Of a DNA stretch of 64,000 bases, positions 1-64,000 are shown piece after piece. Position numbers and translations under genes: made by a program. The notes under the pieces were generated by a model. The model did no database searches and had not been told where the DNA came from. It worked only from the letters and a program-made list of their open reading frames with translations. Numbering within the stretch: position 1 is the stretch's first letter; each line of letters starts with the position of its first letter. Source of the stretch: Chlorobiota bacterium (GTDB lineage: Bacteria; Bacteroidota; Ignavibacteria; OLB7); NCBI GenBank assembly GCA_028287785.1, contig JAQBOZ010000007.1, positions 271,393-335,392 of the forward strand. The letters are read 5' to 3'.

Positions 1-771
1 GCCGAGGTTCTCGGGGTAACTCCAGACGCCATTCTTCAGATGCGAAACCCAGATCTCCTGATCCCCCCCCTCCGAGTGGGCCGTGGTCGCGAAGTAGATG
101 ACATCCCCGTATGCCCCGACCGAGGCGCCGTAGATGCGGAACGGCGTGCTCTTCTTGAAGAAATCGGTAATGCCCCCGCCAAGGCCGTGGGCATTCTTCC
201 ACTCCCGCGACGGGTTCATATCCGCGCGGTAGAACGGCCCCCCCTGTACCACCCACCCCTTCCTGAGCGATGAGAAGTAGATCGTCCCGCCGTTCGGGCT
301 GATCGACTCCACGGCGTCATCCTCGGCGGTGTTGATCACCGGGCCAAGATTTACCGGCTCGCTCCAGACATCTCCCCCCCTGGCGGATGTGTCGCGGATG
401 GTGAAGTAGATATCGCTGTCGTAGCACCCCTTCTCGGAGCGGAATCTCCCCCAGGAGCGACCGCCGTAACGGGTGGAGTTGAAGAACATGACGCGGCCGT
501 CGGCGGTGATCCGTGGGGTGTTGTCCTGAAAGCCGAGCGCGGTGCCGGCGGCCACCGAATCGTTCCAGCGTCCCAGCATTCGCACTTCGCGGATCGTATC
601 GCCGGAGGGAACGCTGCGCGTTGCATCGACAATCGACGGAGGTTTCCCTTTTCCGATGCCCCTGCGGCCAAGATCCGCGATCGGCTGCGCCGATACCGGG
701 GACACCATAAGTGCCGCCAGCACGCAGAGGAGAACTCCGCCACGAAGGATGAAAATGAGGGATTGCGTCAT
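1..771 (-). CDS. PD40/TolB-like beta-propeller protein with N-terminal signal peptide, partial (runs off the window 5' edge)
   Basis: Hand translation of the reverse strand from the ATG at 769-771 gives MTQSLIFILRGGVLLCVLAALMVSPVSAQP... (cleavable signal) followed by repeated 'DGxxIYFSS/VIYFAT' PD40-like motifs. The frame stays open to position 1, which is why it is missing from the ORF track. AT-rich promoter-like region lies upstream at 860-1110. Confidence 0.6.
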   Translation of the reverse strand, partial: MTQSLIFILRGGVLLCVLAALMVSPVSAQPIADLGRRGIGKGKPPSIVDATRSVPSGDTIREVRMLGRWNDSVAAGTALGFQDNTPRITADGRVMFFNSTRYGGRSWGRFRSEKGCYDSDIYFTIRDTSARGGDVWSEPVNLGPVINTAEDDAVESISPNGGTIYFSSLRKGWVVQGGPFYRADMNPSREWKNAHGLGGGITDFFKKSTPFRIYGASVGAYGDVIYFATTAHSEGGDQEIWVSHLKNGVWSYPENLG

Positions 772-1211
772 ACTGCTTTCAAACTGCCGGGACATTCAGG
801 CCCCGAGGGATGAGACTGCGCGGAGGATCGCACCGATTCCGAAACGTGCCCCTTGCTGATCTGCGAACAGTGGTTCTGGTGCCGACGTGATGTTTCCCTT
901 GCACCGATGCCATTGAATGGTGAGGCATCCCGATCCCACGAGCATCACGTTTTGCTGATTACATAATCATCAAGATATCAAACAAGCCGATTTTTTGTAT
1001 ACACTCGCCGGTTTCCTCCCCCGCGACCGTGGGCCACGCGAGCCCCAACCGCGCATAGAACCAGCACATCAGCGGAGATTGCCGTTTGTTAAATGATGTA
1101 TATATATAGCGTTGCGGTGATCCCATATACGCGACAGCCGGTGGCGATGCTCCAGCGTGGACCGAGAAGCCATCACCACCGACCGTTCACAGATGCCGAA
1201 CCCGGCCGAAT

Positions 1212-1445
1212 CTATTGTCTGGAAATCGAGGTTTCCGCCTTGATCGCAATCAGCGTAGTCGGCTGCTGTTCGCTGCTCAGCCGTTCGCCAAGGACCATCA
1301 GCCCATAGATAGCCCCCATCGCCACCCCAAGCAGCGATGCCAGAAGAATGCCCATCAGAAAAAGCACTTCGCAATCGTACATGAAGCTTCCAATCGCCGC
1401 CAACCCGGTGAGGATCGTCGCGCCATATAATCCATTCTGCTCCAT
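1212..1445 (-). CDS. GlsB/YeaQ/YmgE-family small membrane protein (~77 aa)
   Basis: Internal Met (MEQNGLYGATILTGLAAIG...) is preceded by GGAGGGG 5 nt upstream. There are two glycine-zipper TM helices typical of transglycosylase-associated proteins. The longer 103-aa ORF has no RBS. Confidence 0.45.
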   Translation of the reverse strand: MEQNGLYGATILTGLAAIGSFMYDCEVLFLMGILLASLLGVAMGAIYGLMVLGERLSSEQQPTTLIAIKAETSISRQ

Positions 1446-1669
1446 CGTCTTCCCCTCCAGTCTGTTCACCATCCATCCCTGTTGATAAGCTCCGCTTGCG
1501 GAGCCCGCCCCAATGGGGGTCATAATGCCGAATGATACAATCGGCCTGCCAGGAATTGATGAGAGCGATCATGGGTCGGGTGGAGCGATATCGTGGCAGC
1601 AACAAGCGCGCACGGATGGGGCAACCTTCCGGATATGGCGATCAACGGCGACGGAAACCGGCGTGGCGG

Positions 1670-1906
1670 CTATGCAAGCTCGCCGATTGCCCCTGATGCC
1701 CGGCGCGCCGGGGTGGTTCCGCTCCACTCCTCCGGCTCCTCGTTGCAGCGCCGCGCGGTCCGCTCGATTATCACAAGCGCGCCAAGCAGCAGTCCCACGG
1801 CCAGCATGATGGTAATGCTTACCACGAAAAGGGCGATTCCCGCCCCCATCGAGCCTGCCACCACCATGTTCCGGGCTGTCGAGCGCTCCAGTTCAAGCTG
1901 TTCCAT
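1670..1906 (-). CDS. small single-TM membrane protein, hypothetical
   Basis: 78-aa ORF with GGAGGA 8 nt upstream of the ATG and one strong hydrophobic helix (VVAGSMGAGIALFVVSITIMLAVGLLLGALVII). Confidence 0.35.
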   Translation of the reverse strand: MEQLELERSTARNMVVAGSMGAGIALFVVSITIMLAVGLLLGALVIIERTARRCNEEPEEWSGTTPARRASGAIGELA

Positions 1907-2032
1907 CGTTCATTCCTCCATGGTTTTATTCGCATCGTATCGCAACCGGCTCACGGCATCGGATATCATCATCCAAACCTCATGCAACTGGCCTGCCAAC
2001 CGGGTTCACGGCGGAACGGAATGTGGGGCATT

Positions 2033-3367
2033 TCAAATCAGGCGACGTGCCTTCAGCTCGAGATACTTGTTGATCGTGTTGACGGTAAGGCCGCTTGGCG
2101 GCGTGAGGATGGAATGAATCCCGTAGCGCTGAAGCTCCTTGACGATCTGCCGTTTCTCGAAGGCAAATTTTTCGGCGATCGTCTTCAGGTAGATCTCCTC
2201 CGTGTTCGTGGCCGGGGTCTCCAGCAACGTCCGCAGCTCGGTGTTCTCGAAGAAGACCACCACCAGCAGATGATCGCGGGCGATCTTCCGGAAGTAGGGA
2301 AGATCGCGCTGAAGCGATGTCAGCGTCTCGAAATTGGTGTAGAGGAAGAGAAGGCTCCGCCCTTTGATCCGCTGCCGGATGTTGGCGTAGAGCAGCTCGT
2401 AGCTGGACTCCAGGAAGTTCGTCTGCTGATTGTAGAGCACCTCCAGAATCTGCTGCATCTGCGCCCGGCGGCGCTCGGCCGGGATCACGTTCCCCATCTT
2501 TTCGGCAAATGTGATAAGCCCGGCGCGGTCGTTCTTCAGCAGAGCGATGTTGGAGATGACAAGGCTGGTGTTGATGGCGTAGTCCAGAAGGCTCATCCCC
2601 TCGAACGGCATCTTCATCACCCGCCCCTTGTCGATCAGGCTGTAGACCGGCTGCGACCGCTCATCCTGGTACTGGTTCACCATGAAGGACATCTTCCGCG
2701 CGGTTGCCCGCCAGTTGATCGTCCGGTAATCATCGCCGCGGACATACTCGCGGATCTGATCGAACTCCATCGTCTGCCCGATCCGCCTGATCTTCTTGAT
2801 CCCGGCCTCGTTCAATCGGTTGGAGACGGCCAGCAGTTCGTAGCGGCGCATCTGGATGTAGCTTGGATAGACCGGCACCATCTGGTTCTGCGAGAACCTG
2901 TAGCGCCGCCGCGCCATGCCGATCGGCCCGGCCACAAAGACATTGACCGCCCCGAAGTGATATTCCCCCCGCTCGGTCGGGCGAAGCGAATACGAGAGGA
3001 TCTTCCGCCCCCCCGGCGGAACCACAAGGTCGAAGTTGTTGTCCCGCACCTGAAACTGAAACGGAAGCTCATCGACCACCGAGATCCGGGCCGGAAAGGC
3101 GTAGCCGCTCTCCACATGCACGCGGATCTCGTTGTCATCGCCGTTCGAGAATCGCTCCGGGGCCTCCCGGCTTGCCCGAAGCCCGCGGCCACGGTAGAGG
3201 AGGAGCAGATCCACCACCACCAGCGCAACCACCACCACCACGCTGAGCTTCGCGAAGAAGAAGAGCCCCGGCACGATATAGCCCACCACGAAGAGGAGCA
3301 CCACTCCGCCGAGCGCGAGAAAGAAGCGTTTGTCGAGATAGAAACTTCGGAAGAACGTCATGAGCAT
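2033..3367 (-). CDS. DUF58 family protein (MoxR-associated, vWA-like)
   Basis: N-terminal double TM, then the conserved DUF58 core; it lies immediately downstream of MoxR. The start is chosen at the MLMTFF Met (3367) because the longer ORF (start 3463) overlaps the moxR stop and reads through a palindromic REP-like element at 3380-3400; 3463 remains a possible alternative. Confidence 0.7.
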   Translation of the reverse strand: MLMTFFRSFYLDKRFFLALGGVVLLFVVGYIVPGLFFFAKLSVVVVVALVVVDLLLLYRGRGLRASREAPERFSNGDDNEIRVHVESGYAFPARISVVDELPFQFQVRDNNFDLVVPPGGRKILSYSLRPTERGEYHFGAVNVFVAGPIGMARRRYRFSQNQMVPVYPSYIQMRRYELLAVSNRLNEAGIKKIRRIGQTMEFDQIREYVRGDDYRTINWRATARKMSFMVNQYQDERSQPVYSLIDKGRVMKMPFEGMSLLDYAINTSLVISNIALLKNDRAGLITFAEKMGNVIPAERRRAQMQQILEVLYNQQTNFLESSYELLYANIRQRIKGRSLLFLYTNFETLTSLQRDLPYFRKIARDHLLVVVFFENTELRTLLETPATNTEEIYLKTIAEKFAFEKRQIVKELQRYGIHSILTPPSGLTVNTINKYLELKARRLI

Positions 3368-3434
3368 GCGTCGTGTGTCGGGGGACGTTTCAAACGTGCC
3401 GGAACAATCGTTTAAAGACGGCCGGGGATAAACT

Positions 3435-4457
3435 CTATCGGGGAACTTCGATCCGATCGACAATTCCCTTCACCACGTCATCCGGCGTCACCCCTTCCAT
3501 CTCCTTCTCCGGCGTGATCAGAATCCTGTGGTTCAGCACCGGGCCGACAACGCGCCGGATATCCTCGGGGGTCACAAAATCGCGACCGGCCATCGCCGCG
3601 AACGCCTTTGCCCCCATCATGATGGAGATCGATGCCCGCGGCGAGGCCCCCAGATAGAGCGCGTTGTTGTTACGCGTGCCATCCACGATCTGAGCGATGT
3701 AGCGAAGAAGCGGCCCCTCGCAATGGACCTCCCGAACCTTCGCGCGGAAGGCGGCGATATGCTCCGCGGTCATCACCGGCCCCACCACGCTGATATCGGT
3801 GCTGCTCTTGCGCTGGTGAAAATCGGCAAGGATCTTCACCTCGTCGTCGATCGAGGGATAACCGACAGTGATCTTGAAGAGAAAGCGGTCCAGCTGCGCC
3901 TCCGGCAGACGGTAGGTTCCCTCCTGTTCGATCGGGTTCTGCGTGGCGATCACCAGAAACGGGCTGTCCATCAGGTAGGTCTCCCCATCCACCGTCACCT
4001 GCCGCTCCTCCATCACCTCGAAGAGGGCTGCCTGCGTCTTGGCCGGCGCCCGGTTGATCTCATCGATCAGGATCAGGTTGCTGAAGATCGGCCCGCGCCG
4101 GAACTCGAACTCGGATGACTTCATGTTGAAGATGGAGGTGCCGAGGATATCGGACGGCATCAGATCGGGGGTGAACTGCACGCGGGAGAAGCCGACCGAA
4201 AGCGTGCGGGCGATCAGCTTCGCGGCAAGCGTCTTGGCGATGCCGGGAACCCCTTCGATCAGCACGTGCCCGTCAGCCAGAATGGCCGCCAGCATCTGAT
4301 CCACCATCGCATGCTGCCCCACCATGATCTTCCCCACCTCCATGCGGATGCGATCCATCGCCTCCCGGATATCGCCGAGATCGAGACGGGATGTAAAGAA
4401 CTCCTGACTGTCCATAATGCCCTTCTGTTTCTGATAGGTTTCGGTAGGATTGAACAT
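3435..4457 (-). CDS. MoxR-family AAA+ ATPase
   Basis: Walker A GVPGIAKT, Walker B LILIDEINRA, sensor and arginine-finger region; ~320-340 aa as typical for MoxR. Confidence 0.9.
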   Translation of the reverse strand: MFNPTETYQKQKGIMDSQEFFTSRLDLGDIREAMDRIRMEVGKIMVGQHAMVDQMLAAILADGHVLIEGVPGIAKTLAAKLIARTLSVGFSRVQFTPDLMPSDILGTSIFNMKSSEFEFRRGPIFSNLILIDEINRAPAKTQAALFEVMEERQVTVDGETYLMDSPFLVIATQNPIEQEGTYRLPEAQLDRFLFKITVGYPSIDDEVKILADFHQRKSSTDISVVGPVMTAEHIAAFRAKVREVHCEGPLLRYIAQIVDGTRNNNALYLGASPRASISIMMGAKAFAAMAGRDFVTPEDIRRVVGPVLNHRILITPEKEMEGVTPDDVVKGIVDRIEVPR

Positions 4458-4489
4458 GCGCCGCCACCCGCACCGGTGCCCCGCGGGCG

Positions 4490-5713
4490 CTACCGGCCCC
4501 GCTTCTGGAAACCCTCGATCGCCGCGTTGATCTTCATAAGCTGCTGATCGGTAAGCGAACTGGCGCGCCTGACCTGTTCGATACGATCGAACACCATCCG
4601 CACCTCCTCTTCATCCACGCCGGAGCGGGACGCCACAAGGCGATGAAAATCCCCGCGCAGATCGCTCGACGTGATGCCGAAACGGATGCGGAGATAATCG
4701 AGGAAATAGGTTATCCGCTTCTCGGCGATGTTCCGGTGATCGGCATGCTGGAAATACAACTGCGACACGGTCGCCGCGAACTGAAGAGTGGTGTTCGGAA
4801 GCGGCCTGATCTCCGGGATGATCCTCTGCCGGCGCTTCCCCATGAACAGCATGAAGCAGGCCACGCCGATCAGGCCGATGTAGAACGCCCAGGCGAGCGC
4901 CTCCTGCGAAAGCACGTATCGCATCGGCGAGGTGATCACCCTGCGCCCCACCTTGTAGTACTCGTCCCAGATCACCGTCGCCGGCGGAAGGTAGGAGAGG
5001 GCCTTGTAGATGTACTCCCCGTTCTTCGCATCCAGCACGTTGTAGTTGGTAAACGCATAGGGAAGCGCGCTGAGATAGAACGCACCGCGACCATACCGGA
5101 CCCTGATGAAGTTCGGCTCCCCCAGCGTGTTGATCCCCAGGATCTCCGTTGATGCCGTGTCGAAGTCCTTGAAGTAGCGGTCGGCGACCATCCGCCGGTA
5201 GGAATAGGGGACCGCCGATTTCAGGCTCGGGCTGGTGAAGTTGATCGCGACCTTCGATGAATCCCCACCGAAGACGTTGTAGTTGCCCGCGATGTCGATA
5301 TGGAGCGAATCGGCGAAGTCCGATCCGAACGATTCAGCAGCGACGAAGACCCGGCTCCCGGCGTCGACGAAATCGAACAGCGCCGTGCGGTCCAGCTCGT
5401 CCGGGCTGAACTCCGTGTTGATGATGATGTAGTTCATCTCCTCGCCGGTGTGCCGGGGGTCCCGGTCATCACCCGCGGTATACTCCAGATGCCCGCTTCC
5501 GAGGGCGTTGTACGCCGGCCCGGTGCTGCTGGCAATCGATGCATCGTGGAAGAGATCGGGGAGAAGATCGTAGAGGATGTAGGTTCCGTACGGAACCTTG
5601 TCGTTCCGGGTGAAGCTGGGGGACCAGTTCACCTCGCGCGGCGCCAGTATTCTGGCGATGATCGCGATGATGCCGACCACGGCGAGCGGGATGGTGTAGA
5701 TGCGCCGCTTCAT
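4490..5713 (-). CDS. DUF4350-like membrane-anchored protein
   Basis: N-terminal TM, large extracytoplasmic domain, second TM near residue 270. Its position between DUF4129 and MoxR matches the conserved operon; family assignment is from recall of that context. Confidence 0.6.
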   Translation of the reverse strand: MKRRIYTIPLAVVGIIAIIARILAPREVNWSPSFTRNDKVPYGTYILYDLLPDLFHDASIASSTGPAYNALGSGHLEYTAGDDRDPRHTGEEMNYIIINTEFSPDELDRTALFDFVDAGSRVFVAAESFGSDFADSLHIDIAGNYNVFGGDSSKVAINFTSPSLKSAVPYSYRRMVADRYFKDFDTASTEILGINTLGEPNFIRVRYGRGAFYLSALPYAFTNYNVLDAKNGEYIYKALSYLPPATVIWDEYYKVGRRVITSPMRYVLSQEALAWAFYIGLIGVACFMLFMGKRRQRIIPEIRPLPNTTLQFAATVSQLYFQHADHRNIAEKRITYFLDYLRIRFGITSSDLRGDFHRLVASRSGVDEEEVRMVFDRIEQVRRASSLTDQQLMKINAAIEGFQKRGR

Positions 5714-6516
5714 GCCTCCCTCCGCAGCATCGCGTCGAAGCCGGCAAAGCGCTCCCGGAGGCTTCGAAACATCGTCTCGTCGACCGGCAGATCGCCGTAC
5801 CAGACGTATTCGAACAGCAGCGTCACCTGGGCGAACGGATCGCGGAGCGCCGGCACCGACAGCTCGCGGAGATAGTCGTGGTTGGTCTTCTCCATGCGGA
5901 GCGCGATCATCTTTCGGCTTCCCATCTCCTTCAGCAGCTTCAGATAGTGCAGCCGCACCGCCCGCCTGAAGTTCCGCGCCGCAACCGCCGCCTCGATCAG
6001 CCGGTCGAAATCCATCGTCTCGATATTCTCATCGATCTCCGTGAAGCCCGGCGCCACGGCCTCCCCGTCGCGGAAGAACGCCCCGCGCACCCCGTCGCTC
6101 CTCAGCACAAGGAGCACCAGCCCCAGGCCGATAAGGATCACCGACGGCCAGGAGGTGAGCGCCGACCAGATCTTTCCCGGCGCGGAGCCTGCGCCCTTGC
6201 CGTAGAGATGCTCGCGCAGCCAGGCCAGCACCTTCTGAAAAAACGTCGATGGATCGCGCGGCTTCCGATCGTACAGATAATCGTCGTCATCGGTGAATTT
6301 CTTCAACCGCCGGGCATCGGGCTTTCGGATAAGGATGGTGCTGTGATCGCTGGCGACGCCGTGGTTGCCGCCGACGAGACGGTGCCGGGTGCTGTCGCCA
6401 TACTTCTCCACGGGTATCGGCGCGCTATGCAGGGAATCGTCCTCCTCCTGTGCCGGGAGAGGGACGCATGCGAACAGAAGAAGTGCCAGCACGAGGAGAC
6501 TACCAGCCAGTCGCAT
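5710..6516 (-). CDS. DUF4129-like protein
   Basis: Signal/TM N-terminus, central TM, C-terminal helical domain. Has a 4-nt ATGC start/stop overlap with the downstream gene. Confidence 0.55.
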   Translation of the reverse strand: MRLAGSLLVLALLLFACVPLPAQEEDDSLHSAPIPVEKYGDSTRHRLVGGNHGVASDHSTILIRKPDARRLKKFTDDDDYLYDRKPRDPSTFFQKVLAWLREHLYGKGAGSAPGKIWSALTSWPSVILIGLGLVLLVLRSDGVRGAFFRDGEAVAPGFTEIDENIETMDFDRLIEAAVAARNFRRAVRLHYLKLLKEMGSRKMIALRMEKTNHDYLRELSVPALRDPFAQVTLLFEYVWYGDLPVDETMFRSLRERFAGFDAMLRREA

Positions 6517-7393
6517 CCGCGCTCCCCGGCTTTTCGCTGGAATCGGTATCGTCGGCGGAATCGGCGTCGTTGCCGCCGATCGTCTGAATGCGGCGCATCA
6601 GCCCGACGCCATCATGCTTCTCCCGGAGGTTGAAGTAGTTGAGCGCGGTGGCAACGGTCGGAAGCGCCGAACAGAGAGCGCCGCCGAAGGTGGCGATGAC
6701 GGTTCCGACCATCGACAGCACGCCGAGACGGTCGCCATGCCCCGTGAAATACCCCTCGGCGAACACGGCAAGCAGCGCCGGGATCTCGAAGAAATAGCGC
6801 ATGACCATGGCGATGATGAACGGCACCACGAAGATGCCGAACGCCAGCCACCAGTGGCCGCGGACCAGCTTGATGCTGCGGGAAACCGACTCCGATATCG
6901 AACACCGTTCGTAGACCTGCACGGTGACCACGACGGTATAGATGCCGAAGCAGTAGATGCCGGGGATGAGGAACAGCATGGAGGCCAGGCCGATGACAAT
7001 CGCGCCGCAGAAATAGGTGAAGCTCACCTTCAGCACATCGCGCCGCGTCTCCCCCCAGACCTCCTCAAGCGTAAACCCGTCCGGCCCCTTCTCGGCATAG
7101 AGCGCCACGAACTCGTTGATCACCGTGGTCATCACCGAGAAGGCCAGCACCAGTATCAGCATGGCAAGGAACACCGAGCCGATTGCGCCCCCCGTGGCCC
7201 CGTAGGACCGATAGGGCCCGGCGTTGATCGCGGAGCCGAACAGGAAGCTGGACACCAGCAGCAGCGGGCCGGCAATGAACAGAACGCACTTCCCCAGGAG
7301 CCTGAAATTTTCCCGGATGAACGTGAAGGTGAGGCCAAGCTGATCGCCGAAATCACGCGACTTGAACAGCTCAAGGGGTTCGGAGGTTTCCAT
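6500..7393 (-). CDS. polytopic integral membrane protein of the MoxR-DUF58 operon
   Basis: About 6 predicted TM helices; overlaps both neighbouring genes (translational coupling). Confidence 0.55.
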   Translation of the reverse strand: METSEPLELFKSRDFGDQLGLTFTFIRENFRLLGKCVLFIAGPLLLVSSFLFGSAINAGPYRSYGATGGAIGSVFLAMLILVLAFSVMTTVINEFVALYAEKGPDGFTLEEVWGETRRDVLKVSFTYFCGAIVIGLASMLFLIPGIYCFGIYTVVVTVQVYERCSISESVSRSIKLVRGHWWLAFGIFVVPFIIAMVMRYFFEIPALLAVFAEGYFTGHGDRLGVLSMVGTVIATFGGALCSALPTVATALNYFNLREKHDGVGLMRRIQTIGGNDADSADDTDSSEKPGSADATGW

Positions 7394-8430
7394 CGTTCGA
7401 TATGCGATAGAGGTGACGAGGGTAGATCACGAAGTAGCCGATAACGAACACGAGCGACGCGGAGATGATCGTCAGGCTGGCCCAGATCGGCATCTCCGTG
7501 TAGCGCGTGATAAATGATTCCAGAAAACCGGCGGCGATAAAGACCGGTATCAGCCCCACGATCAGCTTCACCCCACGCACCGCGCCGCGCCGGAAGGACT
7601 CCCTGCGTGAGTAGGTTTTCGGGAAGAGGATGCTGTTTCCCATCACCAGCCCGGCCCCGCCGGCGATGACGATCGCGGAGATCTCCAGCGTCCCGTGAAT
7701 CCAGATCACCAGCGCCGACTGCGCCAGCAGCCCCCGCTCGTAGAAGAAGTACTGGAACACGCCCAGCATCACGCCGTTCTTGAACAGCTCGTACGCGGTG
7801 CCGAACGAGAGGAGAATCCCCTTGACGAACACCATGAACGAGACGAAGATGTTGTTGATGGGGATATACGCGAACATCGTCCCCTCCCCGCTGTGCTTGT
7901 ACACCCCCATGGGGTCGCCCTTGGCGATATTCTCCAGCGTCATGTTGACATAACTATCGCCGAGGATCAACCTGACGAAGTCGCTGTCGTTGGCTGATGA
8001 GAGGGCGCCGATCACGACCGAGATGGCGAAGATCACCAGCGCGTAGAGCATCTCCCGCTGCGACTGGAATGCGGCCAGCGGAACCTCCTCCTTCCAGAAG
8101 GTGATAAACCGGCTGCGCCGTTCCTTCCTGTTGCGATAGATCGCCTGGTGGACCTTCATGGTCAGGCCGTTCAGGTAGAGCGTGGTGTTGCTTTTCGGAT
8201 AGAATGTGCGGGCGTAGGAGAGGTCATCGGTAAGCTGCACGAACAGGTCGGCGAGCTGATCGGGGTTGGCCCGGTCCCGCTCCGCCAGCAGCGTCTCGAA
8301 CTCCTTCCACCGATCGGCATTTTTCCGGAGGAACGCTGCCTCTCTCATACGATTGAACGTCTGGTTGTATCCGTCGGTAATGATGTTCGCGCGCCGGGAG
8401 AAGGAATTCCGCTGGATGGGTCGGGTCATT
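7371..8430 (-). CDS. SpoIIM-like (DUF95) membrane protein
   Basis: Start taken at MTRPIQ (ATG on reverse strand at 8428-8430). It has a soluble N-terminal helical domain and then ~6 TM helices. The 613-aa ORF in the track is an upstream over-extension through Arg/Asp/Glu-rich nonsense. Confidence 0.6.
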
Positions 8431-8498
8431 TTTGCATGTTTGCCGCAACCCGCACACGCCCGCGCCGAATGGCCTCGGCCGGGAGCGAACATAGCCGA

Positions 8499-9230
8499 AT
8501 GCCCATGAAAGTACAAATTCAAACCACGCAAAACGTCGATATCGAGTATGAGGTTGCCAATATCGCCGAACGTATCGGCGCATGGGCGATCGACGCGCTG
8601 ATCCTGTTCGGCTACGCCGTGATCATCTTCGCCATCACCAGCTCTCTGGCGCGGACTTCCTCGATCGGGGAGGGTCCGGTCACCATCATGACGGTGATCT
8701 TCGCCCTTCCCTATCTCTTCTACGAGCTGCTCTGCGAGATCTTCATGAACGGGCAGAGCTTCGGCAAGAAGGTCTTCAAACTCAAGGTGGTGAAGCTCGA
8801 TGGATCGCAGCCGGAGATCGGCGGCTACTTCCTCCGGTGGCTCCTCAGAATCGCCGACATCTGGATAGCCTTCGGCACGGTTGCCGTGGTCACCATCCTC
8901 TTCAACGGCAAGGGGCAGCGCCTTGGCGATCTGGCCGCCGGCACCAGCGTGGTCAAGATCAAGCCCGCGGTCACGCTCTCCGATACCATCCTGGCGAATG
9001 TTGCCGATGATTATGTCCCCACATATCCGCAGGTGATGGAGTTGAAGGATGAGGATATCGCGGTGATCATGGAGGTGCTTACGTCGCGGGAATATCGGGA
9101 TGATCCGACGATCGTGCGGGCACTGGTCACCCGGATTCAGGATACGATCGGCGTGACATCCGAGCTGACGCCGAAGAAATTTCTGCGGACCGTAGTGAAG
9201 GACTACAATCACTACGCAAGCCTGATGTAG
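8499..9230 (+). CDS. RDD family membrane protein
   Basis: MPMKVQIQTTQNVDIEYEV..., three TM helices with conserved R/D residues (RIADIW); divergently transcribed from the SpoIIM-like gene. Confidence 0.7.
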   Translation: MPMKVQIQTTQNVDIEYEVANIAERIGAWAIDALILFGYAVIIFAITSSLARTSSIGEGPVTIMTVIFALPYLFYELLCEIFMNGQSFGKKVFKLKVVKLDGSQPEIGGYFLRWLLRIADIWIAFGTVAVVTILFNGKGQRLGDLAAGTSVVKIKPAVTLSDTILANVADDYVPTYPQVMELKDEDIAVIMEVLTSREYRDDPTIVRALVTRIQDTIGVTSELTPKKFLRTVVKDYNHYASLM

Positions 9231-9370
9231 CAGACGCGCCGGTCACCGGGAGTTTCCCGGCCGGAAGGAATCCGGGAAACTCCAGGCCCCAACGACAAAC
9301 GCCGCTCGCCGATCTTCCCTCAAACGGGAGAAGGATCGACGAGCGGCGTTGTGTATCAGCCCTGACGAAA

Positions 9371-10009
9371 TCAGGGGGTCGTCAGCCGCTGGTCGGAGCT
9401 ATCGGTGGGATCGATCGACGGCGCTCCCGTGCGGGCGCGATCATCCGAGCCCTCGGCCTTCGCCTCGCTTTCTCCCTCGACGCGCATCTCCTCGGCCCAG
9501 GCGCGCTTCTCCATGTTCATCGGGTTGATGCTTGCATCGGACTCCGACTTCACCTCGCCGGCGTGGATATGCCCGCGCCACTCACCCGACTCCGCACGGC
9601 GCGCTTCGATAAAGCTCTTGAACCGTTCCAGATCCCCCTCGACGCTGCGGGAGACGGAGCCCAGCATGTCACCGACGGTCTCGATAAAGCCCTCGGGCTT
9701 GTATTCGATCCGCAGATGAACCTGCGTCCTCTGCTCGTCGATCGGCGTAAAAGTGACGATGCCGGTGTTCTCGGCGCCGGAGACGCTTCGCCACGCGATC
9801 TTCTCGTCCGGCACCTGCGAGGTGATCTCCGCCTCCCACTGCTCCTCCTTGCCGCCGATCTCCGCTTTCCAGTGAAGATGCTTGTCGTCAAGCTGCTTCA
9901 CCTCCGATACGCCGTCCATGAACTGGGGGAACTCCTCGAACTGCGTCCACTGGTTATAGGCGGTGCTGACCGGCACATCCACTTCGATAGATTTTTCGAC
10001 CGTAGCCAT
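9371..10009 (-). CDS. SRPBCC (START/Bet v1-like, polyketide-cyclase fold) protein with acidic C-terminal tail
   Basis: MATVEKSIEVDVPVSTAYNQWTQFEEFPQFM... is a classic SRPBCC N-terminus; start placed at the second Met. Confidence 0.7.
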   Translation of the reverse strand: MATVEKSIEVDVPVSTAYNQWTQFEEFPQFMDGVSEVKQLDDKHLHWKAEIGGKEEQWEAEITSQVPDEKIAWRSVSGAENTGIVTFTPIDEQRTQVHLRIEYKPEGFIETVGDMLGSVSRSVEGDLERFKSFIEARRAESGEWRGHIHAGEVKSESDASINPMNMEKRAWAEEMRVEGESEAKAEGSDDRARTGAPSIDPTDSSDQRLTTP

Positions 10010-10117
10010 ATCGCTGCTCCTTGCGTAATTCATAATCAAGTATTGATCCGGCGGCGCATCCGCGTCCCCGTCATAACCGTCCGGCGCGGCATGCCGCGCC
10101 GGGTTAACCGCTCACGC

Positions 10118-10921
10118 TCAGACCGGGGTGGCCGGATCGGTCTGCATCATCCCTTCGGCCCCACCTGCCGTCCCCTGCGCCGCGCCGCTGCCGCCGGAGG
10201 CCCGCCCGCCGTTCGATGAGCTTTTCCCCTTTGCGCCGGACTTCGCAGCCGAAGCCTTCGAGGCTGAAGCCTTCGAACCGCCTGACTTCGAGTCGCTCGA
10301 TTTCCGCGCCGTGGCTTTGGACGTGGCCGGCGTGCTCGCCGACTTCGAGGCCGATGCCCTGGAAGCGGGGGGCTTGGACGATGCACCCGACCCCCCTCCC
10401 TTCGGGGCGCTCTCCGCATCATCCTCTTCCGTCATGAGCGAGCCCTTGTCATATCCCTTCGACAGCGTCTTCATCGTGGCAAGCGCTGCCTCCTCCTCCT
10501 GAAGGTTGGCGCTGAGGAGCTCCACGGCCTTGTCCATGCCAAGCACCTGGGCTATTTCGATCAGCGCCTCGTAGGCGGTTATCTCGTAACGCTCGGTCTT
10601 GGCGGCGGCGGTCAGGTTGGCGTATTCCAGGATCTCCGGCGTGGGCTTCTCCTTCTTCGTGAAATCCTTTTTCTCCTTGAGCAGTCCCTCGATCGCCGGG
10701 CACTTCTCCGCCTCGGGCGCCTCGCCGAACAGCTTGAAGACCTGCTTCAGTCGCTTGATCTGTCCCAGCGTTTCCTTCTTGTGTGCAGTGAACGCGCGTT
10801 TGATCTCCCGGCTTTTCGATTCACCGGCCAGCTCATCCAGCGCGTCAACAAGCCTGTGTTCGGCATAGTAGATATCCTTGAGATCATGCTCGAACAACTC
10901 GCTCAGCGTTTTGACGGCCAT
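10118..10921 (-). CDS. ferritin-like DUF892 (YciE/YciF-like) protein with Ser/Ala/Lys-rich low-complexity C-terminal tail
   Basis: MAVKTLSELFEHDLKDIYYAEHRLVDAL... matches the DUF892 N-terminus. The C-terminal ~90 aa is a repetitive S/A/K tract. ATG on reverse strand at 10919-10921. Confidence 0.7.
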   Translation of the reverse strand: MAVKTLSELFEHDLKDIYYAEHRLVDALDELAGESKSREIKRAFTAHKKETLGQIKRLKQVFKLFGEAPEAEKCPAIEGLLKEKKDFTKKEKPTPEILEYANLTAAAKTERYEITAYEALIEIAQVLGMDKAVELLSANLQEEEAALATMKTLSKGYDKGSLMTEEDDAESAPKGGGSGASSKPPASRASASKSASTPATSKATARKSSDSKSGGSKASASKASAAKSGAKGKSSSNGGRASGGSGAAQGTAGGAEGMMQTDPATPV

Positions 10922-11140
10922 TGCTCTATCCTTCCTTTTCGAATGATGATTTGATGATTGCCCTGCAATGGCCCGGCTGGCATGCCAGCGGCCCATTCTG
11001 TTACCGGCGTTGTGAGAGTCATGGCAGATGGGAAAACAAGTCTCATGCCAGTGAAGCCGTCTTCTGCCGTCCCCATAAACGACGGAAGCCCCGATCGTTA
11101 CGATCGGAGCTTCGATAATCACATCCGCGATGTCCCCTGA

Positions 11141-11686
11141 TTACGCGGGCATTTCCACCGAGTATCCTTTGGTCCCAAGCTGCTCTCCCATGGCCGCGTA
11201 GGCGGCGGGATCTTCCGGCGCCCAGGTTGCCAGACCATCCACATACCGGTTGTACATGCAGAACGCCGCGGCAATCAGCACCGTGTCATGGATCTCGATA
11301 TCGGTGGCCCCCTGCGCGCGGGCATCGGCGATATCCTCGGCGCTCACGCTTCGCGCGTCGCGCTGCACCTTGCCGGCGATCGCCAGCAGGGATTTCAGTT
11401 TCTCGCTGATCGCGGCGCTCCGGTAATCGCGCCGCACGGCGTTCACCAGATCATCATCACCATCAAGATGGAATGCCGCCACCGCCCCGTGGCAGCTATG
11501 GCAGAATGTGCACTCGTTGAGATAGGAGACGTAGGTGGCGATCAGCTCACGCTCAGAGCGTTCGAGCGAGTTCGGCGCAACCAGCAATACGTTCGCCAGT
11601 TCGTTCATCGGCCTGGCTGTTTCGGGACGGAAGGCCATTGGCCCCACGATGCCGGGAAGCCCTTCCGGGAGTGAAATATGAGCCAT
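11141..11686 (-). CDS. carboxymuconolactone-decarboxylase (AhpD-like) family peroxidase-related enzyme
   Basis: MAHISLPEGLPGIVGPMAFRPE... is the hallmark N-terminus of the 'peroxidase-related enzyme' CMD subfamily; CxxCHxxH motif (CTFCHSCH) present. Confidence 0.75.
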   Translation of the reverse strand: MAHISLPEGLPGIVGPMAFRPETARPMNELANVLLVAPNSLERSERELIATYVSYLNECTFCHSCHGAVAAFHLDGDDDLVNAVRRDYRSAAISEKLKSLLAIAGKVQRDARSVSAEDIADARAQGATDIEIHDTVLIAAAFCMYNRYVDGLATWAPEDPAAYAAMGEQLGTKGYSVEMPA

Positions 11687-12033
11687 GAGAAATAGTTGAT
11701 AAGTGATTCTGATGAAAAGCCCGAAAGGGCCGCCCCTGGAAAGGCCCGCACACGCGGGCCAACGCCGCATTCCGCTATCGGCTTTAACAGTTGCGCGATC
11801 GTTCAGGGTGTGGAATAATGCGAATATCAGCGGTGATTTCCAATCCGGCGACCTCCCACCAACGGGCGTAACAGCGCATTGACGGGCATTACCGTCCCAC
11901 GCGCCAATTCTTATATACGCAATTATTATGATCATCCGGGATATGGTTAACTCCGTATATTAAATGGCGACTACATCAGAGCGCTTCCCTTTTTGACAGT
12001 CTCTCACTGCCGCATCGCACCGACGTTCCCCGC

Positions 12034-15000
12034 GTGCTCGATGAGAGCATTGTTTTCTATACAGAAACAGCACGAGATCCGGATATGCAATCAGGCTATT
12101 ATCGCTTCCCGACCGTACAGGCAAATACTGTGATATTCACCAGCGAGGACGATCTGTGGTCGGTTTCCACCGATGGTGGAATCGCCCGCCGTCTGACATC
12201 GAGCCTCAGCGAGGCGGCGCGGCCGGTCCTCTCTCCCGATGGCACATGGCTGGCATTCATGGCGCGCGAGGAGGGGCATTATGAACTGTATTCCATGCTT
12301 GCGTCCGGGGGTGAAGCAAAGCGCCTCACCTTTTTCGGCACCAATACCCGCCCGGTCGGCTGGAGCCGCGATGGCTCGCAGATCCTCTTCGTCACCAACT
12401 ACGGGCAGCCGTTCAGAAATATCACCCGCGTCTATTCCGTTGCGCCGGAGGGTGGAACCATCACCGAGATCCCAGTCGGCCCGGCAACCAGCATCTCCTA
12501 CAGCCCCGTGCGCGGAACGGTTATCGGCCGCAACACGCACGACACGGCCCGCTGGAAACGCTATCGCGGCGGCACCGCGGGGGATCTCTGGATCGATACC
12601 GATGACGATGGAAATTTCCACAGGCTGATCACCCTTCAGGCGAACCTGGACGCGCCGATGTGGGTCGGGGAACGGATCTATTTCCTGAGCGATCACGAGG
12701 GATACAGCAACATCTATAGCTGCACCCCCGCCGGCGCCGATCTCCGTCGCCATACCGACCACGACAAGTACTACTGCCGCAACGCCTCAACCGATGGCAG
12801 GCGCATCGTCTATCACGCCGGCGCCGATATCTATCTCTTCGATCCCGAGCTCGATCAGTCATCCCGCATCGCGATCGAATATCACTCCCCGCGCACGCAG
12901 CGGAGCCGCAAGTTCATCCAGGGAGGCAATTATCTCCAGAGCTACGGGCTCCACCCGAAGGGGCATTCCACGGCACTTGTGGTGCGCGGCAAGCCTATCA
13001 CGCTGGGGAATTTCGCCGGCCCGGTTGTGCAGCATGGCGATCAGGACGGAACGCGCTACCGCTATGCATCCTACCTGAACGACGGCAAGCGCCTGGTGGC
13101 GCTGAGCGACCGCGGAGGCGAGGAGACGATCGTGATTCTGGGGGGTGATGGCTCGGAGGAGGAGGACCGTCTGGAGGGGCTGGAGATCGGCCGGCCCACC
13201 AACTTCGTGATCTCCCCGAAGAAGAACCAGGTGGCGTTCTCCAATCACCGGAATGAGGTGATCGTGGTCGATCTGGACACGCGCGAGCTGAAGCTGATCG
13301 ACCGGAGCAAGACGCTCCACGATTCCGGGCTCGCGTGGTCGCCGGACGGTCGCTGGCTGGCGTTCAATCACGCGGAGGTGCCGGAGACATCGTACCTGAT
13401 GATCGCGAACGTGGAGACGGGCGACAAGCATCAGATCACCGAGCCGCTCCTCTCCGATCTTGCGCCGGCGTTCGATCCGGAGGGACGCTATCTCTACTTC
13501 CTCTCCTACCGCGAGTTCGATCCGGTATACGACAATCTCCATTTCGATCTCGGCTTCCCGCGTGGAATGCGCCCCTACCTGATCACTCTCCGCAAGGATG
13601 TCCCCAACCCCTTCATGCCGAAGCCGAAGGCCCCGGCCAAGGAGATGCCGCAACTGGACACGGAGAAGAAAAGGGAGGAGAAGAAGGAGCTGGAAGTGAC
13701 GATCGATTTCGATGGGATCACCCGTCGGCTTCTCCCATTCCCGGCCAAGGACGCGAAGTACAGCCAGGTGATCGGCACGCGCAACAAGGTCTATTTCGTC
13801 AGCCTCCCGATCGAGGGAAGCCTGACCCCCGCAACCCCCGGCGAGACCTCGCCAAGCGGGAAGCTGGAGTCGTTCGATTTCGAGACGCAGAAGCTGGAGT
13901 CGTCGGTCGGCGGCGTGAGCGATCTGGATGTCTCGCGCGATGGCAACACGCTGATCTATCGTTCAGGCAAGCGGCTCCGCGTCTTCGCGGCCGGCACCAG
14001 GCCGGAGGAGAAGGAAGGGGTTGAGGACCCCGGCTCGAACAGCGGATGGATCGATCTCAACAGGGCCCGCATATCGATAGCGCCGGGGGCGGAGTGGCGG
14101 CAGATGTATCGCGAGGCATGGCGCCTTCAGCGCGATTTCTTCTGGACCGAGGGGATGCTCGGCATCAACTGGGAGCAGGTCTACTCGCTCTACCTGCCGC
14201 TGCTGGAACGGATCGGCTCGCGCTCGGAGTTCAGCGATCTTATCTGGGAGATGCACGGGGAGCTGGGCACATCCCACGCCTACGAGATGGGAGGCGATTA
14301 CCGCCAGCCGCCGACATATGCCCAGGGCTTCCTGGGAGGCGATCTCCATTACGATGAGACGGCACAGGCCTGGACGATCGGTCGAATCATCAGGGGCGAT
14401 GCATGGAGCCAGCAGTATGGCTCACCGCTGGAATCAGCCGGCGTCAATATCAGCGAGGGGGACAGGATCATCGCGATCAACGGCCGGAAGGTTTCCCGGA
14501 CCCGCTCGCCATATGAGCAGCTTGTGAACACCGCCGGCACGGAGATCTCGGTCACGTTTTCGCCGAAGGACTCGGATGAGCCGAAGGTTGCCACGTTCCG
14601 CGCGCTGCGCGATGAAACCCCCGTCCGCTATCGCGAATGGGTGGAGAACAACCGCCGCCACGTGCATGAGTCCACCAACGGCAAGGTGGGATATGTCCAC
14701 GTCCCGAACATGGGCCCGCTCGGCTACAGCGAGTTCCACCGCGGGTTCCTGAGCGAAGTGGGACACGATGCCCTTATCGTCGATGTCAGGTTCAATGGCG
14801 GCGGCCATGTTTCGCAGCTCATCCTGGAGAAGCTGGGGCAGAAGCGTATCGGCTACCGTCTCTCCCGCCATGCTCTCCCGGAGCCGTACCCTCTCTACGC
14901 CGTCGGCGGGCCCATCGTGGCGCTGACGAACGAGAACGCCGGAAGCGATGGCGATATCTTCTCGCACGGCTTCAAGCTGATGAAGCTCGGGCCGCTGATC

Positions 15001-15327
15001 GGAAAACGGACGTGGGGCGGAGTGGTCGGCATCTGGCCGCGCAACCCGCTGGTGGATGGCTCGGTGACCACGCAGCCGGAGTTTTCGACCTGGTTCGAGG
15101 ATGTGAAGTGGGGGCTGGAGAACTACGGAACCGATCCCGATATCGATGTCGATATCACGCCGCAGGATCATGTGAAGAAGTACGATTCGCAGCTCGAACG
15201 GGCGATCCGCGAAACGCTCCGGCTGATGCAGGAGAAGCCCTTCACCCTTCCGTTCTTCGACGAGCGCCCCACGATGGCGCCGGAACCGCTCCCGAAGCGG
15301 GTCACGACCAACGGCATCAGCCGGTAA
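12034..15327 (+). CDS. tricorn protease homolog (S41B peptidase with N-terminal beta-propellers)
   Basis: 1097 aa; MQSGYYRFP start motif, repeated WD/PD40-like blades, PDZ-like region and C-terminal S41 catalytic domain (GSDGDIFS..., KRTWGGVV). Exact start (12034 vs 12085) not resolved. Confidence 0.85.
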   Translation: MLDESIVFYTETARDPDMQSGYYRFPTVQANTVIFTSEDDLWSVSTDGGIARRLTSSLSEAARPVLSPDGTWLAFMAREEGHYELYSMLASGGEAKRLTFFGTNTRPVGWSRDGSQILFVTNYGQPFRNITRVYSVAPEGGTITEIPVGPATSISYSPVRGTVIGRNTHDTARWKRYRGGTAGDLWIDTDDDGNFHRLITLQANLDAPMWVGERIYFLSDHEGYSNIYSCTPAGADLRRHTDHDKYYCRNASTDGRRIVYHAGADIYLFDPELDQSSRIAIEYHSPRTQRSRKFIQGGNYLQSYGLHPKGHSTALVVRGKPITLGNFAGPVVQHGDQDGTRYRYASYLNDGKRLVALSDRGGEETIVILGGDGSEEEDRLEGLEIGRPTNFVISPKKNQVAFSNHRNEVIVVDLDTRELKLIDRSKTLHDSGLAWSPDGRWLAFNHAEVPETSYLMIANVETGDKHQITEPLLSDLAPAFDPEGRYLYFLSYREFDPVYDNLHFDLGFPRGMRPYLITLRKDVPNPFMPKPKAPAKEMPQLDTEKKREEKKELEVTIDFDGITRRLLPFPAKDAKYSQVIGTRNKVYFVSLPIEGSLTPATPGETSPSGKLESFDFETQKLESSVGGVSDLDVSRDGNTLIYRSGKRLRVFAAGTRPEEKEGVEDPGSNSGWIDLNRARISIAPGAEWRQMYREAWRLQRDFFWTEGMLGINWEQVYSLYLPLLERIGSRSEFSDLIWEMHGELGTSHAYEMGGDYRQPPTYAQGFLGGDLHYDETAQAWTIGRIIRGDAWSQQYGSPLESAGVNISEGDRIIAINGRKVSRTRSPYEQLVNTAGTEISVTFSPKDSDEPKVATFRALRDETPVRYREWVENNRRHVHESTNGKVGYVHVPNMGPLGYSEFHRGFLSEVGHDALIVDVRFNGGGHVSQLILEKLGQKRIGYRLSRHALPEPYPLYAVGGPIVALTNENAGSDGDIFSHGFKLMKLGPLIGKRTWGGVVGIWPRNPLVDGSVTTQPEFSTWFEDVKWGLENYGTDPDIDVDITPQDHVKKYDSQLERAIRETLRLMQEKPFTLPFFDERPTMAPEPLPKRVTTNGISR

Positions 15328-15359
15328 CGCTCCCGAAACCACGATGATATTCCAGACGA

Positions 15360-15386
15360 GGCGGCCCGTTGTACGGGTCGCCTCGA
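15360..15386 (+). terminator. hairpin downstream of the tricorn gene
   Basis: GGCGGCCCGT-TGT-ACGGGTCGCC stem-loop followed by a T-containing tract. Confidence 0.4.
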
Positions 15387-15605
15387 TTCGTTTGAGGGAG
15401 GGCCAGAACCCGCACCGCAACGGAGGACAAACGGCACCGATACGCTTCACCGGATAGAGGAACACGTCATGTGCAATTTTCGCTGTTCATCTCATCTTAC
15501 TGATTGGAAGATCGATGTGGTCTTCAGCCAAAACAGTGTGCCGGACAAGCTCCCGGAGCCTTGTAACGGCGCGTACAACCCATCCCTACTTTTAGGAGGC
15601 ATCTC

Positions 15606-16025
15606 ATGAAAGCCTATCTCCGCATGTTCCTTGCGGCAGTTGTCGTAGCGCTGTTCGCAATGCTCGGAAACCCGGCCAGCACAACGGCACAGCCGTGCGG
15701 CACCATCACCTACGTCAACACGACCGGGTTCAACGTCACCATCGGCCTCTGGACGGCGCCGGCAATTCTGCCCGTCGGCGTTCCTCCCGGCGGAAGAATC
15801 ATCCAGCCATTGCCCGGCCCCGTCAATGTGATGGGTGTCTTCGGCGCCAGCGGCGCGGCGTATCCCTGGGCACCGAATCCTTTTCCGCCACCGCCGTTCT
15901 GGTTGTCCAGCGTTCAGCTTGCCACGGCCCCTCCACCGAACATGTGCTACAACGTCTTCTGGGACCCCGCGACATGCACGGTGACGATCGTCGCCTTTGG
16001 GCCTGCTCCGTGCGTCAACCCGTGA
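15606..16025 (+). CDS. small secreted Pro/Cys-containing hypothetical protein
   Basis: AGGAGG 7 nt upstream, signal peptide MKAYLRMFLAAVVVALFAMLG, four Cys, Pro-rich; followed by a terminator hairpin. Confidence 0.5.
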   Translation: MKAYLRMFLAAVVVALFAMLGNPASTTAQPCGTITYVNTTGFNVTIGLWTAPAILPVGVPPGGRIIQPLPGPVNVMGVFGASGAAYPWAPNPFPPPPFWLSSVQLATAPPPNMCYNVFWDPATCTVTIVAFGPAPCVNP

Positions 16026-16056
16026 TCGGGCATGGCGTACGTGATGGATAATCGAA

Positions 16057-16100
16057 TGGCGCCGGCCCCCGGATGGGGAACCGGCGCCATTCTTGTTTCC
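16057..16100 (+). terminator. rho-independent terminator
   Basis: TGGCGCCGG-(15-nt loop)-CCGGCGCCA followed by TTCTTGTTT. Confidence 0.55.
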
Positions 16101-16140
16101 AGGATCTTCAGGACCCGCCATCCAACAGCACATCGACGAT

Positions 16141-16452
16141 TCGGTAGTGACTCAGGTTGAATCCGGCCTTCCATCTGCTGAACAATCATCGGGCGGCGAT
16201 CCCTCCTTCTCTCTTCAAGCTCCAGAGGAGCGCGCCGATTGTAGCAACGATAGTTCCATCTCCCGCTCAAGCTCCATCGGAGCGTACCATCCCCGCATCC
16301 GTGCCGAACGGTACGCTCCGATGGAGCTTGAGATCATCGAAGACGTGGCATCGCTACAACCGGTACGCCCCGATGGGGCTGGAAGGAGAGATGCGGAATG
16401 CCCTCGATGAGCCCGAACAGCATGAGCCTTGTCCCAAACTGAGTCACTACCG
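16141..16452. mobile_element. MITE-like nested-palindrome element, family A, copy 1
   Basis: 19-bp terminal inverted repeats TCGGTAGTGACTCAGGTTG / CAAACTGAGTCACTACCGA, internal perfect 23-bp inverted repeat CTCAAGCTCCATCGGAGCGTACC with 21-nt loop, nested TTGTAGCAAC/GTTGCTACAA repeats. Homologous copies at 32508-32813 and 63277-63906. Confidence 0.6.
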
Positions 16453-16591
16453 ACGGTTCCGTGCGATGACATCGATGGGGGAAGGCATCCCTCCGTCGAA
16501 GACAGTCCCGGCTTCCACGGGGAGGCGCGCGGGAAATTTCCGGAGAGCACGGTCGTGGCGCGGCCCACGGATCTGCCGGGCATATCGCATA

Positions 16592-16632
16592 AAAAAAGGC
16601 GCCGAACAGTAACGCTGTTCGGCGCCTTACGT
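16592..16632 (-). terminator. rho-independent terminator of tRNA-Val
   Basis: On the reverse strand GGCGCCGAACAG-cgttac-CTGTTCGGCGCC is followed by TTTTTTT. Confidence 0.7.
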
Positions 16633-16644
16633 GTATGCTCTACG

Positions 16645-16718
16645 TGGGGTTAGTAGGATTCGAACCTACGACCTCATCCATGTCAAGGATGCGCGCTAAC
16701 CAACTGTGCCATAACCCC
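16645..16718 (-). tRNA. tRNA-Val(GAC): tRNA-Val (anticodon GAC)
   Basis: 74-nt cloverleaf folded by hand: acceptor GGGGTTA/TAACCCC, anticodon stem CATCC/GGATG with loop TTGACAT, T-arm GTAGG-TTCGAAT-CCTAC, discriminator A, no encoded CCA. Confidence 0.85.
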
Positions 16719-17000
16719 GGTAATCCCCTCGCGTTCGAAGGGCTACAAATATAGCCAGCGGATAGAGGCCGATCCAAGATTTTTTTGCCGCGGGGATGAA
16801 TTGTAACGATGATCCGTGATCATCCCATTAAGCGAAATCCACGGAAATTTGTTCTTTCCCATACAGATGATGTAGGTTTGCAGCGTTTGGAACCTGCCAC
16901 TCGTGCTACGAGAGATCGTAATTCATGGCTCCCCTGGGAGTCGCCAGCATCCCGGCTGACCGGCCGGAGATAACATTCACATCAAAAGGAAGTCATTCCG

Positions 17001-17432
17001 ATGAAATCACGCGCTCTGTTCATGGCCGGATGCCTCTTTGCTCTCGGCATCGCATCGTGCGGCCCGAAGACCGAAACGCCTCCGCCCGCCGATACCAACG
17101 CAGTCAAGATGGACACCGGCATGGTGAAGCACGCCGATACCACGCCGGTCGCCGTCGATACCGCCAAGAAGACCGATACGATGACGCTGAAGCCGAACGA
17201 CTCGCTGAAGCACTCCGACAGCGTCAAGAAGGTCGAGACCACCGGCACGAAGAAGGAGACCAAGCCGGTCGTCAAGCCAACCGGCTCGAAGCCAGCAACC
17301 GACAACGGCACCGGCGGAACCCCGTCGGACGCCAGCAAGCCACGCCGCAGCGGCAACGGCAGTGTGATGAACACCAATCCGCCCGCCGAGAACAACGGTG
17401 GCGCGGTCGGCTCGTCGAAGCCCCGCCGATAA
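17001..17432 (+). CDS. low-complexity Thr/Lys/Pro-rich lipoprotein
   Basis: Signal peptide with lipobox LGIASC, AGGAAG RBS, followed by a large bidirectional hairpin. Confidence 0.55.
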   Translation: MKSRALFMAGCLFALGIASCGPKTETPPPADTNAVKMDTGMVKHADTTPVAVDTAKKTDTMTLKPNDSLKHSDSVKKVETTGTKKETKPVVKPTGSKPATDNGTGGTPSDASKPRRSGNGSVMNTNPPAENNGGAVGSSKPRR

Positions 17433-17458
17433 GCTCATCATTCGTGATAGCGGTAACA

Positions 17459-17524
17459 CCGCCCGTCCCTCTCAGGAGGCGACGGGCGGTTTACGTTTGA
17501 GCCGCCCGTCGCCTCCTGAGGCGG
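17459..17524. terminator. bidirectional terminator / long inverted repeat between convergent genes
   Basis: CCTCTCAGGAGGCGACGGGCGG - 12 nt - CCGCCCGTCGCCTCCTGAGG (20-bp arms, one mismatch), with an inner CCGCCCGTC/GACGGGCGG hairpin followed by TTT. Confidence 0.55.
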
Positions 17525-17561
17525 AACCCGCACGGACACCGGATTCCCTGAGGTTGAAGCA

Positions 17562-18968
17562 TCAGTCGGATGAAACGGAAAGCTCATCATCATCGATCAT
17601 GGTGGGGGGCTTTCTTCGTATCGCCCCGGCGATGCCATCCGCGATCGCAAGGAGCAGAAATCCCCCCCACTCGATCATCAGAATCTCGGTCAGCTCCCGT
17701 GGAGGGGATGACATATATGTCAGATAGGTGAAGGGCCCGGCAAGCGCCGCCCAGAGCCACGCCTTCCTGAGGTAGCCGCCGGAGATAAACGGCAGCAGGA
17801 TCAGCGGCGCGGTGAAGTACCAGATATGAACCTTCGCCCCAAGCACGATCTGCACCGTCGTGATCAGCAGCGCGCGCCACGCCAGCCCCTCCACCGTGCG
17901 GCGGCGCAGCGGCCAGAGAAGAATCCCCAGCAGCAGCGTCAGATGCGTGCCGGTACAGACATTCCCGGCAATCACGTTCGATGGCTTGATATGCCGGTAA
18001 TCGAGCCATCCCTTTATGGCGTAATAGAAGCCGCCGTTGAACTCGTAGAAGTTGGTGAACCGCCCCAGCACGGTGCTGTAGGTCCTCAGCACATCGGGAT
18101 CGAGAAGAGCGCCCAGGAGGAGCAGAGAGGAGGCCGCCAGAACCGCTCCGGCGATGACCGTGCGACGATCCAGCCAGCGGAACCAGAGCGCGAGCAACGG
18201 CAGCGGATAGAGGCGCATCCCCCCGCCGAATGCCAGAGCCCCAAGCCCGCCCCCCAACCCGCCGCAGGCATACCCATACAGCCCCCCGGCCAGCCCCAGC
18301 ACCCAGAAGGCATCGGTGTGCCCCTGCCCCGCTATCTCCACCACCGCCAGCGGATGCCATGCGTACAGAAGGATATGGCGCAATGGAATCCCCAGCTTCT
18401 CCAGCGCCGCGATCGCCAGAATAATCCCGAGCATTTCCGCGGCGATCGCCATCAGCTTGTAGGCGTAATAGCCCACCATGTACTCGCTTCCAACCAGCTC
18501 CGACACGGCCATCCCGGCGGCGAACACCAGTTGCGTGCCGGGAGGATAGATCGTGTTGGTGGTGGGATATCCCTGACGACGGAACAGCTCATCGTGAAAC
18601 CGGGAGAGCGAGCTGTCCGCCGGCACATGGAGATACGGGTTGATGCCGTGCAGCAGAAGCCGCCCGTCCCACAGATACCTGTAGGCGTCGTCGGAGAGGG
18701 AGGGGAGCATCGGGAGGGCCAGAAGGCGGAGCAGCAGGGCGATGCCGATGATGGTCCGTCGCGTGGGAACGATGCCGCGCCGGCCAAGCACCTGATGAGC
18801 GATGTAGAGAAGAAGCGTGGCGGAGGTGACAAGCGCCAGATACGAACCATGCGCGACCCGGAGATCGCCGAGGAACGGCAGAGGCGCCAGCAGCGCGGCC
18901 ACCAGAAGGCCGATGATGCGCGCCGGACGGTCGCCGGAAACCGGCGGGGATGCTGGGGTGATAGCCAT
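17562..18968 (-). CDS. DUF2029-like polytopic membrane glycosyltransferase (GT-C fold, GT87/PimE-like)
   Basis: 468 aa, >10 TM helices, conserved acidic loop after the first TM (SLSDDAYRYLWDG); family assignment from recall. Confidence 0.6.
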   Translation of the reverse strand: MAITPASPPVSGDRPARIIGLLVAALLAPLPFLGDLRVAHGSYLALVTSATLLLYIAHQVLGRRGIVPTRRTIIGIALLLRLLALPMLPSLSDDAYRYLWDGRLLLHGINPYLHVPADSSLSRFHDELFRRQGYPTTNTIYPPGTQLVFAAGMAVSELVGSEYMVGYYAYKLMAIAAEMLGIILAIAALEKLGIPLRHILLYAWHPLAVVEIAGQGHTDAFWVLGLAGGLYGYACGGLGGGLGALAFGGGMRLYPLPLLALWFRWLDRRTVIAGAVLAASSLLLLGALLDPDVLRTYSTVLGRFTNFYEFNGGFYYAIKGWLDYRHIKPSNVIAGNVCTGTHLTLLLGILLWPLRRRTVEGLAWRALLITTVQIVLGAKVHIWYFTAPLILLPFISGGYLRKAWLWAALAGPFTYLTYMSSPPRELTEILMIEWGGFLLLAIADGIAGAIRRKPPTMIDDDELSVSSD

Positions 18969-18978
18969 CGATCGCCGG

Positions 18979-19422
18979 CTACTCCTTGGGACAGAGAAAC
19001 GCCACGCGGGTTCCGTGCCCCGTGTCCGTTACCTGAAGATCGCCCATCAGTGCCCGGATCAGGAACATCCCCCGGCCTCCTTCAAGCATCAGGTTCTCAG
19101 GGCTCACGGGGTCGGCGATATCATCAGGATCGAACCCATCCCCCTCATCCTCCACCACGCAGTAGATCCCCTCGGCGCGGGCCTCCAGCGTATAGCGAAC
19201 GGACTTCGCGGGGTCCAGCCTGTTGCCGTGGACGATGGCGTTGTTCACCGCCTCGGTCATCGCCACCACAAGATTGAAGAATTGCCCGTCGCTCAGGGTA
19301 TAGTCGGCGCGGATCCCTTCCAGGAGCCGTGGCAGCGCGGAGATCTCCTCCCTGGTGGTGTGGAAATCGCGCGCGAGCAGTATGTGAGGAGTCTGTGTCA
19401 CGGAGGATCGGATGTTGATCAT
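18979..19422 (-). CDS. anti-sigma regulatory factor, Ser/Thr protein kinase of the RsbW/SpoIIAB (GHKL, HATPase_c_2) type
   Basis: N-box EAVNNAIVHG, G1 box VEDEGDGFD, G2 box GGRGMFLIRAL; 147 aa; 10 nt upstream of the DUF2029 gene on the same strand. Confidence 0.75.
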   Translation of the reverse strand: MINIRSSVTQTPHILLARDFHTTREEISALPRLLEGIRADYTLSDGQFFNLVVAMTEAVNNAIVHGNRLDPAKSVRYTLEARAEGIYCVVEDEGDGFDPDDIADPVSPENLMLEGGRGMFLIRALMGDLQVTDTGHGTRVAFLCPKE

Positions 19423-19492
19423 AAGCCGGAGCGCGAAGATAACCGCTTGCCGGAGATTCCACCGCCGGATGCCGACGAAAAATGCTCATATG

Positions 19493-19668
19493 TCGGGGAA
19501 CGTTTGAAACGTCCCCTCATGCATGAAGCGTAAGGGGACGTTTCAAACGTCCCCCGACGATCGCTAGAACCGGACGCCCACGGTCATGAAGAGAATCGGT
19601 AAGGGGACGTTTCAAACGTCCCCCGACGATCGCTAGAACCGGACGCCCGCGGTCATGAAGAGAATCGG
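19493..19668. repeat. tandem array: degenerate unit + 2 x 69-bp units, each carrying the palindrome GGGGACGTTTCAAACGTCCCC
   Basis: Units 19531-19599 and 19600-19668 differ at one position. The last 36 nt of each unit equal the last 11 codons plus TAG stop of the upstream outer-membrane-protein gene. Confidence 0.8.
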
Positions 19669-21561
19669 CAGGCGGCTTACCAGCCGGCTCTCGTCAAACC
19701 TGTGTTCCCACCAGCCGGTGAAGCGGACAAGCGTTCTCTCCGAAAGATAGGCCTCGAACCGCGCCGTCGGGCCAACGGATGTACGATCGGAATACGGGAG
19801 CAGGGCGATGGAGCGGGGATCGGTGCGATAACTCTTCACCCGCGAAAGCCGCCCGCCGATGCCGAAGGTGGTCCCCTCGATGGCGCTCGTGGTCAGCTCC
19901 GCCTCCAGCCCCTCCGTCCGCGTCCGCTCCAGCGGGCTCTCCGCGAACTGATCCCAGCTGAAACTTCCCCGCTCCGCGATTCTGAGATCGCCGCTGGCAA
20001 GGAGACGGAGCGTACGGGAGATCGAGAGGCCGAGCGAATCGCGCAGATGAAGCTCGCGGAACGATCGCCCCCTGATATTCTGCGTCCGCCCCTCGAAATC
20101 GTACACCGTGTAGTTGGCAACCACCTCGGTCTCCAGATAATTCTGAAATCCCTCCCCTATCCGGTAACCGACCGATGGGGCGATCCTGAAGACCCGGTTC
20201 CAGTTGTTGTCGTTGCTGTTCTGGCCGAACAGATAGACCAGGTGTGTCAGAAAGATCTGGCCGTAGACGGAGAGATCGAGCATCGGGCTGAAGGAGCGGG
20301 AGTAGCGCAGCTCCCCCTGGATCGTCTGCTCGTCCTTGTCGAAATAGTTTGTCGGGCTGGGCGTGTCGTATCGATAGATCCCCACGGAGCCGCCGAGCGA
20401 GATGGTATCATAACGCGCCGGCCGGTACTCCGCCGAGCCCGCGAGCCGTATCTGCTGCGATACGAAATCGTTCTGCGCGCTGGTCGATCGCTTCTGCTCC
20501 AGCTCCACATCGCTCACCGAGCCTATCCTCTCGACCGTGTTATCCTGCTCGCTGGTGTAATACTCCATCCTTGCGTTGACGCGAAGATGCGACGGATTCC
20601 AGTGCCCTCCGATAACCGCGCCGATCGCCAGCTCGTTCCGTCCGAAGCCGTACGGATCGGGATCGCGCGGGAGGCCGGGCAGCCCATCGTTCTGCTCGCG
20701 CTGATCGATCTTCAGCCGGGAGAGCGAAACCGTGGCATCGATCCCAAGCTCATCGTTCACCGGATAGCTGATCAGCGAATTGATCCTCAGCCTCCCCTCC
20801 CCCCGCTTCTGGAGCGCCTCGTAGGTCAGGCCGCCGTAACGGAGGATATCATCCTCGCTCCGCTTCACAAGGAGATCGGTGTTGATAAGCTCGTAGTGAC
20901 CCTGAAGGTCGATCACGGAGCCCTCGTCGAACTGGCGCGCGATATGAAGGTCGAGATCGCCATTGCTGTTGTGCCGCGGGGCCACGTTGTAGAACCGGCC
21001 GACCCCCTGGGCCGCGATATGATATCCCTCCAGATCGAGCGACCCGGACCCCTCGCCGTACAGGCCGACTCCCCCATCCTCCACATTCAACTGCCGGTTG
21101 TACGCCCCTCCGGCGGCGATCCCCAGCCTGTTCCCGTCCTCATCCACGATCCTCCCGCCAAGCCCCAGAAATCCGGCGGCCGTGTTGTTCAACCCGGCGA
21201 TCCGGGCATCGCGGCTGGCATCGTTGGTCAGCGTCCCTTCCGAGAGCATGAAGACCCGGAATGGGGAGGATGTCCTGTACTCCATGTCGATCAGCGCGTC
21301 CACCTGATCCCTGGTCGATGGGATGCCGAGCAGCGTTGTCGATGAGGTGAGATAGCTTCGAAAGATCCCGGCGGTCGCCCCCTGAAGCAGCCGATAATCA
21401 GTGGTGAGTGATGTCGTGTGGGTTGCGTCGAACCGCTCGGCGCGCGCAATCGCCTGCTGCCGGATCGTGGAATCCGGGAACTCCGGGACCTGCCCCCGTG
21501 CCGCGGTCGCGATCAGAAGGCAGAAGAGGAGCGCGCCGCACCGCCGGTTCGATAATCCCAC
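19633..21561 (-). CDS. outer-membrane beta-barrel protein, hypothetical
   Basis: Ends ...AGVRF with aromatic C-terminus, amphipathic beta-strand periodicity, signal-like LLFCLLIATAARGQ. A GTG start near 21561 is inferred because aspartokinase ends at 21572. Confidence 0.55.
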   Translation of the reverse strand: MGLSNRRCGALLFCLLIATAARGQVPEFPDSTIRQQAIARAERFDATHTTSLTTDYRLLQGATAGIFRSYLTSSTTLLGIPSTRDQVDALIDMEYRTSSPFRVFMLSEGTLTNDASRDARIAGLNNTAAGFLGLGGRIVDEDGNRLGIAAGGAYNRQLNVEDGGVGLYGEGSGSLDLEGYHIAAQGVGRFYNVAPRHNSNGDLDLHIARQFDEGSVIDLQGHYELINTDLLVKRSEDDILRYGGLTYEALQKRGEGRLRINSLISYPVNDELGIDATVSLSRLKIDQREQNDGLPGLPRDPDPYGFGRNELAIGAVIGGHWNPSHLRVNARMEYYTSEQDNTVERIGSVSDVELEQKRSTSAQNDFVSQQIRLAGSAEYRPARYDTISLGGSVGIYRYDTPSPTNYFDKDEQTIQGELRYSRSFSPMLDLSVYGQIFLTHLVYLFGQNSNDNNWNRVFRIAPSVGYRIGEGFQNYLETEVVANYTVYDFEGRTQNIRGRSFRELHLRDSLGLSISRTLRLLASGDLRIAERGSFSWDQFAESPLERTRTEGLEAELTTSAIEGTTFGIGGRLSRVKSYRTDPRSIALLPYSDRTSVGPTARFEAYLSERTLVRFTGWWEHRFDESRLVSRLPILFMTAGVRF

Positions 21562-21571
21562 CGGCGGGCCC

Positions 21572-22918
21572 TCAGGTATGAGTGTCGGAATGGAGAACCC
21601 CGGTGGCGGCCGCGAAACGCTCGTGAAGTGGGCCAAGCGTCCGCCGGGCCGCTTCACGGTCGAGCGCCACGCTGATGGCCCGCCCTTCGATTCCCCCCTG
21701 CATCGCCAGCAGATCCCGGCCGGCAAACGCGGCAAAGAACCGCTCCATCTCCTCACCGCTCAGACGCTCCTCCCCAACCAGCGACAGGACCGATACCGGC
21801 GCGACATGAGCCTCCACCGGCTCCGCTACCAGATGCACCGGAAGGCTCGCGTGCGGATACGGCCCGGCCAGCAGGATCTGCATTCGGTGACGGAACCGTT
21901 GCTGCCAGATGATCGGCGTCTCGGCGGCGATGGCGCGGAGGAACGGATCGAGCGCGGCGGTCGTGGTGGCCGTCTCCAGCGAGATCAGCTCGGCATCCGG
22001 GAGCATCGCGATGGAATATCCATGCTCTCCCTCGGTTCCGATCGTCGTGGATTCCCCACCCAGGCTGGTGATCACAAGCGGAATCGAGGAGCGTTCCACC
22101 GGCATCACCGTCCGCGGATGGAGGATCTTCGCCCCCAGCTCGGCCAGCGTGTTCGCCATCGCGTAGCTCATCGTTCTGAGCGTGCGCGCCTCGGGGACCA
22201 GCTTGGGATCGGCGGTGAGGATGCCGGGAACGCTGGTGTAGATCCTGACCTCGCGGGCGTCGAGGATCGAGGCGAGCATCGTGGCGGAATAGTTGGAGGA
22301 TTCGCGCCCCATCGTGGTTGCCTGCCCCGATGCGCTTCTGGCGATATACCCCTCGGTCACCACCACCGGATGCGTAGCCAGCAGCGGGGGGATCTGCTCC
22401 AGCACCCGCTCCCGCGTCAACTCCAGATCGGGACGGGCGTAGCGATGCGCGCCATCGGTGATGATCAGATCCAGCGCGCAGATGCCGGCGGCATCGGCTC
22501 CGGAGGGGGAATCGTTCAGCGCGGCCAGCAGCAGCGCCGAGGAAAATCGTTCGCCGAAATGGACGATCAGGTCAAGCGTGCGCGGCGAAAGCTCGCGGAC
22601 GATGCCAAGCCCCTGCACAACATCGGCAAGGCGCGCCCTGTGCGGAGCTATCGTCTCAAGCCATGCGTTGTACGCCCCGGCGGAAAGCGCGCGACGGGCA
22701 ATCCCGGCGTGAAGCTCGATGATGGCGTCCAGATCGCGCGCGGCGGCCGCGGAATCGGACAGCGCGTGATCGGCAAGGTGTTCAAGAAGATTGGTGACGT
22801 TGGCGAACGCACTCACCACGACGAGAAGAGGACCCGGAAGGCGACGGATTTCATCACGCGCGCGAAGGAGCCCCTCGCTGCTGTTGAGGAGTGCGCCGCC
22901 GAATTTTGCGACAATCAT
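21572..22918 (-). CDS. aspartate kinase
   Basis: MIVAKFGGALL... (KFGG kinase motif), amino-acid-kinase domain plus C-terminal ACT-like region; 448 aa. Confidence 0.85.
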   Translation of the reverse strand: MIVAKFGGALLNSSEGLLRARDEIRRLPGPLLVVVSAFANVTNLLEHLADHALSDSAAAARDLDAIIELHAGIARRALSAGAYNAWLETIAPHRARLADVVQGLGIVRELSPRTLDLIVHFGERFSSALLLAALNDSPSGADAAGICALDLIITDGAHRYARPDLELTRERVLEQIPPLLATHPVVVTEGYIARSASGQATTMGRESSNYSATMLASILDAREVRIYTSVPGILTADPKLVPEARTLRTMSYAMANTLAELGAKILHPRTVMPVERSSIPLVITSLGGESTTIGTEGEHGYSIAMLPDAELISLETATTTAALDPFLRAIAAETPIIWQQRFRHRMQILLAGPYPHASLPVHLVAEPVEAHVAPVSVLSLVGEERLSGEEMERFFAAFAGRDLLAMQGGIEGRAISVALDREAARRTLGPLHERFAAATGVLHSDTHT

Positions 22919-23250
22919 TGAGCGCGATAAGAGCTGGAGGTATTGGAAAGAGAGGGCCGTGCGAAGAGGCGCGCAAGCCGCGATGTCGAGCTTTCGTCGG
23001 CTTCGTTGAGGATATCGCGGGAGCGGCGCCAGTCACCGTAATAGCCAACAAGCTGCCGCACCACGCCGGCGGGAAGGCGCCGCAGGGGAGTGGCTTCGGT
23101 AAGGAGAGATCGAAGCGAACCACTAGGAGTTTTTTTCATCGTGCCGGCCTTGTATGGTTGTCTGCTTGCGTAACCGTTGGCTCTTCCCATGCTACGCAGA
23201 TTCAGGGGGGAATGCAAGCACGAACTTCGCAGTGCAAAGCGTTGCCACGG

Positions 23251-25194
23251 TCACTCTCCCGCGACCACCGGCACGCGGCGCAGTTCAACCGAACGGACAA
23301 CCACCGGGCGGCCGTCGCCGCTGGCAAGCACGATATCGTATGCCCCCGCGTATTTGGGCACGTCGATCATGTTGCCGGCCCATGTGTGATCCCCGTAGTT
23401 GTTCGAGCGCCCCACATATGCGTAGAAGGCGCCCGGCGCGTCCGCTCCGGGAATGGTTATCCGCCATCGCCCGGCCGGCAGCGCCAGGTTCCGCGCCTCC
23501 ACCGTATTCCCTCTTGTCACCACCGTGTAGAAGCCGCCGGATGAGTCAACCCGCACGATGCCGGTGAGAAGCTGGGCCGGAATGGAGATCCGATCCAACG
23601 TCGAATCGATCCCCATCCTCCCGTTCCGCCGGACCCAGATGTGGGCATCGCAGGGATATTCCGGGTCGTCCGCGTGGATGATCGCCAGGGAGTAATCGCG
23701 CTGGAAGACCGGCTCCGCCTGCATCTCGCGACCGCTTCGGAATCCGGCCGTGTCGTCGCCGGGAGGACCGCCGAAGATGATCAGGTCCGGGTTCCGGCTC
23801 AGCACGTAGCGCCCATCCCCCAGCTCGTGTCCCAGCATCCCGCTCCCGAAATCGGGCGGCCGGTGGCGCGGCAGATAATAATCGTTCAGCCCCAGCATGT
23901 CCACCGATGGAAGCTCCGACCAGTAGGGGAGGCATCCCGCGGCATCCACAGCCAGCAGCGGCTGCGGCTTGCCCGTGCTCCGCTTCAGCATCAGCCCGAT
24001 CGCGCGCCCGCACCATTCCCACCGCTCGTCGATCGCCTTCCGGCTTTTCGAATCGATCAGCCCGCAGATCGCCAGCAACGCCAGCGCCCCGATCGCGACG
24101 CCGTGGAGCATCGCCGCGCCGGTTTCCCGTGTCGCCAGATGCACGCCGCACTCGGAGAGGAGAAAGCCCAGAAGGATGATAAACGGAACCAGATGCCGCC
24201 CCGCCGGGAAGATGTCGCCGCCGATCGCCATCACGTAGAGAAGCCAGAGCACCGCCGGGATCAGGGTGATGATGATCCTCCTCCGCGCCGCCGGATCGCG
24301 CATGGCGCCGGGGAGGAATATCGCGATCGGGATGATGACCGGCAGCAGCGGGAGCGAGCCACGGATGACATATTTGACCCCCATGATGAGCCTTCCCGCC
24401 GAGAAGCCGACCTTGACCAGCGCCGTGTTCGGCACCCATTCGCCATAGTAGCCGAGGCGGAACGCGAGCTGCCCCAGATAGCACGCGGCCGGCACCGCCG
24501 CAAGGCAGACCGCCGCCGCGAACCCGCGACGATTGAACCGGAAGATGACGAGAAGCGCCAGCGCGATGGCGGCGGTGAAGAGCATCCCGTCGGGCCGGGT
24601 AAGCGCAAGGAGCCCCAAGGGAATCCCGGCAAGGATGAAGCCGCGCGGCCCCGACTCGTCGCCATCGACGGCGCGATGGGCCAGCCAGACCCCGAGCGCA
24701 AGGAAGAGCGCGACGAACGGCTGTTCGAGCCCGCCGACGGTCCAGACGGCGATCGGCGCCGCGAGCGAGAGCATCGCCGCGCCGGCCAGCGGAAGGAGCC
24801 CCCCCCCTCCTGTGTATCGCCGGTAGGCATAGAGCAGCACAAGCACGCTCCCCCCCATGCCGGCCACGCCAAGCCACCGCACGGCATCGATCAGATCCAT
24901 CCCCAGCCCGCCCAGCAGCGCGGAGGCAAGCACCCAGAGGAGATTGGAATACCCCTCCACCGGCCTCCCCTGGTTCCAGGTCAGGCCGTGGCCGTCGATA
25001 AGCCTGCGGGCGTACCGGAGGGAGATCAGCGCGTCGTCGGAAAGGAACGGGAGATAGTGATGAGCGTTGAGCAGAAGCGCCATCAGCAGAAGCAGGGCGG
25101 CGATCGCGGCGCCGGTTGCCGTGAGATATCTATCGCGCTTCAAGGTTGCCCAGGGTGTGGATGCTGAACGCGCGGAGAAGGGGGAATGATCCAC
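23251..25194 (-). CDS. large polytopic membrane protein, probable GT-C glycosyltransferase (PMT/ArnT-like superfamily)
   Basis: 647 aa, ~12 TM helices in the N-terminal 420 aa with an acidic loop after TM1 (LSDDALISLRYARRL), and a C-terminal soluble beta-rich domain. Confidence 0.5.
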   Translation of the reverse strand: MDHSPFSARSASTPWATLKRDRYLTATGAAIAALLLLMALLLNAHHYLPFLSDDALISLRYARRLIDGHGLTWNQGRPVEGYSNLLWVLASALLGGLGMDLIDAVRWLGVAGMGGSVLVLLYAYRRYTGGGGLLPLAGAAMLSLAAPIAVWTVGGLEQPFVALFLALGVWLAHRAVDGDESGPRGFILAGIPLGLLALTRPDGMLFTAAIALALLVIFRFNRRGFAAAVCLAAVPAACYLGQLAFRLGYYGEWVPNTALVKVGFSAGRLIMGVKYVIRGSLPLLPVIIPIAIFLPGAMRDPAARRRIIITLIPAVLWLLYVMAIGGDIFPAGRHLVPFIILLGFLLSECGVHLATRETGAAMLHGVAIGALALLAICGLIDSKSRKAIDERWEWCGRAIGLMLKRSTGKPQPLLAVDAAGCLPYWSELPSVDMLGLNDYYLPRHRPPDFGSGMLGHELGDGRYVLSRNPDLIIFGGPPGDDTAGFRSGREMQAEPVFQRDYSLAIIHADDPEYPCDAHIWVRRNGRMGIDSTLDRISIPAQLLTGIVRVDSSGGFYTVVTRGNTVEARNLALPAGRWRITIPGADAPGAFYAYVGRSNNYGDHTWAGNMIDVPKYAGAYDIVLASGDGRPVVVRSVELRRVPVVAGE

Positions 25195-25236
25195 CCTCCC
25201 CGCGCATGAATGTCACGGAAATTTCGAGAACGGCGA

Positions 25237-27483
25237 TCAGCGGACGATGAACCCGTCGCGAACATCGGCATCATCATCAAGGATCGAGATAAGCGTTGGC
25301 GCGTTCTCCGGGGAGTTCGCGGCGAAGAGCATCCCCTGCGATTCCTGCCCCATCAGCTTTGCGGGCTTCAGGTTCGCCACCACCACGATCCGCTTCCCCA
25401 GAAGCGACTCCGGCTCGTACTTCTTCCCGATCCCCGCGATGATCTGCCGTTCGAGATCGCCGATCCTCACCTGGAGCTTCAGGAGCTTGTCGGATTTCTT
25501 CACCCGTTCCGCGGCAACCACGGTGGCAACGCGAAGATCGAGCTTCATCACATCCTCGATCGTCACCTCCGGCTTCAACTCCACCTGGATCGGCGGCTCC
25601 TCCGGTTTCTCCCCCTCGGGCTCCGGGGCGGAGGCGGCGATCAGCCCGGCCACTTCCCGCTCAACCATCTCATCGTCGAATTTCGTAAAGAGAATCACCG
25701 GCTCCCCCAGCGCATGCCCGCTGGGAATCCGAAGCTCCGACGCGCTTTCCCATTCGGCGGCGGATGCGGCGTCCAGGCCGAGCATCGCCAGCATCGACCC
25801 GGAGGAGAAGGGGAGGATGGGACGGAAGATGACGGCGAGCGAGCGGACGACCTGGAGGCAGATGTTGATCGCCGTGGCGCAACGCTCCGGTCGGTCCCGG
25901 CGGGTCTTCCACGGCTCCGAGTCGTTGAAATACTTGTTGGCGGCGCGCGCCACGTTCATCGATTCCAGCGCGGCCTCCCGGAAGCGGAAGGCGCGATAGA
26001 GATCGCCGACCCGTTTCGGCGCGCGGGCAAGCTCCAGGAGCATCACCAGATCGGTCCGGGTGAAATACTTGAGATATTTCGGCGCCAGCTCCGTGAGAAT
26101 CGCGTCATCGCTCTGCGGGGAATCGCAGCAGCGGCGGAGATCCTCGGCCAGCAGCGTCTTCACCTCCGCCTCCTTCTCCCCGGTGGCCGTCAGCGGCGGC
26201 ACGACGTTGTCGAAATATCGCCCGGCGAACTGCATCGTCCGGTTGACGAAGTTGCCGAGGATATCGGCAAGCTCGTTGTTGACCCGCGCCTGATACTCGC
26301 GCCATGTGAAATCGGCGTCCTTGCTCTCCGGCAGGTTGGCGACGATCGTATAGCGGAGCGGATCGGGGGGATGGTTCGCCAGATAATCGCGCAGATCGAT
26401 CCCCCAGCGTTTCGACTTCGAGAACTTCCGCCCTTCCAGGTTCAGGAACTCATCGGCCGGGACGTTGTCCGGCAGCACATGGCGGTCCCCCCGTCCCGAC
26501 TCGTTGTAGGCTAGGAGCGTGGCCGGAAAGATCAGCGTGTGGAAGACGATATTATCCTTGCCGATAAACGCCACATAGCGGCTTTCGGGATCGCACCACC
26601 AGCGTTTCCAGCCATCCGGCTCCCCCCGTTCCCTGGCGAGCATGCGGGTGTTGGTGATGTAGCCGAGCGGCGCATCGAACCAGACATAGAGCTTCTTCCC
26701 CTCGAATCCGGGGAGCGGCACATCGATTCCCCAGGTGAGATCACGGGTGATCGAGCGATCGCCAAGCCCCTGTTTCAGCCAGCTTCGCGACTGCTGGAGG
26801 ACGTTGTCGCGCCAGACGGTCGCGGGCGTTTCGGCGCCGGAGCGGGCCGCGTGCGACTCCACGTACTCCTCCAGGCGGCCCTGGAAATCGCCGAGCTTGA
26901 AATAGAGATGTTTCGTGGTTCTGATCTCCGGCGGCCTGCCGGAAACCTTGCTGACGGGGTTCTTCAGCTCGATCTGATCGTACGTGGAGGAGCAGTTGTC
27001 GCACTGGTCGCCGCGGGCGCCGTCGTGGCCGCAGACCGGACAGGTTCCCTCCACATAGCGATCGGGAAGGAACATCCCGGCCTCCACGTCATAGAACTGC
27101 CCCGTCTCCTTCTCCACCAGATATCCCTGCTCATGGAGCGCCAGGAAGAACTCCCGCGCCGTCTCATGATGCTCCGGCCACGACGTGCGGCCGAAGATAT
27201 CGAAGTCGATCCCGAGCCCCCGGAACGCCTCCAGGTTGGCGAAATGATATTTATCGACGATCTCCTGCGGCGCCACGCTCTCCGTCTCCGCCGCGATCGT
27301 GATCGCCACGCCATGCTCGTCGGAGCCGGAGACATGGATCACATCCTCGCCGCAGAGCCTGAGAAACCGGGTATAGATATCGGCAGGGAGATACGCCCCG
27401 GCGACATGGCCGAGATGGATATAACCGTTGGCGTAGGGAAGGGCGCTCGTGACAAGAGTCCGGGCAAAATTCTGTGTCTTCAA
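25237..27483 (-). CDS. metG: methionine--tRNA ligase with C-terminal tRNA-binding (EMAP/Trbp111-like) domain
   Basis: HIGH motif (HLGHVAG), KMSKS (KFSKS), zinc knuckle CPVCGHDG...CDNC; 748 aa. Confidence 0.9.
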   Translation of the reverse strand: MKTQNFARTLVTSALPYANGYIHLGHVAGAYLPADIYTRFLRLCGEDVIHVSGSDEHGVAITIAAETESVAPQEIVDKYHFANLEAFRGLGIDFDIFGRTSWPEHHETAREFFLALHEQGYLVEKETGQFYDVEAGMFLPDRYVEGTCPVCGHDGARGDQCDNCSSTYDQIELKNPVSKVSGRPPEIRTTKHLYFKLGDFQGRLEEYVESHAARSGAETPATVWRDNVLQQSRSWLKQGLGDRSITRDLTWGIDVPLPGFEGKKLYVWFDAPLGYITNTRMLARERGEPDGWKRWWCDPESRYVAFIGKDNIVFHTLIFPATLLAYNESGRGDRHVLPDNVPADEFLNLEGRKFSKSKRWGIDLRDYLANHPPDPLRYTIVANLPESKDADFTWREYQARVNNELADILGNFVNRTMQFAGRYFDNVVPPLTATGEKEAEVKTLLAEDLRRCCDSPQSDDAILTELAPKYLKYFTRTDLVMLLELARAPKRVGDLYRAFRFREAALESMNVARAANKYFNDSEPWKTRRDRPERCATAINICLQVVRSLAVIFRPILPFSSGSMLAMLGLDAASAAEWESASELRIPSGHALGEPVILFTKFDDEMVEREVAGLIAASAPEPEGEKPEEPPIQVELKPEVTIEDVMKLDLRVATVVAAERVKKSDKLLKLQVRIGDLERQIIAGIGKKYEPESLLGKRIVVVANLKPAKLMGQESQGMLFAANSPENAPTLISILDDDADVRDGFIVR

Positions 27484-27540
27484 GATAGGTCCGTAATCAG
27501 TATTCAGCGCTCAGTGGCGTCGTATCTCCGGGCGGGCGAT

Positions 27541-28911
27541 CTACTGGTCCGCCTCATTGGCAAATGCCTCCTGCCCGTTATCGGCGGCGTCCCGGTTCAT
27601 ATCCTCCAGCTTCACCTGCACCACGCGACGGTTGTAGATCTTCAGCACGGTCATCCGGACGGAGTCCCGTTCCAGCGACTCGTTCTCCTCGGGGATATGG
27701 CCGAACCATTTGTTGACCAGGCCGGCGATCGTCGTGTAGTCATCCCCCTCCGGAAGCACGAAGCCGTTTACGCTGTCGTTCACATCGGAGATCGACATCG
27801 ACGCATTCACCAGCCACGTCTGCTCATCCATCTGCTCGACCCCCACCAGCTCCTCGTCGTACTCGTCCTGAATCTCCCCGACAAGCTCTTCCAGGATATC
27901 CTCCATCGTCACCAGCCCGGCCGTTCCGCCGAACTCGTCCACCACCATCGCTATCTGGTTCTTCGTCTTCTGGAACTCCCGGAGCAGCTCGGAGATCAGC
28001 TTCGTCTCCGGGACGAAATGCGCCGGGCGGAGCAGATCCTGAAGGATGATCAGGTTATGATGTTCCAGCAGCGTGATCAGATCCTTCGAATAGACGACGC
28101 CGATGATGTTGTCGATGGAGCCGGAGAAGACCGGCATGCGGGTATATCCCTCCTCCACCACGAACTTGATCAGCTCGCCGGGGGGATCGTTGATATCCAG
28201 CGCCGCGATGTTCGTCCGCGGCACCATCACCTCCTTGACCACCGTCCCGCCGAACTCGAACACGTTTTCGATCAGCTCATGCTCGGACTCCTCGATCGTC
28301 CCCCCCTCGCGCCCCTGCTCCAGCAGCAGCCGCAGCTCCTCCCCCGAATGGAAATGCTCCGACTCGCTCACCGGCTCGATGCCGAAGATGCCGAGCGTCT
28401 TGGTGGCAACCCAGTTGAGCGAGACGATCGCCGGCTTGAAGATCAGATAGAACACCCTCAGCGGAAACGCGACGAACAACGTCGTCTGCTCGGAACGCTG
28501 AATGGCGAGCGATTTCGGCGCCAGCTCCCCCAGCACGATGTGGAGAAAGGTGATCATCAGGAAGGCGATCGGCAGGGAGATGTTGTTTGCCAGCTCCACA
28601 TTCTGTGCCGAATGGAACCCGAACATGTCCAGAATAGCCACGATCAACTGACCGACGATCTTCTCGCCGACCCAGCCGAGGCCGAGCGAGGCGAGGGTGA
28701 TGCCGAGCTGCGTGGCGGAAAGATATTCGTCGAGATGGGTGATCAGGCGCTGGGCCATCTTCGCGGCGCGGCTTCCCCCCTGCGCCTTCAGCTCGATCTG
28801 CGACTGGCGCACCTTCACGATCGCGAATTCCGCGGCCACGAAGAATGCGTTCGCCAGCACAAGCAGGAGCGTGATGATCGTACCGAGAACCGGATTGATG
28901 GAATTATCCAT
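27541..28911 (-). CDS. HlyC/CorC-family transporter (CNNM/DUF21 TM domain + CBS pair + CorC_HlyC)
   Basis: N-terminal DUF21 helices, tandem CBS domains, C-terminal transporter-associated domain; 456 aa. Confidence 0.85.
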   Translation of the reverse strand: MDNSINPVLGTIITLLLVLANAFFVAAEFAIVKVRQSQIELKAQGGSRAAKMAQRLITHLDEYLSATQLGITLASLGLGWVGEKIVGQLIVAILDMFGFHSAQNVELANNISLPIAFLMITFLHIVLGELAPKSLAIQRSEQTTLFVAFPLRVFYLIFKPAIVSLNWVATKTLGIFGIEPVSESEHFHSGEELRLLLEQGREGGTIEESEHELIENVFEFGGTVVKEVMVPRTNIAALDINDPPGELIKFVVEEGYTRMPVFSGSIDNIIGVVYSKDLITLLEHHNLIILQDLLRPAHFVPETKLISELLREFQKTKNQIAMVVDEFGGTAGLVTMEDILEELVGEIQDEYDEELVGVEQMDEQTWLVNASMSISDVNDSVNGFVLPEGDDYTTIAGLVNKWFGHIPEENESLERDSVRMTVLKIYNRRVVQVKLEDMNRDAADNGQEAFANEADQ

Positions 28912-29263
28912 GCGTGATGCTCACGCCTCCTCTCGAACGTTCAACGAACTCTGATAAACGTGTCTGCCAATGCGCGCCGAAGCGCCTGCTAGGGAACGGA
29001 TCGTCCATGGAATTGAAGATAGTATGACTTCCCCTCCATATACAACAATGTCGTATCGAGGGGATCGGCGCGCCTCCGGAGTTGAATATCCGGCCATAAC
29101 GCGCCCGCCGGGGAGGAATCCCTCCCCAGGCTTTCGGGCAAATCTACGAGTTTGGGAGCGCACGGCACGGGTTTCCGCGCCGGCGGGCGCGATATCGTCG
29201 GTCATCGCCGCCGATCTTTCCAAATGATAACCTTTATCCTGGCCCCCACGGACCACCGCCCCG

Positions 29264-29902
29264 TCAGGAAACGCGCCACATGTACCATGATACGATCGAC
29301 CGGTACGGCGCCCAGCGATGTTCCTCCGCGAGCGCCTGCGCCTGGCCGGGCGTTGGCATCTCCGGCAGGCCGTACGCAATCCGCAGGCCCCGCTTTACCC
29401 CCAGATCGCCGACCGGGAAGACATCCAGCCGACCGAGTGAGAAGATCAGGAACATCTGCGCCGTCCAGATGCCGATTCCCTTGACCGCCGTCAGCTCCGC
29501 GGCCACCTCGTCATCGCTCAGACTGGGGAGATTCGGCAGATCCAGCCGTCCATCCGTCACATGCTCCGCCAGCGAACGGAGATAGCCAAGCTTCTGGGGG
29601 GATATCCCCGCCCCGCGAAACAGCTCGTCCGGCGCCTGGAGCATGGTGCGCGGCTCGAAGATCCCTCCAAACGCATCAAGCAGCCGCCGCCTGATGCTTT
29701 CGGCCGCGCGGGAGCTTATCTGCTGGCTGATGATGGAATCGACCAGCGTACTGTAATAATCCATGTGTGGCCGGAAGGACGGCAGCCCATGCTCCTTCAC
29801 CAGCGGGCGAAGCACGGGATCGCGCCGGGCAAGCGTGCGCGCCCCCCTGGCAAGCTCCTCAAGGAAGCTCTCGATCGACGCGGCGGGGATTCCATCTGTC
29901 AC
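29264..29902 (-). CDS. DNA-3-methyladenine glycosylase II family (AlkA-like HhH-GPD)
   Basis: HhH-GPD motif ...LTAVKGIGIWTAQMFLIFSLGRLDVFPVGDLGV... with catalytic Asp. Confidence 0.75.
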   Translation of the reverse strand: MTDGIPAASIESFLEELARGARTLARRDPVLRPLVKEHGLPSFRPHMDYYSTLVDSIISQQISSRAAESIRRRLLDAFGGIFEPRTMLQAPDELFRGAGISPQKLGYLRSLAEHVTDGRLDLPNLPSLSDDEVAAELTAVKGIGIWTAQMFLIFSLGRLDVFPVGDLGVKRGLRIAYGLPEMPTPGQAQALAEEHRWAPYRSIVSWYMWRVS

Positions 29903-29987
29903 GTTTCACCTCCGTTGGTTCTCAATGATGTACCCGGAATGCCCGGAGACATCCGTTGAACTCATCCTGGAATAGAACCGCAAACAT

Positions 29988-30941
29988 ATGAAGGTTGCCT
30001 GTATCGTATCGATACTCATGCTGATGCACACGGTATGCCATTCACAGAACTTCCCCGACCGGATGATCAGTTACGATCCCCTGGCCGATCACCGGCCGGA
30101 TACGGCGGACTTCACCTGGCTGAGCGGGGCAAGGCTCCACGCCGAGTTTTCCCGCTATTCGAACGGCAGCGGCTCATCGCACCGCTGGAACGCGAAGACC
30201 GGGGGAATGGTGGAGATTGCCCGCTGGGATTCCACCTGGAGCATCGCGGTGGCCGGGACCACGGAGATCATCATCGATCCCCATAACGATATCTCCTTCA
30301 ACCCGCGCGCGATCCAGTGGGAGGAGGGAATCCTGGTCTCCTGCCGCCTCTCCCACGACGCATCTCTTCAGTTCGGCGGAATGCAGCGGTGCAAGCATGA
30401 TATCGACAATCTTGAGCCGGCGCAGGAGAGCGGCAGCGTGGAGGAGCGGACGCTGATCTTCAGCAGCGCCACCGTCCGCGCGCTCTTCCATCCCCGTCCC
30501 CTCATCCCCGGCAGCAACCTCCTCTACGGCGCCCTCGCCATCCGCGACGAGATCTACGTCCATATCCTCGACAACAGAATCGCCGGAACCGCCGATGCCG
30601 GTGGCCGAAGCCTTGAAACGATGTTCAATACGACCGTGGTGACGGGGCGGCTCGATCTTCGCCCCCCCGATGCCCGCTACGGGGTTCACCTGGGGGCCAG
30701 CTTCATGGTAAGCCTCTTCGGCGATGCTCCGGGCACGGGACACAACCTCTCCAACCCGATCGCCCTTGGCTCGATCCCATTTCTGGAGCTGGGGCTCGAT
30801 CTCTTCAACCCGGCCGGCGGAAACCTCACCATCTTCGCCAGGGGCGAATGGCAGCGCGACGCCGCGATCCTCCCGAAACCGGCGGCGGCATCGCTCGCGA
30901 TGTTCGGGATACGCTTCAGCGATTTCGGGACGATGTGGTGA
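29988..30941 (+). CDS. secreted hypothetical protein (possible outer-membrane beta-barrel)
   Basis: Signal peptide MKVACIVSILMLMHTVCHS, alternating hydrophobic beta-strand pattern, C-terminal aromatic residue (..FGTMW). Confidence 0.5.
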   Translation: MKVACIVSILMLMHTVCHSQNFPDRMISYDPLADHRPDTADFTWLSGARLHAEFSRYSNGSGSSHRWNAKTGGMVEIARWDSTWSIAVAGTTEIIIDPHNDISFNPRAIQWEEGILVSCRLSHDASLQFGGMQRCKHDIDNLEPAQESGSVEERTLIFSSATVRALFHPRPLIPGSNLLYGALAIRDEIYVHILDNRIAGTADAGGRSLETMFNTTVVTGRLDLRPPDARYGVHLGASFMVSLFGDAPGTGHNLSNPIALGSIPFLELGLDLFNPAGGNLTIFARGEWQRDAAILPKPAAASLAMFGIRFSDFGTMW

Positions 30942-30958
30942 TCGTCACCATGTGACCG

Positions 30959-32380
30959 TCACCGCGCCAGCACCACGAACTCCGTCCTCCGGTTCTTCTG
31001 GCGACCCTCATCCGTCTCGTTGGTGGCGACCGGAAGGGAGAAGCCGAACCCTCTGGAGCGGACGCGGTCCTGGGGAATGCCCAGCGCGACCAGCGCGTCC
31101 CGGACGGCGGCGGCGCGGGCCTCGGAGAGCTTCTGGTTGTACTCCTCGGTCCCCTTTGAATCGGTATGCCCCCGCACCTCGATCTTCAGCCTGGGATGAT
31201 CCTTCATCGCCGACGCCAGCGCCGCAATCGACTCCTGCGATTCCGGGCGGAGGGTGGACATGTTGTAGTCGAAGTAGATCTTATCCAGCTTCACCGGGAC
31301 ATCGGAGGCGATATCGCCGGTGAGCGTGTTATAGGTGGCCGATGCCGCCACCTGCCTGGAGGAGTTCGGCGGGGTAAGCGTGAGCCGGGCGATATGCCTG
31401 CCGGCGACGTTCGGCGGCCTGTAGGTGACCAGATAATAGTTCCTGAGGCTCCGATAGATATCCTCGAAGGCGCTCTTCAGCTCGTCGTTCGTATACGTCT
31501 GATAGAACCGGCCGCCGGTGTAGGTGGAGATATCGGAGAGGACATCGCGGTTCACCGCGCCGAAGGCGATCGTGAAGATCGGGATGTTGTTGTCGCGGCA
31601 GAACTTGTACAGCTCGGAGGCGGGAATGGTGCTGGCGTTGTCCTCGCCATCGGTCAGCAGAACCACGGCGCGGGGATGATCGGCCGGGGATGATGCAACC
31701 TGATCGGCCCCGAGCTTGGCCGCCTGATAGATGGCGCTGTAGCTGCCGTATCCCTTCAGCCCCGTGCCGTTGAAGAGGGCCAGAAGATCGCTCTGCGAGC
31801 TGGTTGCCCCCAGCACGAGCTTCGGCGCGCGGTCGAACTTCACCACGGAGATCCGGTCCTGCGCCCGCTTCAGCCTGATAAACGCCGATGCCGCGTTCTC
31901 CACGCCGTTGATGTTGTTTCCCATCGTCCCGGAATAATCGAGCGCCAGGGAAAGCTCGTACGGTATCGCATCCTGATCGCTGAACTCCCGCACCGTGAAC
32001 TGATCGATCTTCCCGACCTTTCCATCATCGCCGATCTGCTCGGTCAGCCCGCTCCAGATCTTCCGGTAATCATCGTTCCCCTTGTAATACGGCGGGGCCA
32101 GATTGGTGACGATCTGCCCGCTGCTGTCGTAAACCCGCACATACAGGCTCACCGAATCGGGATAGGTCTCCGATCTGACCTTCCAGACATCGACGATCAT
32201 CTTTCCGGGATCGATCTGCTCGTACGATCTGGTGCCGACCATGTAGATCGGCTGCCTGTAGCCGGACGGCGCCGTCGGCTCGATCAGCGGAAGGATTGAT
32301 TTATCGAACGATCTGCAGCCGGCCCACAGAAGCGCGCCAAGGAGAAGAAACCGGATATCGGAGAGAGAACGTTGATTCAT
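30959..32380 (-). CDS. vWA domain + OmpA C-terminal domain lipoprotein
   Basis: Lipobox LLWAGC, vWA MIDAS (DYSGTM...), C-terminal OmpA peptidoglycan-binding motif (TDSKGTEEYNQKLSEARAAAVRDAL). Paralogue of the 45245-46759 gene. Confidence 0.75.
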   Translation of the reverse strand: MNQRSLSDIRFLLLGALLWAGCRSFDKSILPLIEPTAPSGYRQPIYMVGTRSYEQIDPGKMIVDVWKVRSETYPDSVSLYVRVYDSSGQIVTNLAPPYYKGNDDYRKIWSGLTEQIGDDGKVGKIDQFTVREFSDQDAIPYELSLALDYSGTMGNNINGVENAASAFIRLKRAQDRISVVKFDRAPKLVLGATSSQSDLLALFNGTGLKGYGSYSAIYQAAKLGADQVASSPADHPRAVVLLTDGEDNASTIPASELYKFCRDNNIPIFTIAFGAVNRDVLSDISTYTGGRFYQTYTNDELKSAFEDIYRSLRNYYLVTYRPPNVAGRHIARLTLTPPNSSRQVAASATYNTLTGDIASDVPVKLDKIYFDYNMSTLRPESQESIAALASAMKDHPRLKIEVRGHTDSKGTEEYNQKLSEARAAAVRDALVALGIPQDRVRSRGFGFSLPVATNETDEGRQKNRRTEFVVLAR

Positions 32381-32507
32381 ACGGCCGAAAATACGACAAG
32401 AACGTTACGAACAGCGGAACATCCGCCGGCTGTTCAGGACGACGCTGCCATCCGGCAAATGTATCCTGACGGCCCATCAACATCGCGATGACGCGGGAAC
32501 TGTTGCA

Positions 32508-32813
32508 AGTTACTTCCTGACTCAGCCTGAATCAGGCTCTGGTCTGCGCCGCGATCATCCGGCAATATCTCTTCATCGTTCTTCAAGCTCCGTGGGAGCG
32601 CGCCGGTTGTAGCAACCGATGCTCCCGTTCCCCCTCAAGCTCCATCGGAGCGGACCATCCCCGCATCCATGCCGAATGGTCCGCTCCGATGGAGCCTGAC
32701 ATCATGAAAGACGTGACGTTGCTACAACCAGCCCGCCCCGATGGGGCTGTCAAGACGGAGGCCTTACATAATGCCGTGTTTCGTGCCTCTCATCTCAAAT
32801 TGAGCCACTACCC
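32508..32813. mobile_element. MITE-like element family A, copy 2 (left terminal repeat degenerate)
   Basis: Shares the internal CTCAAGCTCCATCGGAGCGGACC hairpin and loop with copy 1; right end CAAATTGAGCCACTACC. Confidence 0.45.
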
Positions 32814-32853
32814 CAGGGATGGAATAACGGCATGATCGCCGGCGGTGGCAGAT

Positions 32854-34038
32854 CTATGTGAGCGATAGAAGCTGGCGGATATACGGCGCCTGATCGCTCC
32901 CGCCGTTGGCCGCGAGCCACTCCTCGAACAGCGCGCGGCTCTCACCGGCCAGGATATCGCCGATGATCCTCGGCATCTGATTTTCGGGACTCTGCGGCGG
33001 GCGGACACGTCCGGTGCCGCTGTCGGCGGGGGCGCGCAATCCGTAGACGATGACATCCACCGCCCCCTGCATCGCGGCTCCGGTGCACATCACGCACGGC
33101 TCCAGCGTGGAGACCAGCAGCAGATCGCGCGCGTCGATCGGGACCTTTCCGGCCGCATTCTCGAACGTCACCATCTCCGCATGCGCCACCTTGCTGCCGG
33201 TGGCCCGCATCCTGTTGTACCCGCGAGCGATGATCCTCCCATCCCCGCGCGCCAGCACCGCGCCGATCGGCGCCTCGCCCGCTTCCATCCCGGCTCCGGC
33301 GGTCACGAGCGCCTCCCGCATCAGGCGCTCCATGAAATCGTTGGTGATATGTGCCGGGCCGGGGGATGCGATCGCGAGCGCCTCGTCGAGATGATCGAGC
33401 AGCTCGCCGATATCCTTGTAGACCGTTCGCGCTCCCGCGCCAAGAAGCGCCTCCTTCCCATTGTACCCGCTCAGCAGCCCGAACAGGGCCACCCCCGCCT
33501 GCCTGCACGCCGTGGCATCGTAGATGGTATCCCCCAGCATCGCGCACCCCGCCGGTGAAAGGTTCAGCTTTCCGCACGCCGCAACCACCAGATCCGGGGC
33601 GGGCTTGCTGGATGCCGCGTCATCGGCGGTGACGACCACATCCACCATATCCGTGAGAGCCAGGCCGGAACTCCGCTCGATCGCCTCCAGATTCTTCTTC
33701 GATCCCGATGTGGCAAGGGCGCTCTTCAACCCTCTTCGGCGGACCTCCTCGATCATCTCCGCCGCCCCCGGATAGGGCTTGAAATGGATCTCGCCGGCCA
33801 GCCGGACAAACTCCTCCCCCTGCGCCTTCCGGAGCGCGTCGCCATCCTTCCGGTCCGCCTCGCGTCCCAGGATCGACGGCACAAGGTGATCGCCCCCTTT
33901 CCCTATCTCCACCTCGATTCTATCGGGCAGCACCTTGTAGCCATGCCTCTCGAACGCCTTCCGCCACGCCTCGACATGACAGCCGTTCGTGTCGATCAAC
34001 GTGCCGTCGATATCGAAAATGATGCCGTCGAGTGCCAT
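32854..34038 (-). CDS. fusion protein: N-terminal HAD-superfamily hydrolase + C-terminal CDA-fold nucleoside/nucleotide deaminase (TadA/guanine-deaminase-like)
   Basis: HAD motif I IFDIDGTLIDT at the N-terminus; zinc-deaminase motifs HAEMVTF and PCVMCTGA in the C-terminal half. Confidence 0.7.
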   Translation of the reverse strand: MALDGIIFDIDGTLIDTNGCHVEAWRKAFERHGYKVLPDRIEVEIGKGGDHLVPSILGREADRKDGDALRKAQGEEFVRLAGEIHFKPYPGAAEMIEEVRRRGLKSALATSGSKKNLEAIERSSGLALTDMVDVVVTADDAASSKPAPDLVVAACGKLNLSPAGCAMLGDTIYDATACRQAGVALFGLLSGYNGKEALLGAGARTVYKDIGELLDHLDEALAIASPGPAHITNDFMERLMREALVTAGAGMEAGEAPIGAVLARGDGRIIARGYNRMRATGSKVAHAEMVTFENAAGKVPIDARDLLLVSTLEPCVMCTGAAMQGAVDVIVYGLRAPADSGTGRVRPPQSPENQMPRIIGDILAGESRALFEEWLAANGGSDQAPYIRQLLSLT

Positions 34039-34427
34039 CGGTGTTCCGGATTTACTGGTTGCGTATCGGTCGGGAGATCATGTCTCGTCGCCATCATCCT
34101 CGCCATATAACTGCCCGCCCCCCTCGTCGCCGTAGGTGGGGCTCTCCACATCACCATCGGTCGCCCGGCCGATCCCGGCATGGTCGCGCCCCATGATCTC
34201 CTCGCGTTCCGGAACGATATCGCTCCCCTTGATCATCCCCTGCTGTGCCTCCACGGGAGGCTCGTGCCGGCGCGATTCCCGGCCGGCCGCATCGGCGTGG
34301 GTATCGCCGCTCTCCGGGCCTGTTGCCCTGTCATGTTCCTGCTCTTCCACGATGCACCTCGCTGATTGGTTCGTACCACCATTTGTCGATAGAATCGAGC
34401 AAGTACCATGCCCCGCGCCGTGGGCGA

Positions 34428-35966
34428 TTACTTCTTCTCCAGCTCGACCGGCTCCAGATCCACGTTTGCCGGGCCGTTGATCACCCGCCCATGCGGATCG
34501 AACCGCGATCCGTGGCACGGGCAGTCCCACGATTTCTCAAGATCGTTCCAGTCCACCACACAGCCGAGATGCGTGCATACGGCGGAGCATCCATGCGCCT
34601 TCCCCTGTTCATCGCGATAGACCGCGACCCTGGTGGCGCCGTCCCAGACCACGGCGCCGGAGCCCCCCTTGATCTCCGCGTAGTCATCGACCTGGCTCCC
34701 CTTCAGCCAGTCGGCATACTGCATCATGGTGTTTGCCCCCTCGCGAAGAAAATCGCCAGCCGCGCCCAGGGTTATCCGTCCCGGATCGTAAAGGGTCGCC
34801 CACGGATGTTCCCGCCCCATGATCAGATCGGTGATGATCATCCCGCCGATGGTTCCATGCGTCATCCCGTTGCCGGAATCGCCGGTGATGATGTAGATAT
34901 TATCGTCATCGACCGGGTTGCGACCGATGAACGCCAGCCCATCCACCGGCTCCATCACCTGACCGGACCAGCGGAACTCCACCTCGCCCGCGGTCGGAAA
35001 GCGCTGGCGCGACCATTTCTCCAGGCGGTCAAACCGCGCGGCGGGATCATCCTCCTGCCCGGTCTTATGGTCCTCACCGCCAACGATCAGGATATCGTAC
35101 GGGCCGTTGTCCGAGGTCTGAATGCGGATATAGTGATAGGGATCTCCGGTATCCCAGAACAGATCGCGCGGCACCGTTCCCGGCGCCACCTGGAGGCCGA
35201 TCACATAGGTGCGATAGGCCGCCTGCTTGGTGTGAATCACCAGCAGATCGTTGAACGGGGAGTTGGTGGCAACCACCACCGATCCCGCGTCGATCATGAA
35301 ATGATCCACCGTCTCGACGCCGGTCCGCTTCCCCCCCGATACCCGATCGGCGCGGGTGCCGGTGTAGATGCGCCCGCCGGCCCGCTCGATGGCGGCGGCA
35401 AGCCCGCCCAGATATTTCAGCGGATGGAACTGCGCCTGATGCGGGAAGCAGAGGGCGGGGCCGGTGTTGAACGATGCGATCGGCGCGCGATCCACGAGCC
35501 TGATATCCTCCAGGCCCACGGCGTGCGCGGCCTCCAGCTCGCGCCGGAGCTCATCCTCCGGCCTTCCCTCCGATGCGAAGAGATAGCCGTTCAACCGCTC
35601 GAACCGGCAATCGATCTTCTCGTCGCGGACAATCCGCTCCATCTCCGCGATGGCCGCGGTATGGCTCTCGGCGGCGATCCGCGCCCCATCCTCCCCATGC
35701 AGGCGGATCAGCTCGTAATAGCGATCATCGAGCGCGTTGGTGAGATGCGCCGTGGTCCTGCCGGTCTCCCCGCCGCCGATCGGCCCGTCATCGATCACCA
35801 CCACCGACCTGCCGGCGCGCGCCAGCAGATACGCCGTCGTCAGCCCGGCAATGCCGGCGCCCACCACGCAGACATCGGCGCGGGTGTTTTCCGCCAGCGG
35901 CCGCCGCGCGCTGATCTCCGCCGATGCCATCCAGACCGAAATGCTTTCTCCGGAATCGTTGTTCAT
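34428..35966 (-). CDS. FAD-dependent oxidoreductase fused to a C-terminal Rieske [2Fe-2S] domain
   Basis: Dinucleotide-binding motif [11 protein letters not shown]; Rieske boxes CTHLGC and CPCHGS. Start placed at MNNDSG (GGAG RBS) because the longer ORF reads through a perfect 53-nt palindrome. Confidence 0.8.
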
Positions 35967-35990
35967 GGGTTCTCCGAATTGTTTATCGTC

Positions 35991-36043
35991 GCGTGGCGGA
36001 TGGTCGGGGCGGGTTTGAAACCCGCCCCGACCATCCGCCACGC
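35991..36043. repeat. perfect 53-nt palindrome (26-bp arms, single-nt centre) of the GGGCGGGTTT-AAACCCGCCC family
   Basis: GCGTGGCGGATGGTCGGGGCGGGTTT-G-AAACCCGCCCCGACCATCCGCCACGC, verified base by base. It lies 24 nt upstream of the Rieske-fusion start codon. Confidence 0.9.
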
Positions 36044-36398
36044 AATCGGACGGCAAACCTCCTGCCAGTCATCTCATCGGGCGGGCGCTCCGTTTGCATG
36101 CTCCCGAATCGCTGAACCGGCGGCCGGCGACGAACGTTCCCACGGCATCACCTCTTGTTAACCGATTGTCACCCCGCCTTGTTCTTCTTCGACGCTGGAA
36201 CTTTTTACTATCTTTGTCTTCCCGCTGGATCACCGTAGCAGATGATCTCGCCCGGAGCTTCCAACGCAGTGGGGATTCATCCCTCCATCGGGGCACGCTG
36301 CCGGAAGCTTCCACAACGTAGTGAAGGCTGTCCGCGATACCGAGCTTCCCGACACTCACTCGACTCAACAAATCTTTCAGGGATAAATTTTTTCGCAG

Positions 36399-37916
36399 AT
36401 GAACATCCACGAGCATCAGGCTAAAGAACTGCTCGGCAAGTATGGCGTGCCGGTGCAGACAGGGCGTGTGGCATTTACGCCGGAGCAGGCGGTCGAGGCC
36501 GCCCACAACATGATCCAGGAGGGCGCCACGCTCCTGATCGTAAAATCGCAGATCCATGCCGGCGGGCGCGGAAAGGGGGTGATCCACGACGTTCAGACCA
36601 ACCAGCCGGTTCAGTTCGAGGGGAAGGATCTTCGCGGGGTGAAGGTGGTTCCGGTGGACGGCAACACGCTGGACACGGTCTACCAGATCGCGCGGAACAC
36701 CCTTGGCAACAAGCTGGTCACCATCCAGACCGGCGCCGAGGGAAAGATTGTCAACCGCCTTCTGATCGCCAACGGCGTGGATATCGACAAGGAGTTCTAC
36801 TGCTCGATCCTGCTTGACCGCGGCACCAGCATGAACATCATCATGGCCTCCACCGAAGGTGGCGTGGAGATCGAGAAGGTGGCCGAGGAGACCCCGGAGA
36901 AGATCGTCCGCGAGTATGTCGATCCGGGGGCGGGGCTTCAGGGCTTCCAGGCGCGCCGCCTCGCGTTCGGCCTGGGGCTGACCGGCAAGGCCGGGAAGAG
37001 CTTCATCACCTTTATCACGGCGCTCTACAAGGCCTACCTGGCAATCGATGCCGCCATGGTGGAAGTGAACCCGATGGCCCTGACCATCGATGGCGATATC
37101 CTCGCCGTCGACTCCAAGGTGTCGCTGGACGACAACGCACTCTATCGCCACGCCGATATCGCCGCGATGCGGGATGAGAGCGAGGAGGACCCGCTGGAGG
37201 TCGAGGCCGGGAAACACGATCTCAACTACATCAAACTGGACGGCAACGTCGGCTGCATGGTCAACGGCGCCGGCCTTGCGATGGCAACGATGGACATCAT
37301 CAAGCTGGCCGGTGGCGAACCCGCCAACTTCCTGGATGTGGGGGGTGGGGCAAGCGTGGAGCGTGTTGCCGCCGCATTCCGCGTGATGATGAGCGATCCG
37401 AACGTGAAAGTAGTTCTAATCAACATCTTCGGCGGGATCGTTCGCTGCGATCGCGTCGCAAACGGAATCATTCAGGCTATGGAAACCGTAAAGGTAAACA
37501 TCCCGGTGATCGTCCGACTTGACGGCACCAACGCCGAGGAGGCGCGTGATATCCTCCTCAAATCCTCCCTCGATTTCTCCGTGGCAGCCACGCTGAAGGA
37601 CGCCGCCGAGAAGGTCACGGAAGCAATCAACGCCATGGGCGCCGGATCGGTCAAGGAAGAATCGGCAGCCGCGGTCCTCAACGCCGCGATGGCATCCGCC
37701 TCGCTCGCCATTCCCGGCGGCAAGGATGAGGAGGAAGAGGACGACGATGAGGAAGATGCCGATCTGGACGAAAAGGGAGAAGGCGAGGACGATGAGGAGG
37801 AGGAGTTCGAGTTCGAGGAGGTGGAAGATCCCGAGGCGCTCGACCTTCGCGAGTTCGATGAAGAGGAGATCAACGACGATATCGACGACGTTCTTACCGA
37901 CGACGACGATTTCTGA
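36399..37916 (+). CDS. sucC: succinate--CoA ligase [ADP-forming] beta subunit with ~110-aa polyacidic C-terminal extension
   Basis: [19 protein letters not shown]..., ATP-grasp and CoA-ligase domains. After about residue 395 there is an extra tail ...[66 protein letters not shown]. Confidence 0.9.
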
Positions 37917-37948
37917 TCCGTCATTCATCAGGCAGCATGCAAAACAGG

Positions 37949-37992
37949 GAGCCGCGATCAAATCGGGCTCCCTGTTTCTTTTTCATGACGTT
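37949..37992. terminator. bidirectional rho-independent terminator
   Basis: AACAGGGAGCC-(10-nt loop)-GGCTCCCTGTT flanked by TTTTG (upstream) and TCTTTTTC (downstream), between convergent sucC and the T9SS cargo gene. Confidence 0.7.
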
Positions 37993-38006
37993 CCGGGATG
38001 GCCGGA

Positions 38007-39677
38007 TCACTTCACCAGCATCATCCTGCCGGTTGCCCCCGCGTTCCCATCCACGCCGAGACGGTAGAGATAGGCGCCAGCCGGAAGATCGCTCCCGTCG
38101 AACTCCACCTGCTGCTCGCCGGCATCACGATGCTCATCCAGCACGGTCCGCACCCGGCGTCCCAGCCGGTCGAACAGCCCGATCGTCACATGCCCCGCCC
38201 GCTCCATCCTGAAGCCGATCGTGGTATGCGAGGAGAACGGATTGGGAGCGTTCGCCAGCCGCATCGCCGATGCCGTGGCAGGATCGTACGCCACGCCGTT
38301 CGCCGGATCGAACACCTGCTGCGACGGCAGCGATTCGTTGAGGAGATCGACCGTGAGCATGGAATCATCCCCCGCCAGGACGAAGGTGAGATACGATGTC
38401 GCGAAGTTCCCGCTGCTCCCCCCCGTCAGCAGAGGCGATGGGGATGTCTGCCCCGGATGATAGACATCCAGCTTCATCGTCCCACGGGGAACGGAGATGA
38501 AATTGTTGTGCGCCAGAAACTCCACGGTGGTATCCATGACCGGCGTGGTCGCATCGGCGGGCGCATAGAGCCTTACCCTGGCGTTGGGAAGGAAGCTGGC
38601 GGCGTTCGCCACCCTGACGAAGAGCGATTCCGCGGCGTTTCCCGGCACGGTCGCCGGCGCGGTCAGAAGCATGCCGGTGGGGGCGCCATCCTGGAGCTTC
38701 GTCAGGATCACGGTGAAATCGGAATCGTTGCGGAGCCGGACCACCTGATGATAGATCTCCAGCCCCTCGTTGAACGGCGTGAACTTGACCAGGGCCGTAT
38801 CGGCTCCGAACGGGCCGAACTTCTCGGACGCGGAGCGATAGTGAAGATCGTGCGTCTTCGGCTGCCCGTCGATGTAGAGGTCCAGGCTCTGAAGCTTCTT
38901 CCCGTTCGCCGTCGTCTGCCGCCACGCGTGCATCACGCGAAGCGATGGAAGCAGCCCGCCTCCGGTAACGCCCTTCAATGGCACCAGCGGGCCGGCATCC
39001 GGCTGCTCGCCGCTCAACACGTAGACCTTCAGGTCCGCCGCGTTTGTGCCGGTCACGATCAGCGTCATGATCCCGCCATTGACGAACGGGGCTATCACCT
39101 TGGCGACCGGCGTCTTCTTTCCCGCCTCCGTGAAGATCACCGGAAGCGCGGCCGCCCTCACAGTGATGAAGGGGGAAAACCCGTCGGGGGTCAGCCCGGC
39201 GGTGAAGACCGCGGAGTCGGTGGAGCCGACGTAGACATCGAAGGATGTCTGGATGGTGCTGGCATTGAAGATGCGAAGGAGCGACATTCCGTCGGGCGCG
39301 CGCTGCGTCCGCATCCGCTCCAGCACCGCCATCCGTGGCTGCACGGCGGTGCCGTAGGCGATCGCGGTGTACTCGATGTTGGAGGCTCCGGCGATATCAC
39401 GGTTCAGAATCGCCCCGCCAAGGCCCGCGCCGGTCGGCGAGACCTTCACGTTCAACGTCCCTTCCGGCAGCTTCTTGGCGATTGCCGAGGCCGATTCGAA
39501 CGGGACGGTGGAGGGGGACGGATCGTTGTTGAAGAAGATATCGGCCTTCGGAACCCCACCGATCAGATGGACTCCGCGAAAATCGAAGGTCTGCCCATAT
39601 GCCGCCCCGGCGACCAGCAGCAGCACCAGCAGGAGCGCGGCCCGGCGGCAGAAGAAAGTAACATCACTCACGATCAT
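38007..39677 (-). CDS. secreted DUF4397-like repeat protein with T9SS C-terminal sorting domain
   Basis: Signal peptide, internal repeated ~120-aa modules, C-terminal ...NAPNPFSSHTTIGFRM...AGAYLYRLGVDG...GRMMLVK (type A T9SS CTD). Confidence 0.7.
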   Translation of the reverse strand: MIVSDVTFFCRRAALLLVLLLVAGAAYGQTFDFRGVHLIGGVPKADIFFNNDPSPSTVPFESASAIAKKLPEGTLNVKVSPTGAGLGGAILNRDIAGASNIEYTAIAYGTAVQPRMAVLERMRTQRAPDGMSLLRIFNASTIQTSFDVYVGSTDSAVFTAGLTPDGFSPFITVRAAALPVIFTEAGKKTPVAKVIAPFVNGGIMTLIVTGTNAADLKVYVLSGEQPDAGPLVPLKGVTGGGLLPSLRVMHAWRQTTANGKKLQSLDLYIDGQPKTHDLHYRSASEKFGPFGADTALVKFTPFNEGLEIYHQVVRLRNDSDFTVILTKLQDGAPTGMLLTAPATVPGNAAESLFVRVANAASFLPNARVRLYAPADATTPVMDTTVEFLAHNNFISVPRGTMKLDVYHPGQTSPSPLLTGGSSGNFATSYLTFVLAGDDSMLTVDLLNESLPSQQVFDPANGVAYDPATASAMRLANAPNPFSSHTTIGFRMERAGHVTIGLFDRLGRRVRTVLDEHRDAGEQQVEFDGSDLPAGAYLYRLGVDGNAGATGRMMLVK

Positions 39678-39973
39678 ACTCCATATGTAAGGATAACGTT
39701 GATATTGTTGAGCATCGCTGCAATCGGCGCGGGGGAGTTGGAAACCCCGCCACGGGAGTGATTAAGATAACGGCATCGCGGAAAAACTACCACGCACTTC
39801 CGTGCATTCCGTAGATTTGCCCCCTTGACCGGCCCCTTCTCGCGCCCGGCGGCTCTCCCTGACCGGAGCGTCCCGAAGCCGGAGATGGCGCCATCCCGTC
39901 CGATTCGAAACAACGGGTGTTCCCTATCAAACGTTAGGCCCGTTCCGGGCATTTCCTATATCATTTCTCGTCC

Positions 39974-41528
39974 CATGCAAACGCGCACTCAAGATAACGA
40001 TCAGGTAGCCCGGCGCTACGAAGAGCTTGAACATCTCGAATCGGCGGGGGTGCTTGCCTATCCGTATGCGTTCGATAAAACGCATAGCGCCGCCGCCGCG
40101 AAATCGCAGTATCAGGATGACACGCCGGAGCTCACCGTCGCGGTTGCCGGACGGATCGTGGGGATCAGGCGGATGGGAAAGGCGAGCTTCGTTCATATCC
40201 AGGATGATTCCGGCAGACTTCAGATCTATCTGAAGAAGGATGATCTCCCGGATTACGACCAGTTCCGGCTGTACGATATCGGCGATATCATCGGCGCGGC
40301 CGGCTACATGTTCCGCACCCGCACCAACGAGGTGACGCTGCACGCCAGGAGTTTCACGCTCCTCACCAAGTGCCTCTCCCCGCTGCCGATTGCCAAGGAG
40401 GAGATCGATGAGGAGGGGAACAGGATCGTTCACGATCAGTTCGCCGACAAGGAGATGCGCTACCGCCAGCGATACGTGGATCTCGCGGTCAACCCGGAGG
40501 TGCGCGATGTCTTCCGGAAGCGGGCCAAGCTGATCACCACCGTCCGCCGCTATCTCGATCAGCGGAACTATCTGGAGGTGGAAACCCCCGTCCTGCATAC
40601 GATGTACGGCGGCGCCGCGGCCCGCCCCTTCGCGTCGCATCTGAACGCGCTGGATATCCCCCTCTTCCTCCGGATCTCGCTGGAGCTGAACCTGAAGCGT
40701 CTGATGGTCGGCGGCTTCGAGGGGGTCTACGAGCTTGGCAAGAATTTCCGGAACGAGGGGATCGACAAGACCCATAATCCCGAGTTCACGATGCTGGAGC
40801 TGTACGTGGCGTACAGGGATTACATGTGGATGATGGAGATGACCGAGGAGATGCTGACGGAGGTTGTGATGGCTGTCAACGGCTCGCTCCATGTCACCGC
40901 GGCCAACGGCGCCACGCTGGACTTCACCCCGCCGTACCGCCGCGCCACGATGCACGGGCTGATCGCGGAGTATACGGGAAAGGATATCGAGGGGATGGAT
41001 CTTGCGTCGCTCCGGGCGCTGGCGCACGAGCAGGGGGTTCATACCGATGCAACGATGGGAATCGGGAAGGTGATCGATGAGATATTCTCGGAGAAGGTGC
41101 AGCCGCATCTTGTGCAGCCGACATTTGTGATGGACTATCCCGAGGAGATGGTGCCGCTTGCCAAGCCGCATCGCTCCAAGGCCGGGCTGGTGGAGAGCTG
41201 GGAGCTGATCATCAACACGCAGGAACTGGCCCCCTGCTTCAGCGAGTTGAACGATCCCCGTGTTCAGCGCCGTCGCTTCACCGAGCAGGCGAAGCTCCGC
41301 GACGCCGGCGACGACGAGGCGATGCTGATCGACGAGGATTTCCTGCGCGCTCTGGAGGTCGGCATGCCGCCGGCCGCCGGCATGGGGCTGGGAATCGACC
41401 GCCTGACGATGATCCTCACCGGCGAGGAATCGATCCGCGATGTGATCTTCTTCCCGATGATGCGCCCTGATGAACGGCGCGACGCTGGTGGGAGTGATGC
41501 GGCGGCCGCGGATGAAACCGCCGGATGA
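39974..41528 (+). CDS. lysS: lysine--tRNA ligase (class II)
   Basis: OB-fold anticodon-binding N-terminus, class II motifs 1-3 (FRNEG..., GGAAARPF, GMGLGIDR). Confidence 0.9.
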
Positions 41529-41535
41529 TGTATAA

Positions 41536-41572
41536 CGCAGTCGGGGCGGGTTTTAAACCCGCCCCGACTGCG
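41536..41572. repeat. perfect 37-nt palindrome CGCAGTCGGGGCGGGTTT-T-AAACCCGCCCCGACTGCG
   Basis: Sits between convergent lysS and the 41553-42038 gene; the TAA stop of the reverse-strand gene is the palindrome centre. Confidence 0.85.
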
Positions 41573-42038
41573 ACCGATGTTCCGCCATCATCTCCATCAC
41601 CTTCCGGTAGTATTCCGCCACGCTCTCCGCTGCTCCGTCGGTGATGCGACGGAAAACGCGCGCGGTTGGGAAGAGAACCGTGCCATCCGGAAGCTCCACG
41701 GCCAGAAGGGTTGGCGCCTCCTCATGGCCGGTGATCCATGTGCCGCCAAGCTCCAGCCGGAACGTTTCGCCGAGATAGATCCCCCAGAGATTTGCCCACT
41801 GCGCCACATCCACATCGCTTGTCCCAAGGCCCAGCCGTTTCTTGAAGGATTTCTGAGTGTACTGCCCGTGCAGTTCCTCCAGCATCTCATCGAGAACCGG
41901 CAGGGTCGCCGGGGTATGGTCGAACAGCGCCGAGCGCCAGCTTACGGCGGCATCGCGGGCGGCGGCATCGTACTGCGCCACCAGCACCTCCAGCGATTCG
42001 GGTTTTTCCGGCTTCTTGAACGCTCGTTTTTTCAGCAT
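41553..42038 (-). CDS. hypothetical cytoplasmic protein
   Basis: 161-aa ORF with good codon periodicity; the last 6 codons and the stop are contributed by the palindrome. Confidence 0.45.
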   Translation of the reverse strand: MLKKRAFKKPEKPESLEVLVAQYDAAARDAAVSWRSALFDHTPATLPVLDEMLEELHGQYTQKSFKKRLGLGTSDVDVAQWANLWGIYLGETFRLELGGTWITGHEEAPTLLAVELPDGTVLFPTARVFRRITDGAAESVAEYYRKVMEMMAEHRSQSGRV

Positions 42039-42065
42039 CGCGCGATTGGGTTGTGTGTCCTTCGA

Positions 42066-42575
42066 CTATGGCCGGCCGGGTCCTCCGGTGCTATCGCCTC
42101 CGGGGCGTCCCCGCGGGCCGGCCGGAGCCGTCCAGTCCGACCCTATTTCCGGGTGGCGTATCTCCCCGCCCCTGGTGGATGTGATCGCCATCAGGACGCA
42201 GACAGCCAGCGAGAGAAGCAGGAGGACGGCCATCAGCCAGGCGGGCGGGCCTTCCGGCTTCCGCATCATCACAAGCCCGAAGATAGCGAGTATTCCGGCG
42301 ATCTCGGCGCCGATCATCGAGATAAACGCCATCTCCTCGTGCGCGTGAATCGCCCCGCGCATCACGCCGGAAACGCCACGCAGCGTCTCCTGAGCCGGAT
42401 CGCCCGTCAGATAGGCGGGGATGGTGATGGCAGCCACAACCACGAACGACCAGAGCGCGACCCTTCGGACATCGGCGCTTTTCCGCATCATCGCAACCAC
42501 CAGCAATGCCGTGCAGAAGAGGATGCCGACAACCGGAATGTGGTTGAGTATCAGATGAATATGTGCTCCGTTCAT
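42066..42575 (-). CDS. hypothetical membrane protein (4 TM)
   Basis: MNGAHIHLILNHIPVVGILF... hydrophobic helices; start overlaps the upstream gene by 4 nt. Confidence 0.5.
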   Translation of the reverse strand: MNGAHIHLILNHIPVVGILFCTALLVVAMMRKSADVRRVALWSFVVVAAITIPAYLTGDPAQETLRGVSGVMRGAIHAHEEMAFISMIGAEIAGILAIFGLVMMRKPEGPPAWLMAVLLLLSLAVCVLMAITSTRGGEIRHPEIGSDWTAPAGPRGRPGGDSTGGPGRP

Positions 42576-43087
42576 TTCTCCCCCGCGGTTATTGTGTTAC
42601 GATGGCTGGCCTGTTCAAGCATGTCGGCTTCATGATCCGCGACGGAATTTCCCGTTCGCATTCCGCGTTCCTCTTTTTCGCGCTGGCAGAGCTCCAGAAA
42701 CTCCTGCTCGTAGCGCTGCAGATCATCGTCGGAAAGATGCCCCAGTTGCGCGAAGTTGGTACGCGCGTGCTTCATGGCGCGGAGCAGCTCATCCAGCTTC
42801 AGATGGATCACCTTCGAATCCCGGTTCTGGGTATTCTGAATCAGAAAGACCATCAGGAATGTGATGATGGTGGTTCCGGTGTTGATCACAAGCTGCCATG
42901 TATCCGAATACTGGAACATGGGGCCGGTAACCGCCCAGACAAGGATGATCACGATGGAGGCGATGAACGACCAGGCCGAGCCGACAATATCTGATGTTGC
43001 GGCGGCAACCTTGCGAAACGCCTCCCTCATCGTATGCGCCGTGCTGCCTGATTGCTCCGCTTCGGAGGTCTTCTGTACCTCGCTCAT
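42572..43087 (-). CDS. low-affinity iron permease family protein (Fet4-like small form)
   Basis: Conserved core ILVWAVTGPMF...WQLVINTGTTIITFLMVFLIQNTQNRD...IHLKLDELL. Confidence 0.7.
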   Translation of the reverse strand: MSEVQKTSEAEQSGSTAHTMREAFRKVAAATSDIVGSAWSFIASIVIILVWAVTGPMFQYSDTWQLVINTGTTIITFLMVFLIQNTQNRDSKVIHLKLDELLRAMKHARTNFAQLGHLSDDDLQRYEQEFLELCQREKEERGMRTGNSVADHEADMLEQASHRNTITAGEK

Positions 43088-43246
43088 AACGATTCCTGAA
43101 TATCGATGGAAGAAATGATCAATCCGTTTCGTTATGAAGAGATCAAAATCCGTACCTCAAACCTCCATCCCCTCAGATGTGCGCGGGGCGATGCCCCGCG
43201 CACCAGGAATTGCGCCCCTCCGGGGCTTGGGACGATGCTTCCGACA

Positions 43247-43408
43247 ACGCTGCGGATGACCTTCTTCAGCGTATTCCAGAGACGCAGACCCTTCAAGGAC
43301 GATCAGGTGCAAGGCGGCCGAGCCTGAGCGAGTGAGGCGTCCCCCCGGACGCCGCAATGAGCCAACGGTGAAGGCCAACGCCGCAGATGACATCCTTCAA
43401 CAGTCTGC
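43247..43408 (-). mobile_element. MITE-like element family B, copy 1 (far end degenerate, 14-nt insertion)
   Basis: Reverse complement aligns with 51652-51786 (shared GCAGACTGTTGAAGGAyGwCATCTGCGGCGTTGGCCTTCACCGTT...). It abuts the TAG stop of mgtE. Confidence 0.5.
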
Positions 43409-44787
43409 TATAGGAGGGTCCCCCGAAGCACAAGCACCGCGACGGTGAAATAGATGATCAGCCCGGTCACATCCACCAGCGTGGCAACAAACGGCGCTGA
43501 TGATGTGGCCGGATCGGCGCCGAACCGCTTCAGGATGAATGGGAGCATCGATCCGGCAAGCGTTCCCCAGAGGACGATGCCGATAAGGGAAAGGCCCACC
43601 GTAAGCCCCACCAGCGCCCAGTGCGGCCCGTAGATCTGCGAGAACATGCTCCAGACCGCGATCCGCAGAAAGCCGATTGTCCCGAGAATCAGCCCCAGTA
43701 TCAGCCCGGAGAAAAGCTCGCGCCGCATCACCAGCCACCAGTCGCGCAACTTCACCTCCCCAAGCGCCAGGGCCCTGATGATCAGCGTGGCCGCCTGCGA
43801 GCCGGAGTTTCCGCCGCTCGATATGATCAGCGGCACAAAGAGCGCAAGCACCACCGCGCGGGCGATCTGCCCCTCGAAGAACCCCATCGCCGTGGCGGTG
43901 AGCATCTCCCCGAGAAAGAGGATGACAAGCCACGAGGCCCGCTTGCGAACCATCCGAAGGAGCGGAGTGCTCACGTACGGCTCATCCAGCGCCTCCAGGC
44001 CGCCGAACTTCTGGATGTCCTCCGTCGCCTCCTCCTCCGCCACGTCCAGCATGTCATCCACGGTAACGATGCCAAGCAGCCGGCCGCGCGCGTCGATCAC
44101 CGGAAGCACCGTCCGGTCATATTTCCGGAAGACATCGATCGCCGACTCCTGATCCTCGGTGGCACGAAGCGCCAGGAACTGGTTGTCCATCAGATCGGCC
44201 ACGCCGGTATGGAACTCCGCCAGAAGGAACTTTCTGATATGCACATCATCCACCAGGCGGTTGTTCGCGTCCACCACGTAGATCACATCAAGCGTCTCGC
44301 TGTTACGGCCATGCGTCCTGATATGATCCAGCACCCGCCGCACCGTCCAATCCTCCAGCACCGCGATATAATCCGGCGTCATCAGACGGCCCACGCTGTT
44401 CTCGGGAAAATCCAGAAGCGTCCGCGCCACCTCCCGCTCCTCGGTGGAGAGGAGGTTCATCATCTCGCCGGCGGTTTCTTCCGATACCTCCTCCAGCAGC
44501 GCTGTCCGGTCATCCGGCGACATCACGTTGAGAAGCGCCGATGCCTTCTCCCTGGTCATCCCTTCAAGCAGCCATGCCTGATCGGACGGATCGAGATACT
44601 CAAACGTTTCGGCGGCCAGATCCCCCTGAATCGCGCTGAACGCCTGCGGCCGCTCATCCTCGGGAAGGCTGGTGAGCAGCCCCGCGATATCGGCCGGAAG
44701 CCAGTCGCTGAAGACCTCGCTCAGTGTCTCAAGGTCGTCCGCTGCGATAAGATCTCTGATCTCGGGCTGGAGAAGTTTTTCGATCAT
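43408..44787 (-). CDS. mgtE: magnesium transporter MgtE
   Basis: N-terminal MgtE_N, tandem CBS, C-terminal 5-TM MgtE domain (GGNSGSQAATLIIRALA). Confidence 0.9.
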   Translation of the reverse strand: MIEKLLQPEIRDLIAADDLETLSEVFSDWLPADIAGLLTSLPEDERPQAFSAIQGDLAAETFEYLDPSDQAWLLEGMTREKASALLNVMSPDDRTALLEEVSEETAGEMMNLLSTEEREVARTLLDFPENSVGRLMTPDYIAVLEDWTVRRVLDHIRTHGRNSETLDVIYVVDANNRLVDDVHIRKFLLAEFHTGVADLMDNQFLALRATEDQESAIDVFRKYDRTVLPVIDARGRLLGIVTVDDMLDVAEEEATEDIQKFGGLEALDEPYVSTPLLRMVRKRASWLVILFLGEMLTATAMGFFEGQIARAVVLALFVPLIISSGGNSGSQAATLIIRALALGEVKLRDWWLVMRRELFSGLILGLILGTIGFLRIAVWSMFSQIYGPHWALVGLTVGLSLIGIVLWGTLAGSMLPFILKRFGADPATSSAPFVATLVDVTGLIIYFTVAVLVLRGTLL

Positions 44788-45244
44788 CTGCCGTGCTGTT
44801 CGAAGGGATTGTTCGTGCTTCCTCCACGCGCCGGATTGGAGCCGCGGAAGGAGAAATTATCGAGGATGATCCTCTCACCATCCATTATCGCCGCGTAACG
44901 ATTCGATTTTCCGGCGATGGAAGGCGCACCGGCGAGCCCCGCGGTTCAGTATCTTCGATCTCAAATGATAAACCACGTCGGCCGGATGAAACCCGGACGC
45001 GGCAGGCTCGTCTAGCGGGCTTTCCTCGGAATCCATCAGGAACCGCAAACCCGCCCCGTGGAAAAGCATTCATCAACGGGGCGGCAGCCCACATTTCATC
45101 CGAAGATCAGAGACAGCGGCACGGACGCCAGCGCGCGATGATCGCGGCCGGCGCCGGAATGTACCATATGCCCGCCGGGGCGTTCCAGTCACGAGCGTTC
45201 CTTCTCTCGATCTTCGCGAACGACATTACGATCCGGGCCAAAAT

Positions 45245-46759
45245 ATGACGAGATCCGTACAGCATGCGCTTCTTCTCTTCGGCACCATCTTTCTGTGGCT
45301 GTCGTTGACAGGTTGCCCGCAGAACCTGGTGAAGATGGCCGACGAGATTCTGCCGCCGAAGGACTACAAGCCGATCTACATGACATCGGCCGTTCCGTTC
45401 GATTCACTGATCCGGCAATATAGAACCGTCACCGGCCCCGTCACCGCATGGAAAAGCCAGCGGGTGGCCGATTCCACCGGCGCGATCGCCTGGCAGCGCC
45501 AGGGCCCGCTCACGATGGATATCCGCAAGGTGGACGACAGCCGGTATCCGGATGAGGTGGAGCTGCGCGCGTTCATCTACGATACCACCGGCCGTTTCGT
45601 GATGGGGCTTGCCCCGCCCTACTCCACCGGTAACTGGCGCGCCCGCTGGCCCCGGCTGGTGGACTCCTGCTCCGGGGCCGCCGTGCCGATCGACAGCTTT
45701 ACCGTCACCGAGGTCCGGCAGGATCGCCGCGAGCCGTACGCGATATCCTTCGTCCTTGACCAGTCCGGATCGATGGGGGACGAGAAGGTCCGCAAGCTCC
45801 GCACTGCGTTGAGCCGCACCCTCAGGATCATCAAGAAAGGTGATATGATCGCCACGGTGAAGTTCGGCAGCAAGTGCCTTGTGGATGTCCCGCTCACCGA
45901 TGACAGCGTCCGGTTCCGCAGGGAGTTTCAGGTGGAGAATCTGCAACCGCCGGGAGGGGGAGGAACGGCGCTGTACGACGCGGGCATCGTCGGGATCGAG
46001 CAGGTGGCGAACGCGCCGGTCGGCTACAAGCGCGCCATGATCCTCTTCACCGATGGCTTCAACGGCCAGTCCGATGCCACGCTCGCGGACGTGCAGCGGG
46101 CGGCGCGGGAGAAGAACGTCACCATCTACACCGTCGCCTACGGGCAGGCGGACGAGGAGGTGATGCGGACGATGGCGGCCTATACCGGCGGCAGGATGTA
46201 CAGGATCTACTCCAACAGGGAGTTCCCCTACGTCTTCGCCGATATCTATCGCGGCCTGAACAATTACTACAGGATCACCTACCGCCCGCCGCTCTGCAAA
46301 GGGGTCCATACCGCCACCGCCGCGGTCTCCATCCCGGAGCTTGGCTACAGCCCCCTCCTGGCCGACGGGCGCTACGACCGCTCCCTCTTCACGCCGTACG
46401 ATCCCGTCGGCTCCATCGCGATGGTCAGCATCGAGTTCGATTACGACAAGGCCACCATCCGCTCGGAATCCGCGCCCAGGGTGACGGAGGTCGCGGAGGC
46501 ACTCCGCGCCAACCCGGCGATGGAGCTGGAGATACGCGGGCATACCGACGATCGCGGCGGCGATGAGTACAACATGAAGCTCTCCGAGGATCGCGCGCGC
46601 GCCGTTGCCGACGCGCTGGTGACGCTCGGAATCGATCGGAAGCGGATGACCGTCGTCGGCTTCGGAAAGACGCGGCCGCTGGTCCCGAACGATTCCGAGG
46701 AGAACCGGAAGAAGAACAGGAGGACGGAGTTCGTGATCACCAGCCAGGGGGAGAAATGA
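45245..46759 (+). CDS. vWA domain + OmpA C-terminal domain lipoprotein (paralogue of 30959-32380)
   Basis: Lipobox LSLTGC, vWA MIDAS DQSGSM, C-terminal ...HTDDRGGDEYNMKLSEDRARAVADAL...NRRTEF. Confidence 0.75.
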   Translation: MTRSVQHALLLFGTIFLWLSLTGCPQNLVKMADEILPPKDYKPIYMTSAVPFDSLIRQYRTVTGPVTAWKSQRVADSTGAIAWQRQGPLTMDIRKVDDSRYPDEVELRAFIYDTTGRFVMGLAPPYSTGNWRARWPRLVDSCSGAAVPIDSFTVTEVRQDRREPYAISFVLDQSGSMGDEKVRKLRTALSRTLRIIKKGDMIATVKFGSKCLVDVPLTDDSVRFRREFQVENLQPPGGGGTALYDAGIVGIEQVANAPVGYKRAMILFTDGFNGQSDATLADVQRAAREKNVTIYTVAYGQADEEVMRTMAAYTGGRMYRIYSNREFPYVFADIYRGLNNYYRITYRPPLCKGVHTATAAVSIPELGYSPLLADGRYDRSLFTPYDPVGSIAMVSIEFDYDKATIRSESAPRVTEVAEALRANPAMELEIRGHTDDRGGDEYNMKLSEDRARAVADALVTLGIDRKRMTVVGFGKTRPLVPNDSEENRKKNRRTEFVITSQGEK

Positions 46760-47565
46760 TAACGCGAACAAATCATCGAACCGGATCGATCCCCGGCAAC
46801 CCGCCCGGATGGGGCCTGCTCCCGTTGAAGCTCCGCCCGCTGTTTCTGCTGCTGGCGCTCCTCCTCCTCCCCGGCGCGTTTGCATTCGCCGGCATCACCG
46901 TCGATACAACGCGCGGCCTGGTGGGGGAACATCTCCGGGTCAGAATCATCATCCCTCCCGGCGGCCCGGCCGCGGGGCCGGCATTGTTGCGGGGGACGCT
47001 GCGGCTGAGCAACCCGACGGTCTTCTTCCCCGACTCCCTGATCGCGGCGCGGGCCGGCGCGATTACCGGCTACTCGCTCACGGCGCGGAAGGACTCGATC
47101 TACGATTTCTCCATCTCCCTCCTCCGCGATACCGCCATGGCCGACACGATCTACCTTGCGGGCGAGGCGCTGGCCGGCTCCGACTCGGTCTGCGTGATCC
47201 TCCTGAACGATATCACGCTGGACGGCGCACCACGGGAAAGCGCGAGCGGCGCGGTCCTCACCCGATCGGTCGGCCCGCCGCTCCCCTACGTCCGGTTCGC
47301 GATACTCGATCAGAACTATCCGAACCCGGCGCGCCAGGGAAGCCCCACGACATGGGCATACCGGATCGACAGGCTCTCCGATGTCCGCTTCTACTTCTAC
47401 ACCGTGACGGGAGCGGAGCTGTTCGTGGCCGACCTGGGGACGCAGCCGATCGGGCCGCACACATTCATCTACACCCCCGGCATCGACGTGCCGTGCGGGG
47501 TCTATCTGGTTCGTCTGGTGACCAATTCCGGTTTCGCCGACAAAGTGATGCACATCGTACGATAA
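46756..47565 (+). CDS. T9SS C-terminal sorting-domain protein
   Basis: Signal peptide, C-terminal ...DQNYPNPARQGSPTTWAYRI...TGAELFVADLGTQPIGPHTFIY...GVYLVRLVTNSGFADKVMHIVR. ATGA overlap with the upstream gene. Confidence 0.6.
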   Translation: MITRTNHRTGSIPGNPPGWGLLPLKLRPLFLLLALLLLPGAFAFAGITVDTTRGLVGEHLRVRIIIPPGGPAAGPALLRGTLRLSNPTVFFPDSLIAARAGAITGYSLTARKDSIYDFSISLLRDTAMADTIYLAGEALAGSDSVCVILLNDITLDGAPRESASGAVLTRSVGPPLPYVRFAILDQNYPNPARQGSPTTWAYRIDRLSDVRFYFYTVTGAELFVADLGTQPIGPHTFIYTPGIDVPCGVYLVRLVTNSGFADKVMHIVR

Positions 47566-48551
47566 TGAATCAACATCTACCCTGGCTCCGGCTGCATGCC
47601 GCATGGATACTGGCGTTGCTGGTAGTCTCCGCCTGCGGCGCGCGCGCCCAGGATGCCGACACGACGTGGGATGATCTCGGGCTCGATCCCAAGGGATTCA
47701 CGTTCGATGATGAGACGATCGGCCATGTGTCGCGCGGATGGTTTCCGCAGGCATATGCCGGGTATACGCTGATGTACAGCGGGCCGTTCGGCGACACGTT
47801 CGACGCGGCTACGGATATCCGCCCGAGGGCGTTCCAGCCCACCACCGCCCCCTTCTCGTGGCATAACCCGTACGAGGCGGATGAGCGGAAGATCTACCAG
47901 CCGAACAAGGACAAGGAGGAGGACGATGGTTATCCCAGCACCAGCTATGACGACTACTCCCTCCAGTTTCTCTACAACCTGCCGATGCCGGCCGTCGTCA
48001 GGCTTGGCGCCGGCCTCCAGGTGACGCAGGGGATGCTCTTTTCGGTCGACAACTCCCGGCACTACCTTTCGATCGGCGGATTGCGACAGCCGTTGAAGGA
48101 GGTCGGGGTGGCGTATCTGAAGCAGTACTCGCTGGCCGGGACCGTGGGGCTGGACATCCCCATCTATGGCGCGTTCATCAAGACCGAGGCGCTCTCGGTA
48201 TCATCGTACTATTATCTCTTCGGCGGCTACAGCTTCGCCTACGCGATCTCCAGCAAGGGGACGCAGTATGAGCAGATCGCGAACGCCAAGCAGGCGATCC
48301 GCTACGGCAACGGCTCCGACACCGCCACGCTGATCGACAAGCGGACGTTCGACGGATTGCAGCGGCTGCGACGGTCGATCGACGTGGGGGTGGGGTGGAA
48401 CGTGATGGGGGAGGACTTTCTGGCGCTCGGCGTGGAGGGGTTTGTTTCGATCCCGCAGACATCGCTGCTGGATGATTCCGACTGGAAGCAATATTTTGTG
48501 GGGCTTCGCATTTCTCTGGGAATCCACTGGCTGCCGAAGAAATCGAAGTGA
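47565..48551 (+). CDS. secreted hypothetical protein (possible outer-membrane beta-barrel)
   Basis: TAATG stop/start overlap with the upstream gene, signal peptide MNQHLPWLRLHAAWILALLVVSACGARAQ, Tyr/Gly-rich amphipathic strands. Confidence 0.55.
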   Translation: MNQHLPWLRLHAAWILALLVVSACGARAQDADTTWDDLGLDPKGFTFDDETIGHVSRGWFPQAYAGYTLMYSGPFGDTFDAATDIRPRAFQPTTAPFSWHNPYEADERKIYQPNKDKEEDDGYPSTSYDDYSLQFLYNLPMPAVVRLGAGLQVTQGMLFSVDNSRHYLSIGGLRQPLKEVGVAYLKQYSLAGTVGLDIPIYGAFIKTEALSVSSYYYLFGGYSFAYAISSKGTQYEQIANAKQAIRYGNGSDTATLIDKRTFDGLQRLRRSIDVGVGWNVMGEDFLALGVEGFVSIPQTSLLDDSDWKQYFVGLRISLGIHWLPKKSK

Positions 48552-48636
48552 TCCGAACCGGAGCGATCCGAACGGCGGCATCCCGCCCCCGTACGATCTC
48601 TTCTCATCCGAAATATTCCGGGATCATCCGTTGAGC

Positions 48637-49806
48637 ATGGATCGCCCCCTGAAGATAGCATTCGTCCATCCCGGCAACGCGCGCGATGTGCGGACCTGGT
48701 CAGGGACACTCTACTTTTCCAAAGCCTCGATCGAGCGGCATATCGGCACCGTGACCGATCTTACCCCGGCGCCCATCCGGCTGTTCCCCTATCAGGCGGC
48801 CCGGAAGCTGGTTCGCTCGATCTCCGGCAGGAACTACAGCTTCCACCACGATATGTCGCTCGCCCGCCGCTACGGGCGCTACTTCAGCAAACTTCTCGCG
48901 CGCGACCGGTACGATCTGATCTTCTGTCCGGGGGGAGCAAACACGCTCGCCTTCCTGGAAACCGATGTGCCGATCATCTACTACTCCGACGCAACGTGGC
49001 GCTCCGTCCGGAATTTCTACTCCGACTACACCAATGTGATCTCCCGGACCGCGCGCGGCGGCGACGAGCTGGAGCGGCTGACGCTGGAGCGATCATCGAT
49101 CATCCTCTATCCCTCCTACTGGGCGGCCGCGTCGGCGACCGAGGATTACGGGATCGATCCCGGCAGAGTCCATGTCACGTTCCTGGGGGCCAACCTCATC
49201 AACCCGCCGGCGCGGGAGGCGGTGCTCCCCAGGAAGATCGGAACGCCGATCCGGCTTCTGATGGTCGGCGTATCGTGGGAGATCAAGGGGGGGGCGATTG
49301 CCCGCGAAGCCCTGGTCAGGCTCCTGGAGATGGGGCTGGATGCCGGGCTGACGGTGGTGGGATGCACCGCACCGGCCGGCGCGGAGCACCCGAGGATGAC
49401 GGTGATTCCATTCCTCAACAAGCAGATCCCCGAGGAGCGGGGGCTGTTCGAGCGGCTCTGGCAGGAGGCTGATTTCTTTATCCTTCCCACCCGGTTCGAG
49501 GCTGCCGGCCTTGTCTTCTGCGAGGCATCAGCCTACGCCCTTCCCGCCATCACGACCGATATCGGCGGGATTCCCTCGCTGGTGCGGGAGGGGAGAAACG
49601 GTCATACGCTGCCGCTGGAAGCCGGTGGCGGGCGGTACGCGGAGGTGATCGCGGAGATCGCCCGCGATCCGGAGCGCTACCAGGCGCTCTGCCGCAGCAG
49701 CCGGGAGGAGTTCGAAACGCGCCTGAACTGGGATGCCTGGGGGAAAAGCCTGGCGGCGATTATCGGGGATACTTTCCCCGCATTCCGCGGACGGCTCCCC
49801 GATTGA
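48637..49806 (+). CDS. family 4 (GT-B) glycosyltransferase
   Basis: C-terminal EX7E-type motif region (...FFILPTRFEAAGLVFCEASAYALPAITTDIGGIPSLV...). Confidence 0.8.
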   Translation: MDRPLKIAFVHPGNARDVRTWSGTLYFSKASIERHIGTVTDLTPAPIRLFPYQAARKLVRSISGRNYSFHHDMSLARRYGRYFSKLLARDRYDLIFCPGGANTLAFLETDVPIIYYSDATWRSVRNFYSDYTNVISRTARGGDELERLTLERSSIILYPSYWAAASATEDYGIDPGRVHVTFLGANLINPPAREAVLPRKIGTPIRLLMVGVSWEIKGGAIAREALVRLLEMGLDAGLTVVGCTAPAGAEHPRMTVIPFLNKQIPEERGLFERLWQEADFFILPTRFEAAGLVFCEASAYALPAITTDIGGIPSLVREGRNGHTLPLEAGGGRYAEVIAEIARDPERYQALCRSSREEFETRLNWDAWGKSLAAIIGDTFPAFRGRLPD

Positions 49807-49877
49807 AGAAAATTACAATCTGAGATTGCTCGGTGGAGGTGAAAGACCTATGTTTGTAGCCCTGTTTCGGTACATAT

Positions 49878-49952
49878 GGCGGGTATAGCTCAGTTGGTTA
49901 GAGCGCCTGATTGTGGCTCAGGAGGTCGTGGGTTCAAGTCCCATTACTCGCC
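49878..49952 (+). tRNA. tRNA-His(GTG): tRNA-His (anticodon GTG) with encoded G-1
   Basis: Hand fold: G-1, acceptor GCGGGTA/TACTCGC, D-arm GCTC-AGTTGGTTA-GAGC, anticodon stem CCTGA/TCAGG with loop TTGTGGC, T-arm GTGGG-TTCAAGT-CCCAT, discriminator C. Confidence 0.85.
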
Positions 49953-49962
49953 CGAACGAATC

Positions 49963-50005
49963 TGAAGCGCATCCCGATGAATGGTCGGTGATGCGCTTTT
50001 TTTTG
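49963..50005 (+). terminator. rho-independent terminator of tRNA-His
   Basis: AGCGCATC-(17-nt loop)-GATGCGCT followed by TTTTTTTT. Confidence 0.75.
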
Positions 50006-50196
50006 TGAGATGCCGACCCGGTTCAATCACCGCGTCTCCGCTTTGGCCGGCATGCGGCCGGGCCACCCGGCCACAGCTCCATCGCTCGTTTCCCTCAGCT
50101 TCCGTTTCCCGTCAGAGTCGGCTACGGATGGCCGCCAGGCCGCTGATCGAGGCCCTTCCAGGGCATTTTGCTCCATAACTCTCAAGGCCCCTTCTC

Positions 50197-51651
50197 ATGG
50201 TTCGTGTTCGCTTTGCTCCGTCGCCCACAGGCATGCTCCACGTTGGCAGCCTCCGTTCCGGCCTCTACAACTACCTCTTCGCGCGCCATCTCGGCGGCAC
50301 CTGCATCCTCCGCATCGAGGATACGGATCAGACGCGGTACGTGGAAGGGGCGGAACAGAACATCTTCGAGATGTTCCGGTGGACCGGCATCGAGTTCGAT
50401 GAGGGGCCGCACGTGGGAGGGCCGCACGGGCCGTACCGTCAGTCCGAGCGCACCGATATCTACAGGGTCCACGCGCAGATGCTGCTGGATCGCGGCACCG
50501 CCTATTACGCGTTCGATACCGCCGAGGAGCTGGACCGGATGCGCGAGCGACAGAAGGCGGCCGGCGTCGCCCCGAAGTATGACCGCACCTCGATGCGGAA
50601 CCAGTTCACGCTCGGCGAGGAGGAGACGCGACGCCTTATCGATTCGGGGACGCCCTGGACCATCCGGCTCTTTGTGCCGCTGACCGGCGAGACCCGTACC
50701 AGCGACCTTGTCCGCGGCGAGAGCGTCTTCCCGAACAAGACCATCGATGACCAGATCCTCCTGAAATCCGATGGCTACCCGACCTATCATCTCGCCAACA
50801 TCGTGGATGATCATCTGATGGAGATCACCCATGTGATCCGGGGGGAAGAGTGGCTTCCATCGCTTCCCAAGCATGTTATCCTCTACGATGCGTTCGGCTG
50901 GGAGAAGCCGCAGTTCGCCCATCTCCCGCTCCTGCTGGGGCCAACCCGCAAGAAGCTCTCGAAGCGTGATGGCGATGTCTCCGTGGCGGAATATCTCCAG
51001 AAGGGCTATCTCCCGGAGGCGCTCGTCAACTTCGTGGCGCTGCTTGGGTGGAACCCGACCGCGGATCGCGAGATCTTCACGGTGGAGGAGATGATCGCGA
51101 TGTTCGAGCTGGAGAAGGTGAACAAGGCGGGGGCGATCTTCGATCTTGAAAAGCTCAACTGGATGAACGGCATGTACCTCCGCCAGATGCCGATCGAGCG
51201 CCTGGCCGGCGATGTGCTGCCGATACTCGCCAGAGCGGGATTCGGGAATGTGGAGATGATCTATGCCGAGGCGGTGGTCGATCTGATCAAGGAGAGGATC
51301 ACCACGCTGAACGATATCCCGACCTTCGCCGACTACATGTTCGGGCCGATCCGGTGCATCGATTTCGCCTACGCGCAGAAGCACTGGAAGGCCGGGACAC
51401 AGGAGCAGGTCGCGGAGATGGCGGGCCGGTTTGCCAGGCTGAACCCCGCCGAGTGGACCGTGTCGATGATCGAGGGGGTGGTGCGCGGCTACGCCGAGGA
51501 GCTTGGCCTCTCCGCCGGAAAGCTGATCCATCCTCTCCGCCTGGCGATCACCGGCAGGCAGGTGGGCGCCGGGATGTTCGAGACGATGGTGGTGCTGGGA
51601 CAGGGGACATCGATCACGCGGCTGCGGGAGTTTACCGGGCCGGCGGTATAG
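50197..51651 (+). CDS. gltX: glutamate--tRNA ligase
   Basis: HIGH region (PSPTGMLHVG), KMSKS-like KLSKR, anticodon-binding C-terminus; 484 aa. Confidence 0.9.
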   Translation: MVRVRFAPSPTGMLHVGSLRSGLYNYLFARHLGGTCILRIEDTDQTRYVEGAEQNIFEMFRWTGIEFDEGPHVGGPHGPYRQSERTDIYRVHAQMLLDRGTAYYAFDTAEELDRMRERQKAAGVAPKYDRTSMRNQFTLGEEETRRLIDSGTPWTIRLFVPLTGETRTSDLVRGESVFPNKTIDDQILLKSDGYPTYHLANIVDDHLMEITHVIRGEEWLPSLPKHVILYDAFGWEKPQFAHLPLLLGPTRKKLSKRDGDVSVAEYLQKGYLPEALVNFVALLGWNPTADREIFTVEEMIAMFELEKVNKAGAIFDLEKLNWMNGMYLRQMPIERLAGDVLPILARAGFGNVEMIYAEAVVDLIKERITTLNDIPTFADYMFGPIRCIDFAYAQKHWKAGTQEQVAEMAGRFARLNPAEWTVSMIEGVVRGYAEELGLSAGKLIHPLRLAITGRQVGAGMFETMVVLGQGTSITRLREFTGPAV

Positions 51652-51786
51652 CAGACTGTTGAAGGACGACATCTGCGGCGTTGGCCTTCACCGTTCGCTC
51701 ACTGCGGCGTCCGTGAGCTCAGGTTCGGCCGCCTTGCATCTGATCGCCTTGAAGGGTCTGAGCGCTGAAAGCACTTCAACAGTCTG
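51652..51786 (+). mobile_element. MITE-like element family B, copy 2
   Basis: Perfect 13-bp terminal inverted repeats CAGACTGTTGAAG...CTTCAACAGTCTG. It begins on the base after the gltX TAG stop and is followed by a CGGCGGCG/CGCCGCCG hairpin. Confidence 0.6.
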
Positions 51787-51860
51787 ATACGGCGGCGACC
51801 GCCCATGCGAGCGCCGCCGCTTGTGAAGACTGGATTTTTGACTACGGACCAACTCCTCCG

Positions 51861-52766
51861 ATGCAAACCACATTCAATACGAAGCTCGTCGGCGTGCTCT
51901 GTCACCCCGTCGGCGAGAACCTGATCCATCAGATGATCTCCACCGCCTGCGAGATCGCCGGGGCCGACGTATCCTGCCTCCTCTTCGACGCGCAGGTGCG
52001 GGAGCTTGCCACCCCGGTCGCCGCGCTTCGCGCGCTCGGCGCCAGCGGCGTCTACCTGGACACCCGTCTTCGTGGCGCCGCCGCGGGGCTGGTGGACTAT
52101 CTTTCCGACGAGGCCCACGGCGCCGGCGTGATCAACACGATGGTCTTCGACGGCGACCAGGCGACGGGTCACAACACGGAGGCCAGGGCGATCGTAAAGG
52201 TGCTGGAGCCGTACAAGGATATCTTCGGCAACGGCAGCGCGGTGATCCTCGGCGGCGGCGCCATGGCCCGCTCGGCCGCCTACGCGGTGGTCCGCCATTT
52301 CCGCCTGAAGCATGTCGCCATCGCCAACCGCACGCCGCAGCAGGCGCAGATCCTGAAGCAACTGCTCAGCGGCACCAAGACCACATCGGTGATCGAGGCA
52401 TACGAGCTGTTCCCTCCGGATCTGGCGCAGACCCTGGCGGAGTCGCGGCTGATTATCAACGCCACCCCGCTCGGCTCCTATCCGAATGTGGAGGAGACGC
52501 CGATCACGATCCCCGAGATCTTCCACGATCGCCAGATTGTCCTGGACACCAACTTCAGCCCCGCATTCACCCGGATGCTCACCGATGCCGCCGGCGGCGG
52601 CGCCACGACGATCAGCGGCGTGGAGGTGCTGATCGAGCAGGTCCGCGAGGCCTACGAGCTGCTGACCCGGTCGACCTTCCCGCTCGAACAGATCAGGGAT
52701 CTGCTGGTGACGAACGCCGGGGAAAACGGCGCCGCGGAGAGCGCCGGCGATGAAACCGCCGGGTGA
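51861..52766 (+). CDS. aroE: shikimate dehydrogenase
   Basis: Shikimate-binding N-domain and NADP Rossmann motif (ILGGGAMARSAAYAV); 301 aa. Confidence 0.8.
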   Translation: MQTTFNTKLVGVLCHPVGENLIHQMISTACEIAGADVSCLLFDAQVRELATPVAALRALGASGVYLDTRLRGAAAGLVDYLSDEAHGAGVINTMVFDGDQATGHNTEARAIVKVLEPYKDIFGNGSAVILGGGAMARSAAYAVVRHFRLKHVAIANRTPQQAQILKQLLSGTKTTSVIEAYELFPPDLAQTLAESRLIINATPLGSYPNVEETPITIPEIFHDRQIVLDTNFSPAFTRMLTDAAGGGATTISGVEVLIEQVREAYELLTRSTFPLEQIRDLLVTNAGENGAAESAGDETAG

Positions 52767-52985
52767 TGACATGATGAAGCCGGAGCGCATCCCTTGCGGC
52801 GCGCCCCGGCTTCGCCTGGAACTGATCGCTATTTGAAGAGCGGCAGCACCTCGTCATTCAGCGTGGTTTCAAGGTTCTGCACCGCGGTCATCGCCCCCGC
52901 AATCGACGCCTTGCTCCCGCCGTGGGTTTCCATCACCGCCTCGCCGAACGATGGCTGGATAGCCATCACCCGCCGCACCGATTCA

Positions 52986-54011
52986 TCAAGCTGCGCGGAC
53001 CTTTGCATCCAGACCGGGATTTTGCTTCACCACCAGACTGCTGATGCCCAGGCCGACGACCGGCATGTTCCGCTCGCGATATTCACCCGTGTACCATGCC
53101 CTGAGCCCCTCCAGGTTTGCGAGGAAATCCGCCTTCGTCGTGCCGCTGAACCGCGACTCCTCGAAGGCCTTGTCCGAGCTGTGATAGGGGATGCCCATCT
53201 TCGAATTGGCAACTTCGTAGGTGAGCGTGATCGCGTTGCTGGTGACATCCTTCAATGCGGACAGCGCTGACAGATAGGGGCTTCCAGGCTGGCCGGCATG
53301 ACAGAGCTGCCATGCAAATGCCGTGCTGTCGCCGGCCATCGTTCCCTGCCATGCGGTCCTGAGCCTGGCCGTGCTGCCGTGCAGCATTGCCGATGCAGCA
53401 ATCAGATAATCGTATTCACTGCCGGTGATCTGCTCGACCTTCTTCTGTCCGTCCAATCCCCACAGCAGATACTCGATCGCATGAAATCCCCTGGCCGTTC
53501 CCTCCTCCTGGGCGAGCGTTGCCATATCGATCCCATCGTTGTCCTGGAGGATGCTCTCGATCGTGTTGAGGTCCGCCGGCCAGCTATCGATGTCGGGATC
53601 GGTACCCTGGTTCTTGGCGGGCCCCACCAACCCCATCTCGAAGAACTCCCACGGCCTTCGCGCCAGCTTCCATGCCTCCCTGGCCGCCTCCAGGCTGCTC
53701 GCCGTTCTCGCCGACTTCAGGTCGGAGATCCTGTCGGCAAGCGCGCCGGCGTATGTGTCGAGATCGACCGTGGCGGAAACGTAGACGTTCTCCGAGAGCT
53801 GGCAGAGAACATCCCGCATGGCATTATCGCTCACCGTCCGCACCGAATCAACGCGATGGAGCGAATCGGCGCGATGGAGTGAATCGGCACGGCGGAGCGA
53901 ATCGGCAAGGAGCGCGGCCTTGTCGACCCCGGTTGGATTGCTGCAACCAGCCGAGGCGATCGCCATGAGCGCGATCGTCAGCATGAACTGTATGATGAGG
54001 GAGATTTTCAT
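52986..54011 (-). CDS. imelysin-family (peptidase M75/IrpA-like) lipoprotein with N-terminal tandem repeat
   Basis: Lipobox ASAGC; conserved imelysin HxxE-like region (GFHAIEYLLWG); N-terminal (R)ADSLH pentapeptide x3 encoded by 15-bp tandem DNA repeats at ~53818-53900. Confidence 0.7.
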   Translation of the reverse strand: MKISLIIQFMLTIALMAIASAGCSNPTGVDKAALLADSLRRADSLHRADSLHRVDSVRTVSDNAMRDVLCQLSENVYVSATVDLDTYAGALADRISDLKSARTASSLEAAREAWKLARRPWEFFEMGLVGPAKNQGTDPDIDSWPADLNTIESILQDNDGIDMATLAQEEGTARGFHAIEYLLWGLDGQKKVEQITGSEYDYLIAASAMLHGSTARLRTAWQGTMAGDSTAFAWQLCHAGQPGSPYLSALSALKDVTSNAITLTYEVANSKMGIPYHSSDKAFEESRFSGTTKADFLANLEGLRAWYTGEYRERNMPVVGLGISSLVVKQNPGLDAKVRAA

Positions 54012-54169
54012 GTGCCAGCCCGGTAGATGAAATTGTGTGACGGGAATTGCGTTGAGCATTGGAAGATACTGGGAAAGACCCCGGCGCATACAAAAAGTGT
54101 CGCCCCCCTGGCTCCCCCGATCCGATTATCTCCTTCCCATATCGCCGACGCTCCGGTAACTTCATCGGC

Positions 54170-54916
54170 ATGAACAACCTTACTCCCGGCGAACCTGAAC
54201 CAACCCGCGGCATCGTGGTGATCATCTCCGCGAACGCCGAATGGAATGTGATGCGCGCCATCCACCCGGCGGCGGAGATGCGGCGGACGCCGTTCGGCGA
54301 ATGGTTTGTTCGTGAGATGGAGATCGGCGAGGAACGGCGGCCGGTGACGTTCGTTCACGGCGGCTGGGGGAAGATCGCGGCGGCGGCATCGGCGCAGCAT
54401 GCGATAGACAGGTTCCGGCCGGAACTGCTGGTGAATATCGGAACGTGCGGCGGCTTCGCCGGATTGATCGAGCGGGGAACGGTGGTGGTGGCGGAGCGGA
54501 CCGTGGTGTACGATATCATCGAGATGATGGGAGATCAGGAGGAGGCGACGGCCCATTACATGACGGAGATCGACCTCTCCTGGCTCGGCGAATCCCTCCC
54601 GACCGAGGCGCTGCGTACCCTCCTCGTCTCCGCCGATCGCGATCTGATGATGAACGAGCTTCCCGATCTCCGCGCCCGCTACAACGCCGTCGCCGGCGAC
54701 TGGGAATCGGGGGCGATAGCATGGGTCGCGGCCCGCAACGGCGTCCGGCCGCTGATCCTCCGAAGCGTCTCCGATCTGGTCGGCGATGGCGGAGGTGACG
54801 CCTACGGCCGCATCGACGTCTTTCATGAGAGCACCAGGGAGGTGATGGCCCATCTGCTTGCGATCCTTCCACGGTGGATCGCGGCGGCCATGCGCTCCCG
54901 CGTCACAACCCGCTGA
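54170..54916 (+). CDS. purine nucleoside phosphorylase-family enzyme (MTA/SAH-nucleosidase / futalosine-hydrolase-like)
   Basis: PNP_UDP_1 fold motifs (GIVVIISANAEWN, NIGTCGGF, SVSDLVGDGG). Start taken at MNNLTPGE to leave a promoter gap to the divergent imelysin gene. Confidence 0.7.
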   Translation: MNNLTPGEPEPTRGIVVIISANAEWNVMRAIHPAAEMRRTPFGEWFVREMEIGEERRPVTFVHGGWGKIAAAASAQHAIDRFRPELLVNIGTCGGFAGLIERGTVVVAERTVVYDIIEMMGDQEEATAHYMTEIDLSWLGESLPTEALRTLLVSADRDLMMNELPDLRARYNAVAGDWESGAIAWVAARNGVRPLILRSVSDLVGDGGGDAYGRIDVFHESTREVMAHLLAILPRWIAAAMRSRVTTR

Positions 54917-54987
54917 CCGGGCGGCCGGCAATCGGCTGGAACGAGTGCCGGGATCATCCCGGAAACGCGATCATATCCTGAAAGCCC

Positions 54988-57948
54988 ATGCACGTTGTTC
55001 GCTACCTGGCCCTCCTCTGGCTCCTCCCCATCGCGGCCCTGGCCCAGGGCTCGAACATGGTTTCCAATCCCGGCTTTATCGGCACCTATGGAACCGGCAT
55101 CGGCCCCGATAATATCCCCCCGTGGCTCCCCGCCTGCGGCACCCCTGACGCGCGCGCCGGCAACGGCTGTTCCGATACCGGCTATATCGCGATGTGGGGG
55201 AACAAGTTCGTCGGGGAGGCGATCAAGGAAAAGCTGTTCATCCGCATCAGGAAGGACAGCCTCTACACCTGCTCCCTCTGCATGCGCGCCAGCCCCGATG
55301 TCGGCAGGTACTTCCGCGCCCGCGTCGTGGCGTTCAGCACCACTCCCCGGTTCGACAATTTCCACTGGGATATTCAGGAGCCGCAGGTTGCCCTGATCGG
55401 ATCGGCCGGCACCGCCAGCCTGAACTGGCGCACCCTCACATTTCCACCGTGGAAGGCGCCGGCTGACTACGACAGCATCGCGATCAACGTCGAGAACGAT
55501 TCCGCCGACTACACCAACCCGGCCACCGTATCGTGGGGGAATATCGACGGGGTGAATCTGGAGAAGGTGTCGAAGTGCATCCTGTCGGTGGACTCGTTCA
55601 CCGTCCGCTGCAACGGCTTCGATCAGCAGGGACACCGGCTCTACCTCTACTCGGTAAACGCGAGAAGCGATATCGATGGCTTTATCGTCGCATCCACGCC
55701 GAACGGACAGGCGACCATCTCCCAGAACACGATCCCCGCGGCCACGGAGGTGAACATCACCGGCACGATCACCGGCACCAGCGGGACAAATGATCCGCTC
55801 TGCCTCTACGTTTCCCTTATCACCGGAAACGGCCTCCTCTGCCGCGATTCCATCTGCATCCCCTCGCCACTGCCGGCGCCCCTCAACAGCCGCGACACGA
55901 TCTGCACCGGCGGAGCCATCACGCTCGATGCGCCCGACGGGATCGCCTGGCGCTGGAGGCCGGCCACGGGACTGAGCTGCGCGGACTGCCAGCACCCGAC
56001 GGCATCGCCCGATGTCTCGACCAGGTATCTGGTGGAAACCACCGGCCGGCAGGGATGCGTCTCGGTCGATACCGCCGATCTCCAGGTGGCCCCGCTGCCG
56101 GTCATCACCGCCGGAACCAAGGTGACGATATGCCTGGGAGGAAGCACGGAGTTGTTGGTATCCGGCGGGGCAGCCTATCGCTGGAGCCCGGCGACGGGAT
56201 TGAGCTGCACGACGTGCCCCAACCCCATCGCCTCACCGACCGAGCCGACGGTGTACACGGTAACGGTGACAAGCGCCGCCGGCTGCTCCGCGAACGCCTC
56301 GATAACCGTGTTGATCGATTCCGCGACGGCGATGATCCGATCGATTTCGAGGGATACCACCATCTGCGCCGGAGAGGGCGCGCACCTCATCGCGAGCGGC
56401 GCCGATCGCTATCAGTGGTCCCCCGCCACCGGGTTGGGCTGCGTCGACTGCGCCGATCCGATCGCGTCGCCGGCCGTCACGACCCGATATACCTGCACGT
56501 TCATCAGCGTCGCCGGCTGCTCCGCGCGGGATTCCGTGCTGGTGACCGTGGCGCCACCGCCGGCCGCGGACGCCGGGGCCGATACAACCATCTGCGCCGG
56601 AGGAGAAGCGGCGCTGAGCGGGTCCGGCGGCACCGGATACAACTGGTCCCCCGCCGATGCAATCAGTTGCACCGACTGTAGAAATCCGGTGGCCCGCCCC
56701 CTGATCACAACCACCTATACACTCCGCGTGACAAACGCGGCAGGCTGCTCCGCGACCGACTCCGTTACCGTGCATGTCCTCCCCCTCCCCTCCGCCGACG
56801 CCGGCCCCGATGTCGCGGCCTGCCCCGGAGAGAGCATCACCCTCTCGGCATCGGGCGGAACAACGTATGCCTGGTCCCCCGCCGAAGGGCTCAGCTGCGC
56901 CGACTGTCAAAGCCCGGTCGCCACGCCGTTGCGGACGACGGTCTATCATCTGACGGCAATCAACGCCGCCGGCTGTGCCGCAACCGACAGTGTTACGGTA
57001 AACCTCCGCGCGGCTCCGACGGTGACCGCTTCCGGCGATACCGATATCTGCCCGGCCCGCCCGGCCCGGCTCCATGCGTCGGGCGCGTCGGTCTACCGCT
57101 GGAGACCGGCCACCGCCCTTTCCTGTACGGACTGCCCCGATCCCGTGGCAACGCCGCTGGTCACCACCACCTATGTGGTTTCGGGGACCGACGCTCATGG
57201 CTGCACCGGGGAGGACACGGTGATCATCCGCGTCGGCGATGGAACGCGAACCATCACGGCGCATATCGATCGCGACCACCACCTTCTGCCGGGAAGCATC
57301 ATCGCGATTCCCATCATCCTGGATTCCGCGGCGGACGGCGCGGCAACGCTGGAGATCGCGCTGGGTTACGAACGACGCTTCCTCCGCCTCAAACGGATTT
57401 CGACCGATGGAACGCTCCTCGACGGATGGGCCATCACCACCCTGACCGATTCGCTCGGCGCCGTCCGCGTCAGGCTGGATGCCCCACCGGGACGCACGCT
57501 GCGGGGACGGGGAACGCTGGCGACGATCGATCTGGCGGGCTATCTGGCCGATACGGTGGAATCGGAACTGCCGTTCAGCATCACCCTCCCGGCCGGCTCG
57601 TGCGATCGCATCACCGCGCTGCCGGGGCATATCAGGATCGATTCGATCTGCGGGCTGAACCTCCGGCTGATCCGTGTGACCGTCGGCAACTACTCCCTCG
57701 CGGGAAATCGCCCCAACCCCTTCAACCCATCCACCGAGATATCCTTCTCGCTCGGCCTTGACGGGCCCACAACGCTGGCGATCTACGACGCCGCCGGCAA
57801 TGCCATCACCACCCTCATCGACACCTGGCTCCGGCCCGGAAGCTACACCGTCGCGTGGGATGCCTCCGGGCAGCCCTCCGGCATCTACTACTACAGGATG
57901 ACCTCCGGCGCCTGGAGCGGCCAGGGAAGGATGCTGCTTGTGAAATAA
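54988..57948 (+). CDS. large secreted protein with 8 tandem ~47-aa Cys-containing Ig-like repeats and T9SS C-terminal sorting domain
   Basis: Signal peptide; repeat consensus ICxGxxxxLxASGGxxYxWSPAxGLSCxDCxxPxAxPxxTTxYxVTxxxxxGCxxxDSVxVxV spanning ~55880-57240; C-terminal ...GNRPNPFNPSTEISFSL...GIYYYRMTSGAWSGQGRMLLVK. Confidence 0.75.
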   Translation: MHVVRYLALLWLLPIAALAQGSNMVSNPGFIGTYGTGIGPDNIPPWLPACGTPDARAGNGCSDTGYIAMWGNKFVGEAIKEKLFIRIRKDSLYTCSLCMRASPDVGRYFRARVVAFSTTPRFDNFHWDIQEPQVALIGSAGTASLNWRTLTFPPWKAPADYDSIAINVENDSADYTNPATVSWGNIDGVNLEKVSKCILSVDSFTVRCNGFDQQGHRLYLYSVNARSDIDGFIVASTPNGQATISQNTIPAATEVNITGTITGTSGTNDPLCLYVSLITGNGLLCRDSICIPSPLPAPLNSRDTICTGGAITLDAPDGIAWRWRPATGLSCADCQHPTASPDVSTRYLVETTGRQGCVSVDTADLQVAPLPVITAGTKVTICLGGSTELLVSGGAAYRWSPATGLSCTTCPNPIASPTEPTVYTVTVTSAAGCSANASITVLIDSATAMIRSISRDTTICAGEGAHLIASGADRYQWSPATGLGCVDCADPIASPAVTTRYTCTFISVAGCSARDSVLVTVAPPPAADAGADTTICAGGEAALSGSGGTGYNWSPADAISCTDCRNPVARPLITTTYTLRVTNAAGCSATDSVTVHVLPLPSADAGPDVAACPGESITLSASGGTTYAWSPAEGLSCADCQSPVATPLRTTVYHLTAINAAGCAATDSVTVNLRAAPTVTASGDTDICPARPARLHASGASVYRWRPATALSCTDCPDPVATPLVTTTYVVSGTDAHGCTGEDTVIIRVGDGTRTITAHIDRDHHLLPGSIIAIPIILDSAADGAATLEIALGYERRFLRLKRISTDGTLLDGWAITTLTDSLGAVRVRLDAPPGRTLRGRGTLATIDLAGYLADTVESELPFSITLPAGSCDRITALPGHIRIDSICGLNLRLIRVTVGNYSLAGNRPNPFNPSTEISFSLGLDGPTTLAIYDAAGNAITTLIDTWLRPGSYTVAWDASGQPSGIYYYRMTSGAWSGQGRMLLVK

Positions 57949-58141
57949 TCTCTTCAGTCTCGTGATGAATTGCAGTGATCGTGTGTCCTGATCCCCATGG
58001 GCCGCGTTTCCCGCGCGTCCCACGGCGGACCGGCCCGTGCGCCGTAACGTTCCGCCCGTGGAATCATTCCTGGCTATGACCGGCGAACGCCATCGGTCAG
58101 GAACGGCTCCCCGCCGCGGCACTCTCAATTCATCCGAGGCA

Positions 58142-61100
58142 ATGCTCATGAGGCTGATTTCATCTGATCCGGCAGGCGGCGGGAAGAACCTGCTTCCGCT
58201 CACCATCGCGCTCATCATCGCCATCATTGCGCTGGTTCCGGGCGTTCTCCGCGCGCAGGGGGGGACATCATCGGACGCTCCGCCGAGCGGGGAAACCGTG
58301 GAACGCGCGCTCTCCTCGCTGCCGGTCGTCTTCCGCAGGAACGCGGGGCAGTGGGAAGATCCGATTCTCTACCAGGGACGCTCCGCGGGGGCCAATGTCT
58401 ACTTTATGCGGGACGGGCTCAGCTTCGGCTATACGCGTGAGATAGAGGGAGAGGACGAGGAGGGAGAGGGTGATGAGGGGAGCCACGGCGATGAGTCGGA
58501 TGCATCGGAATTCCTGGTCTGGAACCTCACGTTCGCCGGGATGAATCCCAATGCGCGCGTCGTCTCCGAAGGGGAACACGAGGGGAACACGAACTATCTC
58601 CGCGGCGAGGATTTCAGCAGACACCTGACCCATGTGCCGGAGTATTCGCGCCTCTGGTACAGGGATATCTACCCCCATATCGATCTCCGCTACTACGGCA
58701 CCGGAGCGGCGTTGAAGTACGATTATATCGTGGCGCCGGAGGGGAATATCGCCGATATCAGGATGGCGTGCAGCGGCATCGAGAAGCTGGCGATCAACGC
58801 AAAGGGACAGCTCGAAATCACCAACGCCTGGGGAACCGTGGCCGAGGAAGTGCCCTTCACCTATCAGGTGATCAACGGCGCCAGACGCGAAGTGGCGTCG
58901 CGCTATCGGATGGTGAACGATACCACGTTCGGCTTTGCGATCACCGGCGGCTACGATCATGCGGAGCCGATCGTGATCGACCCGATCATGCTGGCGTGGT
59001 CCACCTTCGTCGGCGGGACGGGGGATGAACAGATGGGATATATCCGCGATATCGCCGTGGATAAGAAGGGGAATGTCTACGGCACCGGCTGGTATACCGC
59101 CGGGTTCCCGACAACGCCCGGCGTCTACGGCAAAGGCGCGTTCGGCCCCGACTACAATTTCTTCCACGACTACTACAACGATGTCTTCGTCTTCAAGCTG
59201 GACGCCACAGGGACAAAGCTGATCTACTCCACCTATATCGGCGGCTCATCGAACGAGCTGGGGCTCAGGCTCAGGGTGAACGATGCGGGAGAAGCGTTTG
59301 TTACCGGGCAGACCTTCACATCCGGGGGCGGGTTCGGGCGGAACAACTTTCCGATCACCGCCAACGCGCTGTCGAAAACGTATGGCGGCAACTTCGATCT
59401 CTTCGCCCTCCGCCTGAGCGCCGACGGGACAAAGCTGATCTACTCCACCTACATCGGCGGTGATGATTACGAGGACGTTGGGGGGATCGCGATCGATCAG
59501 CAGGGATCGCTCTATATCTGCGGCTCCACATCCAGCAGCAATTTTCCGACGACGGCCGGCGCCATCCGCCGCACCCCCTACGGCAACTCGGATATCTTCG
59601 TCTCCAAACTCGCCGACGATGGAAGCAGGATGATCTTCTCCACCTATATCGGTCAGAAGGGGAATGACAGCGCGTACGATATGGCGCTCGACCGCCAGGG
59701 AAATATCTACGTTTCAGGGTGGACAAGCTCCACCAATTTCCCCGTCACCGCCGGAGCCTACGCAACCCGCTACGGCGGCGCGGGGGCGGGAGTTGTGCTG
59801 AAGCTGGCCCCCGATGGGGGACGCATTATCTACGCAACCTTTATCCAGTCCGCCAACGACGACAAGAACGTGATCGCGGTTGACCGCGACGGGAGCGCCG
59901 TTGTTGCCGGGACCACCAACGACCGGAACTTCCCCACCACCGCGAAGGCGTATTCGCGAACGCTGAAGGGGGCCTCCGATGCGTTCGTGGTAAAACTGGA
60001 TAGCCTTGGGGCGACGGCGCGCTACTCCACGCTCCTTGGCGGAAGCGGCAATGAACAGCCCGAGGGAATCGCCCTTGCCGCCGGCGGAGAGGTCTTTATC
60101 TCCGGAAGATTGATCTTCCCGAACGCCCCCTCCACCCGGAATTTCAAGGCCGATTTCCCCGTGACCAGATGCGCGCTGGAACCGGATTACCGCTCGCAGA
60201 TGGATTTCAGTTTGCTGTGGGACGGCTTCGTCAGCCGCCTGAGCGCCGACGGGGCGCGGCTTGAATACTCCACCTATCTCGGCGGCAAGAACAATGATTA
60301 CTACGCCAGAGTCATATTCGATACGGTCGGCGGCAGGCAGGATCTCTATATCTCGATAACAACCCATTCCCCCGATTTCGTCACCACGCCGGGATCGTTT
60401 CAGCCGGTGAAGCTGAACACTGCCCGCGATCAGCCGGTGGTGATGAAGCTTAGTCCCATCTACCGTCCCGCGTTCACGCACCGGGCCGATAACTGCGGCG
60501 GGGATCGATTCTTCGATTCCACCATCGCCGACTGCATCTGGACCGACAGCACATGGACGCCGGGAAGCTGGCGATGGGATTTCGGCGATGGATCGACATC
60601 GACCGATCGCAACCCCATCCATTCCTACACGCGTCCCGGCGACTACGCGGTAACGCTGGTGACCGGAGCGCCGTACGACTCGATAACGACCGTCGTTCAT
60701 ATCGCCCCGGCGGGCTCCATCGCACCCGCCGCCGCCGCCCATATCGCGACCGACAACCGGGCGATGCCTGGGGATTCCGTGACGATTCCTGTGGTGCTCG
60801 ATACCCCCGCCGATACGCTCGGCTGCCGCCGGATAGCCTTCTCGATCCTCTATGACAGCAACATGATGAGCCTGGCAAATGCCACCCCCACCAGGCTCCC
60901 CTCGATGCTCAAGGGGACGCTTGTCGAGGGATGGACCCCGATGGTAACGGCCGATCGCCCCGGCTTCTTCTCCCTCACGCTGGATGCTCCGCTCTCGATT
61001 CAGCCGCTGAAGGGGAAGGGAAATATTCTCGAGCTGCGGTTTTCCACATTTATCAAGGGGGCGGGCGACGCGCAGACCGATTCGATCTGGCGATCGCCGC

Positions 61101-61477
61101 TGCCGTTCGATCTTACGCTCTACACGGCGCAGTGCGCGCCGGTTGCCACCGTTCCGGGGGAACTCCGATTCGAGCTCTGCGGCATGCGGGAACGCCTGAT
61201 CATCGCCACGATGTCGAAGTATGCTCTGAGGCCCAATGCCCCCAACCCGGTCCACTCCGCCACGGATATCGAGTTCTCGCTCGGCCTGGATGGCTATACA
61301 ACGCTGGCGGTCTACAATGCCCGCGGGGAAAAAGTGGAGACGCTGGTGGATGGATACCTGGAGCCCGGAAGCTACGCGGCCCACTGGGATGGAACCCGTC
61401 ATCCCTCCGGCGTCTATCACTACCGGCTCTCCTCCGGCACCTGGAGCGCGGAGGGGAGGATGCTGCTGACGAAATGA
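58142..61477 (+). CDS. secreted SBBP beta-propeller-repeat protein with PKD domain and T9SS C-terminal sorting domain
   Basis: Repeated YSTYIGGxxxExGxxIAxDxxGNxYVxGxTxSxNFPTTxGA (SBBP) units x~9, PKD-like WDFGDGSTSTDRNPIHSYTRPGDYAVTLV, C-terminal ...RPNAPNPVHSATDIEFSL...GVYHYRLSSGTWSAEGRMLLTK. Start at MLMRLISS (TM/signal anchor follows). Confidence 0.75.
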   Translation: MLMRLISSDPAGGGKNLLPLTIALIIAIIALVPGVLRAQGGTSSDAPPSGETVERALSSLPVVFRRNAGQWEDPILYQGRSAGANVYFMRDGLSFGYTREIEGEDEEGEGDEGSHGDESDASEFLVWNLTFAGMNPNARVVSEGEHEGNTNYLRGEDFSRHLTHVPEYSRLWYRDIYPHIDLRYYGTGAALKYDYIVAPEGNIADIRMACSGIEKLAINAKGQLEITNAWGTVAEEVPFTYQVINGARREVASRYRMVNDTTFGFAITGGYDHAEPIVIDPIMLAWSTFVGGTGDEQMGYIRDIAVDKKGNVYGTGWYTAGFPTTPGVYGKGAFGPDYNFFHDYYNDVFVFKLDATGTKLIYSTYIGGSSNELGLRLRVNDAGEAFVTGQTFTSGGGFGRNNFPITANALSKTYGGNFDLFALRLSADGTKLIYSTYIGGDDYEDVGGIAIDQQGSLYICGSTSSSNFPTTAGAIRRTPYGNSDIFVSKLADDGSRMIFSTYIGQKGNDSAYDMALDRQGNIYVSGWTSSTNFPVTAGAYATRYGGAGAGVVLKLAPDGGRIIYATFIQSANDDKNVIAVDRDGSAVVAGTTNDRNFPTTAKAYSRTLKGASDAFVVKLDSLGATARYSTLLGGSGNEQPEGIALAAGGEVFISGRLIFPNAPSTRNFKADFPVTRCALEPDYRSQMDFSLLWDGFVSRLSADGARLEYSTYLGGKNNDYYARVIFDTVGGRQDLYISITTHSPDFVTTPGSFQPVKLNTARDQPVVMKLSPIYRPAFTHRADNCGGDRFFDSTIADCIWTDSTWTPGSWRWDFGDGSTSTDRNPIHSYTRPGDYAVTLVTGAPYDSITTVVHIAPAGSIAPAAAAHIATDNRAMPGDSVTIPVVLDTPADTLGCRRIAFSILYDSNMMSLANATPTRLPSMLKGTLVEGWTPMVTADRPGFFSLTLDAPLSIQPLKGKGNILELRFSTFIKGAGDAQTDSIWRSPLPFDLTLYTAQCAPVATVPGELRFELCGMRERLIIATMSKYALRPNAPNPVHSATDIEFSLGLDGYTTLAVYNARGEKVETLVDGYLEPGSYAAHWDGTRHPSGVYHYRLSSGTWSAEGRMLLTK

Positions 61478-61509
61478 TGATCGCGCCACGATGCAATGCA
61501 CTGTTGTAA

Positions 61510-61530
61510 GGGGACGTTTTAAACGTCCCC
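61510..61530. repeat. palindrome GGGGACGTTTTAAACGTCCCC between convergent genes
   Basis: Same TAA-GGGGACGTTTyAAACGTCCCC-CGAC context as the copies at 19534 and 19603. Confidence 0.8.
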
Positions 61531-61540
61531 CGACAGGCCG

Positions 61541-63202
61541 TTATACATCATCGCTGCTGCCGGGGGGGAGCTTCGGCTCCACCATCACCACTTCCTCGCG
61601 TTCCATCATCACGGCACCCACCGCGGCGCCCCGCGGCTTCCGGACATGCTTCTTCAGCGTGTAGGCCACCGGCACCATCTTGGCCCCCCGTGCCCCGGAG
61701 TAGTACGCCGCAATCGACGCCGCCCCACGAATCGCGTCGCGCGGGGGCTTTGATTTCGGGTCGCTCCAGCGGAGGACGACGTGCGAGCCCGATGAGCCGC
61801 GCGCGTGGAACCAGTAATCGTTTGGACGGGCGAACCTGACGGTCAGCTCGTCGTTGTTCGCGGCGTTCTTTCCGGCGTAGACCTCGTGCCCGCCGGCCAC
61901 CTCGAACTTTCTGAATCGCTCCGGCGTGCCGGGCTCCTTTGCTTCTGCGGTCATCGTGAATAGATCCTTGTTCTCCTGTTCAATCCGTTCCAGCTCGTCG
62001 CTGCCGGTCGCCGCCGCCGCCCGTTCCAGCAGCCCGGCTATCCGTTCCAGCGTCCGCCGGTTTCTCTGAATTCCGGCGCTTCCCCGCGCCATCGAGTCGC
62101 GCGCGCCGCGTGCCTTCCTGAAATAGCGCTCGGCGTTCTCCACCGGCGTCAGCCTGGCATCCAGGGTGATTTCCCTCCCCTGCCCCTCCCAGTCCGTCAG
62201 CGTCACCTTCGCGCTCCCCTTCTCCACCAGTTGAAGGTTGCTCATCAGGAGGGTTCCCTGGCTCTCCCAGTCCTCCCCCTTTTTCTGCTGCGATGTCGAG
62301 TCCAGCCGGTTGGCGAGCGAGCGCTCCAGCCTTGTCCGCTCGGTCGTCAGGCGCTTGAAGATTCTATCGCGCAGCGCAGCAAAGCTCCTCCCATGAAACG
62401 ATGCCGACCTGTGGGCGCGCACGGCGCGATCGAGCCGGCTGAACGTCTCGACCCGGACCGCCTGAAGCTCCAGGCTCCGCAGTTCCACCAGGGAGAAGAT
62501 CACCTCATCGGGAAGATGGTAGAGATAAAAGGTCTCGCTGGCCTCCGCCGCGCCGTACAACTGGTCGATCTCCGCGAAGAGCGCGTCCAGCGTGGCGTCG
62601 TCAAGATCGTGGAGAGCGGCGGCCCCAACCAGCCCGCGACGGAAGAGCGCCTCCGCCGCAAGCCGCTTCCCAAGCTCCGGGATGGCGCGGGTCAGCGCGC
62701 GCGATGGCGGCTCATGGATGCTTCTGATCGTGGCGCGGAGATCGTCGGGGGAGCGGACATCGTGCTCCGCGCGACCGGAGATGATCGCATCATACTCCCC
62801 GGAATATTTCGTGAAGGAATCGATCACCCCCCAGTCGCGAAGCAGCAGGATGTTGCCGCCGCCACCGCCGAAGAAGAAGATCGCCAGCTCATCGCCGCCG
62901 GAGAAATGAATGGTGATGGCCCGCTCCCCCTCATCGATCGTCACACCGGTCACCTGCTCCCCGAGCAGCCCCCCGAAAAAGTCGATAGTGTTCCGGCGCG
63001 CCCGATGAATCTCATCGCGCATCAGAGCGTAGCCAAGCTGCGGGTCAAGCGCCACCTCCACGAAACGGGATTCCCGCCCCTGAATAAAGCGGAGGACCAG
63101 CGCGTTTTTTTCCTGCGACCAGCATTCCGCGAGATGCCAGCCCCGAAGCCCTTCATCGAGCAGGAGCGCCTCGTGAGCGAATGTGAGATAATGACGGATC
63201 AT
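61541..63202 (-). CDS. NFACT-family (FbpA/RqcH-like, DUF814) RNA-binding protein, ribosome-quality-control homologue
   Basis: N-terminal NFACT-N, coiled-coil middle, C-terminal NFACT-R motif ...WFHARGSSGSHVVLR...; 553 aa. Confidence 0.75.
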   Translation of the reverse strand: MIRHYLTFAHEALLLDEGLRGWHLAECWSQEKNALVLRFIQGRESRFVEVALDPQLGYALMRDEIHRARRNTIDFFGGLLGEQVTGVTIDEGERAITIHFSGGDELAIFFFGGGGGNILLLRDWGVIDSFTKYSGEYDAIISGRAEHDVRSPDDLRATIRSIHEPPSRALTRAIPELGKRLAAEALFRRGLVGAAALHDLDDATLDALFAEIDQLYGAAEASETFYLYHLPDEVIFSLVELRSLELQAVRVETFSRLDRAVRAHRSASFHGRSFAALRDRIFKRLTTERTRLERSLANRLDSTSQQKKGEDWESQGTLLMSNLQLVEKGSAKVTLTDWEGQGREITLDARLTPVENAERYFRKARGARDSMARGSAGIQRNRRTLERIAGLLERAAAATGSDELERIEQENKDLFTMTAEAKEPGTPERFRKFEVAGGHEVYAGKNAANNDELTVRFARPNDYWFHARGSSGSHVVLRWSDPKSKPPRDAIRGAASIAAYYSGARGAKMVPVAYTLKKHVRKPRGAAVGAVMMEREEVVMVEPKLPPGSSDDV

Positions 63203-63276
63203 GCCGATGCCCTTGCGATTTCCCGAAAGCCGGCAAGTTAGGGAGAAGGCGTGGTTCTGATAACGTGTTGGGGATC

Positions 63277-63589
63277 ATGGGTAGTGACTCAGGTTGGGAT
63301 ACGGTTCATGCTGTTCGGACTCATCGAGGGCATTCGGCATCTCTCCTTCCAGCCCCATCGGGGCGTACCGGTTGTAGCAATGCCATGTCTTCGATGATCT
63401 GAAGCTCCATCGGAGCGTACCATTTGGCACGGATGCGGGGATGGTACGCTCCGATGGAGCTTGAGCGGGAGATGGGAGCATTGTTGCTACAACCGGCGCG
63501 CTCCTACGGAGCTTGAAGAGTGAAGGAGGGATCGCCGCTCGATGATTGTTCAGCAGATGGAAGACTGGATTCAAACTGAGTCACTACCG
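63277..63589. mobile_element. MITE-like element family A, copy 3 (inverted relative to copy 1)
   Basis: GGTAGTGACTCAGGTTGGG...CAAACTGAGTCACTACCGG; internal AGCTCCATCGGAGCGTACC-loop-GGTACGCTCCGATGGAGCT; preceded by GATCATG. Confidence 0.6.
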
Positions 63590-63590
63590 G

Positions 63591-63906
63591 ATCATGAGAG
63601 TGACTCGGGTTGGGATGGGATTCATGATGCCCGGAATCATGGAGGCACCCGGCAGCCGTCTTCACAGCCCCAGCGGGGCGAGCCGGTTGTAGCAATGCCA
63701 TGTCTTTTGTGATGTCAAGCTCCGTAGGAGCGTACCATTCGGCACGGATGCGGGGATGGTTCGCTCCGATGGAGCTTGGGCAAACAACGGGAGCATCGTT
63801 ACTACAACCGGCGCGCTCCTACGGAGCTTGAAGAGCGATGAAGACTTCGCCGATGGAGGATCATTCAAGGGCTCCGAGGCTGGATTCACACTGAGGCACT
63901 GCCAGA
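63591..63906. mobile_element. MITE-like element family A, copy 4, in direct tandem with copy 3
   Basis: Starts ATCATGAGAGTGACTCGGGTTGGGATGG, same internal hairpin set, ends CACACTGAGGCACTGCCAGATCAT. Confidence 0.55.
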
Positions 63907-64000
63907 TCATCGCACAATTCCCTCTTCCCTTTGGAAGTTGTGGGGAGATAAGTTGAAATTGCCATTCATGCTCTTCTCGAAACAGACACGCCGTCGCTCG

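Follow-up and report, generated by a model that had tools for sequence, protein, structure and literature searches.

Seven neighbouring genes at positions 2033–9230 of the window (the whole 64,000-nucleotide stretch of Chlorobiota DNA that was analysed) very probably work together as one MoxR–DUF58 membrane module. The genes for DUF58, MoxR, DUF4350, DUF4129, a polytopic membrane protein and a SpoIIM-like protein are all on the minus strand, and the RDD gene is divergent (Table 1). The best explanation is that the module is vertically inherited and is the FCB form of a widespread MoxR (MRP)–DUF58 system with integral membrane partners. The initial annotation had described a membrane-embedded AAA+ remodelling system with no assigned substrate, which is still the best available reading, the domains and gene order having been upheld. 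That the module as a whole is an ATP-driven machine for the assembly or remodelling of a transmembrane complex is a proposition to which we give about even weight; the specific inside-out mechanism described below is tentative. The cluster itself is already known, having been noted in 2015 (PMC5898192), and is routinely annotated, for example as Rv3689–Rv3695.

Table 1. Features of the MoxR–DUF58 cluster, in window coordinates
Feature	Position	Strand	Support
DUF58 protein, 444 aa	2033..3367	-	Pfam DUF58 E 9e-18; weak VWA_2 match
Palindrome GGGGACGTTTCAAACGTGCC	3381..3400		inside the 67-nt moxR–DUF58 spacer
MoxR-family (MRP-type) AAA+ ATPase, 340 aa	3435..4457	-	Pfam AAA_3 4e-64, AAA_lid_2 1e-23
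DUF4350 protein, 407 aa	4490..5713	-	Pfam 3e-11
DUF4129 protein, 268 aa	5710..6516	-	Pfam 3e-12
Polytopic membrane protein, 297 aa, 5–6 TM, acidic C-terminal tail	6500..7393	-	database tag PF25231
SpoIIM-like protein, 325 aa	7371..8348	-	Pfam SpoIIM 3e-36
Divergent intergenic region SpoIIM-like/RDD	8349..8498		start-codon analysis
RDD-family membrane protein, 241–243 aa	8499..9230	+	Pfam RDD 2e-20; start 8499 or 8505

All seven genes of the initial annotation were found where it had placed them, each of its named domains (DUF58, MoxR, DUF4350, DUF4129, SpoIIM and RDD) was recovered by Pfam HMM search, and the tightly packed junctions that it had listed match the sequence. The DUF4129 stop and the DUF4350 start overlap in an ATGA (5710–5713), the stop of the polytopic protein overlaps the DUF4129 start (6500–6516), and the SpoIIM stop overlaps the start of the polytopic protein (7371–7393). 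These overlaps link four of the genes and count in favour of a single module. Gaps of 32 nt and 67 nt separate DUF4350 from MoxR and MoxR from DUF58, respectively. For DUF58, translation most likely begins at the ATG at 3367, replacing a TTG at 3463. For the SpoIIM-like gene, position 8348 appears the most likely start: the resulting protein agrees in length with the orthologue at locus L001, and the N-terminus MREAAF... is conserved across 66 orthologues. With this start, the upstream region shared with the RDD gene, previously placed at 8431–8498, was revised to ∼8349–8498, while the divergent orientation of the RDD gene stood. The region is presumed to be a bidirectional promoter; a scan for sigma-70-type promoters, which does not cover FCB-type promoters, gave no match within it.

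The palindrome between moxR and the DUF58 gene was correctly positioned in the initial annotation but is not specific to the operon. Near-identical copies occur at 19497, 19534, 19603 and 61510, where none would be expected by chance, and the palindrome is missing from 123 of 124 related loci. Its RNA fold is unremarkable (z = 0.93). It belongs to a REP-like, genome-specific repeat that is dispersed genome-wide, and is not a feature of the operon.

Conservation was assessed in loci from 120 FCB-group species, an 8-kb block being fetched for each and the order scored where the block reaches. The order RDD (divergent), SpoIIM, polytopic protein, DUF4129, DUF4350, MoxR and DUF58 was seen in essentially all 120 species genomes, as the initial annotation had proposed for relatives, and the orthologues share 27–50% protein identity. 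Adjacency was kept for MoxR in 96 of 103 loci, DUF58 in 72 of 76, DUF4129 in 84 of 90 and SpoIIM in 59 of 60, most misses being ORF-calling artefacts or block ends. In 41 of 48 loci the RDD gene lies upstream and is divergent; in the other seven it is co-directional and downstream of DUF58. Prevotella carries the same gene set. No conserved eighth neighbour was found beside the cluster and no natural fusions were found between its components. The polytopic PF25231 protein is an optional component, dispensable in a quarter of loci: it is present in 54 of the 72 loci with room for it and genuinely missing in 17, where SpoIIM adjoins DUF4129, unfused.

Beyond the FCB group the genes are rearranged in Alphaproteobacteria and Actinomycetota. 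Alphaproteobacterial plasmids carry DUF805, DUF4129-like, DUF4350, MoxR, DUF58, SpoIIM and RDD in that order, and a Curtobacterium (Actinomycetota) plasmid has a copy of the cluster. The Mycobacterium Rv3689–Rv3695 (moxR2) region likewise combines, by PGAP annotation, a membrane protein with DUF4350, MoxR, DUF58, a stage II sporulation protein M and RDD (PMC8191103). It differs in having SpoIIM and RDD downstream of DUF58 and in belonging to an actinobacterial monoderm/mycolate envelope. Rv3690 is presumably the orthologue of DUF4129.

The motifs of MoxR are intact: Walker A (G69–T76), Walker B (D132–E133), sensor 1 (N174), the arginine finger (R191) and sensor 2 (R274), all read from the sequence, fall within stretches at least 90% conserved across 104 orthologues. 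The closest PDB entry, 2R44 (42% identity), is a paralogue. By transmembrane (TM) and charge analysis, the DUF58 protein has an N-terminal TM hairpin (∼residues 11–52), a cytoplasmic beta-rich region and then a vWA-like domain, its body being predicted cytoplasmic because the TM flanks are positively charged. Where the initial annotation had partnered MoxR–DUF58 with four membrane proteins, six of the seven proteins are thus membrane proteins, since DUF58 is itself anchored. Predicted topologies throughout are based on hydropathy and the positive-inside rule only. At the MIDAS position DUF58 has D246-K-G-R-V (75 orthologues examined for conservation); judged from sequence, the vWA-like domain is without a MIDAS motif, D-K-G-R replacing DxSxS, and the canonical vWA client-binding paradigm may on that account not carry over. 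A C-terminal motif, LT..INKYLE.KAR, is also conserved in the 75 orthologues.

DUF4350 and DUF4129 are predicted, from topology and AF2 models, each to place a conserved domain in the cytoplasm. In the DUF4350 protein (a family of 3577 clusters), TM1 (5–23) is followed by a ∼250-aa extracytoplasmic alpha/beta domain, TM2 (273–291) and a cytoplasmic region (292–407) made up of a conserved juxtamembrane segment and a five-helix domain. Its AF2 model (pLDDT 86.8) was matched by Foldseek to ADC-synthase structures and to the trimerisation domains of GH42/GH164 (E about 3e-5). The fold modelled for the ectodomain is glutamine-amidotransferase-like (GH42 trimerisation-like) and non-catalytic, and no Cys or His in it is conserved among orthologues. 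The DUF4129 protein consists of a signal peptide ending ..A|Q, a variable ectodomain (23–119), a TM helix (120–138) and, in the cytoplasm, a five-helix bundle with the DUF4129 domain (165–268). The bundle was modelled with pLDDT >93, the ectodomain mostly with <60 and with dips below 50. A structural search of the PDB with the bundle gave no significant match or informative relative, and no homology was detectable among the cytoplasmic domains of the cluster proteins. An orphan DUF4129 gene occurs in Bernardetia.

The SpoIIM-like protein has a ∼99-aa conserved cytoplasmic N-terminal domain (database tag PF28475/DUF8413) before ∼6 TM helices in which polar residues are conserved (NN, IHG..EI and E..TR); the orthologues at loci L001 and L004 are tagged PF28475 and PF01944. 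Against the local Pfam copy, the polytopic protein had only sub-threshold matches to GPDPase_memb and DUF975. The RDD protein has three TM helices with conserved R/D residues and a C-terminal soluble domain of ∼110 aa. Conservation across the module is asymmetric, cytoplasm-facing parts being kept and ectodomains not: the mean frequency of the commonest residue is 0.71 for MoxR, 0.70 for the DUF58 vWA domain, 0.67 for the DUF4350 juxtamembrane segment and 0.62 for the SpoIIM N-domain, compared to 0.40 and 0.24 for the DUF4350 and DUF4129 ectodomains.

From the computed genes, order, conservation, domains, predicted folds and topology and the MIDAS loss, we infer every contact between the proteins, the direction in which they act and what the module does for the cell, as follows. 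A cytoplasmic MoxR hexamer with intact catalytic motifs would be held at the inner membrane face by DUF58. Since an invariant D-K-G-R stands in place of the MIDAS, clients would be recognised without a metal. ATP hydrolysis would assemble or remodel the cytoplasmic ‘handles’ of the bitopic DUF4350 (juxtamembrane segment and five-helix tail) and DUF4129 (five-helix bundle) proteins, which would set the oligomeric state or conformation of the extracytoplasmic parts, chiefly the GH42 trimerisation-like domain. The SpoIIM-like and RDD proteins, with optional PF25231 proteins, would form the membrane platform.

The mechanism is drawn by analogy with NorQ–NorD, CbbQ–CbbO, RavA–ViaA and BchI–BchD, where a MoxR-class AAA+ hexamer and a vWA adaptor remodel or mature a specific client; MoxR–vWA pairs such as NorQ/NorD and RavA/ViaA are generally ATP-driven remodellers and maturases, as cited in PMC11834572 and PMC12067865. 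In those systems the adaptor has a metal-binding MIDAS and the clients are soluble or respiratory enzymes, whereas the adaptor here has lost the MIDAS and is anchored in the membrane, and the presumed clients are membrane proteins encoded in the same cluster. Several observations count against the best explanation: PF25231 is dispensable, haloarchaeal versions lack SpoIIM and RDD, the Bernardetia DUF4129 is an orphan, there are no fusions to prove contact, DUF58 is MIDAS-less, the cytoplasmic domains share no homology and the DUF4129 bundle is without an informative structural relative.

The module could instead serve stress tolerance, in a role analogous to that of the Bat (Bacteroides aerotolerance) operon: it would protect or mature redox proteins or proteins of the envelope when oxidation, heat or slow growth imposes stress. 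This is mechanistically compatible with the remodelling machine, differing only in physiological role, but we consider it unlikely. The Bat operon (MoxR–DUF58–DUF4381–BatA–BatB–(BatC)–BatD) occurs in the same phyla, has an MRP-type MoxR directly before DUF58 and then membrane proteins, and gives stress phenotypes (PMC11834572). The DUF4350 orthologue Rv3691 is required for slow growth of BCG and is upregulated then (PMC2685279), and the mycobacterial cluster (M. chelonae BB28_RS01875–01900/Rv3689–Rv3695) is strongly co-regulated in RNA-seq (PMC8191103). However, the vWA (BatA/BatB), TPR and BatD partners are missing from the locus, their place being taken by DUF4350, DUF4129, SpoIIM and RDD. 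Bat DUF58 also differs in architecture: at ∼306 aa it has neither the TM hairpin nor the N-terminal domain, and its MIDAS is still the canonical DxSxS (DQSSSM in the aligned protein). The MoxRs of this system from FCB and Alphaproteobacteria form one clade (100% bootstrap) apart from Bat-type MoxRs, which in the same tree likewise cluster by operon type and not by taxonomy.

A dedicated protein secretion system, with a conduit built from the membrane proteins and MoxR driving the export or assembly of surface proteins, is similarly improbable. Makarova et al. 2015 predicted a secretion or membrane-remodelling complex, and proposed a novel secretion system, for an archaeal DUF4350 (arCOG01314)–MoxR–vWA neighbourhood, linked DUF4350 by HHpred to GldG of the gliding/T9SS-associated ABC transporter, and noted that bacterial SpoIIM homologues adjoin a vWA protein and a COG0714 ATPase (PMC5898192). 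That neighbourhood shares a bitopic DUF4350 protein with a flavodoxin/GldG-like ectodomain, a COG0714 MoxR and DUF58/vWA; a haloarchaeal plasmid has DUF4350–MoxR–DUF58, and most components here are membrane proteins. The archaeal sets, however, carry Ig-like/S-layer-like proteins (COG4743), the example checked is without SpoIIM, RDD and DUF4129, and the archaeal DUF58 is predicted to be secreted, unlike the predicted cytoplasmic body here. Genes that are cargo-like, S-layer-like or encode Ig domains are not conserved beside the bacterial cluster, and MoxR ATPases are not known to act as translocases. The NCBIfam GldG model fails to match the DUF4350 protein, whose modelled ectodomain resembles an oligomerisation module, not a channel, and the system spans phyla with very different envelopes. 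The link to T9SS raised in the initial annotation is unlikely and unsupported, since the system is also found in phyla without T9SS.

Two further readings are each quite improbable. The SpoIIM-like protein might recruit peptidoglycan hydrolases, by analogy with Bacillus SpoIID/M/P, with MoxR–DUF58 regulating assembly of this cell-wall remodelling scaffold; the SpoIIM match is strong, and apart from SpoIIM itself no member of the family has been characterised (PMC5898192), but the neighbourhood has no conserved gene for SpoIID, SpoIIP or another hydrolase, and SpoIIM homologues occur widely in organisms that do not sporulate and in archaea without peptidoglycan (PMC5898192). Alternatively, RDD, SpoIIM and PF25231 might form a transport or ion-handling pathway gated by MoxR–DUF58, consistent with the polar residues that the SpoIIM-like and RDD proteins conserve within their TM helices. 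The Pfam description of RDD speculates on transport, and one RDD protein is reportedly a cation/proton antiporter. The proteins have no similarity to a characterised transporter family in Pfam or NCBIfam, however, and the bitopic DUF4350 and DUF4129 would be left unexplained.

An anti-phage or conflict system of the MoxR–vWA type, or chance adjacency, is very remote: MoxR has a weak Pfam bpMoxR match (5.5e-09) and MoxR–vWA ternary conflict systems are cited in PMC12067865, but PADLOC gives only generic AAA and RDD matches, beta-propeller and effector genes are missing, and the cluster is single-copy and fixed in order in 120 species across all main FCB orders, unlike defence islands, the fixed order also refuting chance adjacency of unrelated genes.

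No functional study of this system turned up in literature searches. The details that are new here are the anchored, MIDAS-less DUF58, the conserved cytoplasmic parts as against variable ectodomains, and the fold of the DUF4350 ectodomain. In MoxR–DUF58–transglutaminase clusters (TgpA/bifidobacterial PFNA) the pair is also coupled to a membrane protein that has a domain outside the cytoplasm (PMC12067865). The present cluster differs in being without a transglutaminase, and a tblastn search for a DUF4129–TgpA link gave no match. TgpA-type proteins probably have DUF4129 as their C-terminal domain, in which case it would be a cytoplasmic docking handle common to both systems. For the ATP-driven remodelling machine proposed here, the output would be an envelope-facing complex for assembly, maintenance or gating that is not T9SS-specific.

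The ORF listing and translation bore out the six minus-strand genes and the single divergent plus-strand gene of the initial annotation, and the overlaps that it had claimed at 5710–5713, 6500–6516 and 7371–7393 are exact. Every domain it had named was recovered by HMM search well over the curated Pfam threshold: DUF58 (E = 1e-17), DUF4350 (E = 3e-11), DUF4129 (E = 3e-12), RDD (E = 2e-20), SpoIIM (PF01944, E = 2.6e-36) and, for MoxR, the whole AAA_3 profile (PF07726, E = 4.1e-64) followed by AAA_lid_2 (PF17863, E = 1.3e-23). The polytopic membrane protein gave no match in the local Pfam copy; it is PF25231 by its protein-database tag, and the identical sequence occurs in a Kapabacteria-like 'Chlorobi bacterium' MAG. 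NCBIfam has no specific model for any of the seven proteins. The N-terminus of the SpoIIM-like protein (MRE..F.K.N...W) is kept in 66 orthologues, and we therefore placed the start of its gene at 8348. The RDD gene is indeed divergent from it, but the shared upstream region, previously drawn at 8431–8498, extends over 8349–8498 (∼150 bp). Within 1700–9500, no Rfam RNA was found and sigma-70 promoters and terminators were not above chance. Window positions 1–2000, 3′ of the DUF58 gene, hold only short or overlapping ORFs.

Features of the cluster, its flanks and the dispersed palindrome (window coordinates)
Feature	Position	Strand	Remark
ORF	1212–1523		no Pfam match
ORF	1670–1906		no Pfam match
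DUF58 gene	2033–3367	minus	likely start ATG 3367; ORF extends to TTG at 3463
Palindrome copy	3381–3400
MoxR gene	3435–4457	minus	ORF listing and translation
DUF4350 protein gene	4490–5713	minus	ORF listing and translation
DUF4129 protein gene	5710–6516	minus	ORF listing and translation
Polytopic membrane protein gene	6500–7393	minus	ORF listing and translation
SpoIIM-like gene	7371–8348	minus	start from conserved N-terminus
RDD gene	8499/8505–9230	plus	ORF listing and translation
SRPBCC/polyketide-cyclase-like protein	9371–10039		flanks cluster
DUF892 ferritin-like protein	10118–11122		flanks cluster; long Ser/Ala/Lys-rich tail
CMD-family protein	11141–11935		flanks cluster
Tricorn-like S41 protease	12034–15327		flanks cluster; 1097 aa
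Palindrome copy	19497–19516
Palindrome copy	19534–19554
Palindrome copy	19603–19623
Palindrome copy	61510–61530

The seven genes have the same order and orientation in two relatives, where the polytopic protein is 46% and 27% identical. The DUF4350 protein matches 3577 clusters (50% identity) at E ≤ 1e-3 and 1572 at E ≤ 1e-30; nearly all of the matches listed are full-length, at ∼390 aa. To find further loci, a degenerate DNA pattern was designed by hand from the most conserved stretch of this protein (residues 294–332), verified on the window and on known loci, and used to scan one genome per GTDB species. The scan yielded at least 120 loci, all from the FCB group (Flavobacteriales, Cytophagales, Chitinophagales, Sphingobacteriales, Bacteroidales, Ignavibacteria, Rhodothermales, Balneolaceae and Calditrichia), together with two probably mislabelled MAGs. 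Gene order was read by jackhmmer annotation of all ORFs in 8-kb blocks around each locus.

The order RDD< SpoIIM> Memb> DUF4129> DUF4350> MoxR> DUF58>, where Memb is the polytopic protein, was found wherever the block reaches, which excludes the chance adjacency that the initial annotation had allowed for. Where there was room for the gene, MoxR was adjacent in 96 of 103 loci, DUF58 was present in 72 of 76, DUF4129 in 84 of 90 and SpoIIM in 59 of 60, and RDD was divergent in 41 of 48; most of the gaps are artefacts, caused by block ends or by calling ORFs from stop to stop. Two variations recur. In seven loci (L007, L008, L031, L039, L087, L102 and L120), four of them from Ignavibacteria, the RDD gene lies 3′ of the DUF58 gene in the same direction, a layout resembling the alphaproteobacterial and mycobacterial one. 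Of 72 loci, 54 encode the polytopic protein and 17 show a six-gene variant without it (L034, L044, L049, L050, L067, L069, L070, L073, L085, L086, L092, L112, L113, L115, L117, L118 and L121), with the SpoIIM stop abutting the DUF4129 start and both proteins of normal length. The six-gene loci include several Flavobacterium and Polaribacter species, whereas other Flavobacterium retain the polytopic gene.

There is no eighth conserved gene: of 121 loci, only 11 share the most frequent flanking family. Synteny of the SRPBCC, DUF892 and tricorn genes beside the window cluster extends to L001, a Kapabacteria-like relative, and is missing from L004, a Bacteroidota-like one; these genes thus lie outside the system. 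The L004 contig, labelled as a Janthinobacterium lividum MAG and probably misbinned, carries a NADAR-domain gene (14527–15078) between moxR and the DUF58 gene, with the remaining order kept.

The palindrome GGGGACGTTTCAAACGTGCC reported inside the operon does lie in the 67-nt spacer between moxR and the DUF58 gene, but it is not specific to the operon. It belongs to a dispersed 21-nt perfect palindrome, GGGGACGTTTCAAACGTCCCC, with five near-identical copies in the 64 kb. A 69-bp unit, taaggggacgtttcaaacgtcccccgacgatcgctagaaccggacgccc[a/g]cggtcatgaagagaatcgg, is duplicated in tandem near 19.5 kb and contains two of the copies; another copy lies just upstream. No copy was found in the orthologous operons, and the RNA around it folds in no unusual way; we therefore reject a role as a regulatory element of the operon. 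The palindrome is a genome-specific dispersed repeat that by chance occupies the operon's largest intergenic gap, and it looks like a REP/MITE-like element of the host genome.

The ATPase motifs of MoxR, read from the sequence, are intact (Walker A GVPGIAKT at 69–76, Walker B D132-E133, sensor 1 N174, Arg finger R191 and sensor 2 R274), and these stretches are at least 90% conserved among 104 orthologues. With AAA_3 and AAA_lid_2 domains, intact motifs and a DUF58 gene directly downstream, starting 67 nt past the moxR stop, the protein belongs to the MRP (MoxR-proper) subfamily. In a small, distance-based (neighbour-joining) tree, the MoxRs of this cluster type (system-type) from the FCB group and Alphaproteobacteria formed one clade with 100% bootstrap, and the MoxRs of Bat (aerotolerance) operons from Bacteroidota, Alpha- and Gammaproteobacteria formed a separate 100% clade. 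Therefore, the ATPase tracks the type of operon rather than taxonomy. The only solved close relative, 2R44 (42% identity), falls in the non-system clade and is paralogous, not a system-type MoxR.

By hydropathy and charge analysis, DUF58 has an N-terminal TM hairpin with basic flanks on both sides, which places its 390-residue body in the cytoplasm, beside MoxR. The MIDAS position of its vWA-like domain reads D246-K-G-R-V instead of DxSxS with the distal Thr/Asp ligands. The motif IDKGR.M.MPF is kept in 75 orthologues; in FCB proteins the distal MIDAS Asp is replaced (N345, in 'TNFE'), and alphaproteobacterial proteins have D-T/S-G-H/R-L-M at the MIDAS position. In contrast, the one Bat-type sequence compared retains DQSSSM and SDL in the joint alignment. 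The system-type protein also has an extra N-terminal part of ∼190 residues and, at the C-terminus, the conserved motif LT..INKYLE.KAR, neither of which is found in the 306-aa Bat type. A PDB sequence search returned no solved structure of either DUF58 or DUF4350.

The anatomy of the remaining proteins was derived from hydropathy and charge analysis and, for DUF4350 and DUF4129, from AlphaFold models. In the DUF4350 model (pLDDT 86.8), the alpha/beta ectodomain lies between TM1 and TM2, and five helices after TM2 make up a cytoplasmic domain. In Foldseek, the ectodomain resembled the GH42/GH164 glycosidase trimerisation domains as well as ADC-synthase structures (E ∼3e-5), and we read the ADC-synthase match as one to the glutamine-amidotransferase domain. 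This agrees with the published HHpred result tying an archaeal DUF4350 homologue to GldG and to the beta-galactosidase trimerisation domain (PMC5898192). The ectodomain has no conserved Cys or His and is therefore probably non-catalytic, a module for oligomerisation or a scaffold. In the DUF4129 model (pLDDT 74 overall), a signal peptide with the end A|Q, a variable and poorly predicted ectodomain and one TM helix are followed by a confidently modelled cytoplasmic five-helix bundle. A fold search gave no significant PDB relative of the bundle, the best being HEPN-like 2hsb (E = 0.5), and the bundle shows no Rx4-6H motif. The SpoIIM-like protein consists of a conserved cytoplasmic N-domain of 99 residues and a TM bundle with conserved polar residues. 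The RDD protein combines three TM helices with a 110-residue C-terminal domain.

Conservation, expressed as the mean frequency of the commonest residue, was 0.71 for MoxR, 0.70 for the DUF58 vWA-like domain, 0.67 for the DUF4350 juxtamembrane segment and 0.62 for the SpoIIM N-domain, falling to 0.40 for the DUF4350 ectodomain and 0.24 for the DUF4129 ectodomain. By this asymmetry, the machinery under constraint lies at the cytoplasmic face and within the membrane. No natural fusions between components were seen, either in longer DUF4350 homologues, of which DUF4350 is the sole domain, or in the DUF4129 and SpoIIM lengths of loci without the polytopic gene. All-against-all hhalign probabilities (≤2.2%) revealed no detectable homology among the DUF4350 tail, DUF4129 bundle, SpoIIM N-domain, RDD C-domain and polytopic protein tail.

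By analogy, our reading of the module is a MoxR/vWA-like remodeller tethered to the membrane, with co-encoded clients. MoxR docked on DUF58 would act on conserved cytoplasmic parts ('handles') of DUF4350 and DUF4129, and a transmembrane complex would thereby be assembled or switched. The oligomerising DUF4350 ectodomain would form its outward face, and the SpoIIM-like, RDD and optional polytopic proteins its platform. The data show the co-inheritance, the predicted topology, the folds and the MIDAS loss; the contacts, direction of action and output are inferred from the analogy to NorQ/NorD, RavA/ViaA and related pairs.

Other readings start from known systems. The arCOG01314-type system described by Makarova et al. 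in 2015 likewise combines a bitopic DUF4350 protein, a COG0714 MoxR and a DUF58/vWA protein in one operon, and the topology and fold of the window DUF4350 are as described there (PMC5898192). Its Ig-like/S-layer-like proteins (COG4743, pfam07760) had no Pfam match among the seven proteins and no counterpart as a recurrent extra neighbour. A secretion system, as proposed for archaea, is thus unlikely here, its defining partners being absent from the cluster and its conserved neighbours. We similarly doubt a Bat-like stress module: a Bat operon is defined by BatA/BatB vWA membrane proteins, TPR BatC and BatD downstream of MoxR–DUF58, and with genuine Bat operons for comparison, none of these domains appeared in the cluster by Pfam or among the conserved neighbours. 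MoxR–DUF58–TgpA clusters encode a membrane protein with a transglutaminase core and a putative DUF4129 end; Pfam found no transglutaminase domain in the window cluster. With regard to GldA/GldF/GldG, the two-TM topology and flavodoxin/GATase1-like fold of DUF4350 are consistent with a GldG-like periplasmic domain, but the NCBIfam GldG model did not match the protein at E ≤ 0.01, the HHpred link being that of the archaeal homologue only, and the ABC ATPase and ABC-2 permease genes are absent from the window cluster and at least 120 related loci.

A SpoIIM-style peptidoglycan scaffold would account for the SpoIIM-family membrane protein, but it is very unlikely, given that the cluster and conserved neighbours hold no SpoIID/SpoIIP hydrolase and that the hosts are non-sporulating FCB bacteria. 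A gated transporter, whose defining partners are likewise absent from both, is also highly improbable. A defence system was rejected, as PADLOC returned only generic AAA and RDD matches in the cluster, and so was a MoxR–vWA–beta-propeller conflict system, as the bpMoxR match (35.8 bits) is far weaker than AAA_3 and Pfam found no beta-propeller.

The gene set also occurs beyond the FCB loci scanned, and its spread to Alphaproteobacteria and Actinomycetota makes a T9SS-specific role unlikely. The complete set, with its order unchanged, is present in Prevotella sp. oral taxon 299. A tblastn search of plasmids with DUF58 found 52 Rhizobium records and Paracoccus, with the PGAP-annotated order DUF805, hypothetical, hypothetical, MoxR, DUF58, stage II sporulation protein M and RDD. 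One Rhizobium hypothetical matches DUF4129 (E = 5e-4, under threshold) and the other DUF4350 (E = 1.4e-7, over threshold). The DUF805 membrane protein of the Paracoccus and Rhizobium plasmids (L126, 4099–4539; L127, 3928–4374) sits in the slot of the accessory polytopic protein, to which it has no detectable homology (hhalign probability 0.1%), and could be a non-orthologous replacement. An actinobacterial copy on Curtobacterium flaccumfaciens plasmid pCff1 (L131, ∼2600–9300) reads RDD, SpoIIM, ..., MoxR, DUF58; it is frameshifted and split into many short annotated CDSs, reflecting either pseudogene decay or error-rich sequence. A haloarchaeal plasmid carries only DUF58, MoxR and DUF4350, in agreement with the archaeal neighbourhood of Makarova et al. 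(PMC5898192). On a Bernardetia sp. plasmid (L134, 5521–6255), a stand-alone DUF4129 gene (244 aa; 37% identity over the cytoplasmic bundle) adjoins a Crp/Fnr regulator, with no other system genes nearby.

The mycobacterial set carries the annotations Rv3689 (membrane), Rv3691 (DUF4350), Rv3692 (MoxR), Rv3693 (DUF58), Rv3694c (SpoIIM) and Rv3695 (RDD), and an RNA-seq table for M. chelonae lists all its members together (PMC8191103). Rv3691 is needed for slow growth of BCG and is upregulated in that condition, the only phenotypic hint found for the system (PMC2685279). In M. smegmatis, the SigF regulon (stress/stationary phase) includes MSMEG_6606–6612, an operon in which MoxR and DUF58 are accompanied by four hypothetical genes (PMC4694148); this operon is either an orthologue of the window system or a different MoxR operon.

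A bolder reading, to which we give little credence, is that of an unrecognised class of trans-membrane machine in FCB bacteria, Alphaproteobacteria and Actinomycetota. The MoxR lineage dedicated to it, together with a vWA adaptor that is anchored in the membrane and has a metal-free 'pseudo-MIDAS' (D-x-G-R/H), would control an extracytoplasmic DUF4350 and DUF4129 scaffold from the inside out, or export and assemble it, making this a new envelope-biogenesis or secretion system beyond another chaperone pair.

The gene association itself is not new, since the DUF4350–MoxR–vWA neighbourhood was described by Makarova et al. (2015), who also remarked on bacterial SpoIIM beside vWA and COG0714 genes (PMC5898192), and it is routinely annotated in thousands of genomes. 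In full text, DUF4350 is named in only five papers, DUF4129 in two and SpoIIM together with MoxR in one, and no functional study of the cluster was found. The present analysis adds figures for the conservation of the cluster, a variant of six genes, a second position for the RDD gene, a MoxR clade peculiar to the system, the lost MIDAS of system-type DUF58 and the asymmetry in conservation between cytoplasmic parts and ectodomains. The window copy has no feature beyond those in cultured, tractable relatives.

Few uncharacterised AAA+ modules of prokaryotes are as widespread as MRP-type MoxR–DUF58 pairs, and according to a 2025 review it is still unknown what DUF58 does and how it relates to MoxR (PMC12067865). 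As this operon type encodes probable clients beside the ATPase, in an order fixed superphylum-wide and with its own MoxR clade, it is a good entry point to the roles of MoxR ATPases. With 1572 clusters of the signature DUF4350 protein, and with human-associated Prevotella and mycobacteria among the carriers, finding a function would provide an annotation for thousands of genomes.

Follow-up and report, generated by a model that had tools for sequence, protein, structure and literature searches.

A putatively new family of tagged REP-type palindromes in an uncultured Kapaibacterium lineage

Introduction

Short extragenic palindromes carrying a GTAG tag form a superfamily that includes the E. 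coli REP/BIME and the Pseudomonas REPs and has been surveyed by Di Nocera, De Gregorio & Rocco (2013; PMC3733652). In the part of that survey drawn on here, GTAG-tagged REPs are described as having an unpaired tag at one end, which several families show degenerated to GTMG, stems 6-13 bp long with very short loops, and sub-families distinguished by complementary stem changes. They form HH dimers and clusters that are reiterated together with flanking DNA, they insert within other palindromes, and they are mostly located between unidirectional or convergent ORFs, near the 3' end of the upstream one. The same part of the survey assigns the repeats of Bacteroidetes and Chlorobi to the CGTC type, which is characterized by 8-9 bp stems starting with A-T pairs, loops of 4-5 nt and CCA tails, and which apparently comes without a dedicated transposase. 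REP/RAYT and IS200/IS605 biology is treated by Quentin et al. (2018; PMC6006769), and the REPIN-RAYT system by Bertels & Rainey (2011; PMC3116915).

Here we describe a palindrome family that recurs in a stretch of 64,000 nucleotides (the window, which denotes this whole stretch) and in a related Kapaibacterium MAG. As in the GTAG-tagged superfamily, the element is a high-copy extragenic palindrome of 25-29 nt, its GTCG or GTAG tag falls within GTMG and its 10-bp stem lies in the described range; dimers, reiterated clusters, nesting in other palindromes and a position near 3' gene ends are likewise shared. Unlike the families covered in the consulted part of the survey, it is hosted by Kapaibacterium, its tag is mainly GTCG, no REPtron was found in the ~756 kb searched, and its stem sequence matches no described family when compared by the features described there. 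Because anatomy and distribution agree with the traits given in that source (PMC3733652), as far as its portion used here goes, we assign the element to the GTAG/GTMG-tagged REPs; judged by its sequence it is a new family of a kind that is itself well known. We found no description of a tagged REP family in Kapaibacterium. What is new is the lineage, the family itself and a case of REP capture by an IS5-like MITE.

The element is less similar to the other two systems. With the CGTC REPs it shares the phylogenetic neighbourhood and possibly the 'orphan' status, but in comparison with what the cited part of the survey states about them it is tagged with GTCG, its 10-bp stem is rich in G and its tail differs. 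Like the sequences of the REPIN-RAYT system (PMC3116915), the copies are vertically inherited intergenic hairpins of which orthologous ones are kept between relatives, and one long hairpin can be formed by the inverted doublet at 19492-19558. In contrast to that system, the defining single-copy RAYT was not found in ~756 kb. A classification as REPIN, with the inverted doublet as the replicating unit and singlets as its decayed remains, was rejected since most copies are singletons and the window holds one doublet.

Results and discussion

Copies in the window

The window contains five copies of GGGGACGTTTyAAACGTCCCC, with none expected by chance (Table 1). They were identified by a pattern search of the whole window for GGGGACGTTTYAAACGTCCCC allowing up to 3 mismatches, and none of 100 dinucleotide-preserving shuffles of the window yielded a match. 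A 30-nt profile of tagged related copies recovered exactly the same five and no decayed extra copies in the window. The original prediction of a palindrome family with at least five copies is hence confirmed. Of the coordinates it had given, the last three are correct, whereas the first two are off by one base, the palindromes really occupying 3381-3401 and 19496-19516. The extended context TAAGGGGACGTTTyAAACGTCCCCCGAC, ascribed to the last three copies, is indeed found in all of them; that a TAA...CGAC context is always present was overstated, as the CGAC/GTCG part occurs in 5/5 copies and TAA in only 3/5. Overlooked were a 69-nt tandem duplication, the inverted doublet at 19492-19558 and a sister sub-family.

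Table 1. Coordinates of REP-type copies, the tandem duplication and MITE-A copies in the window
Feature	Position	Strand	Match to GGGGACGTTTYAAACGTCCCC	Remarks
Degenerate REP copy	3377..3401	+	3381-3401, 2 mismatches	GTCG tag at 3377-3380, followed by the hairpin
REP copy	19492..19516	+	19496-19516, 1 mismatch (- strand)	GTCG tag at 19492-19495 and hairpin with one G.T-type mismatch; left head-to-head partner
REP copy	19530..19558	-	19534-19554, exact	Reads GTCG-GGGGACGTTTGAAACGTCCCC-TTAC on the - strand; right head-to-head partner
REP copy	19599..19627	-	19603-19623, exact	Identical to the copy at 19530-19558
REP copy	61506..61534	-	61510-61530, exact	Rare A/T centre
Tandem duplication, 69 nt x 2	19530..19667	.		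Units 19530-19598 and 19599-19667; TRF 98% matches, repeat comparison 99%
Sub-family copy GTCG-GGGGCGGGTTTGAAACCCGCCCC-CGAC	36003-36031	.		Enclosed by a perfect, unique palindrome of 53 nt, 35991..36043
Sub-family copy GTCG-GGGGCGGGTTTTAAACCCGCCCC-CGAC	41540-41568 within 41536..41572	.		4-nt palindromic extension
MITE-A, 'empty' copy GCGTTGGCCTTCA	51652..51786	+		IS5-like MITE
MITE-A, second 'empty' copy	43284..43407	-		Standalone REP at the orthologous site of the MAG (L010 3327)

The degenerate copy lies in the 67-nt spacer between moxR (3435-4457, - strand) and a DUF58 gene (start ~3372, - strand), and its RNA fold reaches only -8.9 kcal/mol (z -0.4). In contrast to the last three copies, the first two have this tag on the other strand (TGTCGGGGG... 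at 3376 and 19491). Copies 2-4 are located between a 707-aa gene and a HATPase_c_2 gene on the same strand. The first two of these constitute the inverted doublet, whose halves (19492-19522 and 19528-19558) point their tags outward and which can fold into a 28-bp hairpin of -58.2 kcal/mol (z -12). The third is situated 5 nt past the stop codon of gene 19633-21756 (- strand), and the duplicated 69-nt unit comprises the palindrome together with the last 35 nt and the stop codon of this gene. The tandem duplication also created a probably spurious 16-codon ORF (MKRIGKGTFQTSPDDR, 19586-19636, + strand) that runs through the palindrome; the 3' end of the 707-aa gene lies antisense to it. The last copy, between the convergent genes 58037-61477 (+ strand) and 61541-63202 (- strand, NFACT), forms an RNA hairpin of -21.6 / -19.1 kcal/mol.

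Two further palindromes in the window belong to a compensatory sub-family, GTCGGGGCGGGTTTkAAACCCGCCCCGAC, that keeps the frame GTCG-GGGG...TTTNAAA...CCCC-CGAC while the changes in the middle of the stem compensate each other. The longer palindrome around the first (fold -59.5 kcal/mol) lies in a divergent spacer upstream of a DAO/Rieske gene, and that around the second (-37.6 kcal/mol) between the convergent genes 39825-41528 (+ strand) and 41553-42038 (- strand). Overall, 5/9 perfect hairpins of the window with stems of at least 9 bp are members of this superfamily. Unique GC-rich perfect hairpins without a T-run are also found in intergenic DNA at 10081-10102 and 43179-43203. The sole classical hairpin with a T-run is a canonical terminator at 16596-16628, beside a tRNA (16645-16718), and it may be usual for genes of this organism to end with tail-less hairpins.

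Distribution of the family

A scan of 185,579 species-representative genomes gave at least 106 matching stretches. One MAG, 'Candidatus Kapaibacterium sp. cluster1_bin.331' (JBDSJW01), accounts for 99 of the 106 listed, and at least 134 exact 21-mer copies are present in the 692 kb fetched from it. The ratio of perfect to imperfect copies in the MAG loci (137:22) is inflated by their having been fetched through exact matches; by-catch alone gives roughly 38:22. The few matches from other phyla among those listed are singletons without the GTCG tag and usually represent the core of a unique longer hairpin. JGI metagenomes contained no match to the tagged pattern and six untagged singletons, in unrelated GC contexts, with the core pattern. 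Among the matches listed, the REP-type family is specific to one uncultured Bacteroidota group. Since DNA identity between the window and MAG JBDSJW01 amounts to 88-92% over ~21 kb of orthologous sequence, the window is, by this measure, from a sister species of the same genus in the phylum Bacteroidota. The 61.5-kb palindrome is precisely where short-read contigs of the window's organism stop, which is what a genome-wide repeat would lead one to expect.

Anatomy of the element

In the unit of ~29 nt, a tag GT(C/A)G stands unpaired at the 5' end and is followed by a stem of 10 bp (GGGGACGTTT/AAACGTCCCC) that encloses one central base, and by a loose tail that often reads TTAC. It is this tail, at the end opposite to the tag, that had been recorded on the other strand as 'TAA'. 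Among 145 copies with usable flanks, GTCG directly precedes the stem on one side only in 102 and flanks it on both in 15; of the 28 copies without GTCG, 7 or more have GTAG in the same position and orientation. The central base correlates with the orientation of the tag (77:18). Rare stem variants are compensatory (AGG/CCT three times, CGG/CCG, CAGG/CCTG and CGGG/CCCG twice). No target-site duplication rose above permutation level in 84 oriented standalone copies, for k = 2-6 and many offsets.

Most copies are singletons in unrelated flanks. Others occur as head-to-head doublets or in short tandem arrays whose 'spacer' is a repeated piece of the local flank; dimers and arrays of the MAG are exemplified by loci L035, L095, L025, L074 and L097. 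Some copies are centred in longer palindromes unique to their locus, such as that around the window copy at 36003 and the MAG copy L010 3327. A CRISPR array, in which unique spacers would part evenly spaced repeats, was rejected, since the arrays comprise 2-3 units with identical copies of flanking DNA as 'spacers'.

These features bear on the proposal, made in the original prediction, that the AAACGT/ACGTTT core is a dimeric transcription-factor operator. More generally, the palindrome could be an operator, a nucleoid-protein site or a gyrase site at which a dimeric protein recognises ACGTTT-N-AAACGT. Such a role would be in line with the perfect dyad symmetry, the very high sequence conservation and the half-site arrays that adjoin some MAG copies, but the tag stands on one side alone, and the middle of the stem has undergone compensatory substitution while the dyad was kept. 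Furthermore, half-sites on their own are no more frequent in the window than chance predicts: of 12 matches, 9 lie within palindromes and 3 outside, with 3.4 expected by chance for the whole window. The copies are also biased to 3' gene ends, not to promoters, and divergent spacers hold 11 of 113 classified copies, most of these spacers being long enough for an unpredicted gene. With this post-stop position added to the other three points, we regard a protein-binding site as highly improbable.

The direct half-site arrays themselves, GG(G/A)GACGTTT with a period of 15-17 nt, are found in the MAG (L089 ~200-260, L100 ~4222-4280, L018 ~6790-6850) and not in the window; slippage may have produced them, or they may be additional units for protein binding. 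DNA uptake sequences number in the thousands, as single short motifs that are only sometimes paired and of which many are intragenic. A DUS/USS was rejected for the present element in view of the chance level of isolated half-sites and the occurrence of its copies as full, intergenic palindromes.

Position relative to genes and turnover between sister species

The genomic context was scored for 154 copies with up to 3 mismatches from the MAG loci and the window, using gene calls of our own rough codon-bias predictor (~83% coding), in which gene starts are approximate. Co-directional spacers accommodate 77 copies, convergent spacers 25 and divergent spacers 11; another 27 are at a locus edge, 11 in the first 150 nt of an over-extended ORF, 2 within 30 nt of a 3' end, and 1 is 'deep' inside a predicted gene, 43 nt from the 3' end of that gene. 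The element is essentially always intergenic in these 154 copies. Within co-directional spacers, the element stands at a median of 41 nt past the upstream stop codon and 96 nt short of the following start (that of the longest ORF), with 53 copies nearer to the stop and 24 nearer to the start. Most of the 'divergent' spacers measure 400-900 nt, and small genes may be hidden in them. The checks on copy number and on position that were proposed with the original prediction turned out positive: the motif is enormously over-represented, intergenic and biased to 3' gene ends.

A single unit forms an RNA hairpin of -19 to -22 kcal/mol, and a dimer reaches -58 kcal/mol. At the gathering threshold, Rfam returned two tRNAs only and no match to the palindrome, and at the E-value threshold only sub-threshold matches to generic long-hairpin miRNAs. 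The claim that the hairpins lack a U-tract and are not classical intrinsic terminators holds, as no copy is followed by a T-run on either strand. Between positions 1 and 20000 a terminator scan picked up none of the palindromes. The element resembles intrinsic terminators in being a GC-rich hairpin a few tens of nt past a stop codon; it differs from them by the missing T/U tract, by its identical sequence at more than 150 loci and by its occurrence in an operon spacer and in a MITE. An intrinsic terminator was rejected for lack of a T-run.

Five orthologous sites could be compared between the window and the MAG, of which two are shared, two are occupied only in the MAG and one only in the window. 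The shared sites are those at 3381, where the MAG holds a perfect copy (L031 5240), and at 61510, where 30 consecutive columns including the rare T/A centre are identical between flanks that can barely be aligned. The window sites corresponding to the two MAG-only copies (L010 3327 and L093 1346) hold other elements. At the gene end that carries the window-only copy at 41540, the MAG has a different hairpin, and neither is followed by a T-run. A 1.49-kb insertion of the MAG (L010 4960-6450 versus window 41529-41582), which begins with its own hairpin CACAGGGGTAATTCATGAATCACCCCTGTG, is located directly beside the position of the 41540 palindrome.

Some of these observations would fit an explanation in which the hairpins are mainly host-functional RNA, namely U-tract-independent terminators, attenuators or 3'-end stabilisers, that are selected while their spread is incidental. 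Copies shortly after stop codons that form stable RNA hairpins would be expected, as would the 61.5-kb copy, where both species agree over 30 nt between flanks that can hardly be aligned, and the orthologous gene end at which the two species have different strong hairpins without T-runs. Other tail-less GC hairpins in spacers of the window also suggest that hairpin-only 3' ends may be generally used here. Nevertheless, for 25 nt to be identical at more than 150 loci a copying mechanism is required rather than convergence, and in a symmetric hairpin there is no role for a tag on one side. Moreover, copies are found in the moxR-DUF58 operon spacer, in divergent spacers and in the MITE, and the organism does possess a canonical hairpin with a T-run (16596-16628). 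There is no orientation bias with respect to transcription or strand (16:13) and no significant excess of G.U mismatches (sense-strand G.U versus A.C 7:4); therefore, the sequences do not demonstrate a function at the RNA level. Overall, we consider it unlikely that such a function is the main explanation.

Capture by an IS5-like MITE

Both species also harbour a MITE of 150-172 nt with the TIR CAGACTGTTGAA, termed MITE-A, which is present in 70 copies in the MAG loci L001-L106 and often abuts a stop codon. Its 4-bp NTAN target duplication (CTAT, TTAG, ATAA, CTAG and others) is like that of IS5-family elements. No transposase gene matching MITE-A was seen. The 'empty' form, ...GCGT-TGGCC-TTCA..., is that of both copies in the window and of 20 or more in the MAG, while 44 MAG copies are 'filled' at the same internal position (...GCGT-CC-GGGGACGTTTSAAACGTCCCC-CGACA-TTCA...), the ratio of filled to empty copies in the MAG being biased because the loci were fetched by exact REP matches. 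Because the two forms differ at this one internal position, the sequences indicate that the palindrome entered one MITE-A copy and that the chimera then multiplied. Identity among filled copies is 88.6%, slightly above the 85.7% among empty ones. The element is hence a high-copy, intergenic and discrete module that turns over between close species and has entered another mobile element.

The relation of the palindrome to MITE-A can also be read in the opposite direction, with the palindrome as a minimal TIR-TIR derivative of MITE-A that is moved by the same DDE transposase. The REP tag and arm TGTCGGGGGACGT resemble the inner MITE-A TIR TGTTGAAGGACGT in 10/13 positions, as seen for example at window 61499-61520 and L093 1325-1366, a few MAG copies are directly joined to the MITE-A terminus CAGACTGT/ACAGTCTG, and ACTGTTG precedes the 61.5-kb copy of the window. 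However, the outer CAGACT terminus is absent from most copies, none of the five window copies adjoins an exact CAGACTGT, and the resemblance is short; it may reflect chance or shared ancestry. MITE-A generates its NTAN duplication whereas standalone palindromes have none, and we consider a derivation from MITE-A quite improbable. A DDE-type MITE in general was rejected for the palindrome on the same contrast in target-site duplications within the same genomes.

Search for a RAYT transposase and proposed mode of spread

The original prediction had viewed the palindromes as REP-type elements and, among other possibilities, as targets of a REP-associated transposase, with a RAYT gene to be sought elsewhere. 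Anatomy and distribution support the REP-type reading, in which the elements may be targets of such a transposase; the RAYT gene was not found in ~756 kb. This search space comprised the window and the 106 loci, that is, 64 kb plus part of one fragmented MAG, and no RAYT or Y1 HUH transposase was detected in it. E. coli RayT compared by phmmer with the 4,895 six-frame ORFs (70 aa or longer) of the ~756 kb had no hit at E<10, and two HUH...Y motif regexes, built on the HuH/YxxNP signatures tabulated in PMC6006769, matched only non-RAYT sequences such as a response regulator. An all-vs-all blastp of the window and the loci revealed no multi-copy, transposase-like proteins, and Pfam scans of 20 window proteins no transposase. 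ORFs flanked by palindrome pairs are ordinary housekeeping genes, and a REPtron, in which the RAYT gene is flanked by the element, was not found within the ~756 kb. It should be considered that MAGs often lose RAYT-type transposase genes.

One possibility is that the family consists of orphan tagged REPs without a RAYT, spread and kept by the MITE, by tandem reiteration and by selection of the host for tail-less hairpins at 3' ends, or that an undescribed GTCG-guided HUH enzyme is at work; we deem this rather doubtful. In our opinion the copies are probably a lineage-specific REP-type family that, by analogy with described systems, is copied in trans by a RAYT, with a role of the RNA hairpin being secondary. 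The proposed mechanism is modelled on REP/RAYT and IS200/IS605 biology, including the structure of E. coli RayT with REP. The hairpin would form in single-stranded DNA, where an HUH tyrosine transposase (RAYT) acting in trans would read the tag and the foot of the stem and would cut and paste a copy. Insertion by this route would leave no target duplication. In the related MAG, copies would in addition have been spread passively inside the IS5-like MITE, and they would survive where harm is small, mainly just downstream of stop codons. Once transcribed, the hairpin could act as a barrier to exonucleases that shields the 3' ends of mRNA, or could weakly attenuate read-through. Both RAYT mobilisation and any such RNA-level role are what we infer by analogy, and we regard the latter as a side effect or secondary co-option rather than the raison d'être of the family.

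The presented findings add a tagged REP family to those known by extending the kind to an uncultured Bacteroidota lineage, and they alter no general concept. MITE-A provides a clean natural case of REP capture and amplification by a DDE-type MITE, which bears on the question of how REPs spread without an obvious transposase. From a practical point of view, short-read assemblies of this lineage fall apart at the REPs and at two MITE families, all of which are also lineage-specific markers.

Other repeats in the window

A second repeat family of ~320 nt has the TIRs GGTAGTGACTCAG...CTGAGTCACTACC and folds into one long hairpin of -163 kcal/mol. Its four members (16138-16460, 63271-63593 and 63644-63912, the latter two in reverse complement, and the partial 32567-32763) are all intergenic. 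The family has no Rfam match, and a short-read contig of the same organism starts at its TIR. Besides these elements, the 3' ends of the large neighbouring genes 54988-57948 and 58037-61477 share 73-76% identical DNA (57706-57949 versus 61235-61478). The second of these genes contains DUF7948, SBBP and PKD domains, and the similarity suggests a common C-terminal domain, possibly a secretion sorting domain.

Follow-up and report, generated by a model that had tools for sequence, protein, structure and literature searches.

A palindromic intergenic repeat family of the Kapaibacteriota as a probable MITE of IS1-type parentage

Correia elements, which are found in Neisseria, are, like ERIC sequences and MITEAba12, short, non-coding, multi-copy elements of intergenic DNA, which carry terminal inverted repeats, are bordered by target duplications of fixed length and fold as hairpins. 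Insertion of a Correia element duplicates a TA dinucleotide, as does that of an IS630/Tc1 transposon; IS200/IS605 elements have no terminal repeats and make no duplication, and carry subterminal hairpins that are read by a Y1 transposase. REP, REPIN and BIME sequences, which are also intergenic and sometimes in tandem, are built from a short imperfect palindrome that recurs as nested inverted pairs, in units of ~35–110 bp, and REPIN/RAYT insertion leaves no target duplication. The ends of IS1-family elements follow the pattern GGnnnTG and their duplications are of 8–9 bp, according to ISfinder summaries. For MITEAba12 the target duplication is 9 bp and likeness to candidate parent insertion sequences is reported to be limited to the terminal repeats; the same paper describes a member of the IS1 family whose terminal repeat begins GGTGGTG... 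and which duplicates 8 bp of its target (PMC6382973).

The repeats considered here occur as four copies, named c1 to c4 in coordinate order, in a 64-kb stretch of DNA (the window) from a metagenome-assembled genome (MAG) of the uncultured phylum Kapaibacteriota. They share with MITEAba12, Correia and ERIC elements all of the general properties listed above, and, as in MITEAba12, their likeness to the putative parent is confined to the terminal repeats. They differ from all three in being about twice as long and in having an interior of four 20-nt palindromic motifs that is better conserved than the ends, and from MITEAba12 and Correia elements in their apparently IS1-like parent and 8-bp duplication (as against 9 bp and TA, respectively). 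With REP, REPIN and BIME sequences they have in common a short imperfect palindrome arranged as inverted pairs within one another, the intergenic location and an occasional tandem arrangement, but they are ~310 bp long, possess terminal inverted repeats and 8-bp duplications, and no RAYT gene was seen in the window.

We consider it very probable that these repeats are a MITE that is mobilised in trans by a DDE transposase of the IS1 family. What makes the case for a MITE is that the copies have terminal repeats and 8-bp duplications, that sites are empty in a related genome, that several copies exist and that autonomous relatives share both ends and footprint. The elements are short (below the ~600 bp usual for a MITE) and dispersed, contain no transposase gene, and show a duplication of fixed length and presence/absence polymorphism between related genomes; the non-autonomous, MITE-like character proposed in the preliminary description of this DNA, which had been made from the letters alone, is upheld by the terminal repeats, the duplications, the empty sites of a sister genome and the autonomous relatives.

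Copies, target duplications and empty sites

A repeat finder recovered all four copies with their orientation (copy lengths 295–309 bp), in agreement with the sequences themselves and with the terminal-repeat matches by which the copy boundaries were set, so that the number of copies first described is real. Two are complete at 309 bp, with no mismatch in either terminal repeat: c1 (16143..16451, plus strand), which has an IRR-like 'end B' (GGTAGTGACTCAGGTTGAATCC) at its left and an IRL-like 'end A' at its right, and c3 (63280..63588, minus strand). The other two are diverged. In c2 (32518..32812, plus strand) the right terminal repeat, GGTAGTGGCTCAATTTG, has two mismatches, and the left end, previously called degenerate, is truncated, as the terminal repeat lacks its first 5 nt and homology begins at ~32518; c4 (63596..63903, minus strand) has degenerate terminal repeats with three mismatches each. 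As had been noted, c3 and c4 stand in direct, head-to-tail tandem and are inverted relative to c1 and c2. Intact terminal inverted repeats of 13–17 bp (GGTAGTGACTCAG...) are present in c1 and c3, where GGTAGTGACTCAG(G/T)TTG is found at both ends without mismatch, and are degenerate in the other two copies. When up to three mismatches are allowed, the 17-nt terminal repeat GGTAGTGACTCAGNTTG has seven matches in the window, at element ends only, where 0.18 would be expected, and the motif GCTCCATCGGAGCG (up to two mismatches) has 15, all within the four copies, against an expectation of 2.1. The term 'near-identical', which had been applied to all copies, suits c1 and c3 (92% identity) but not the other pairs, namely c3/c4 (79%), c1/c4 (75%) and c2 with any of the others (72–73%). 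A grouping of c2 and c4 as one subfamily was considered and dropped, each having diverged separately.

All copies are intergenic, as the neighbouring genes confirm. The first lies between a gene for a tricorn-type protease and the terminator of tRNA-Val, the second has a HAD/deaminase gene on one side and an OmpA/VWA gene on the other, and c3 and c4 are placed ~75 nt upstream of an NFACT gene. The tRNA-Val gene (16644–16718), said earlier to be flanked by c1, is indeed nearby, but it is ~190 nt away with its terminator in between. The NFACT protein of the window is 100% identical to JWQ98_749 ('MAG: Chlorobi bacterium'), which is encoded on a contig of 492,993 bp, and the relatives of the tricorn protease belong to Candidatus Kapaibacteriota MAGs. 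Closest by this protease is Ca. Kapaibacterium sp. cluster1_bin.331 (GCA_039917235.1), here called the sister genome, with ~92% nucleotide identity over the protease gene and ~95% identity to the window in intergenic flanks.

Around c1, an 8-bp sequence at 16135..16142 (GACGATTC) matches that at 16452..16459 (GACGGTTC) in 7/8 positions, giving a target of GACG(A/G)TTC in the same register as for c3 and for the autonomous relatives discussed below. The duplication at c3 is perfect (8/8), with GGATCATG at both 63272..63279 and 63589..63596, the last base of the latter being also the first base of c4. A third copy of this 8-bp target, AGATCATC, forms the right flank of c4 (63904..63911) and matches the sister sequence GGATCATC in 7/8 positions; the duplication of c4 itself fits only with a 1-nt shift, and no recognisable target duplication was found at the flanks of c2. 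The GATCAT-like duplication suggested earlier simply reflects the 8-bp site used at the c3/c4 locus, c1 having used GACG(A/G)TTC, and the duplication is of 8 bp in a fixed register. Neither class of parent named in the preliminary description suits these sites. An IS630/Tc1-like parent requires a duplication of TA, and 8-bp duplications (GGATCATG and GACG(A/G)TTC) were found; for an IS200/IS605-type parent neither terminal repeats nor a duplication are expected, and both are present.

Comparison with the sister genome, the kind of check for insertion polymorphism that had been proposed, found the sites of c2 and of c3/c4 empty. At the locus orthologous to c3/c4 (L086) a single GGATCATC stands where the window has GGATCATG-c3-GGATCATG-c4-AGATCATC; this locus reads ...GTGTTGA GGATCATC ACACAATTCC... 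between the same flanking sequences as in the window, and its NFACT gene and a gene for a SpoIIE-type phosphatase are divergent and 131 nt apart, with both elements absent. One target 8-mer has become three, as expected if the same duplicated target took up two insertions in succession. The later arrival was probably c3, which would have landed at the edge of c4, because c3 hardly differs from c1 or from a further copy in the same MAG (P0001, see below), whereas c4 is diverged; the tandem would then be the product of an insertion of c3 into the duplicated target at the edge of an older c4. Such an insertion into the duplicated target of an older copy is one of the more notable features of the family, and the resulting double insertion adds 630 bp between the divergent starts of the NFACT and SpoIIE-type phosphatase genes, which in the sister are 131 nt apart. 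At the orthologue of the c2 site (L089), where c2 is absent from the intergenic region, the flanks align at ~95% identity up to ...TACTTCCTGA, past which the sister has 58 nt containing a GGGGACGTTTGAAACGTC palindrome and the window contains c2, minus the first 5 nt of the copy, plus 44 unrelated nt. Insertions that differ between sister species point to recent transposition in an uncultured phylum, and the diverged sub-lineages (c1/c3, c4 and c2) may all have been active since the two species separated.

Ends shared with IS1-family transposons

No transposase was detected in the 64-kb window by Pfam scans of its ORFs or by tblastn, in line with what had been stated from its ORF list. A scan of IMG/VR contigs with the terminal repeat gave 22 matches, which by a rough estimate is about the level of chance, and among the contigs one (L092) carried two matches, inverted and 3.4 kb apart. 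These delimit a 3386-bp element (L092:1656-5041) with the terminal repeat GGTAGTGACTCAGTTTGAA, perfect over 20 nt (GGGTAGTGACTCAGTTTGAA), and an 8-bp duplication, CAGTCGGG. The element encodes a 314-aa protein that scores 31.3 bits against Pfam DDE_Tnp_IS1 (cut-off 24.1) and has transpos_IS1 as its best NCBIfam match (E = 3.6e-20), at 72.8 bits against an equivalog cut-off of 100; as this is below the NCBIfam cut-off for IS1, the relatives are taken to form a distant branch of the IS1 family. Plasmid homologues of the protein in RefSeq, with 61–67% identity, are annotated as 'IS1 family transposase'.

Among 31 related loci, 10 complete elements could be delimited, of 2.6–3.4 kb (2.65–3.4 kb), and every one of them has GGTAGTG(A/T/C/G)... 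ends, with perfect 8-bp duplications in 8/10. These autonomous relatives (L092/L116, L117, L118, L124, L126, L127, L131, L136 and L143) are located on virus-classified contigs with a GC content of 0.32–0.64 and do not come from Kapaibacteria. End A of the MITE (GGTAGTGACTCAGGTTGGGATACGG) follows the left end of L143 (GGTAGTGTCTCAGTTTGGGATTCG), and end B (GGTAGTGACTCAGTTTGAATCCAGT) follows the transposase-proximal right ends of L136 and L143 (GGTAGTGTCTCAGTTTCAATCCAGT); the first 13 nt are identical and 21–23 of ~24 nt agree overall. With a left-type match for end A and a right-type match for end B, the element carries one left and one right end of such a transposon, and the roughly 25 nt at each end can be read, from this alignment, as the left- and right-end inverted repeats of an IS1-family transposon. 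The GGTAGTG with which the terminal repeats start fits the GGnnnTG pattern, and the 8-bp duplication is likewise as in the IS1-family relatives, from which the MITE differs in being ~310 bp long, in lacking a transposase and in having a palindromic interior unrelated to the 2.6–3.4-kb elements. The MITE is in this way tied to a little-described branch of the IS1 family, with elements of ~3 kb that bear extra genes and reside on virus-classified contigs.

A mechanism consistent with these ends is one in which an IS1-type transposase, encoded elsewhere in the genome now or present there formerly, would bind the two ends in trans, cut the target with an 8-bp stagger and then insert the element. 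Counting against this account are the failure to find such a transposase in the window, the occurrence of the autonomous relatives outside Kapaibacteria, the duplication of c4 that needs a 1-nt shift, the lack of a recognisable one at c2, and two features described below, namely an interior better conserved than the ends and a related element (L009) that has this interior but no clear ends of the same type.

The palindromic interior

The centre of c1 is a stem-loop at 16266..16332 (plus strand), which has a perfect 23-bp stem (CTCAAGCTCCATCGGAGCGTACC) with arms at 16266-16288 and 16310-16332 and a 21-nt loop, exactly as first reported. Each arm of this stem carries the 20-nt motif AAGCTCC-NNN-GGAGCG-NACC, of which the interior as a whole holds four copies, two per arm and each itself a small palindrome, in addition to the 21-nt apical loop and a TTGTAGCAAC/GTTGCTACAA pair. 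This nested pair and the two degenerate copies of the stem motif had also been recognised in the preliminary description, and its proposal that the whole element can fold as one long hairpin agrees with folding z-scores of −10 to −12 for c1, as for c3. The diverged copies give −4.6 to −6.6, and the range over all copies and strands is −4.6 to −11.5. If the element were transcribed, a hairpin of ~150 bp would result.

The four imperfectly palindromic 20-nt motifs in nested inverted pairs, the GTA(C/G) that adjoins small hairpins and a solitary inverted pair at another Kapaibacteria locus (L005, described below) invite comparison with REPINs, in which a RAYT transposase, of the HUH/Y1 type, recognises hairpins in single-stranded DNA and so moves inverted pairs of REP-type palindromes. 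We hold such an origin to be very improbable here, as the 8-bp duplications and the precise empty site indicate a staggered cut of the DDE type and not HUH activity, the terminal repeats of the MITE are identical to those of IS1-family transposons, and Pfam scans found no Y1_Tnp among the ORFs of the window.

Past ~25 nt from each end the element bears no resemblance to the IS1-like transposons, whether to their interiors or to the regions just inside their ends. Derivation of the core motif from the parent transposon was considered on account of L136, which has CCATCGGAGC...GCTCCGAATCGG by its left end; no other relative has it and nhmmer gave no similarity, and the likeness in L136 was treated as coincidence. 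The ~260-bp interior is probably a palindromic module not derived from the known parent transposons.

Conservation is unevenly distributed along the element. Mean pairwise identity among the four copies is 85–96% in the motif blocks and central stem-loop, compared with 75–81% in the terminal repeats (72–78% without the c1/c3 pair) and 59–67% in the outer arms (53–62% without that pair). An interior more conserved than the ends is not predicted for a MITE that is a plain deletion derivative. Since the sister genome has neither c2 nor c4 although its flanks are ~95% identical, most of the 20–27% divergence of these two copies must predate insertion, which implies that several sub-lineages kept the core while their outer arms drifted. 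Under MITE propagation by an IS1-type transposase, the interior would most likely be kept for a role in cis, either as extra protein-binding sites or through folding that brings the ends together, and its conservation bears on the question of which sequences a short transposon requires in cis.

The same pattern raises the possibility that the core has a function independent of the ends, as a structured RNA or as a protein-binding palindrome native to Kapaibacteria, and that it was captured between IS1-type ends and is kept, by host or element, on account of that function. Stated more closely, the ~170-nt core (the four motifs, the TTGTAGCAA/TTGCTACAA pair and the conserved 21-nt loop) could be an older, Kapaibacteria-specific hairpin module that gained IS1-type ends. 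We regard this as rather unlikely, though as deserving more weight than the REPIN-like origin, and it can be true together with the MITE explanation; if it were, the MITE would be spreading functional cargo and not junk. In its favour are the conservation of the core over terminal repeats and outer arms among copies that had diverged before insertion, the lack of similarity to the interiors and subterminal regions of IS1-like transposons, and related hairpins elsewhere in the phylum. A covariance model of the core, searched over ~640 kb of fetched loci, found only one strong match (L009), a solitary hairpin (L005) and a locus with two weak units (L007). The strong match, at L009:~193-428 in another Kapaibacteria genome, has the same architecture (E = 1.7e-26), and five central-stem and two TTGTAG-stem positions are changed on both sides with pairing kept. 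No clear GGTAGTGACTCAG or IS1-type ends were found in this element; a reading of L009 with such ends was tried and set aside, as the left end agrees by eye with the consensus in ~9/13 positions, which is suggestive only, and the right end has no match. That the interior is better conserved than the ends and is common to relatives in another genus that lack the ends is, with the insertion into a duplicated target and the tie to the ~3-kb IS1-family transposons, among the more notable features of this family. At L005 (8941-9016) the central hairpin stands alone, carrying the same motif and showing compensatory changes, and L007 has two weak tandem hairpin units of ~247 nt just downstream of the protease gene.

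The covariation itself is open to more than one reading. An alignment that includes L009 has nine pairs with double changes (the central stem accounts for six), where shuffled controls give 3.8 +/- 1.4 (0/500 reach nine) and slid controls 0–2, but within the window alone covariation is not significant (five double-change pairs versus 4.3 in shuffles). The L009 signal is essentially one lineage contrast, which homogenisation between the arms of a DNA palindrome or co-evolution of a repeated binding site explains as readily as selection on RNA. Also against a functional core, its relatives are sparse elsewhere in Kapaibacteria, with one clear and three weak ones in ~300 kb of other Kapaibacteria DNA versus four copies in the 64-kb window, a difference in density that also speaks for the MITE explanation.

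Structured RNA genes had been offered earlier as the alternative to a mobile element, and for this reading no direct support was obtained. At gathering score Rfam detected only two tRNAs in the window, and a permissive search of the element returned only matches to generic microRNA-precursor hairpins, far below threshold; an Rfam assignment had been named as what would speak against a MITE, and no family was assigned. No promoter or terminator consensus was seen inside the copies, although consensus rules for this phylum may differ. One strand was at one time favoured as the RNA strand, since it folds 19–24 kcal/mol better in 4/4 copies and has 38 G-T to 20 A-C mismatches (38:20), and the idea was dropped because shuffling reproduces the offset and the two strands have equal z-scores, which attributes the asymmetry to composition. 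For a functional core, too, the equal folding of both strands and the lack of Rfam matches and internal signals count as evidence against.

Open reading frames, copy number and distribution

In c1 and c3 a frame of ~99 aa stays open over the full length of the element, and two such ORFs have been annotated as proteins in the MAG, which raises the question of a small protein product. Between c1 and c3 there are 23 differences, of which 4, 5 and 14 lie at codon positions 1, 2 and 3 of the long ORF, a skew that could be taken as a sign of coding and is probably due to chance; by codon they are 12 non-synonymous versus 9 synonymous. In c2 the same frame is broken and in c4 it is cut short, and in L009 the corresponding frame meets a stop codon before the central stem (read by eye). 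Searched against 5.8 billion proteins, the ORF spanning c3 had two matches only, both annotations from the same MAG, and one of these copies, P0002, differs from c3 at 7/35 aligned residues (counted by eye). The ORF has a TTG start and a Pro/Ser/Ala-rich sequence. Taken with the broken frames, the same-MAG matches and the L009 stop, these features leave a protein product scarcely credible, and the ORFs across the copies (16157..16612 and 63275..63574) are most likely artefacts, as had been supposed. For annotation this means that read-through of the repeat accounts for at least two deposited 'hypothetical proteins' (P0001 and P0002) as well as for both of these ORFs.

P0001 and P0002 represent at least two further copies in the same MAG, with different flanks, and as the flanking residues of the two differ, the genome therefore holds at least six copies. 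Outside its own lineage the family was not found by exact-pattern scans of public genome and metagenome collections: the central stem had no match in 185,579 species genomes, and a scan of JGI metagenomes gave one chance match without the element. Blastn of the element against plasmids yielded no match, scans of viral contigs with the stem motif produced chance matches only, and literature searches with the terminal-repeat sequence and for Kapabacteria repeats returned nothing relevant. The element family is new but of a well-known kind, with no description found in Rfam, the plasmid collection or the searchable literature.

The repeat also has a practical consequence in that it breaks short-read assemblies. 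A Logan contig (L001, run SRR13312994) stops 32 nt into c3, the kind of end that a repeat is expected to cause in an assembly.

Codon-position pattern and relatives of the element

Comparison of two copies of the palindromic element along the open reading frame that spans it (window 16157-16453 versus 63278-63574) revealed 23 differences, which fall 4, 5 and 14 at codon positions 1, 2 and 3, respectively. This is a mild third-position excess and has no obvious cause, as the frame is not conserved in the other copies.

Immediately 3′ of the tricorn protease gene in another Kapaibacteria metagenome-assembled genome lie two tandem units of ~247 nt each (L007:13395-13887), whose left halves are 99% identical and whose right halves have diverged; both fold into a hairpin around the motif GCTCCC-TGC-GGGGAGC, and their similarity to the element's palindromic core in the covariance-model search is weak (E = 0.02). 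At a second locus, which holds a strong relative of the core, about four tandem repeats of the 16-nt unit GAGAGTTAAGAAAGAA directly adjoin that relative (L009:120-180).

The terminal repeats of the element recur in one branch of the IS1 family, whose transposons are 2.65-3.4 kb long and carry extra genes; it is represented by L092:1656-5041 and the loci L116-L146 on IMG/VR contigs. In the L092 transposon the extra genes encode a P63C-domain protein and an ABC substrate-binding protein. The ends of this branch are strongly conserved, reading GGTAGTG(A/T)CTCAGTTTGAA, the duplications are 8 bp, and the host contigs, all classified as viral, range in GC content from 0.32 to 0.64.

Other repeats

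Short, perfect palindromes of a separate family, with the sequence GGGGACGTTT(C/G)AAACGTCCCC, also occupy intergenic positions in the window, at 3365-3410, 19480-19667 and 61494-61539. The second of these regions holds three palindromes consecutively, with a 69-bp tandem duplication. In the sister genome, GCA_039917235.1, one such palindrome (L089 ~8070-8100) sits at the exact position of the window's copy 2. In appearance these sequences resemble REP-type elements or else bidirectional terminators.

A second repeat family is represented in the window by two copies of ~130 nt each (43285-43412 and 51647-51780), which are inverted with ~8 kb between them and 94% complementary across 67 nt. The same sequence forms the extreme start of a sister-genome contig (L003:1-146), where the repeat probably broke the assembly.

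Paralogous genes and a split gene call

The inverted repeats 30974-31148 and 46561-46735 in the window come from the 3′ parts of two paralogous OmpA/VWA genes in opposite orientation, at 30959-32380 (minus strand) and 45245-46759 (plus strand). Two adjacent genes for large secreted proteins, one with an Ig_7 domain (54988-57948) and the other with DUF7948, SBBP beta-propeller and PKD domains (58037-61477), have their final ~240 nt in common (57706-57949 versus 61235-61478, 73-76% identity), a shared 3′ part that resembles a type-IX-secretion sorting tail.

The HAD/deaminase gene, a single gene of 394 aa in the window, is called in two pieces in the sister genome (L089:6865-8049), the first of 353 aa and the second a distinct ORF of 40 aa behind it; this split probably reflects a frameshift or premature stop, or else an assembly error.

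Follow-up and report, generated by a model that had tools for sequence, protein, structure and literature searches.

The 64-kb window, meaning here the whole stretch of DNA that was analysed, harbors a perfect 53-nt palindrome (palindrome 1, or copy 1) in the divergent region that separates sucC from a gene for a FAD-dependent oxidoreductase/Rieske fusion protein, the latter presenting a DAO plus Rieske architecture according to Pfam (Table 1). The region upstream of sucC is 97-100% conserved in a close relative as far as palindrome 1. A repeat search delineated two arms of 26 nt (35991-36016 and 36018-36043) that are 100% complementary around a 1-nt centre, G 36017. The perfect palindrome with 26-bp arms reported by the initial annotation was thus recovered with zero mismatch, and the 24 nt said to separate it from ATG 35966 were found again when counted from its edge at 35991 on the minus strand. 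Outside its 29-nt core, the symmetry is prolonged by a private palindromic extension of 12 bp at copy 1, whose outer arm sequence is GCGTGGCGGATG, and of 4 bp at a second element (palindrome 2, or copy 2). Folded as single-stranded DNA, palindrome 1 reaches -38.1 kcal/mol (z = -11.7), the 29-nt core alone contributing a hairpin of -17.3 kcal/mol when folded as DNA; as RNA, palindrome 1 reaches -57.9 kcal/mol (z = -12.8), and it is the strongest hairpin among all intergenic regions of the window.

Table 1. Genes, palindromes and landmarks discussed in the text (positions are those of the window; L093 is a contig of the close relative).
Feature	Position	Strand	Description
Family-B cluster	19495-19623		three GGGGACGTTT-N-AAACGTCCCC palindromes; cores 19495-19517, 19534-19554 and 19603-19623
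FAD-dependent oxidoreductase/Rieske fusion gene	34428-35966	-	512 aa; ATG 35966; GGAG Shine-Dalgarno 35975-35972
Lineage-specific segment	35981-36036		56 nt; stands in place of L093 3550-4128 (579 nt)
Palindrome 1	35991-36043		perfect, 53 nt, non-coding; flanked by the divergent FAD-oxidoreductase/Rieske and sucC genes
Palindrome 1, left-arm outer 7 nt	35991-35997		GCGTGGC; exact inverted copy of ancestral GCCACGC; no counterpart there in L093
Palindrome 1, inner family core	36003-36031		GTCGGGGCGGGTTT-G-AAACCCGCCCCGAC, 29 nt; common to copy 2 and 87 loci elsewhere
Palindrome 1, right-arm outer 7 nt	36037-36043		GCCACGC; ancestral flank; collinear homology with L093 begins here
sucC	36399-37916	+	divergent neighbour; acidic C-terminal tail
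Class II D/K/N-type aaRS gene	39825-41528		convergent with gene 41553-42038, palindrome 2 in between
Palindrome 2	41536-41572		perfect, 37 nt, 18-bp arms; core 41540-41568 plus 4-bp private extension CGCA/TGCG
TAA stop of gene 41553-42038	41555-41553	-	formed by the centre of palindrome 2
Proposed split version	45046-45089		12-nt half-site AAACCCGCCCCG and 8-nt complement CGGGGCGG, 18 nt away
Fourth family-B palindrome	61510-61530		between convergent genes

The longest ORF at the FAD-oxidoreductase/Rieske locus (34428-36056, 542 codons) reads through palindrome 1, and its re-translation across the palindrome matches the one given previously. The start codon lies further inside. The 120 homologues listed for the protein all align from residue M31 on and none earlier, a database protein identical to the gene product, annotated in a 'Chlorobi bacterium' MAG, counts 512 aa, and the start MNNDSG is also found in the orthologues of a distant relative (contig L090) and of a close relative (contig L093; 512 aa). 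Together, these observations designate ATG 35966 as the true start. Judged from these comparisons, palindrome 1 is non-coding, and the earlier proposal of a non-coding palindrome overlapped by an over-extended 542-codon frame is sustained by the listed homologues, the 512-aa database protein and the MNNDSG orthologues alike. The annotation thereby gains a start codon fixed at 35966.

Scans for sigma-70 promoters and for terminators returned no site at palindrome 1 or palindrome 2, and no T-run follows either of them. An intrinsic terminator consists of a GC hairpin directly followed by a T-run, and neither palindrome has this form; copy 2 shares with intrinsic terminators a GC-rich hairpin at convergent gene ends, whereas copy 1 has genes downstream of it on either strand. 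Searched against Rfam, the palindrome matched only generic hairpins, far under the gathering threshold, and no family. A reading of GGGTTTGAAACCC as a tRNA-like minihelix or T-loop was dropped, as its loop is closed by U-A pairs and a conserved CCA is missing, and its reading as tRNA-Sec scored far under the Rfam threshold. A near match to the Bacteroidetes-type -7 box, GAGGTTTG, is located 11 nt upstream of copy 1 and is kept in L093; given this box, one might speculate that the hairpin of copy 1 stands at the 5' end of a transcript. If transcribed, palindrome 1 would form a hairpin of about -58 kcal/mol located 24 nt before the start codon, leaving the ribosome-binding site free.

The second element, palindrome 2, presents the core GTCGGGGCGGGTTT-N-AAACCCGCCCCGAC without any deviation, the cores of copies 1 and 2 differing at the centre base only. 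It fills the 24-nt gap between two convergent genes, the class II D/K/N-type aaRS gene and a gene for a 161-aa protein (41553-42038). As had been noticed in the initial annotation, the TAA stop of the latter gene (bases 41555-41553) is supplied by the palindrome. The last 6 codons of the gene are contained in its right arm. Compared with its orthologue P0121, also 161 aa long, the 161-aa protein is 95% identical over the aligned 94% of its length and divergent across the last ~14 residues, and the C-terminal tail is variable in this protein family. A stop codon and a C-terminal tail made by a repeat can thus be flagged in the annotation of this gene. Nearly all convergent or tandem intergenic regions of the window contain a strong GC hairpin, and hairpin-plus-T-run terminators are not enriched in the window. 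Since strong hairpins devoid of T-run are usual at such sites and canonical terminators are not enriched, a 3'-end role for copy 2 is plausible, and copy 2 is probably the 3'-end hairpin of its convergent genes.

The core defines a dispersed family. Its 25-nt pattern gave two matches in the 64-kb window against 0.00 expected from 100 shuffles, and when one genome per species was scanned for this 25-nt centre, 87 loci were retrieved in other genomes, belonging to many phyla and all of them metagenome-assembled genomes (MAGs). The hosts include Dehalococcoidia, Anaerolineae, Desulfobaccales, Binatia, Sumerlaeota, Ozemobacteraceae and Nitrospirota, as well as Cyanobacteria, alpha- and gamma-proteobacteria and a few Oscillospiraceae; convergence towards strong hairpins could account for some of the cross-phylum matches, among them those in Oscillospiraceae. 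At least 13 assemblies present multiple copies, with up to 9 retrieved per genome, and the flanks are all unique. An all-against-all BLASTP of 1,815 flanking ORFs identified no conserved gene, for example a transposase, common to the surroundings of the 87 external copies. A covariance model (CM) of the family was built from 97 core copies, and both window copies score 51-53 bits with it (E about 1e-10 for palindrome 2); this score and the identical 29-nt core bear out the membership previously claimed for 41536-41572.

The extent of the family unit was deduced from pairing. Immediately outside the search pattern, the two adjoining bases are mostly G and T at the 87 external loci, and pairing at arm positions 13 and 14 concerns 69/87 and 65/87 loci, respectively, against 41 and 53 expected, compensatory pairs included. 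From arm position 15 outward, pairing is at chance across the 87 loci. The family unit is therefore 29 nt long, and the window arms of 26 bp and 18 bp are outliers in a family whose pairing ends at arm position 14. Among the 174 external arms, the most common end tags are CGTC (36 arms), TGTC (30) and GGTC (22), and versions of the same core that end in GTAG, GTAGGGGCGGGTTTAAAACCCGCCCCTAC, are found in the same contigs as GTCG copies. The family consensus core is GT[C/A]G-GGGCGGGTTT-N-AAACCCGCCC-C[G/T]AC, a symmetric and dispersed sequence with end tags typical of REPs. The tag of the window copies can be read either as GTCG, i.e., the GTMG variant of GTAG, or as [C/T]GTC. According to rough ORF-based gene calls, 33 external copies are in tandem, 24 in convergent and 7 in divergent gene contexts; by this measure the convergent location of copy 2 is typical of REPs and the divergent location of copy 1 atypical.

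The window itself is rich in such structures. Odd-centred perfect palindromes with arms of at least 10 bp occur 5 times in its 64 kb, against 1 occurrence in ~505 kb of contigs that were not selected for a palindrome, and the architecture GGGG-N4-TTT-N-AAA-N4-CCCC, with at most one mismatch, has 6 matches in the window against 0 expected. Neither core was matched in the viral_contigs database, which gives no sign of carriage by phages, and the plasmid database returned distant sucC matches only. The literal core sequence was absent from the searchable literature, where irrelevant primer matches alone were retrieved.

Among known systems, REPs offer the closest resemblance. Tagged REPs end in GTAG or CGTC, or in the variants GTMG and TGTC, are sited downstream of genes, may supply stop codons through their ends and form families that are common to distant organisms; CGTC REPs occur in Chlorobi and Bacteroidetes, among other phyla (PMC3733652). 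Like the GTAG-tagged REPs associated with RAYT (Nunvar 2010; Ton-Hoang 2012; Messing 2012, PMC3479197; PMC3733652), the present element is a short GC-rich dispersed palindrome of 20-40 nt with unique flanks, its core copies are mostly downstream of genes, and its ends are able to provide stop codons. Its terminal tetranucleotide is of the GTAG class, the GTCG of the window being the published GTMG variant (PMC3733652), and long stems are known among GTAG-tagged REPs, as the GTAG-24 family has stems of 12-13 bp. In contrast with these REPs, the tag of the core is paired and present on both ends, the unit is perfectly palindromic throughout around a centre of 1 nt, an identical core occurs in many phyla, and no RAYT gene flanked by copies was seen. 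The core family also resembles CGTC REPs by its [C/T]GTC tag, its CGTC-to-TGTC variation, its presence in Bacteroidota/Chlorobiota and the lack of a known transposase. However, CGTC-1 to CGTC-4 are defined by a stem of 8-9 bp with A/T at the first and second pairs, a loop of 4-5 nt and a CCA tail (PMC3733652), whereas the core has a stem of 13-14 bp, GGGGCGGG..., made of G/C, with a TTT-N-AAA centre and no conserved tail, positions 15 and beyond being at chance.

REPINs, which are replicating non-autonomous units (PMC3116915), share with palindrome 1 the arrangement of two inverted halves forming a long hairpin that is missing from close relatives at given loci. In REPINs, however, each half is an imperfect REP hairpin, tens of nt of spacer lie between the two, and the distribution is mostly lineage-restricted (PMC3116915), whereas the core has halves of 14 nt that contain no internal hairpin, with a spacer of 1 nt. 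The assignment to REPs in the broad sense is consistent with three properties: the 29-nt core falls within the 20-40 nt of a REP stem-loop unit, window and external copies both carry a terminal tetranucleotide of the GTAG or CGTC type, and the external copies have the tandem or convergent location of REPs. REPs are also characterised by many dispersed copies per genome, of which the 64 kb covered here display two.

REP/REPIN-RAYT systems have a single-copy RAYT (Y1/HUH transposase) gene that is flanked by the REPs themselves. A RAYT/Y1 transposase gene was not found in the 64-kb window by a Pfam scan of 40 proteins. Searching all the fetched loci with E. coli RayT by tblastn gave a single decayed RAYT-like fragment (..LPDSRHCIWTLP*, E = 6e-4). 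It belongs to a deltaproteobacterial MAG (L046) in which the core is also present, and a GTAG-GGGCGG palindrome lies 69 nt away from it; this fragment had no match in Pfam. By analogy with known REPs, we infer that the family may have spread as single-stranded DNA hairpins on which a HUH transposase of the RAYT type acts.

The history of copy 1 was traced by comparison with relatives. The nearest ones are MAGs of Candidatus Kapaibacterium sp. (genus Kapaibacterium, Bacteroidota). Two contigs of GCA_039917235.1 (L092 and L093), with 86-94% nucleotide identity to the window over ~15 kb, served as close outgroup, and contigs L090, L094, L095 and L097 as a more distant syntenic relative, in which the FAD/Rieske protein is 71% identical. 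A metagenome scan with the FAD/Rieske protein returned nothing closer than a match of 71% identity, and the contig carrying the sucC relative P0195 had no synteny to the window. The exact SucC sequence of the window had no database entry. As an empty site, L090 was uninformative, its intergenic DNA being too diverged to align past the sucC promoter blocks. The ~90% identity relative is devoid of either perfect copy, and the REP-like nature and recent origin that had been suggested for the palindromes hold up in this light.

In L093, the gene order is FAD/Rieske (-), DUF427 (-) and sucC (+), and the distant relative presents the same order; because it is common to both, DUF427 is ancestral and was lost from the lineage of the window, where tblastn detected no DUF427 anywhere in the 64 kb. 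The collinear homology with L093 stops at 35980 and restarts at 36037 (95% identity over 38 nt). The replaced stretch of L093 contains a hairpin, the DUF427 gene and ~70 nt of the DUF427 leader, and this hairpin is a different perfect one, TGGGGCGATTC-AC-GAATCGCCCCA. It is the loss of DUF427 that places copy 1 in a divergent region. An origin of palindrome 1 from the 3' coding end of DUF427 was also considered and rejected, as the matches of GGGCGGGTTT, GGCGGATGG and ATCGTCG were at chance (E = 0.15-2.4) and non-collinear.

The junction also sheds light on the symmetry of palindrome 1. As the outer 7 nt of the right arm, GCCACGC, are ancestral, the GCGTGGC of the left arm has no counterpart in L093, and the chance of 7 complementary bases is ~6e-5, at least the outer part of the left arm must be an inverted copy of the other side. 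The alignment is thus direct evidence that palindrome 1 grew in place, and we infer that GCGTGGC at 35991-35997 was copied from a template. L093 further contains a look-alike that does not fold, GTCCGGACGGGTTTG, at its positions 4090-4104, ~25-40 nt from the homology boundary; 13/15 positions match the arm, and the family CM gives it only 15 bits (E = 0.34). It may be an older copy in a decayed state, refreshed in the lineage of the window; it may also be a seed for fold-back or a coincidence, and copy 1 may accordingly be either a refreshed old element or a new insertion.

A comparable situation prevails at palindrome 2. L092 has a Fic gene encoding 462 aa, with the 161-aa gene on one side and the class II D/K/N-type aaRS gene on the other, and the 64-kb window has no Fic gene anywhere. 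Over the ~15 kb compared, the two genes absent on the window side, DUF427 and Fic, thus coincide with the two copies.

Taken together, the 53-nt palindrome is probably a REP-type element whose arms were extended in situ at the junction left by the loss of DUF427, with no role as a dedicated regulator. The proposed explanation is as follows. The 29-nt hairpin would spread as single-stranded DNA through a REP-associated tyrosine (HUH/Y1) transposase. In the Kapaibacterium lineage, the 579-nt DUF427 stretch is replaced by 56 nt, with palindrome 1 at the junction. The arms of palindrome 1 were lengthened from 14 to 26 bp by copying the flank of one side of the hairpin onto the other, and self-templated synthesis, by fold-back or template switch, is the mechanism that we propose for this extension. 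In the Ripley model of template switching or fold-back, described in E. coli and yeast, one hairpin arm templates the other and perfect symmetry is propagated into the flank. Such quasipalindrome events are often accompanied by a deletion, and they usually concern a few nt or, at the other extreme, very large inverted duplications; here, on the contrary, 12 bp would have been added to a pre-existing element with 14-bp arms.

An in-situ origin without any mobile element, in which a break or a stall near DUF427 was followed by fold-back priming at a native GGTTT..AAACC, is unlikely to be the whole explanation. It agrees with the position of palindrome 1 exactly at the 579-nt to 56-nt replacement, with the ancestral nature of the outer 7 bp of the right arm, and with the resemblance of the inner right arm to the native CAAACCCGTCCGGAC of the relative (13/15 positions), whose version is unfolded (-2.8 kcal/mol, z = +0.8). 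Also in its favour, the family pairing is at chance past position 14, hence the extra 12 bp are local. However, this scenario leaves unexplained the identity of the inner 29 nt with copy 2, located 5.5 kb off, and with dozens of copies in unrelated phyla; it accounts for the extension and not for the core.

A hairpin selected for its function, be it a stabiliser or attenuator in the 5' leader of the FAD/Rieske mRNA or a protein operator of the divergent promoters, with copy 2 as a bidirectional terminator, is similarly doubtful. As RNA, the hairpin has a very high stability (-57.9 kcal/mol) and its end is 13 nt ahead of the Shine-Dalgarno sequence; moreover, the relative has kept the near -7 box GAGGTTTG located 11 nt upstream of copy 1. 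Strong GC hairpins at nearly all convergent and tandem intergenic regions of the window, among which copy 2 is a plausible 3'-end hairpin, also fit this possibility. On the other hand, relatives at ~90% nucleotide identity or 71% protein identity have no such hairpin upstream of the FAD/Rieske gene, and the position beside this gene is a by-product of the DUF427 loss. Moreover, the element is not followed by a T-run, it has no Rfam match, and 53 perfect bases would be an atypical length for an operator. The regulatory role in the 5' UTR envisaged by the initial annotation therefore finds no support, as the element is not conserved at the locus and owes its position to the deletion; palindrome 1 is most likely a by-product of repeat dynamics rather than a dedicated regulator.

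A bolder reading, to which we give little credence, would regard the 29-nt palindrome as a self-contained cross-phylum mobile hairpin, identical when read on either strand, that homes to or overwrites intergenic hairpins already in place, extends itself by self-templated copying of its flanks and promotes the precise loss of the adjacent gene. Both window copies lie exactly at differences in gene content with the ~90% identity relative, and REP-like hairpins are present at 4/5 alignment breaks on the window side. If this reading were true, the hairpin would itself drive the loss of genes and the turnover of hairpins in uncultured bacteria, instead of being carried along as a repeat.

That the assembly was falsely joined in inverted orientation at a palindromic k-mer is very improbable: the source is indeed a MAG and, in a short-read assembly made independently from the same strain, Logan contig L088 stops 3 nt into palindrome 1, but both flanks are unique sequences that run collinearly with the relative, the second copy and the 87 external copies come in assemblies from different technologies, and a contig break is expected from a real and strong GC-rich hairpin, palindrome 1 thus explaining short-read assembly breaks at its site.

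Under the favoured REP interpretation, palindrome 1 adds a new case to a class of bacterial repeats already known and is no new regulatory device. This assignment is ordinary in itself, and the evidence for the junction and the extension, together with the identity of the core across phyla, are the parts worth follow-up. What is added here is a REP family of full symmetry, tagged [C/T]GTC and GTAG and common to MAGs of many uncultured phyla, together with a clean natural case of a REP located at the junction left by a gene loss, where part of one arm stems from the ancestral flank. Should the association with indel breakpoints extend to the whole genome, the hairpins would serve as useful markers of rearrangement in Kapaibacteria and might be agents of it.

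Two other groups of sites in the window had been presented as relatives of palindrome 1. The GGGGACGTTT palindromes (family B) share with the core an equal arm length, the TTT-N-AAA centre and, in one arm, the GTCGGGG outer end, and they differ by their inner stem. Their arm CGTCGGGGGACGTTT is identical to GTCGGGGCGGGTTT at 11/14 positions, and the other arm begins with GTAAG, or with GTAG in L092. None of the window copies of family B appears among the matches of the family CM, and the L092 copy obtains only ~12 bits. Of the superfamily proposed to unite both groups, the common architecture, the tags and the 11/14 arm positions stand, whereas the strict family CM makes no link; a common descent of the GGGGACGTTT family and the core beyond shared architecture and tags is weakly supported by their sequences. 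The site at 45046-45089, described as a split version of the family, does exist. Its halves face outward around an 18-nt loop and fold weakly (z = -1.7 to -3.0), the family CM does not detect it, and the region is 90% identical in L092, where the complementarity is broken; the site is not counted as a family member and is ordinary intergenic DNA inherited from a common ancestor.

Other hairpins of the window vary as well. Among the alignment breaks on the window side, 4/5 contain REP-like hairpins, the fifth being a small ORF missing from L093. Different hairpins occupy the 3' end of MgtE and the interval between vWA-OmpA and HAD-hydrolase/deaminase in the window and in the relative, which points to a rapid turnover of hairpins at fixed orthologous positions. 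Finally, another repeat family of the window, family A (16266, 32635 and 63399), is closer in look to a classical REPIN.

Nearly all convergent or tandem intergenic regions of the window harbor a strong GC-rich hairpin of their own that lacks a T-run, and hairpins followed by a T-run, as in terminators, were not enriched: in 20 kb, 13 were found and 10.2 expected. Downstream of mgtE, the window carries a hairpin (GTGCGCGGGGC-GAT-GCCCCGCGCAC) and about 190 nt of extra sequence as compared to L092, a contig of the close relative (Candidatus Kapaibacterium sp.), which presents at that place a family-B, TTT-N-AAA-centred palindrome (GTAGGGGGACGTTTCAAACGTCCCCTTAC) nested within a longer inverted repeat. 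Different hairpins are therefore found at the same intergenic site.

Family A, the third repeat family, looks like a classical REPIN doublet, its inverted arms (CTCAAGCTCCATCGGAGCGTACC / GGTACGCTCCGATGGAGCTTGAG) being 23-25 nt long each and separated by 17-21 nt. The middle one of the copies listed in the table lies within a stretch of 334 nt that is replaced by 55 nt in L093, another contig of the close relative, and this replacement holds a half-decayed family-B element. In the window, a unit of about 69 nt is duplicated in tandem; it comprises a family-B palindrome and the final ~35 nt of the adjacent gene, stop codon included, and a third family-B copy is present beside the duplication in opposite orientation.

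Coordinates of the features described (approximate where marked ~)
Feature	Window position	Strand	Position in other contig
Family A copies	16266-16332, 32635-32699, 63399-63465
Half-decayed family-B element			L093 ~700-722
Tandem duplication	19529-19666
Third family-B copy	19492-19522
Gene partly duplicated	19633-21756	-
Region downstream of mgtE	43163-43414		L092 3317-3381
GC-rich hairpins without T-run (examples)	15357, 16598, 17474, 37945
End of short-read contig	35993		L088 position 1
RayT-like fragment			L046 1740-2009
Block TTTTTACTATCTTTGTCTTCC	36198-36220	+
SucC	36399-37916	+
Small ORF	34078-34350	-

Short-read assemblies appear to be broken by the perfect 53-nt palindrome, and a short-read contig with an identical FAD/Rieske gene (L088, Logan SRR13312994) ends 3 nt inside it. 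L046, a contig of a deltaproteobacterial MAG, harbors a decayed fragment resembling RayT (..LPDSRHCIWTLP*), matched by E. coli RayT in tblastn with E = 6e-4, and GTAGGGGCGGTTCGCGAACCGCCCCTAC is located at 69 nt from this fragment. Family C, defined by the 29-nt core of the 53-nt palindrome, has a copy in this contig at a distance of 2 kb, directly 3' of dnaB.

On the sucC side, block TTTTTACTATCTTTGTCTTCC shows no differences between the window and the close relative and is near-identical in the distant relative, where its TACTATCTTTGTCTTCC part is exact. The latter includes TAtcTTTG, a -7 promoter box of the Bacteroidetes type, positioned upstream of sucC at a distance of about 180 nt. Promoters of the sigma-70 type were not found in this intergenic region. 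SucC itself is extended at its C-terminus by an additional poly-acidic tail of some 95 aa, and orthologues of about 500 aa, compared to about 415 aa in ordinary SucC, form the majority of the top ~45 matches (Kapabacteria/'Chlorobi' MAGs). Flanked by the HAD-hydrolase/deaminase and FAD/Rieske genes is a small ORF encoding some 90 aa, which is shared with the distant relative (102 aa) and is lacking from L093.
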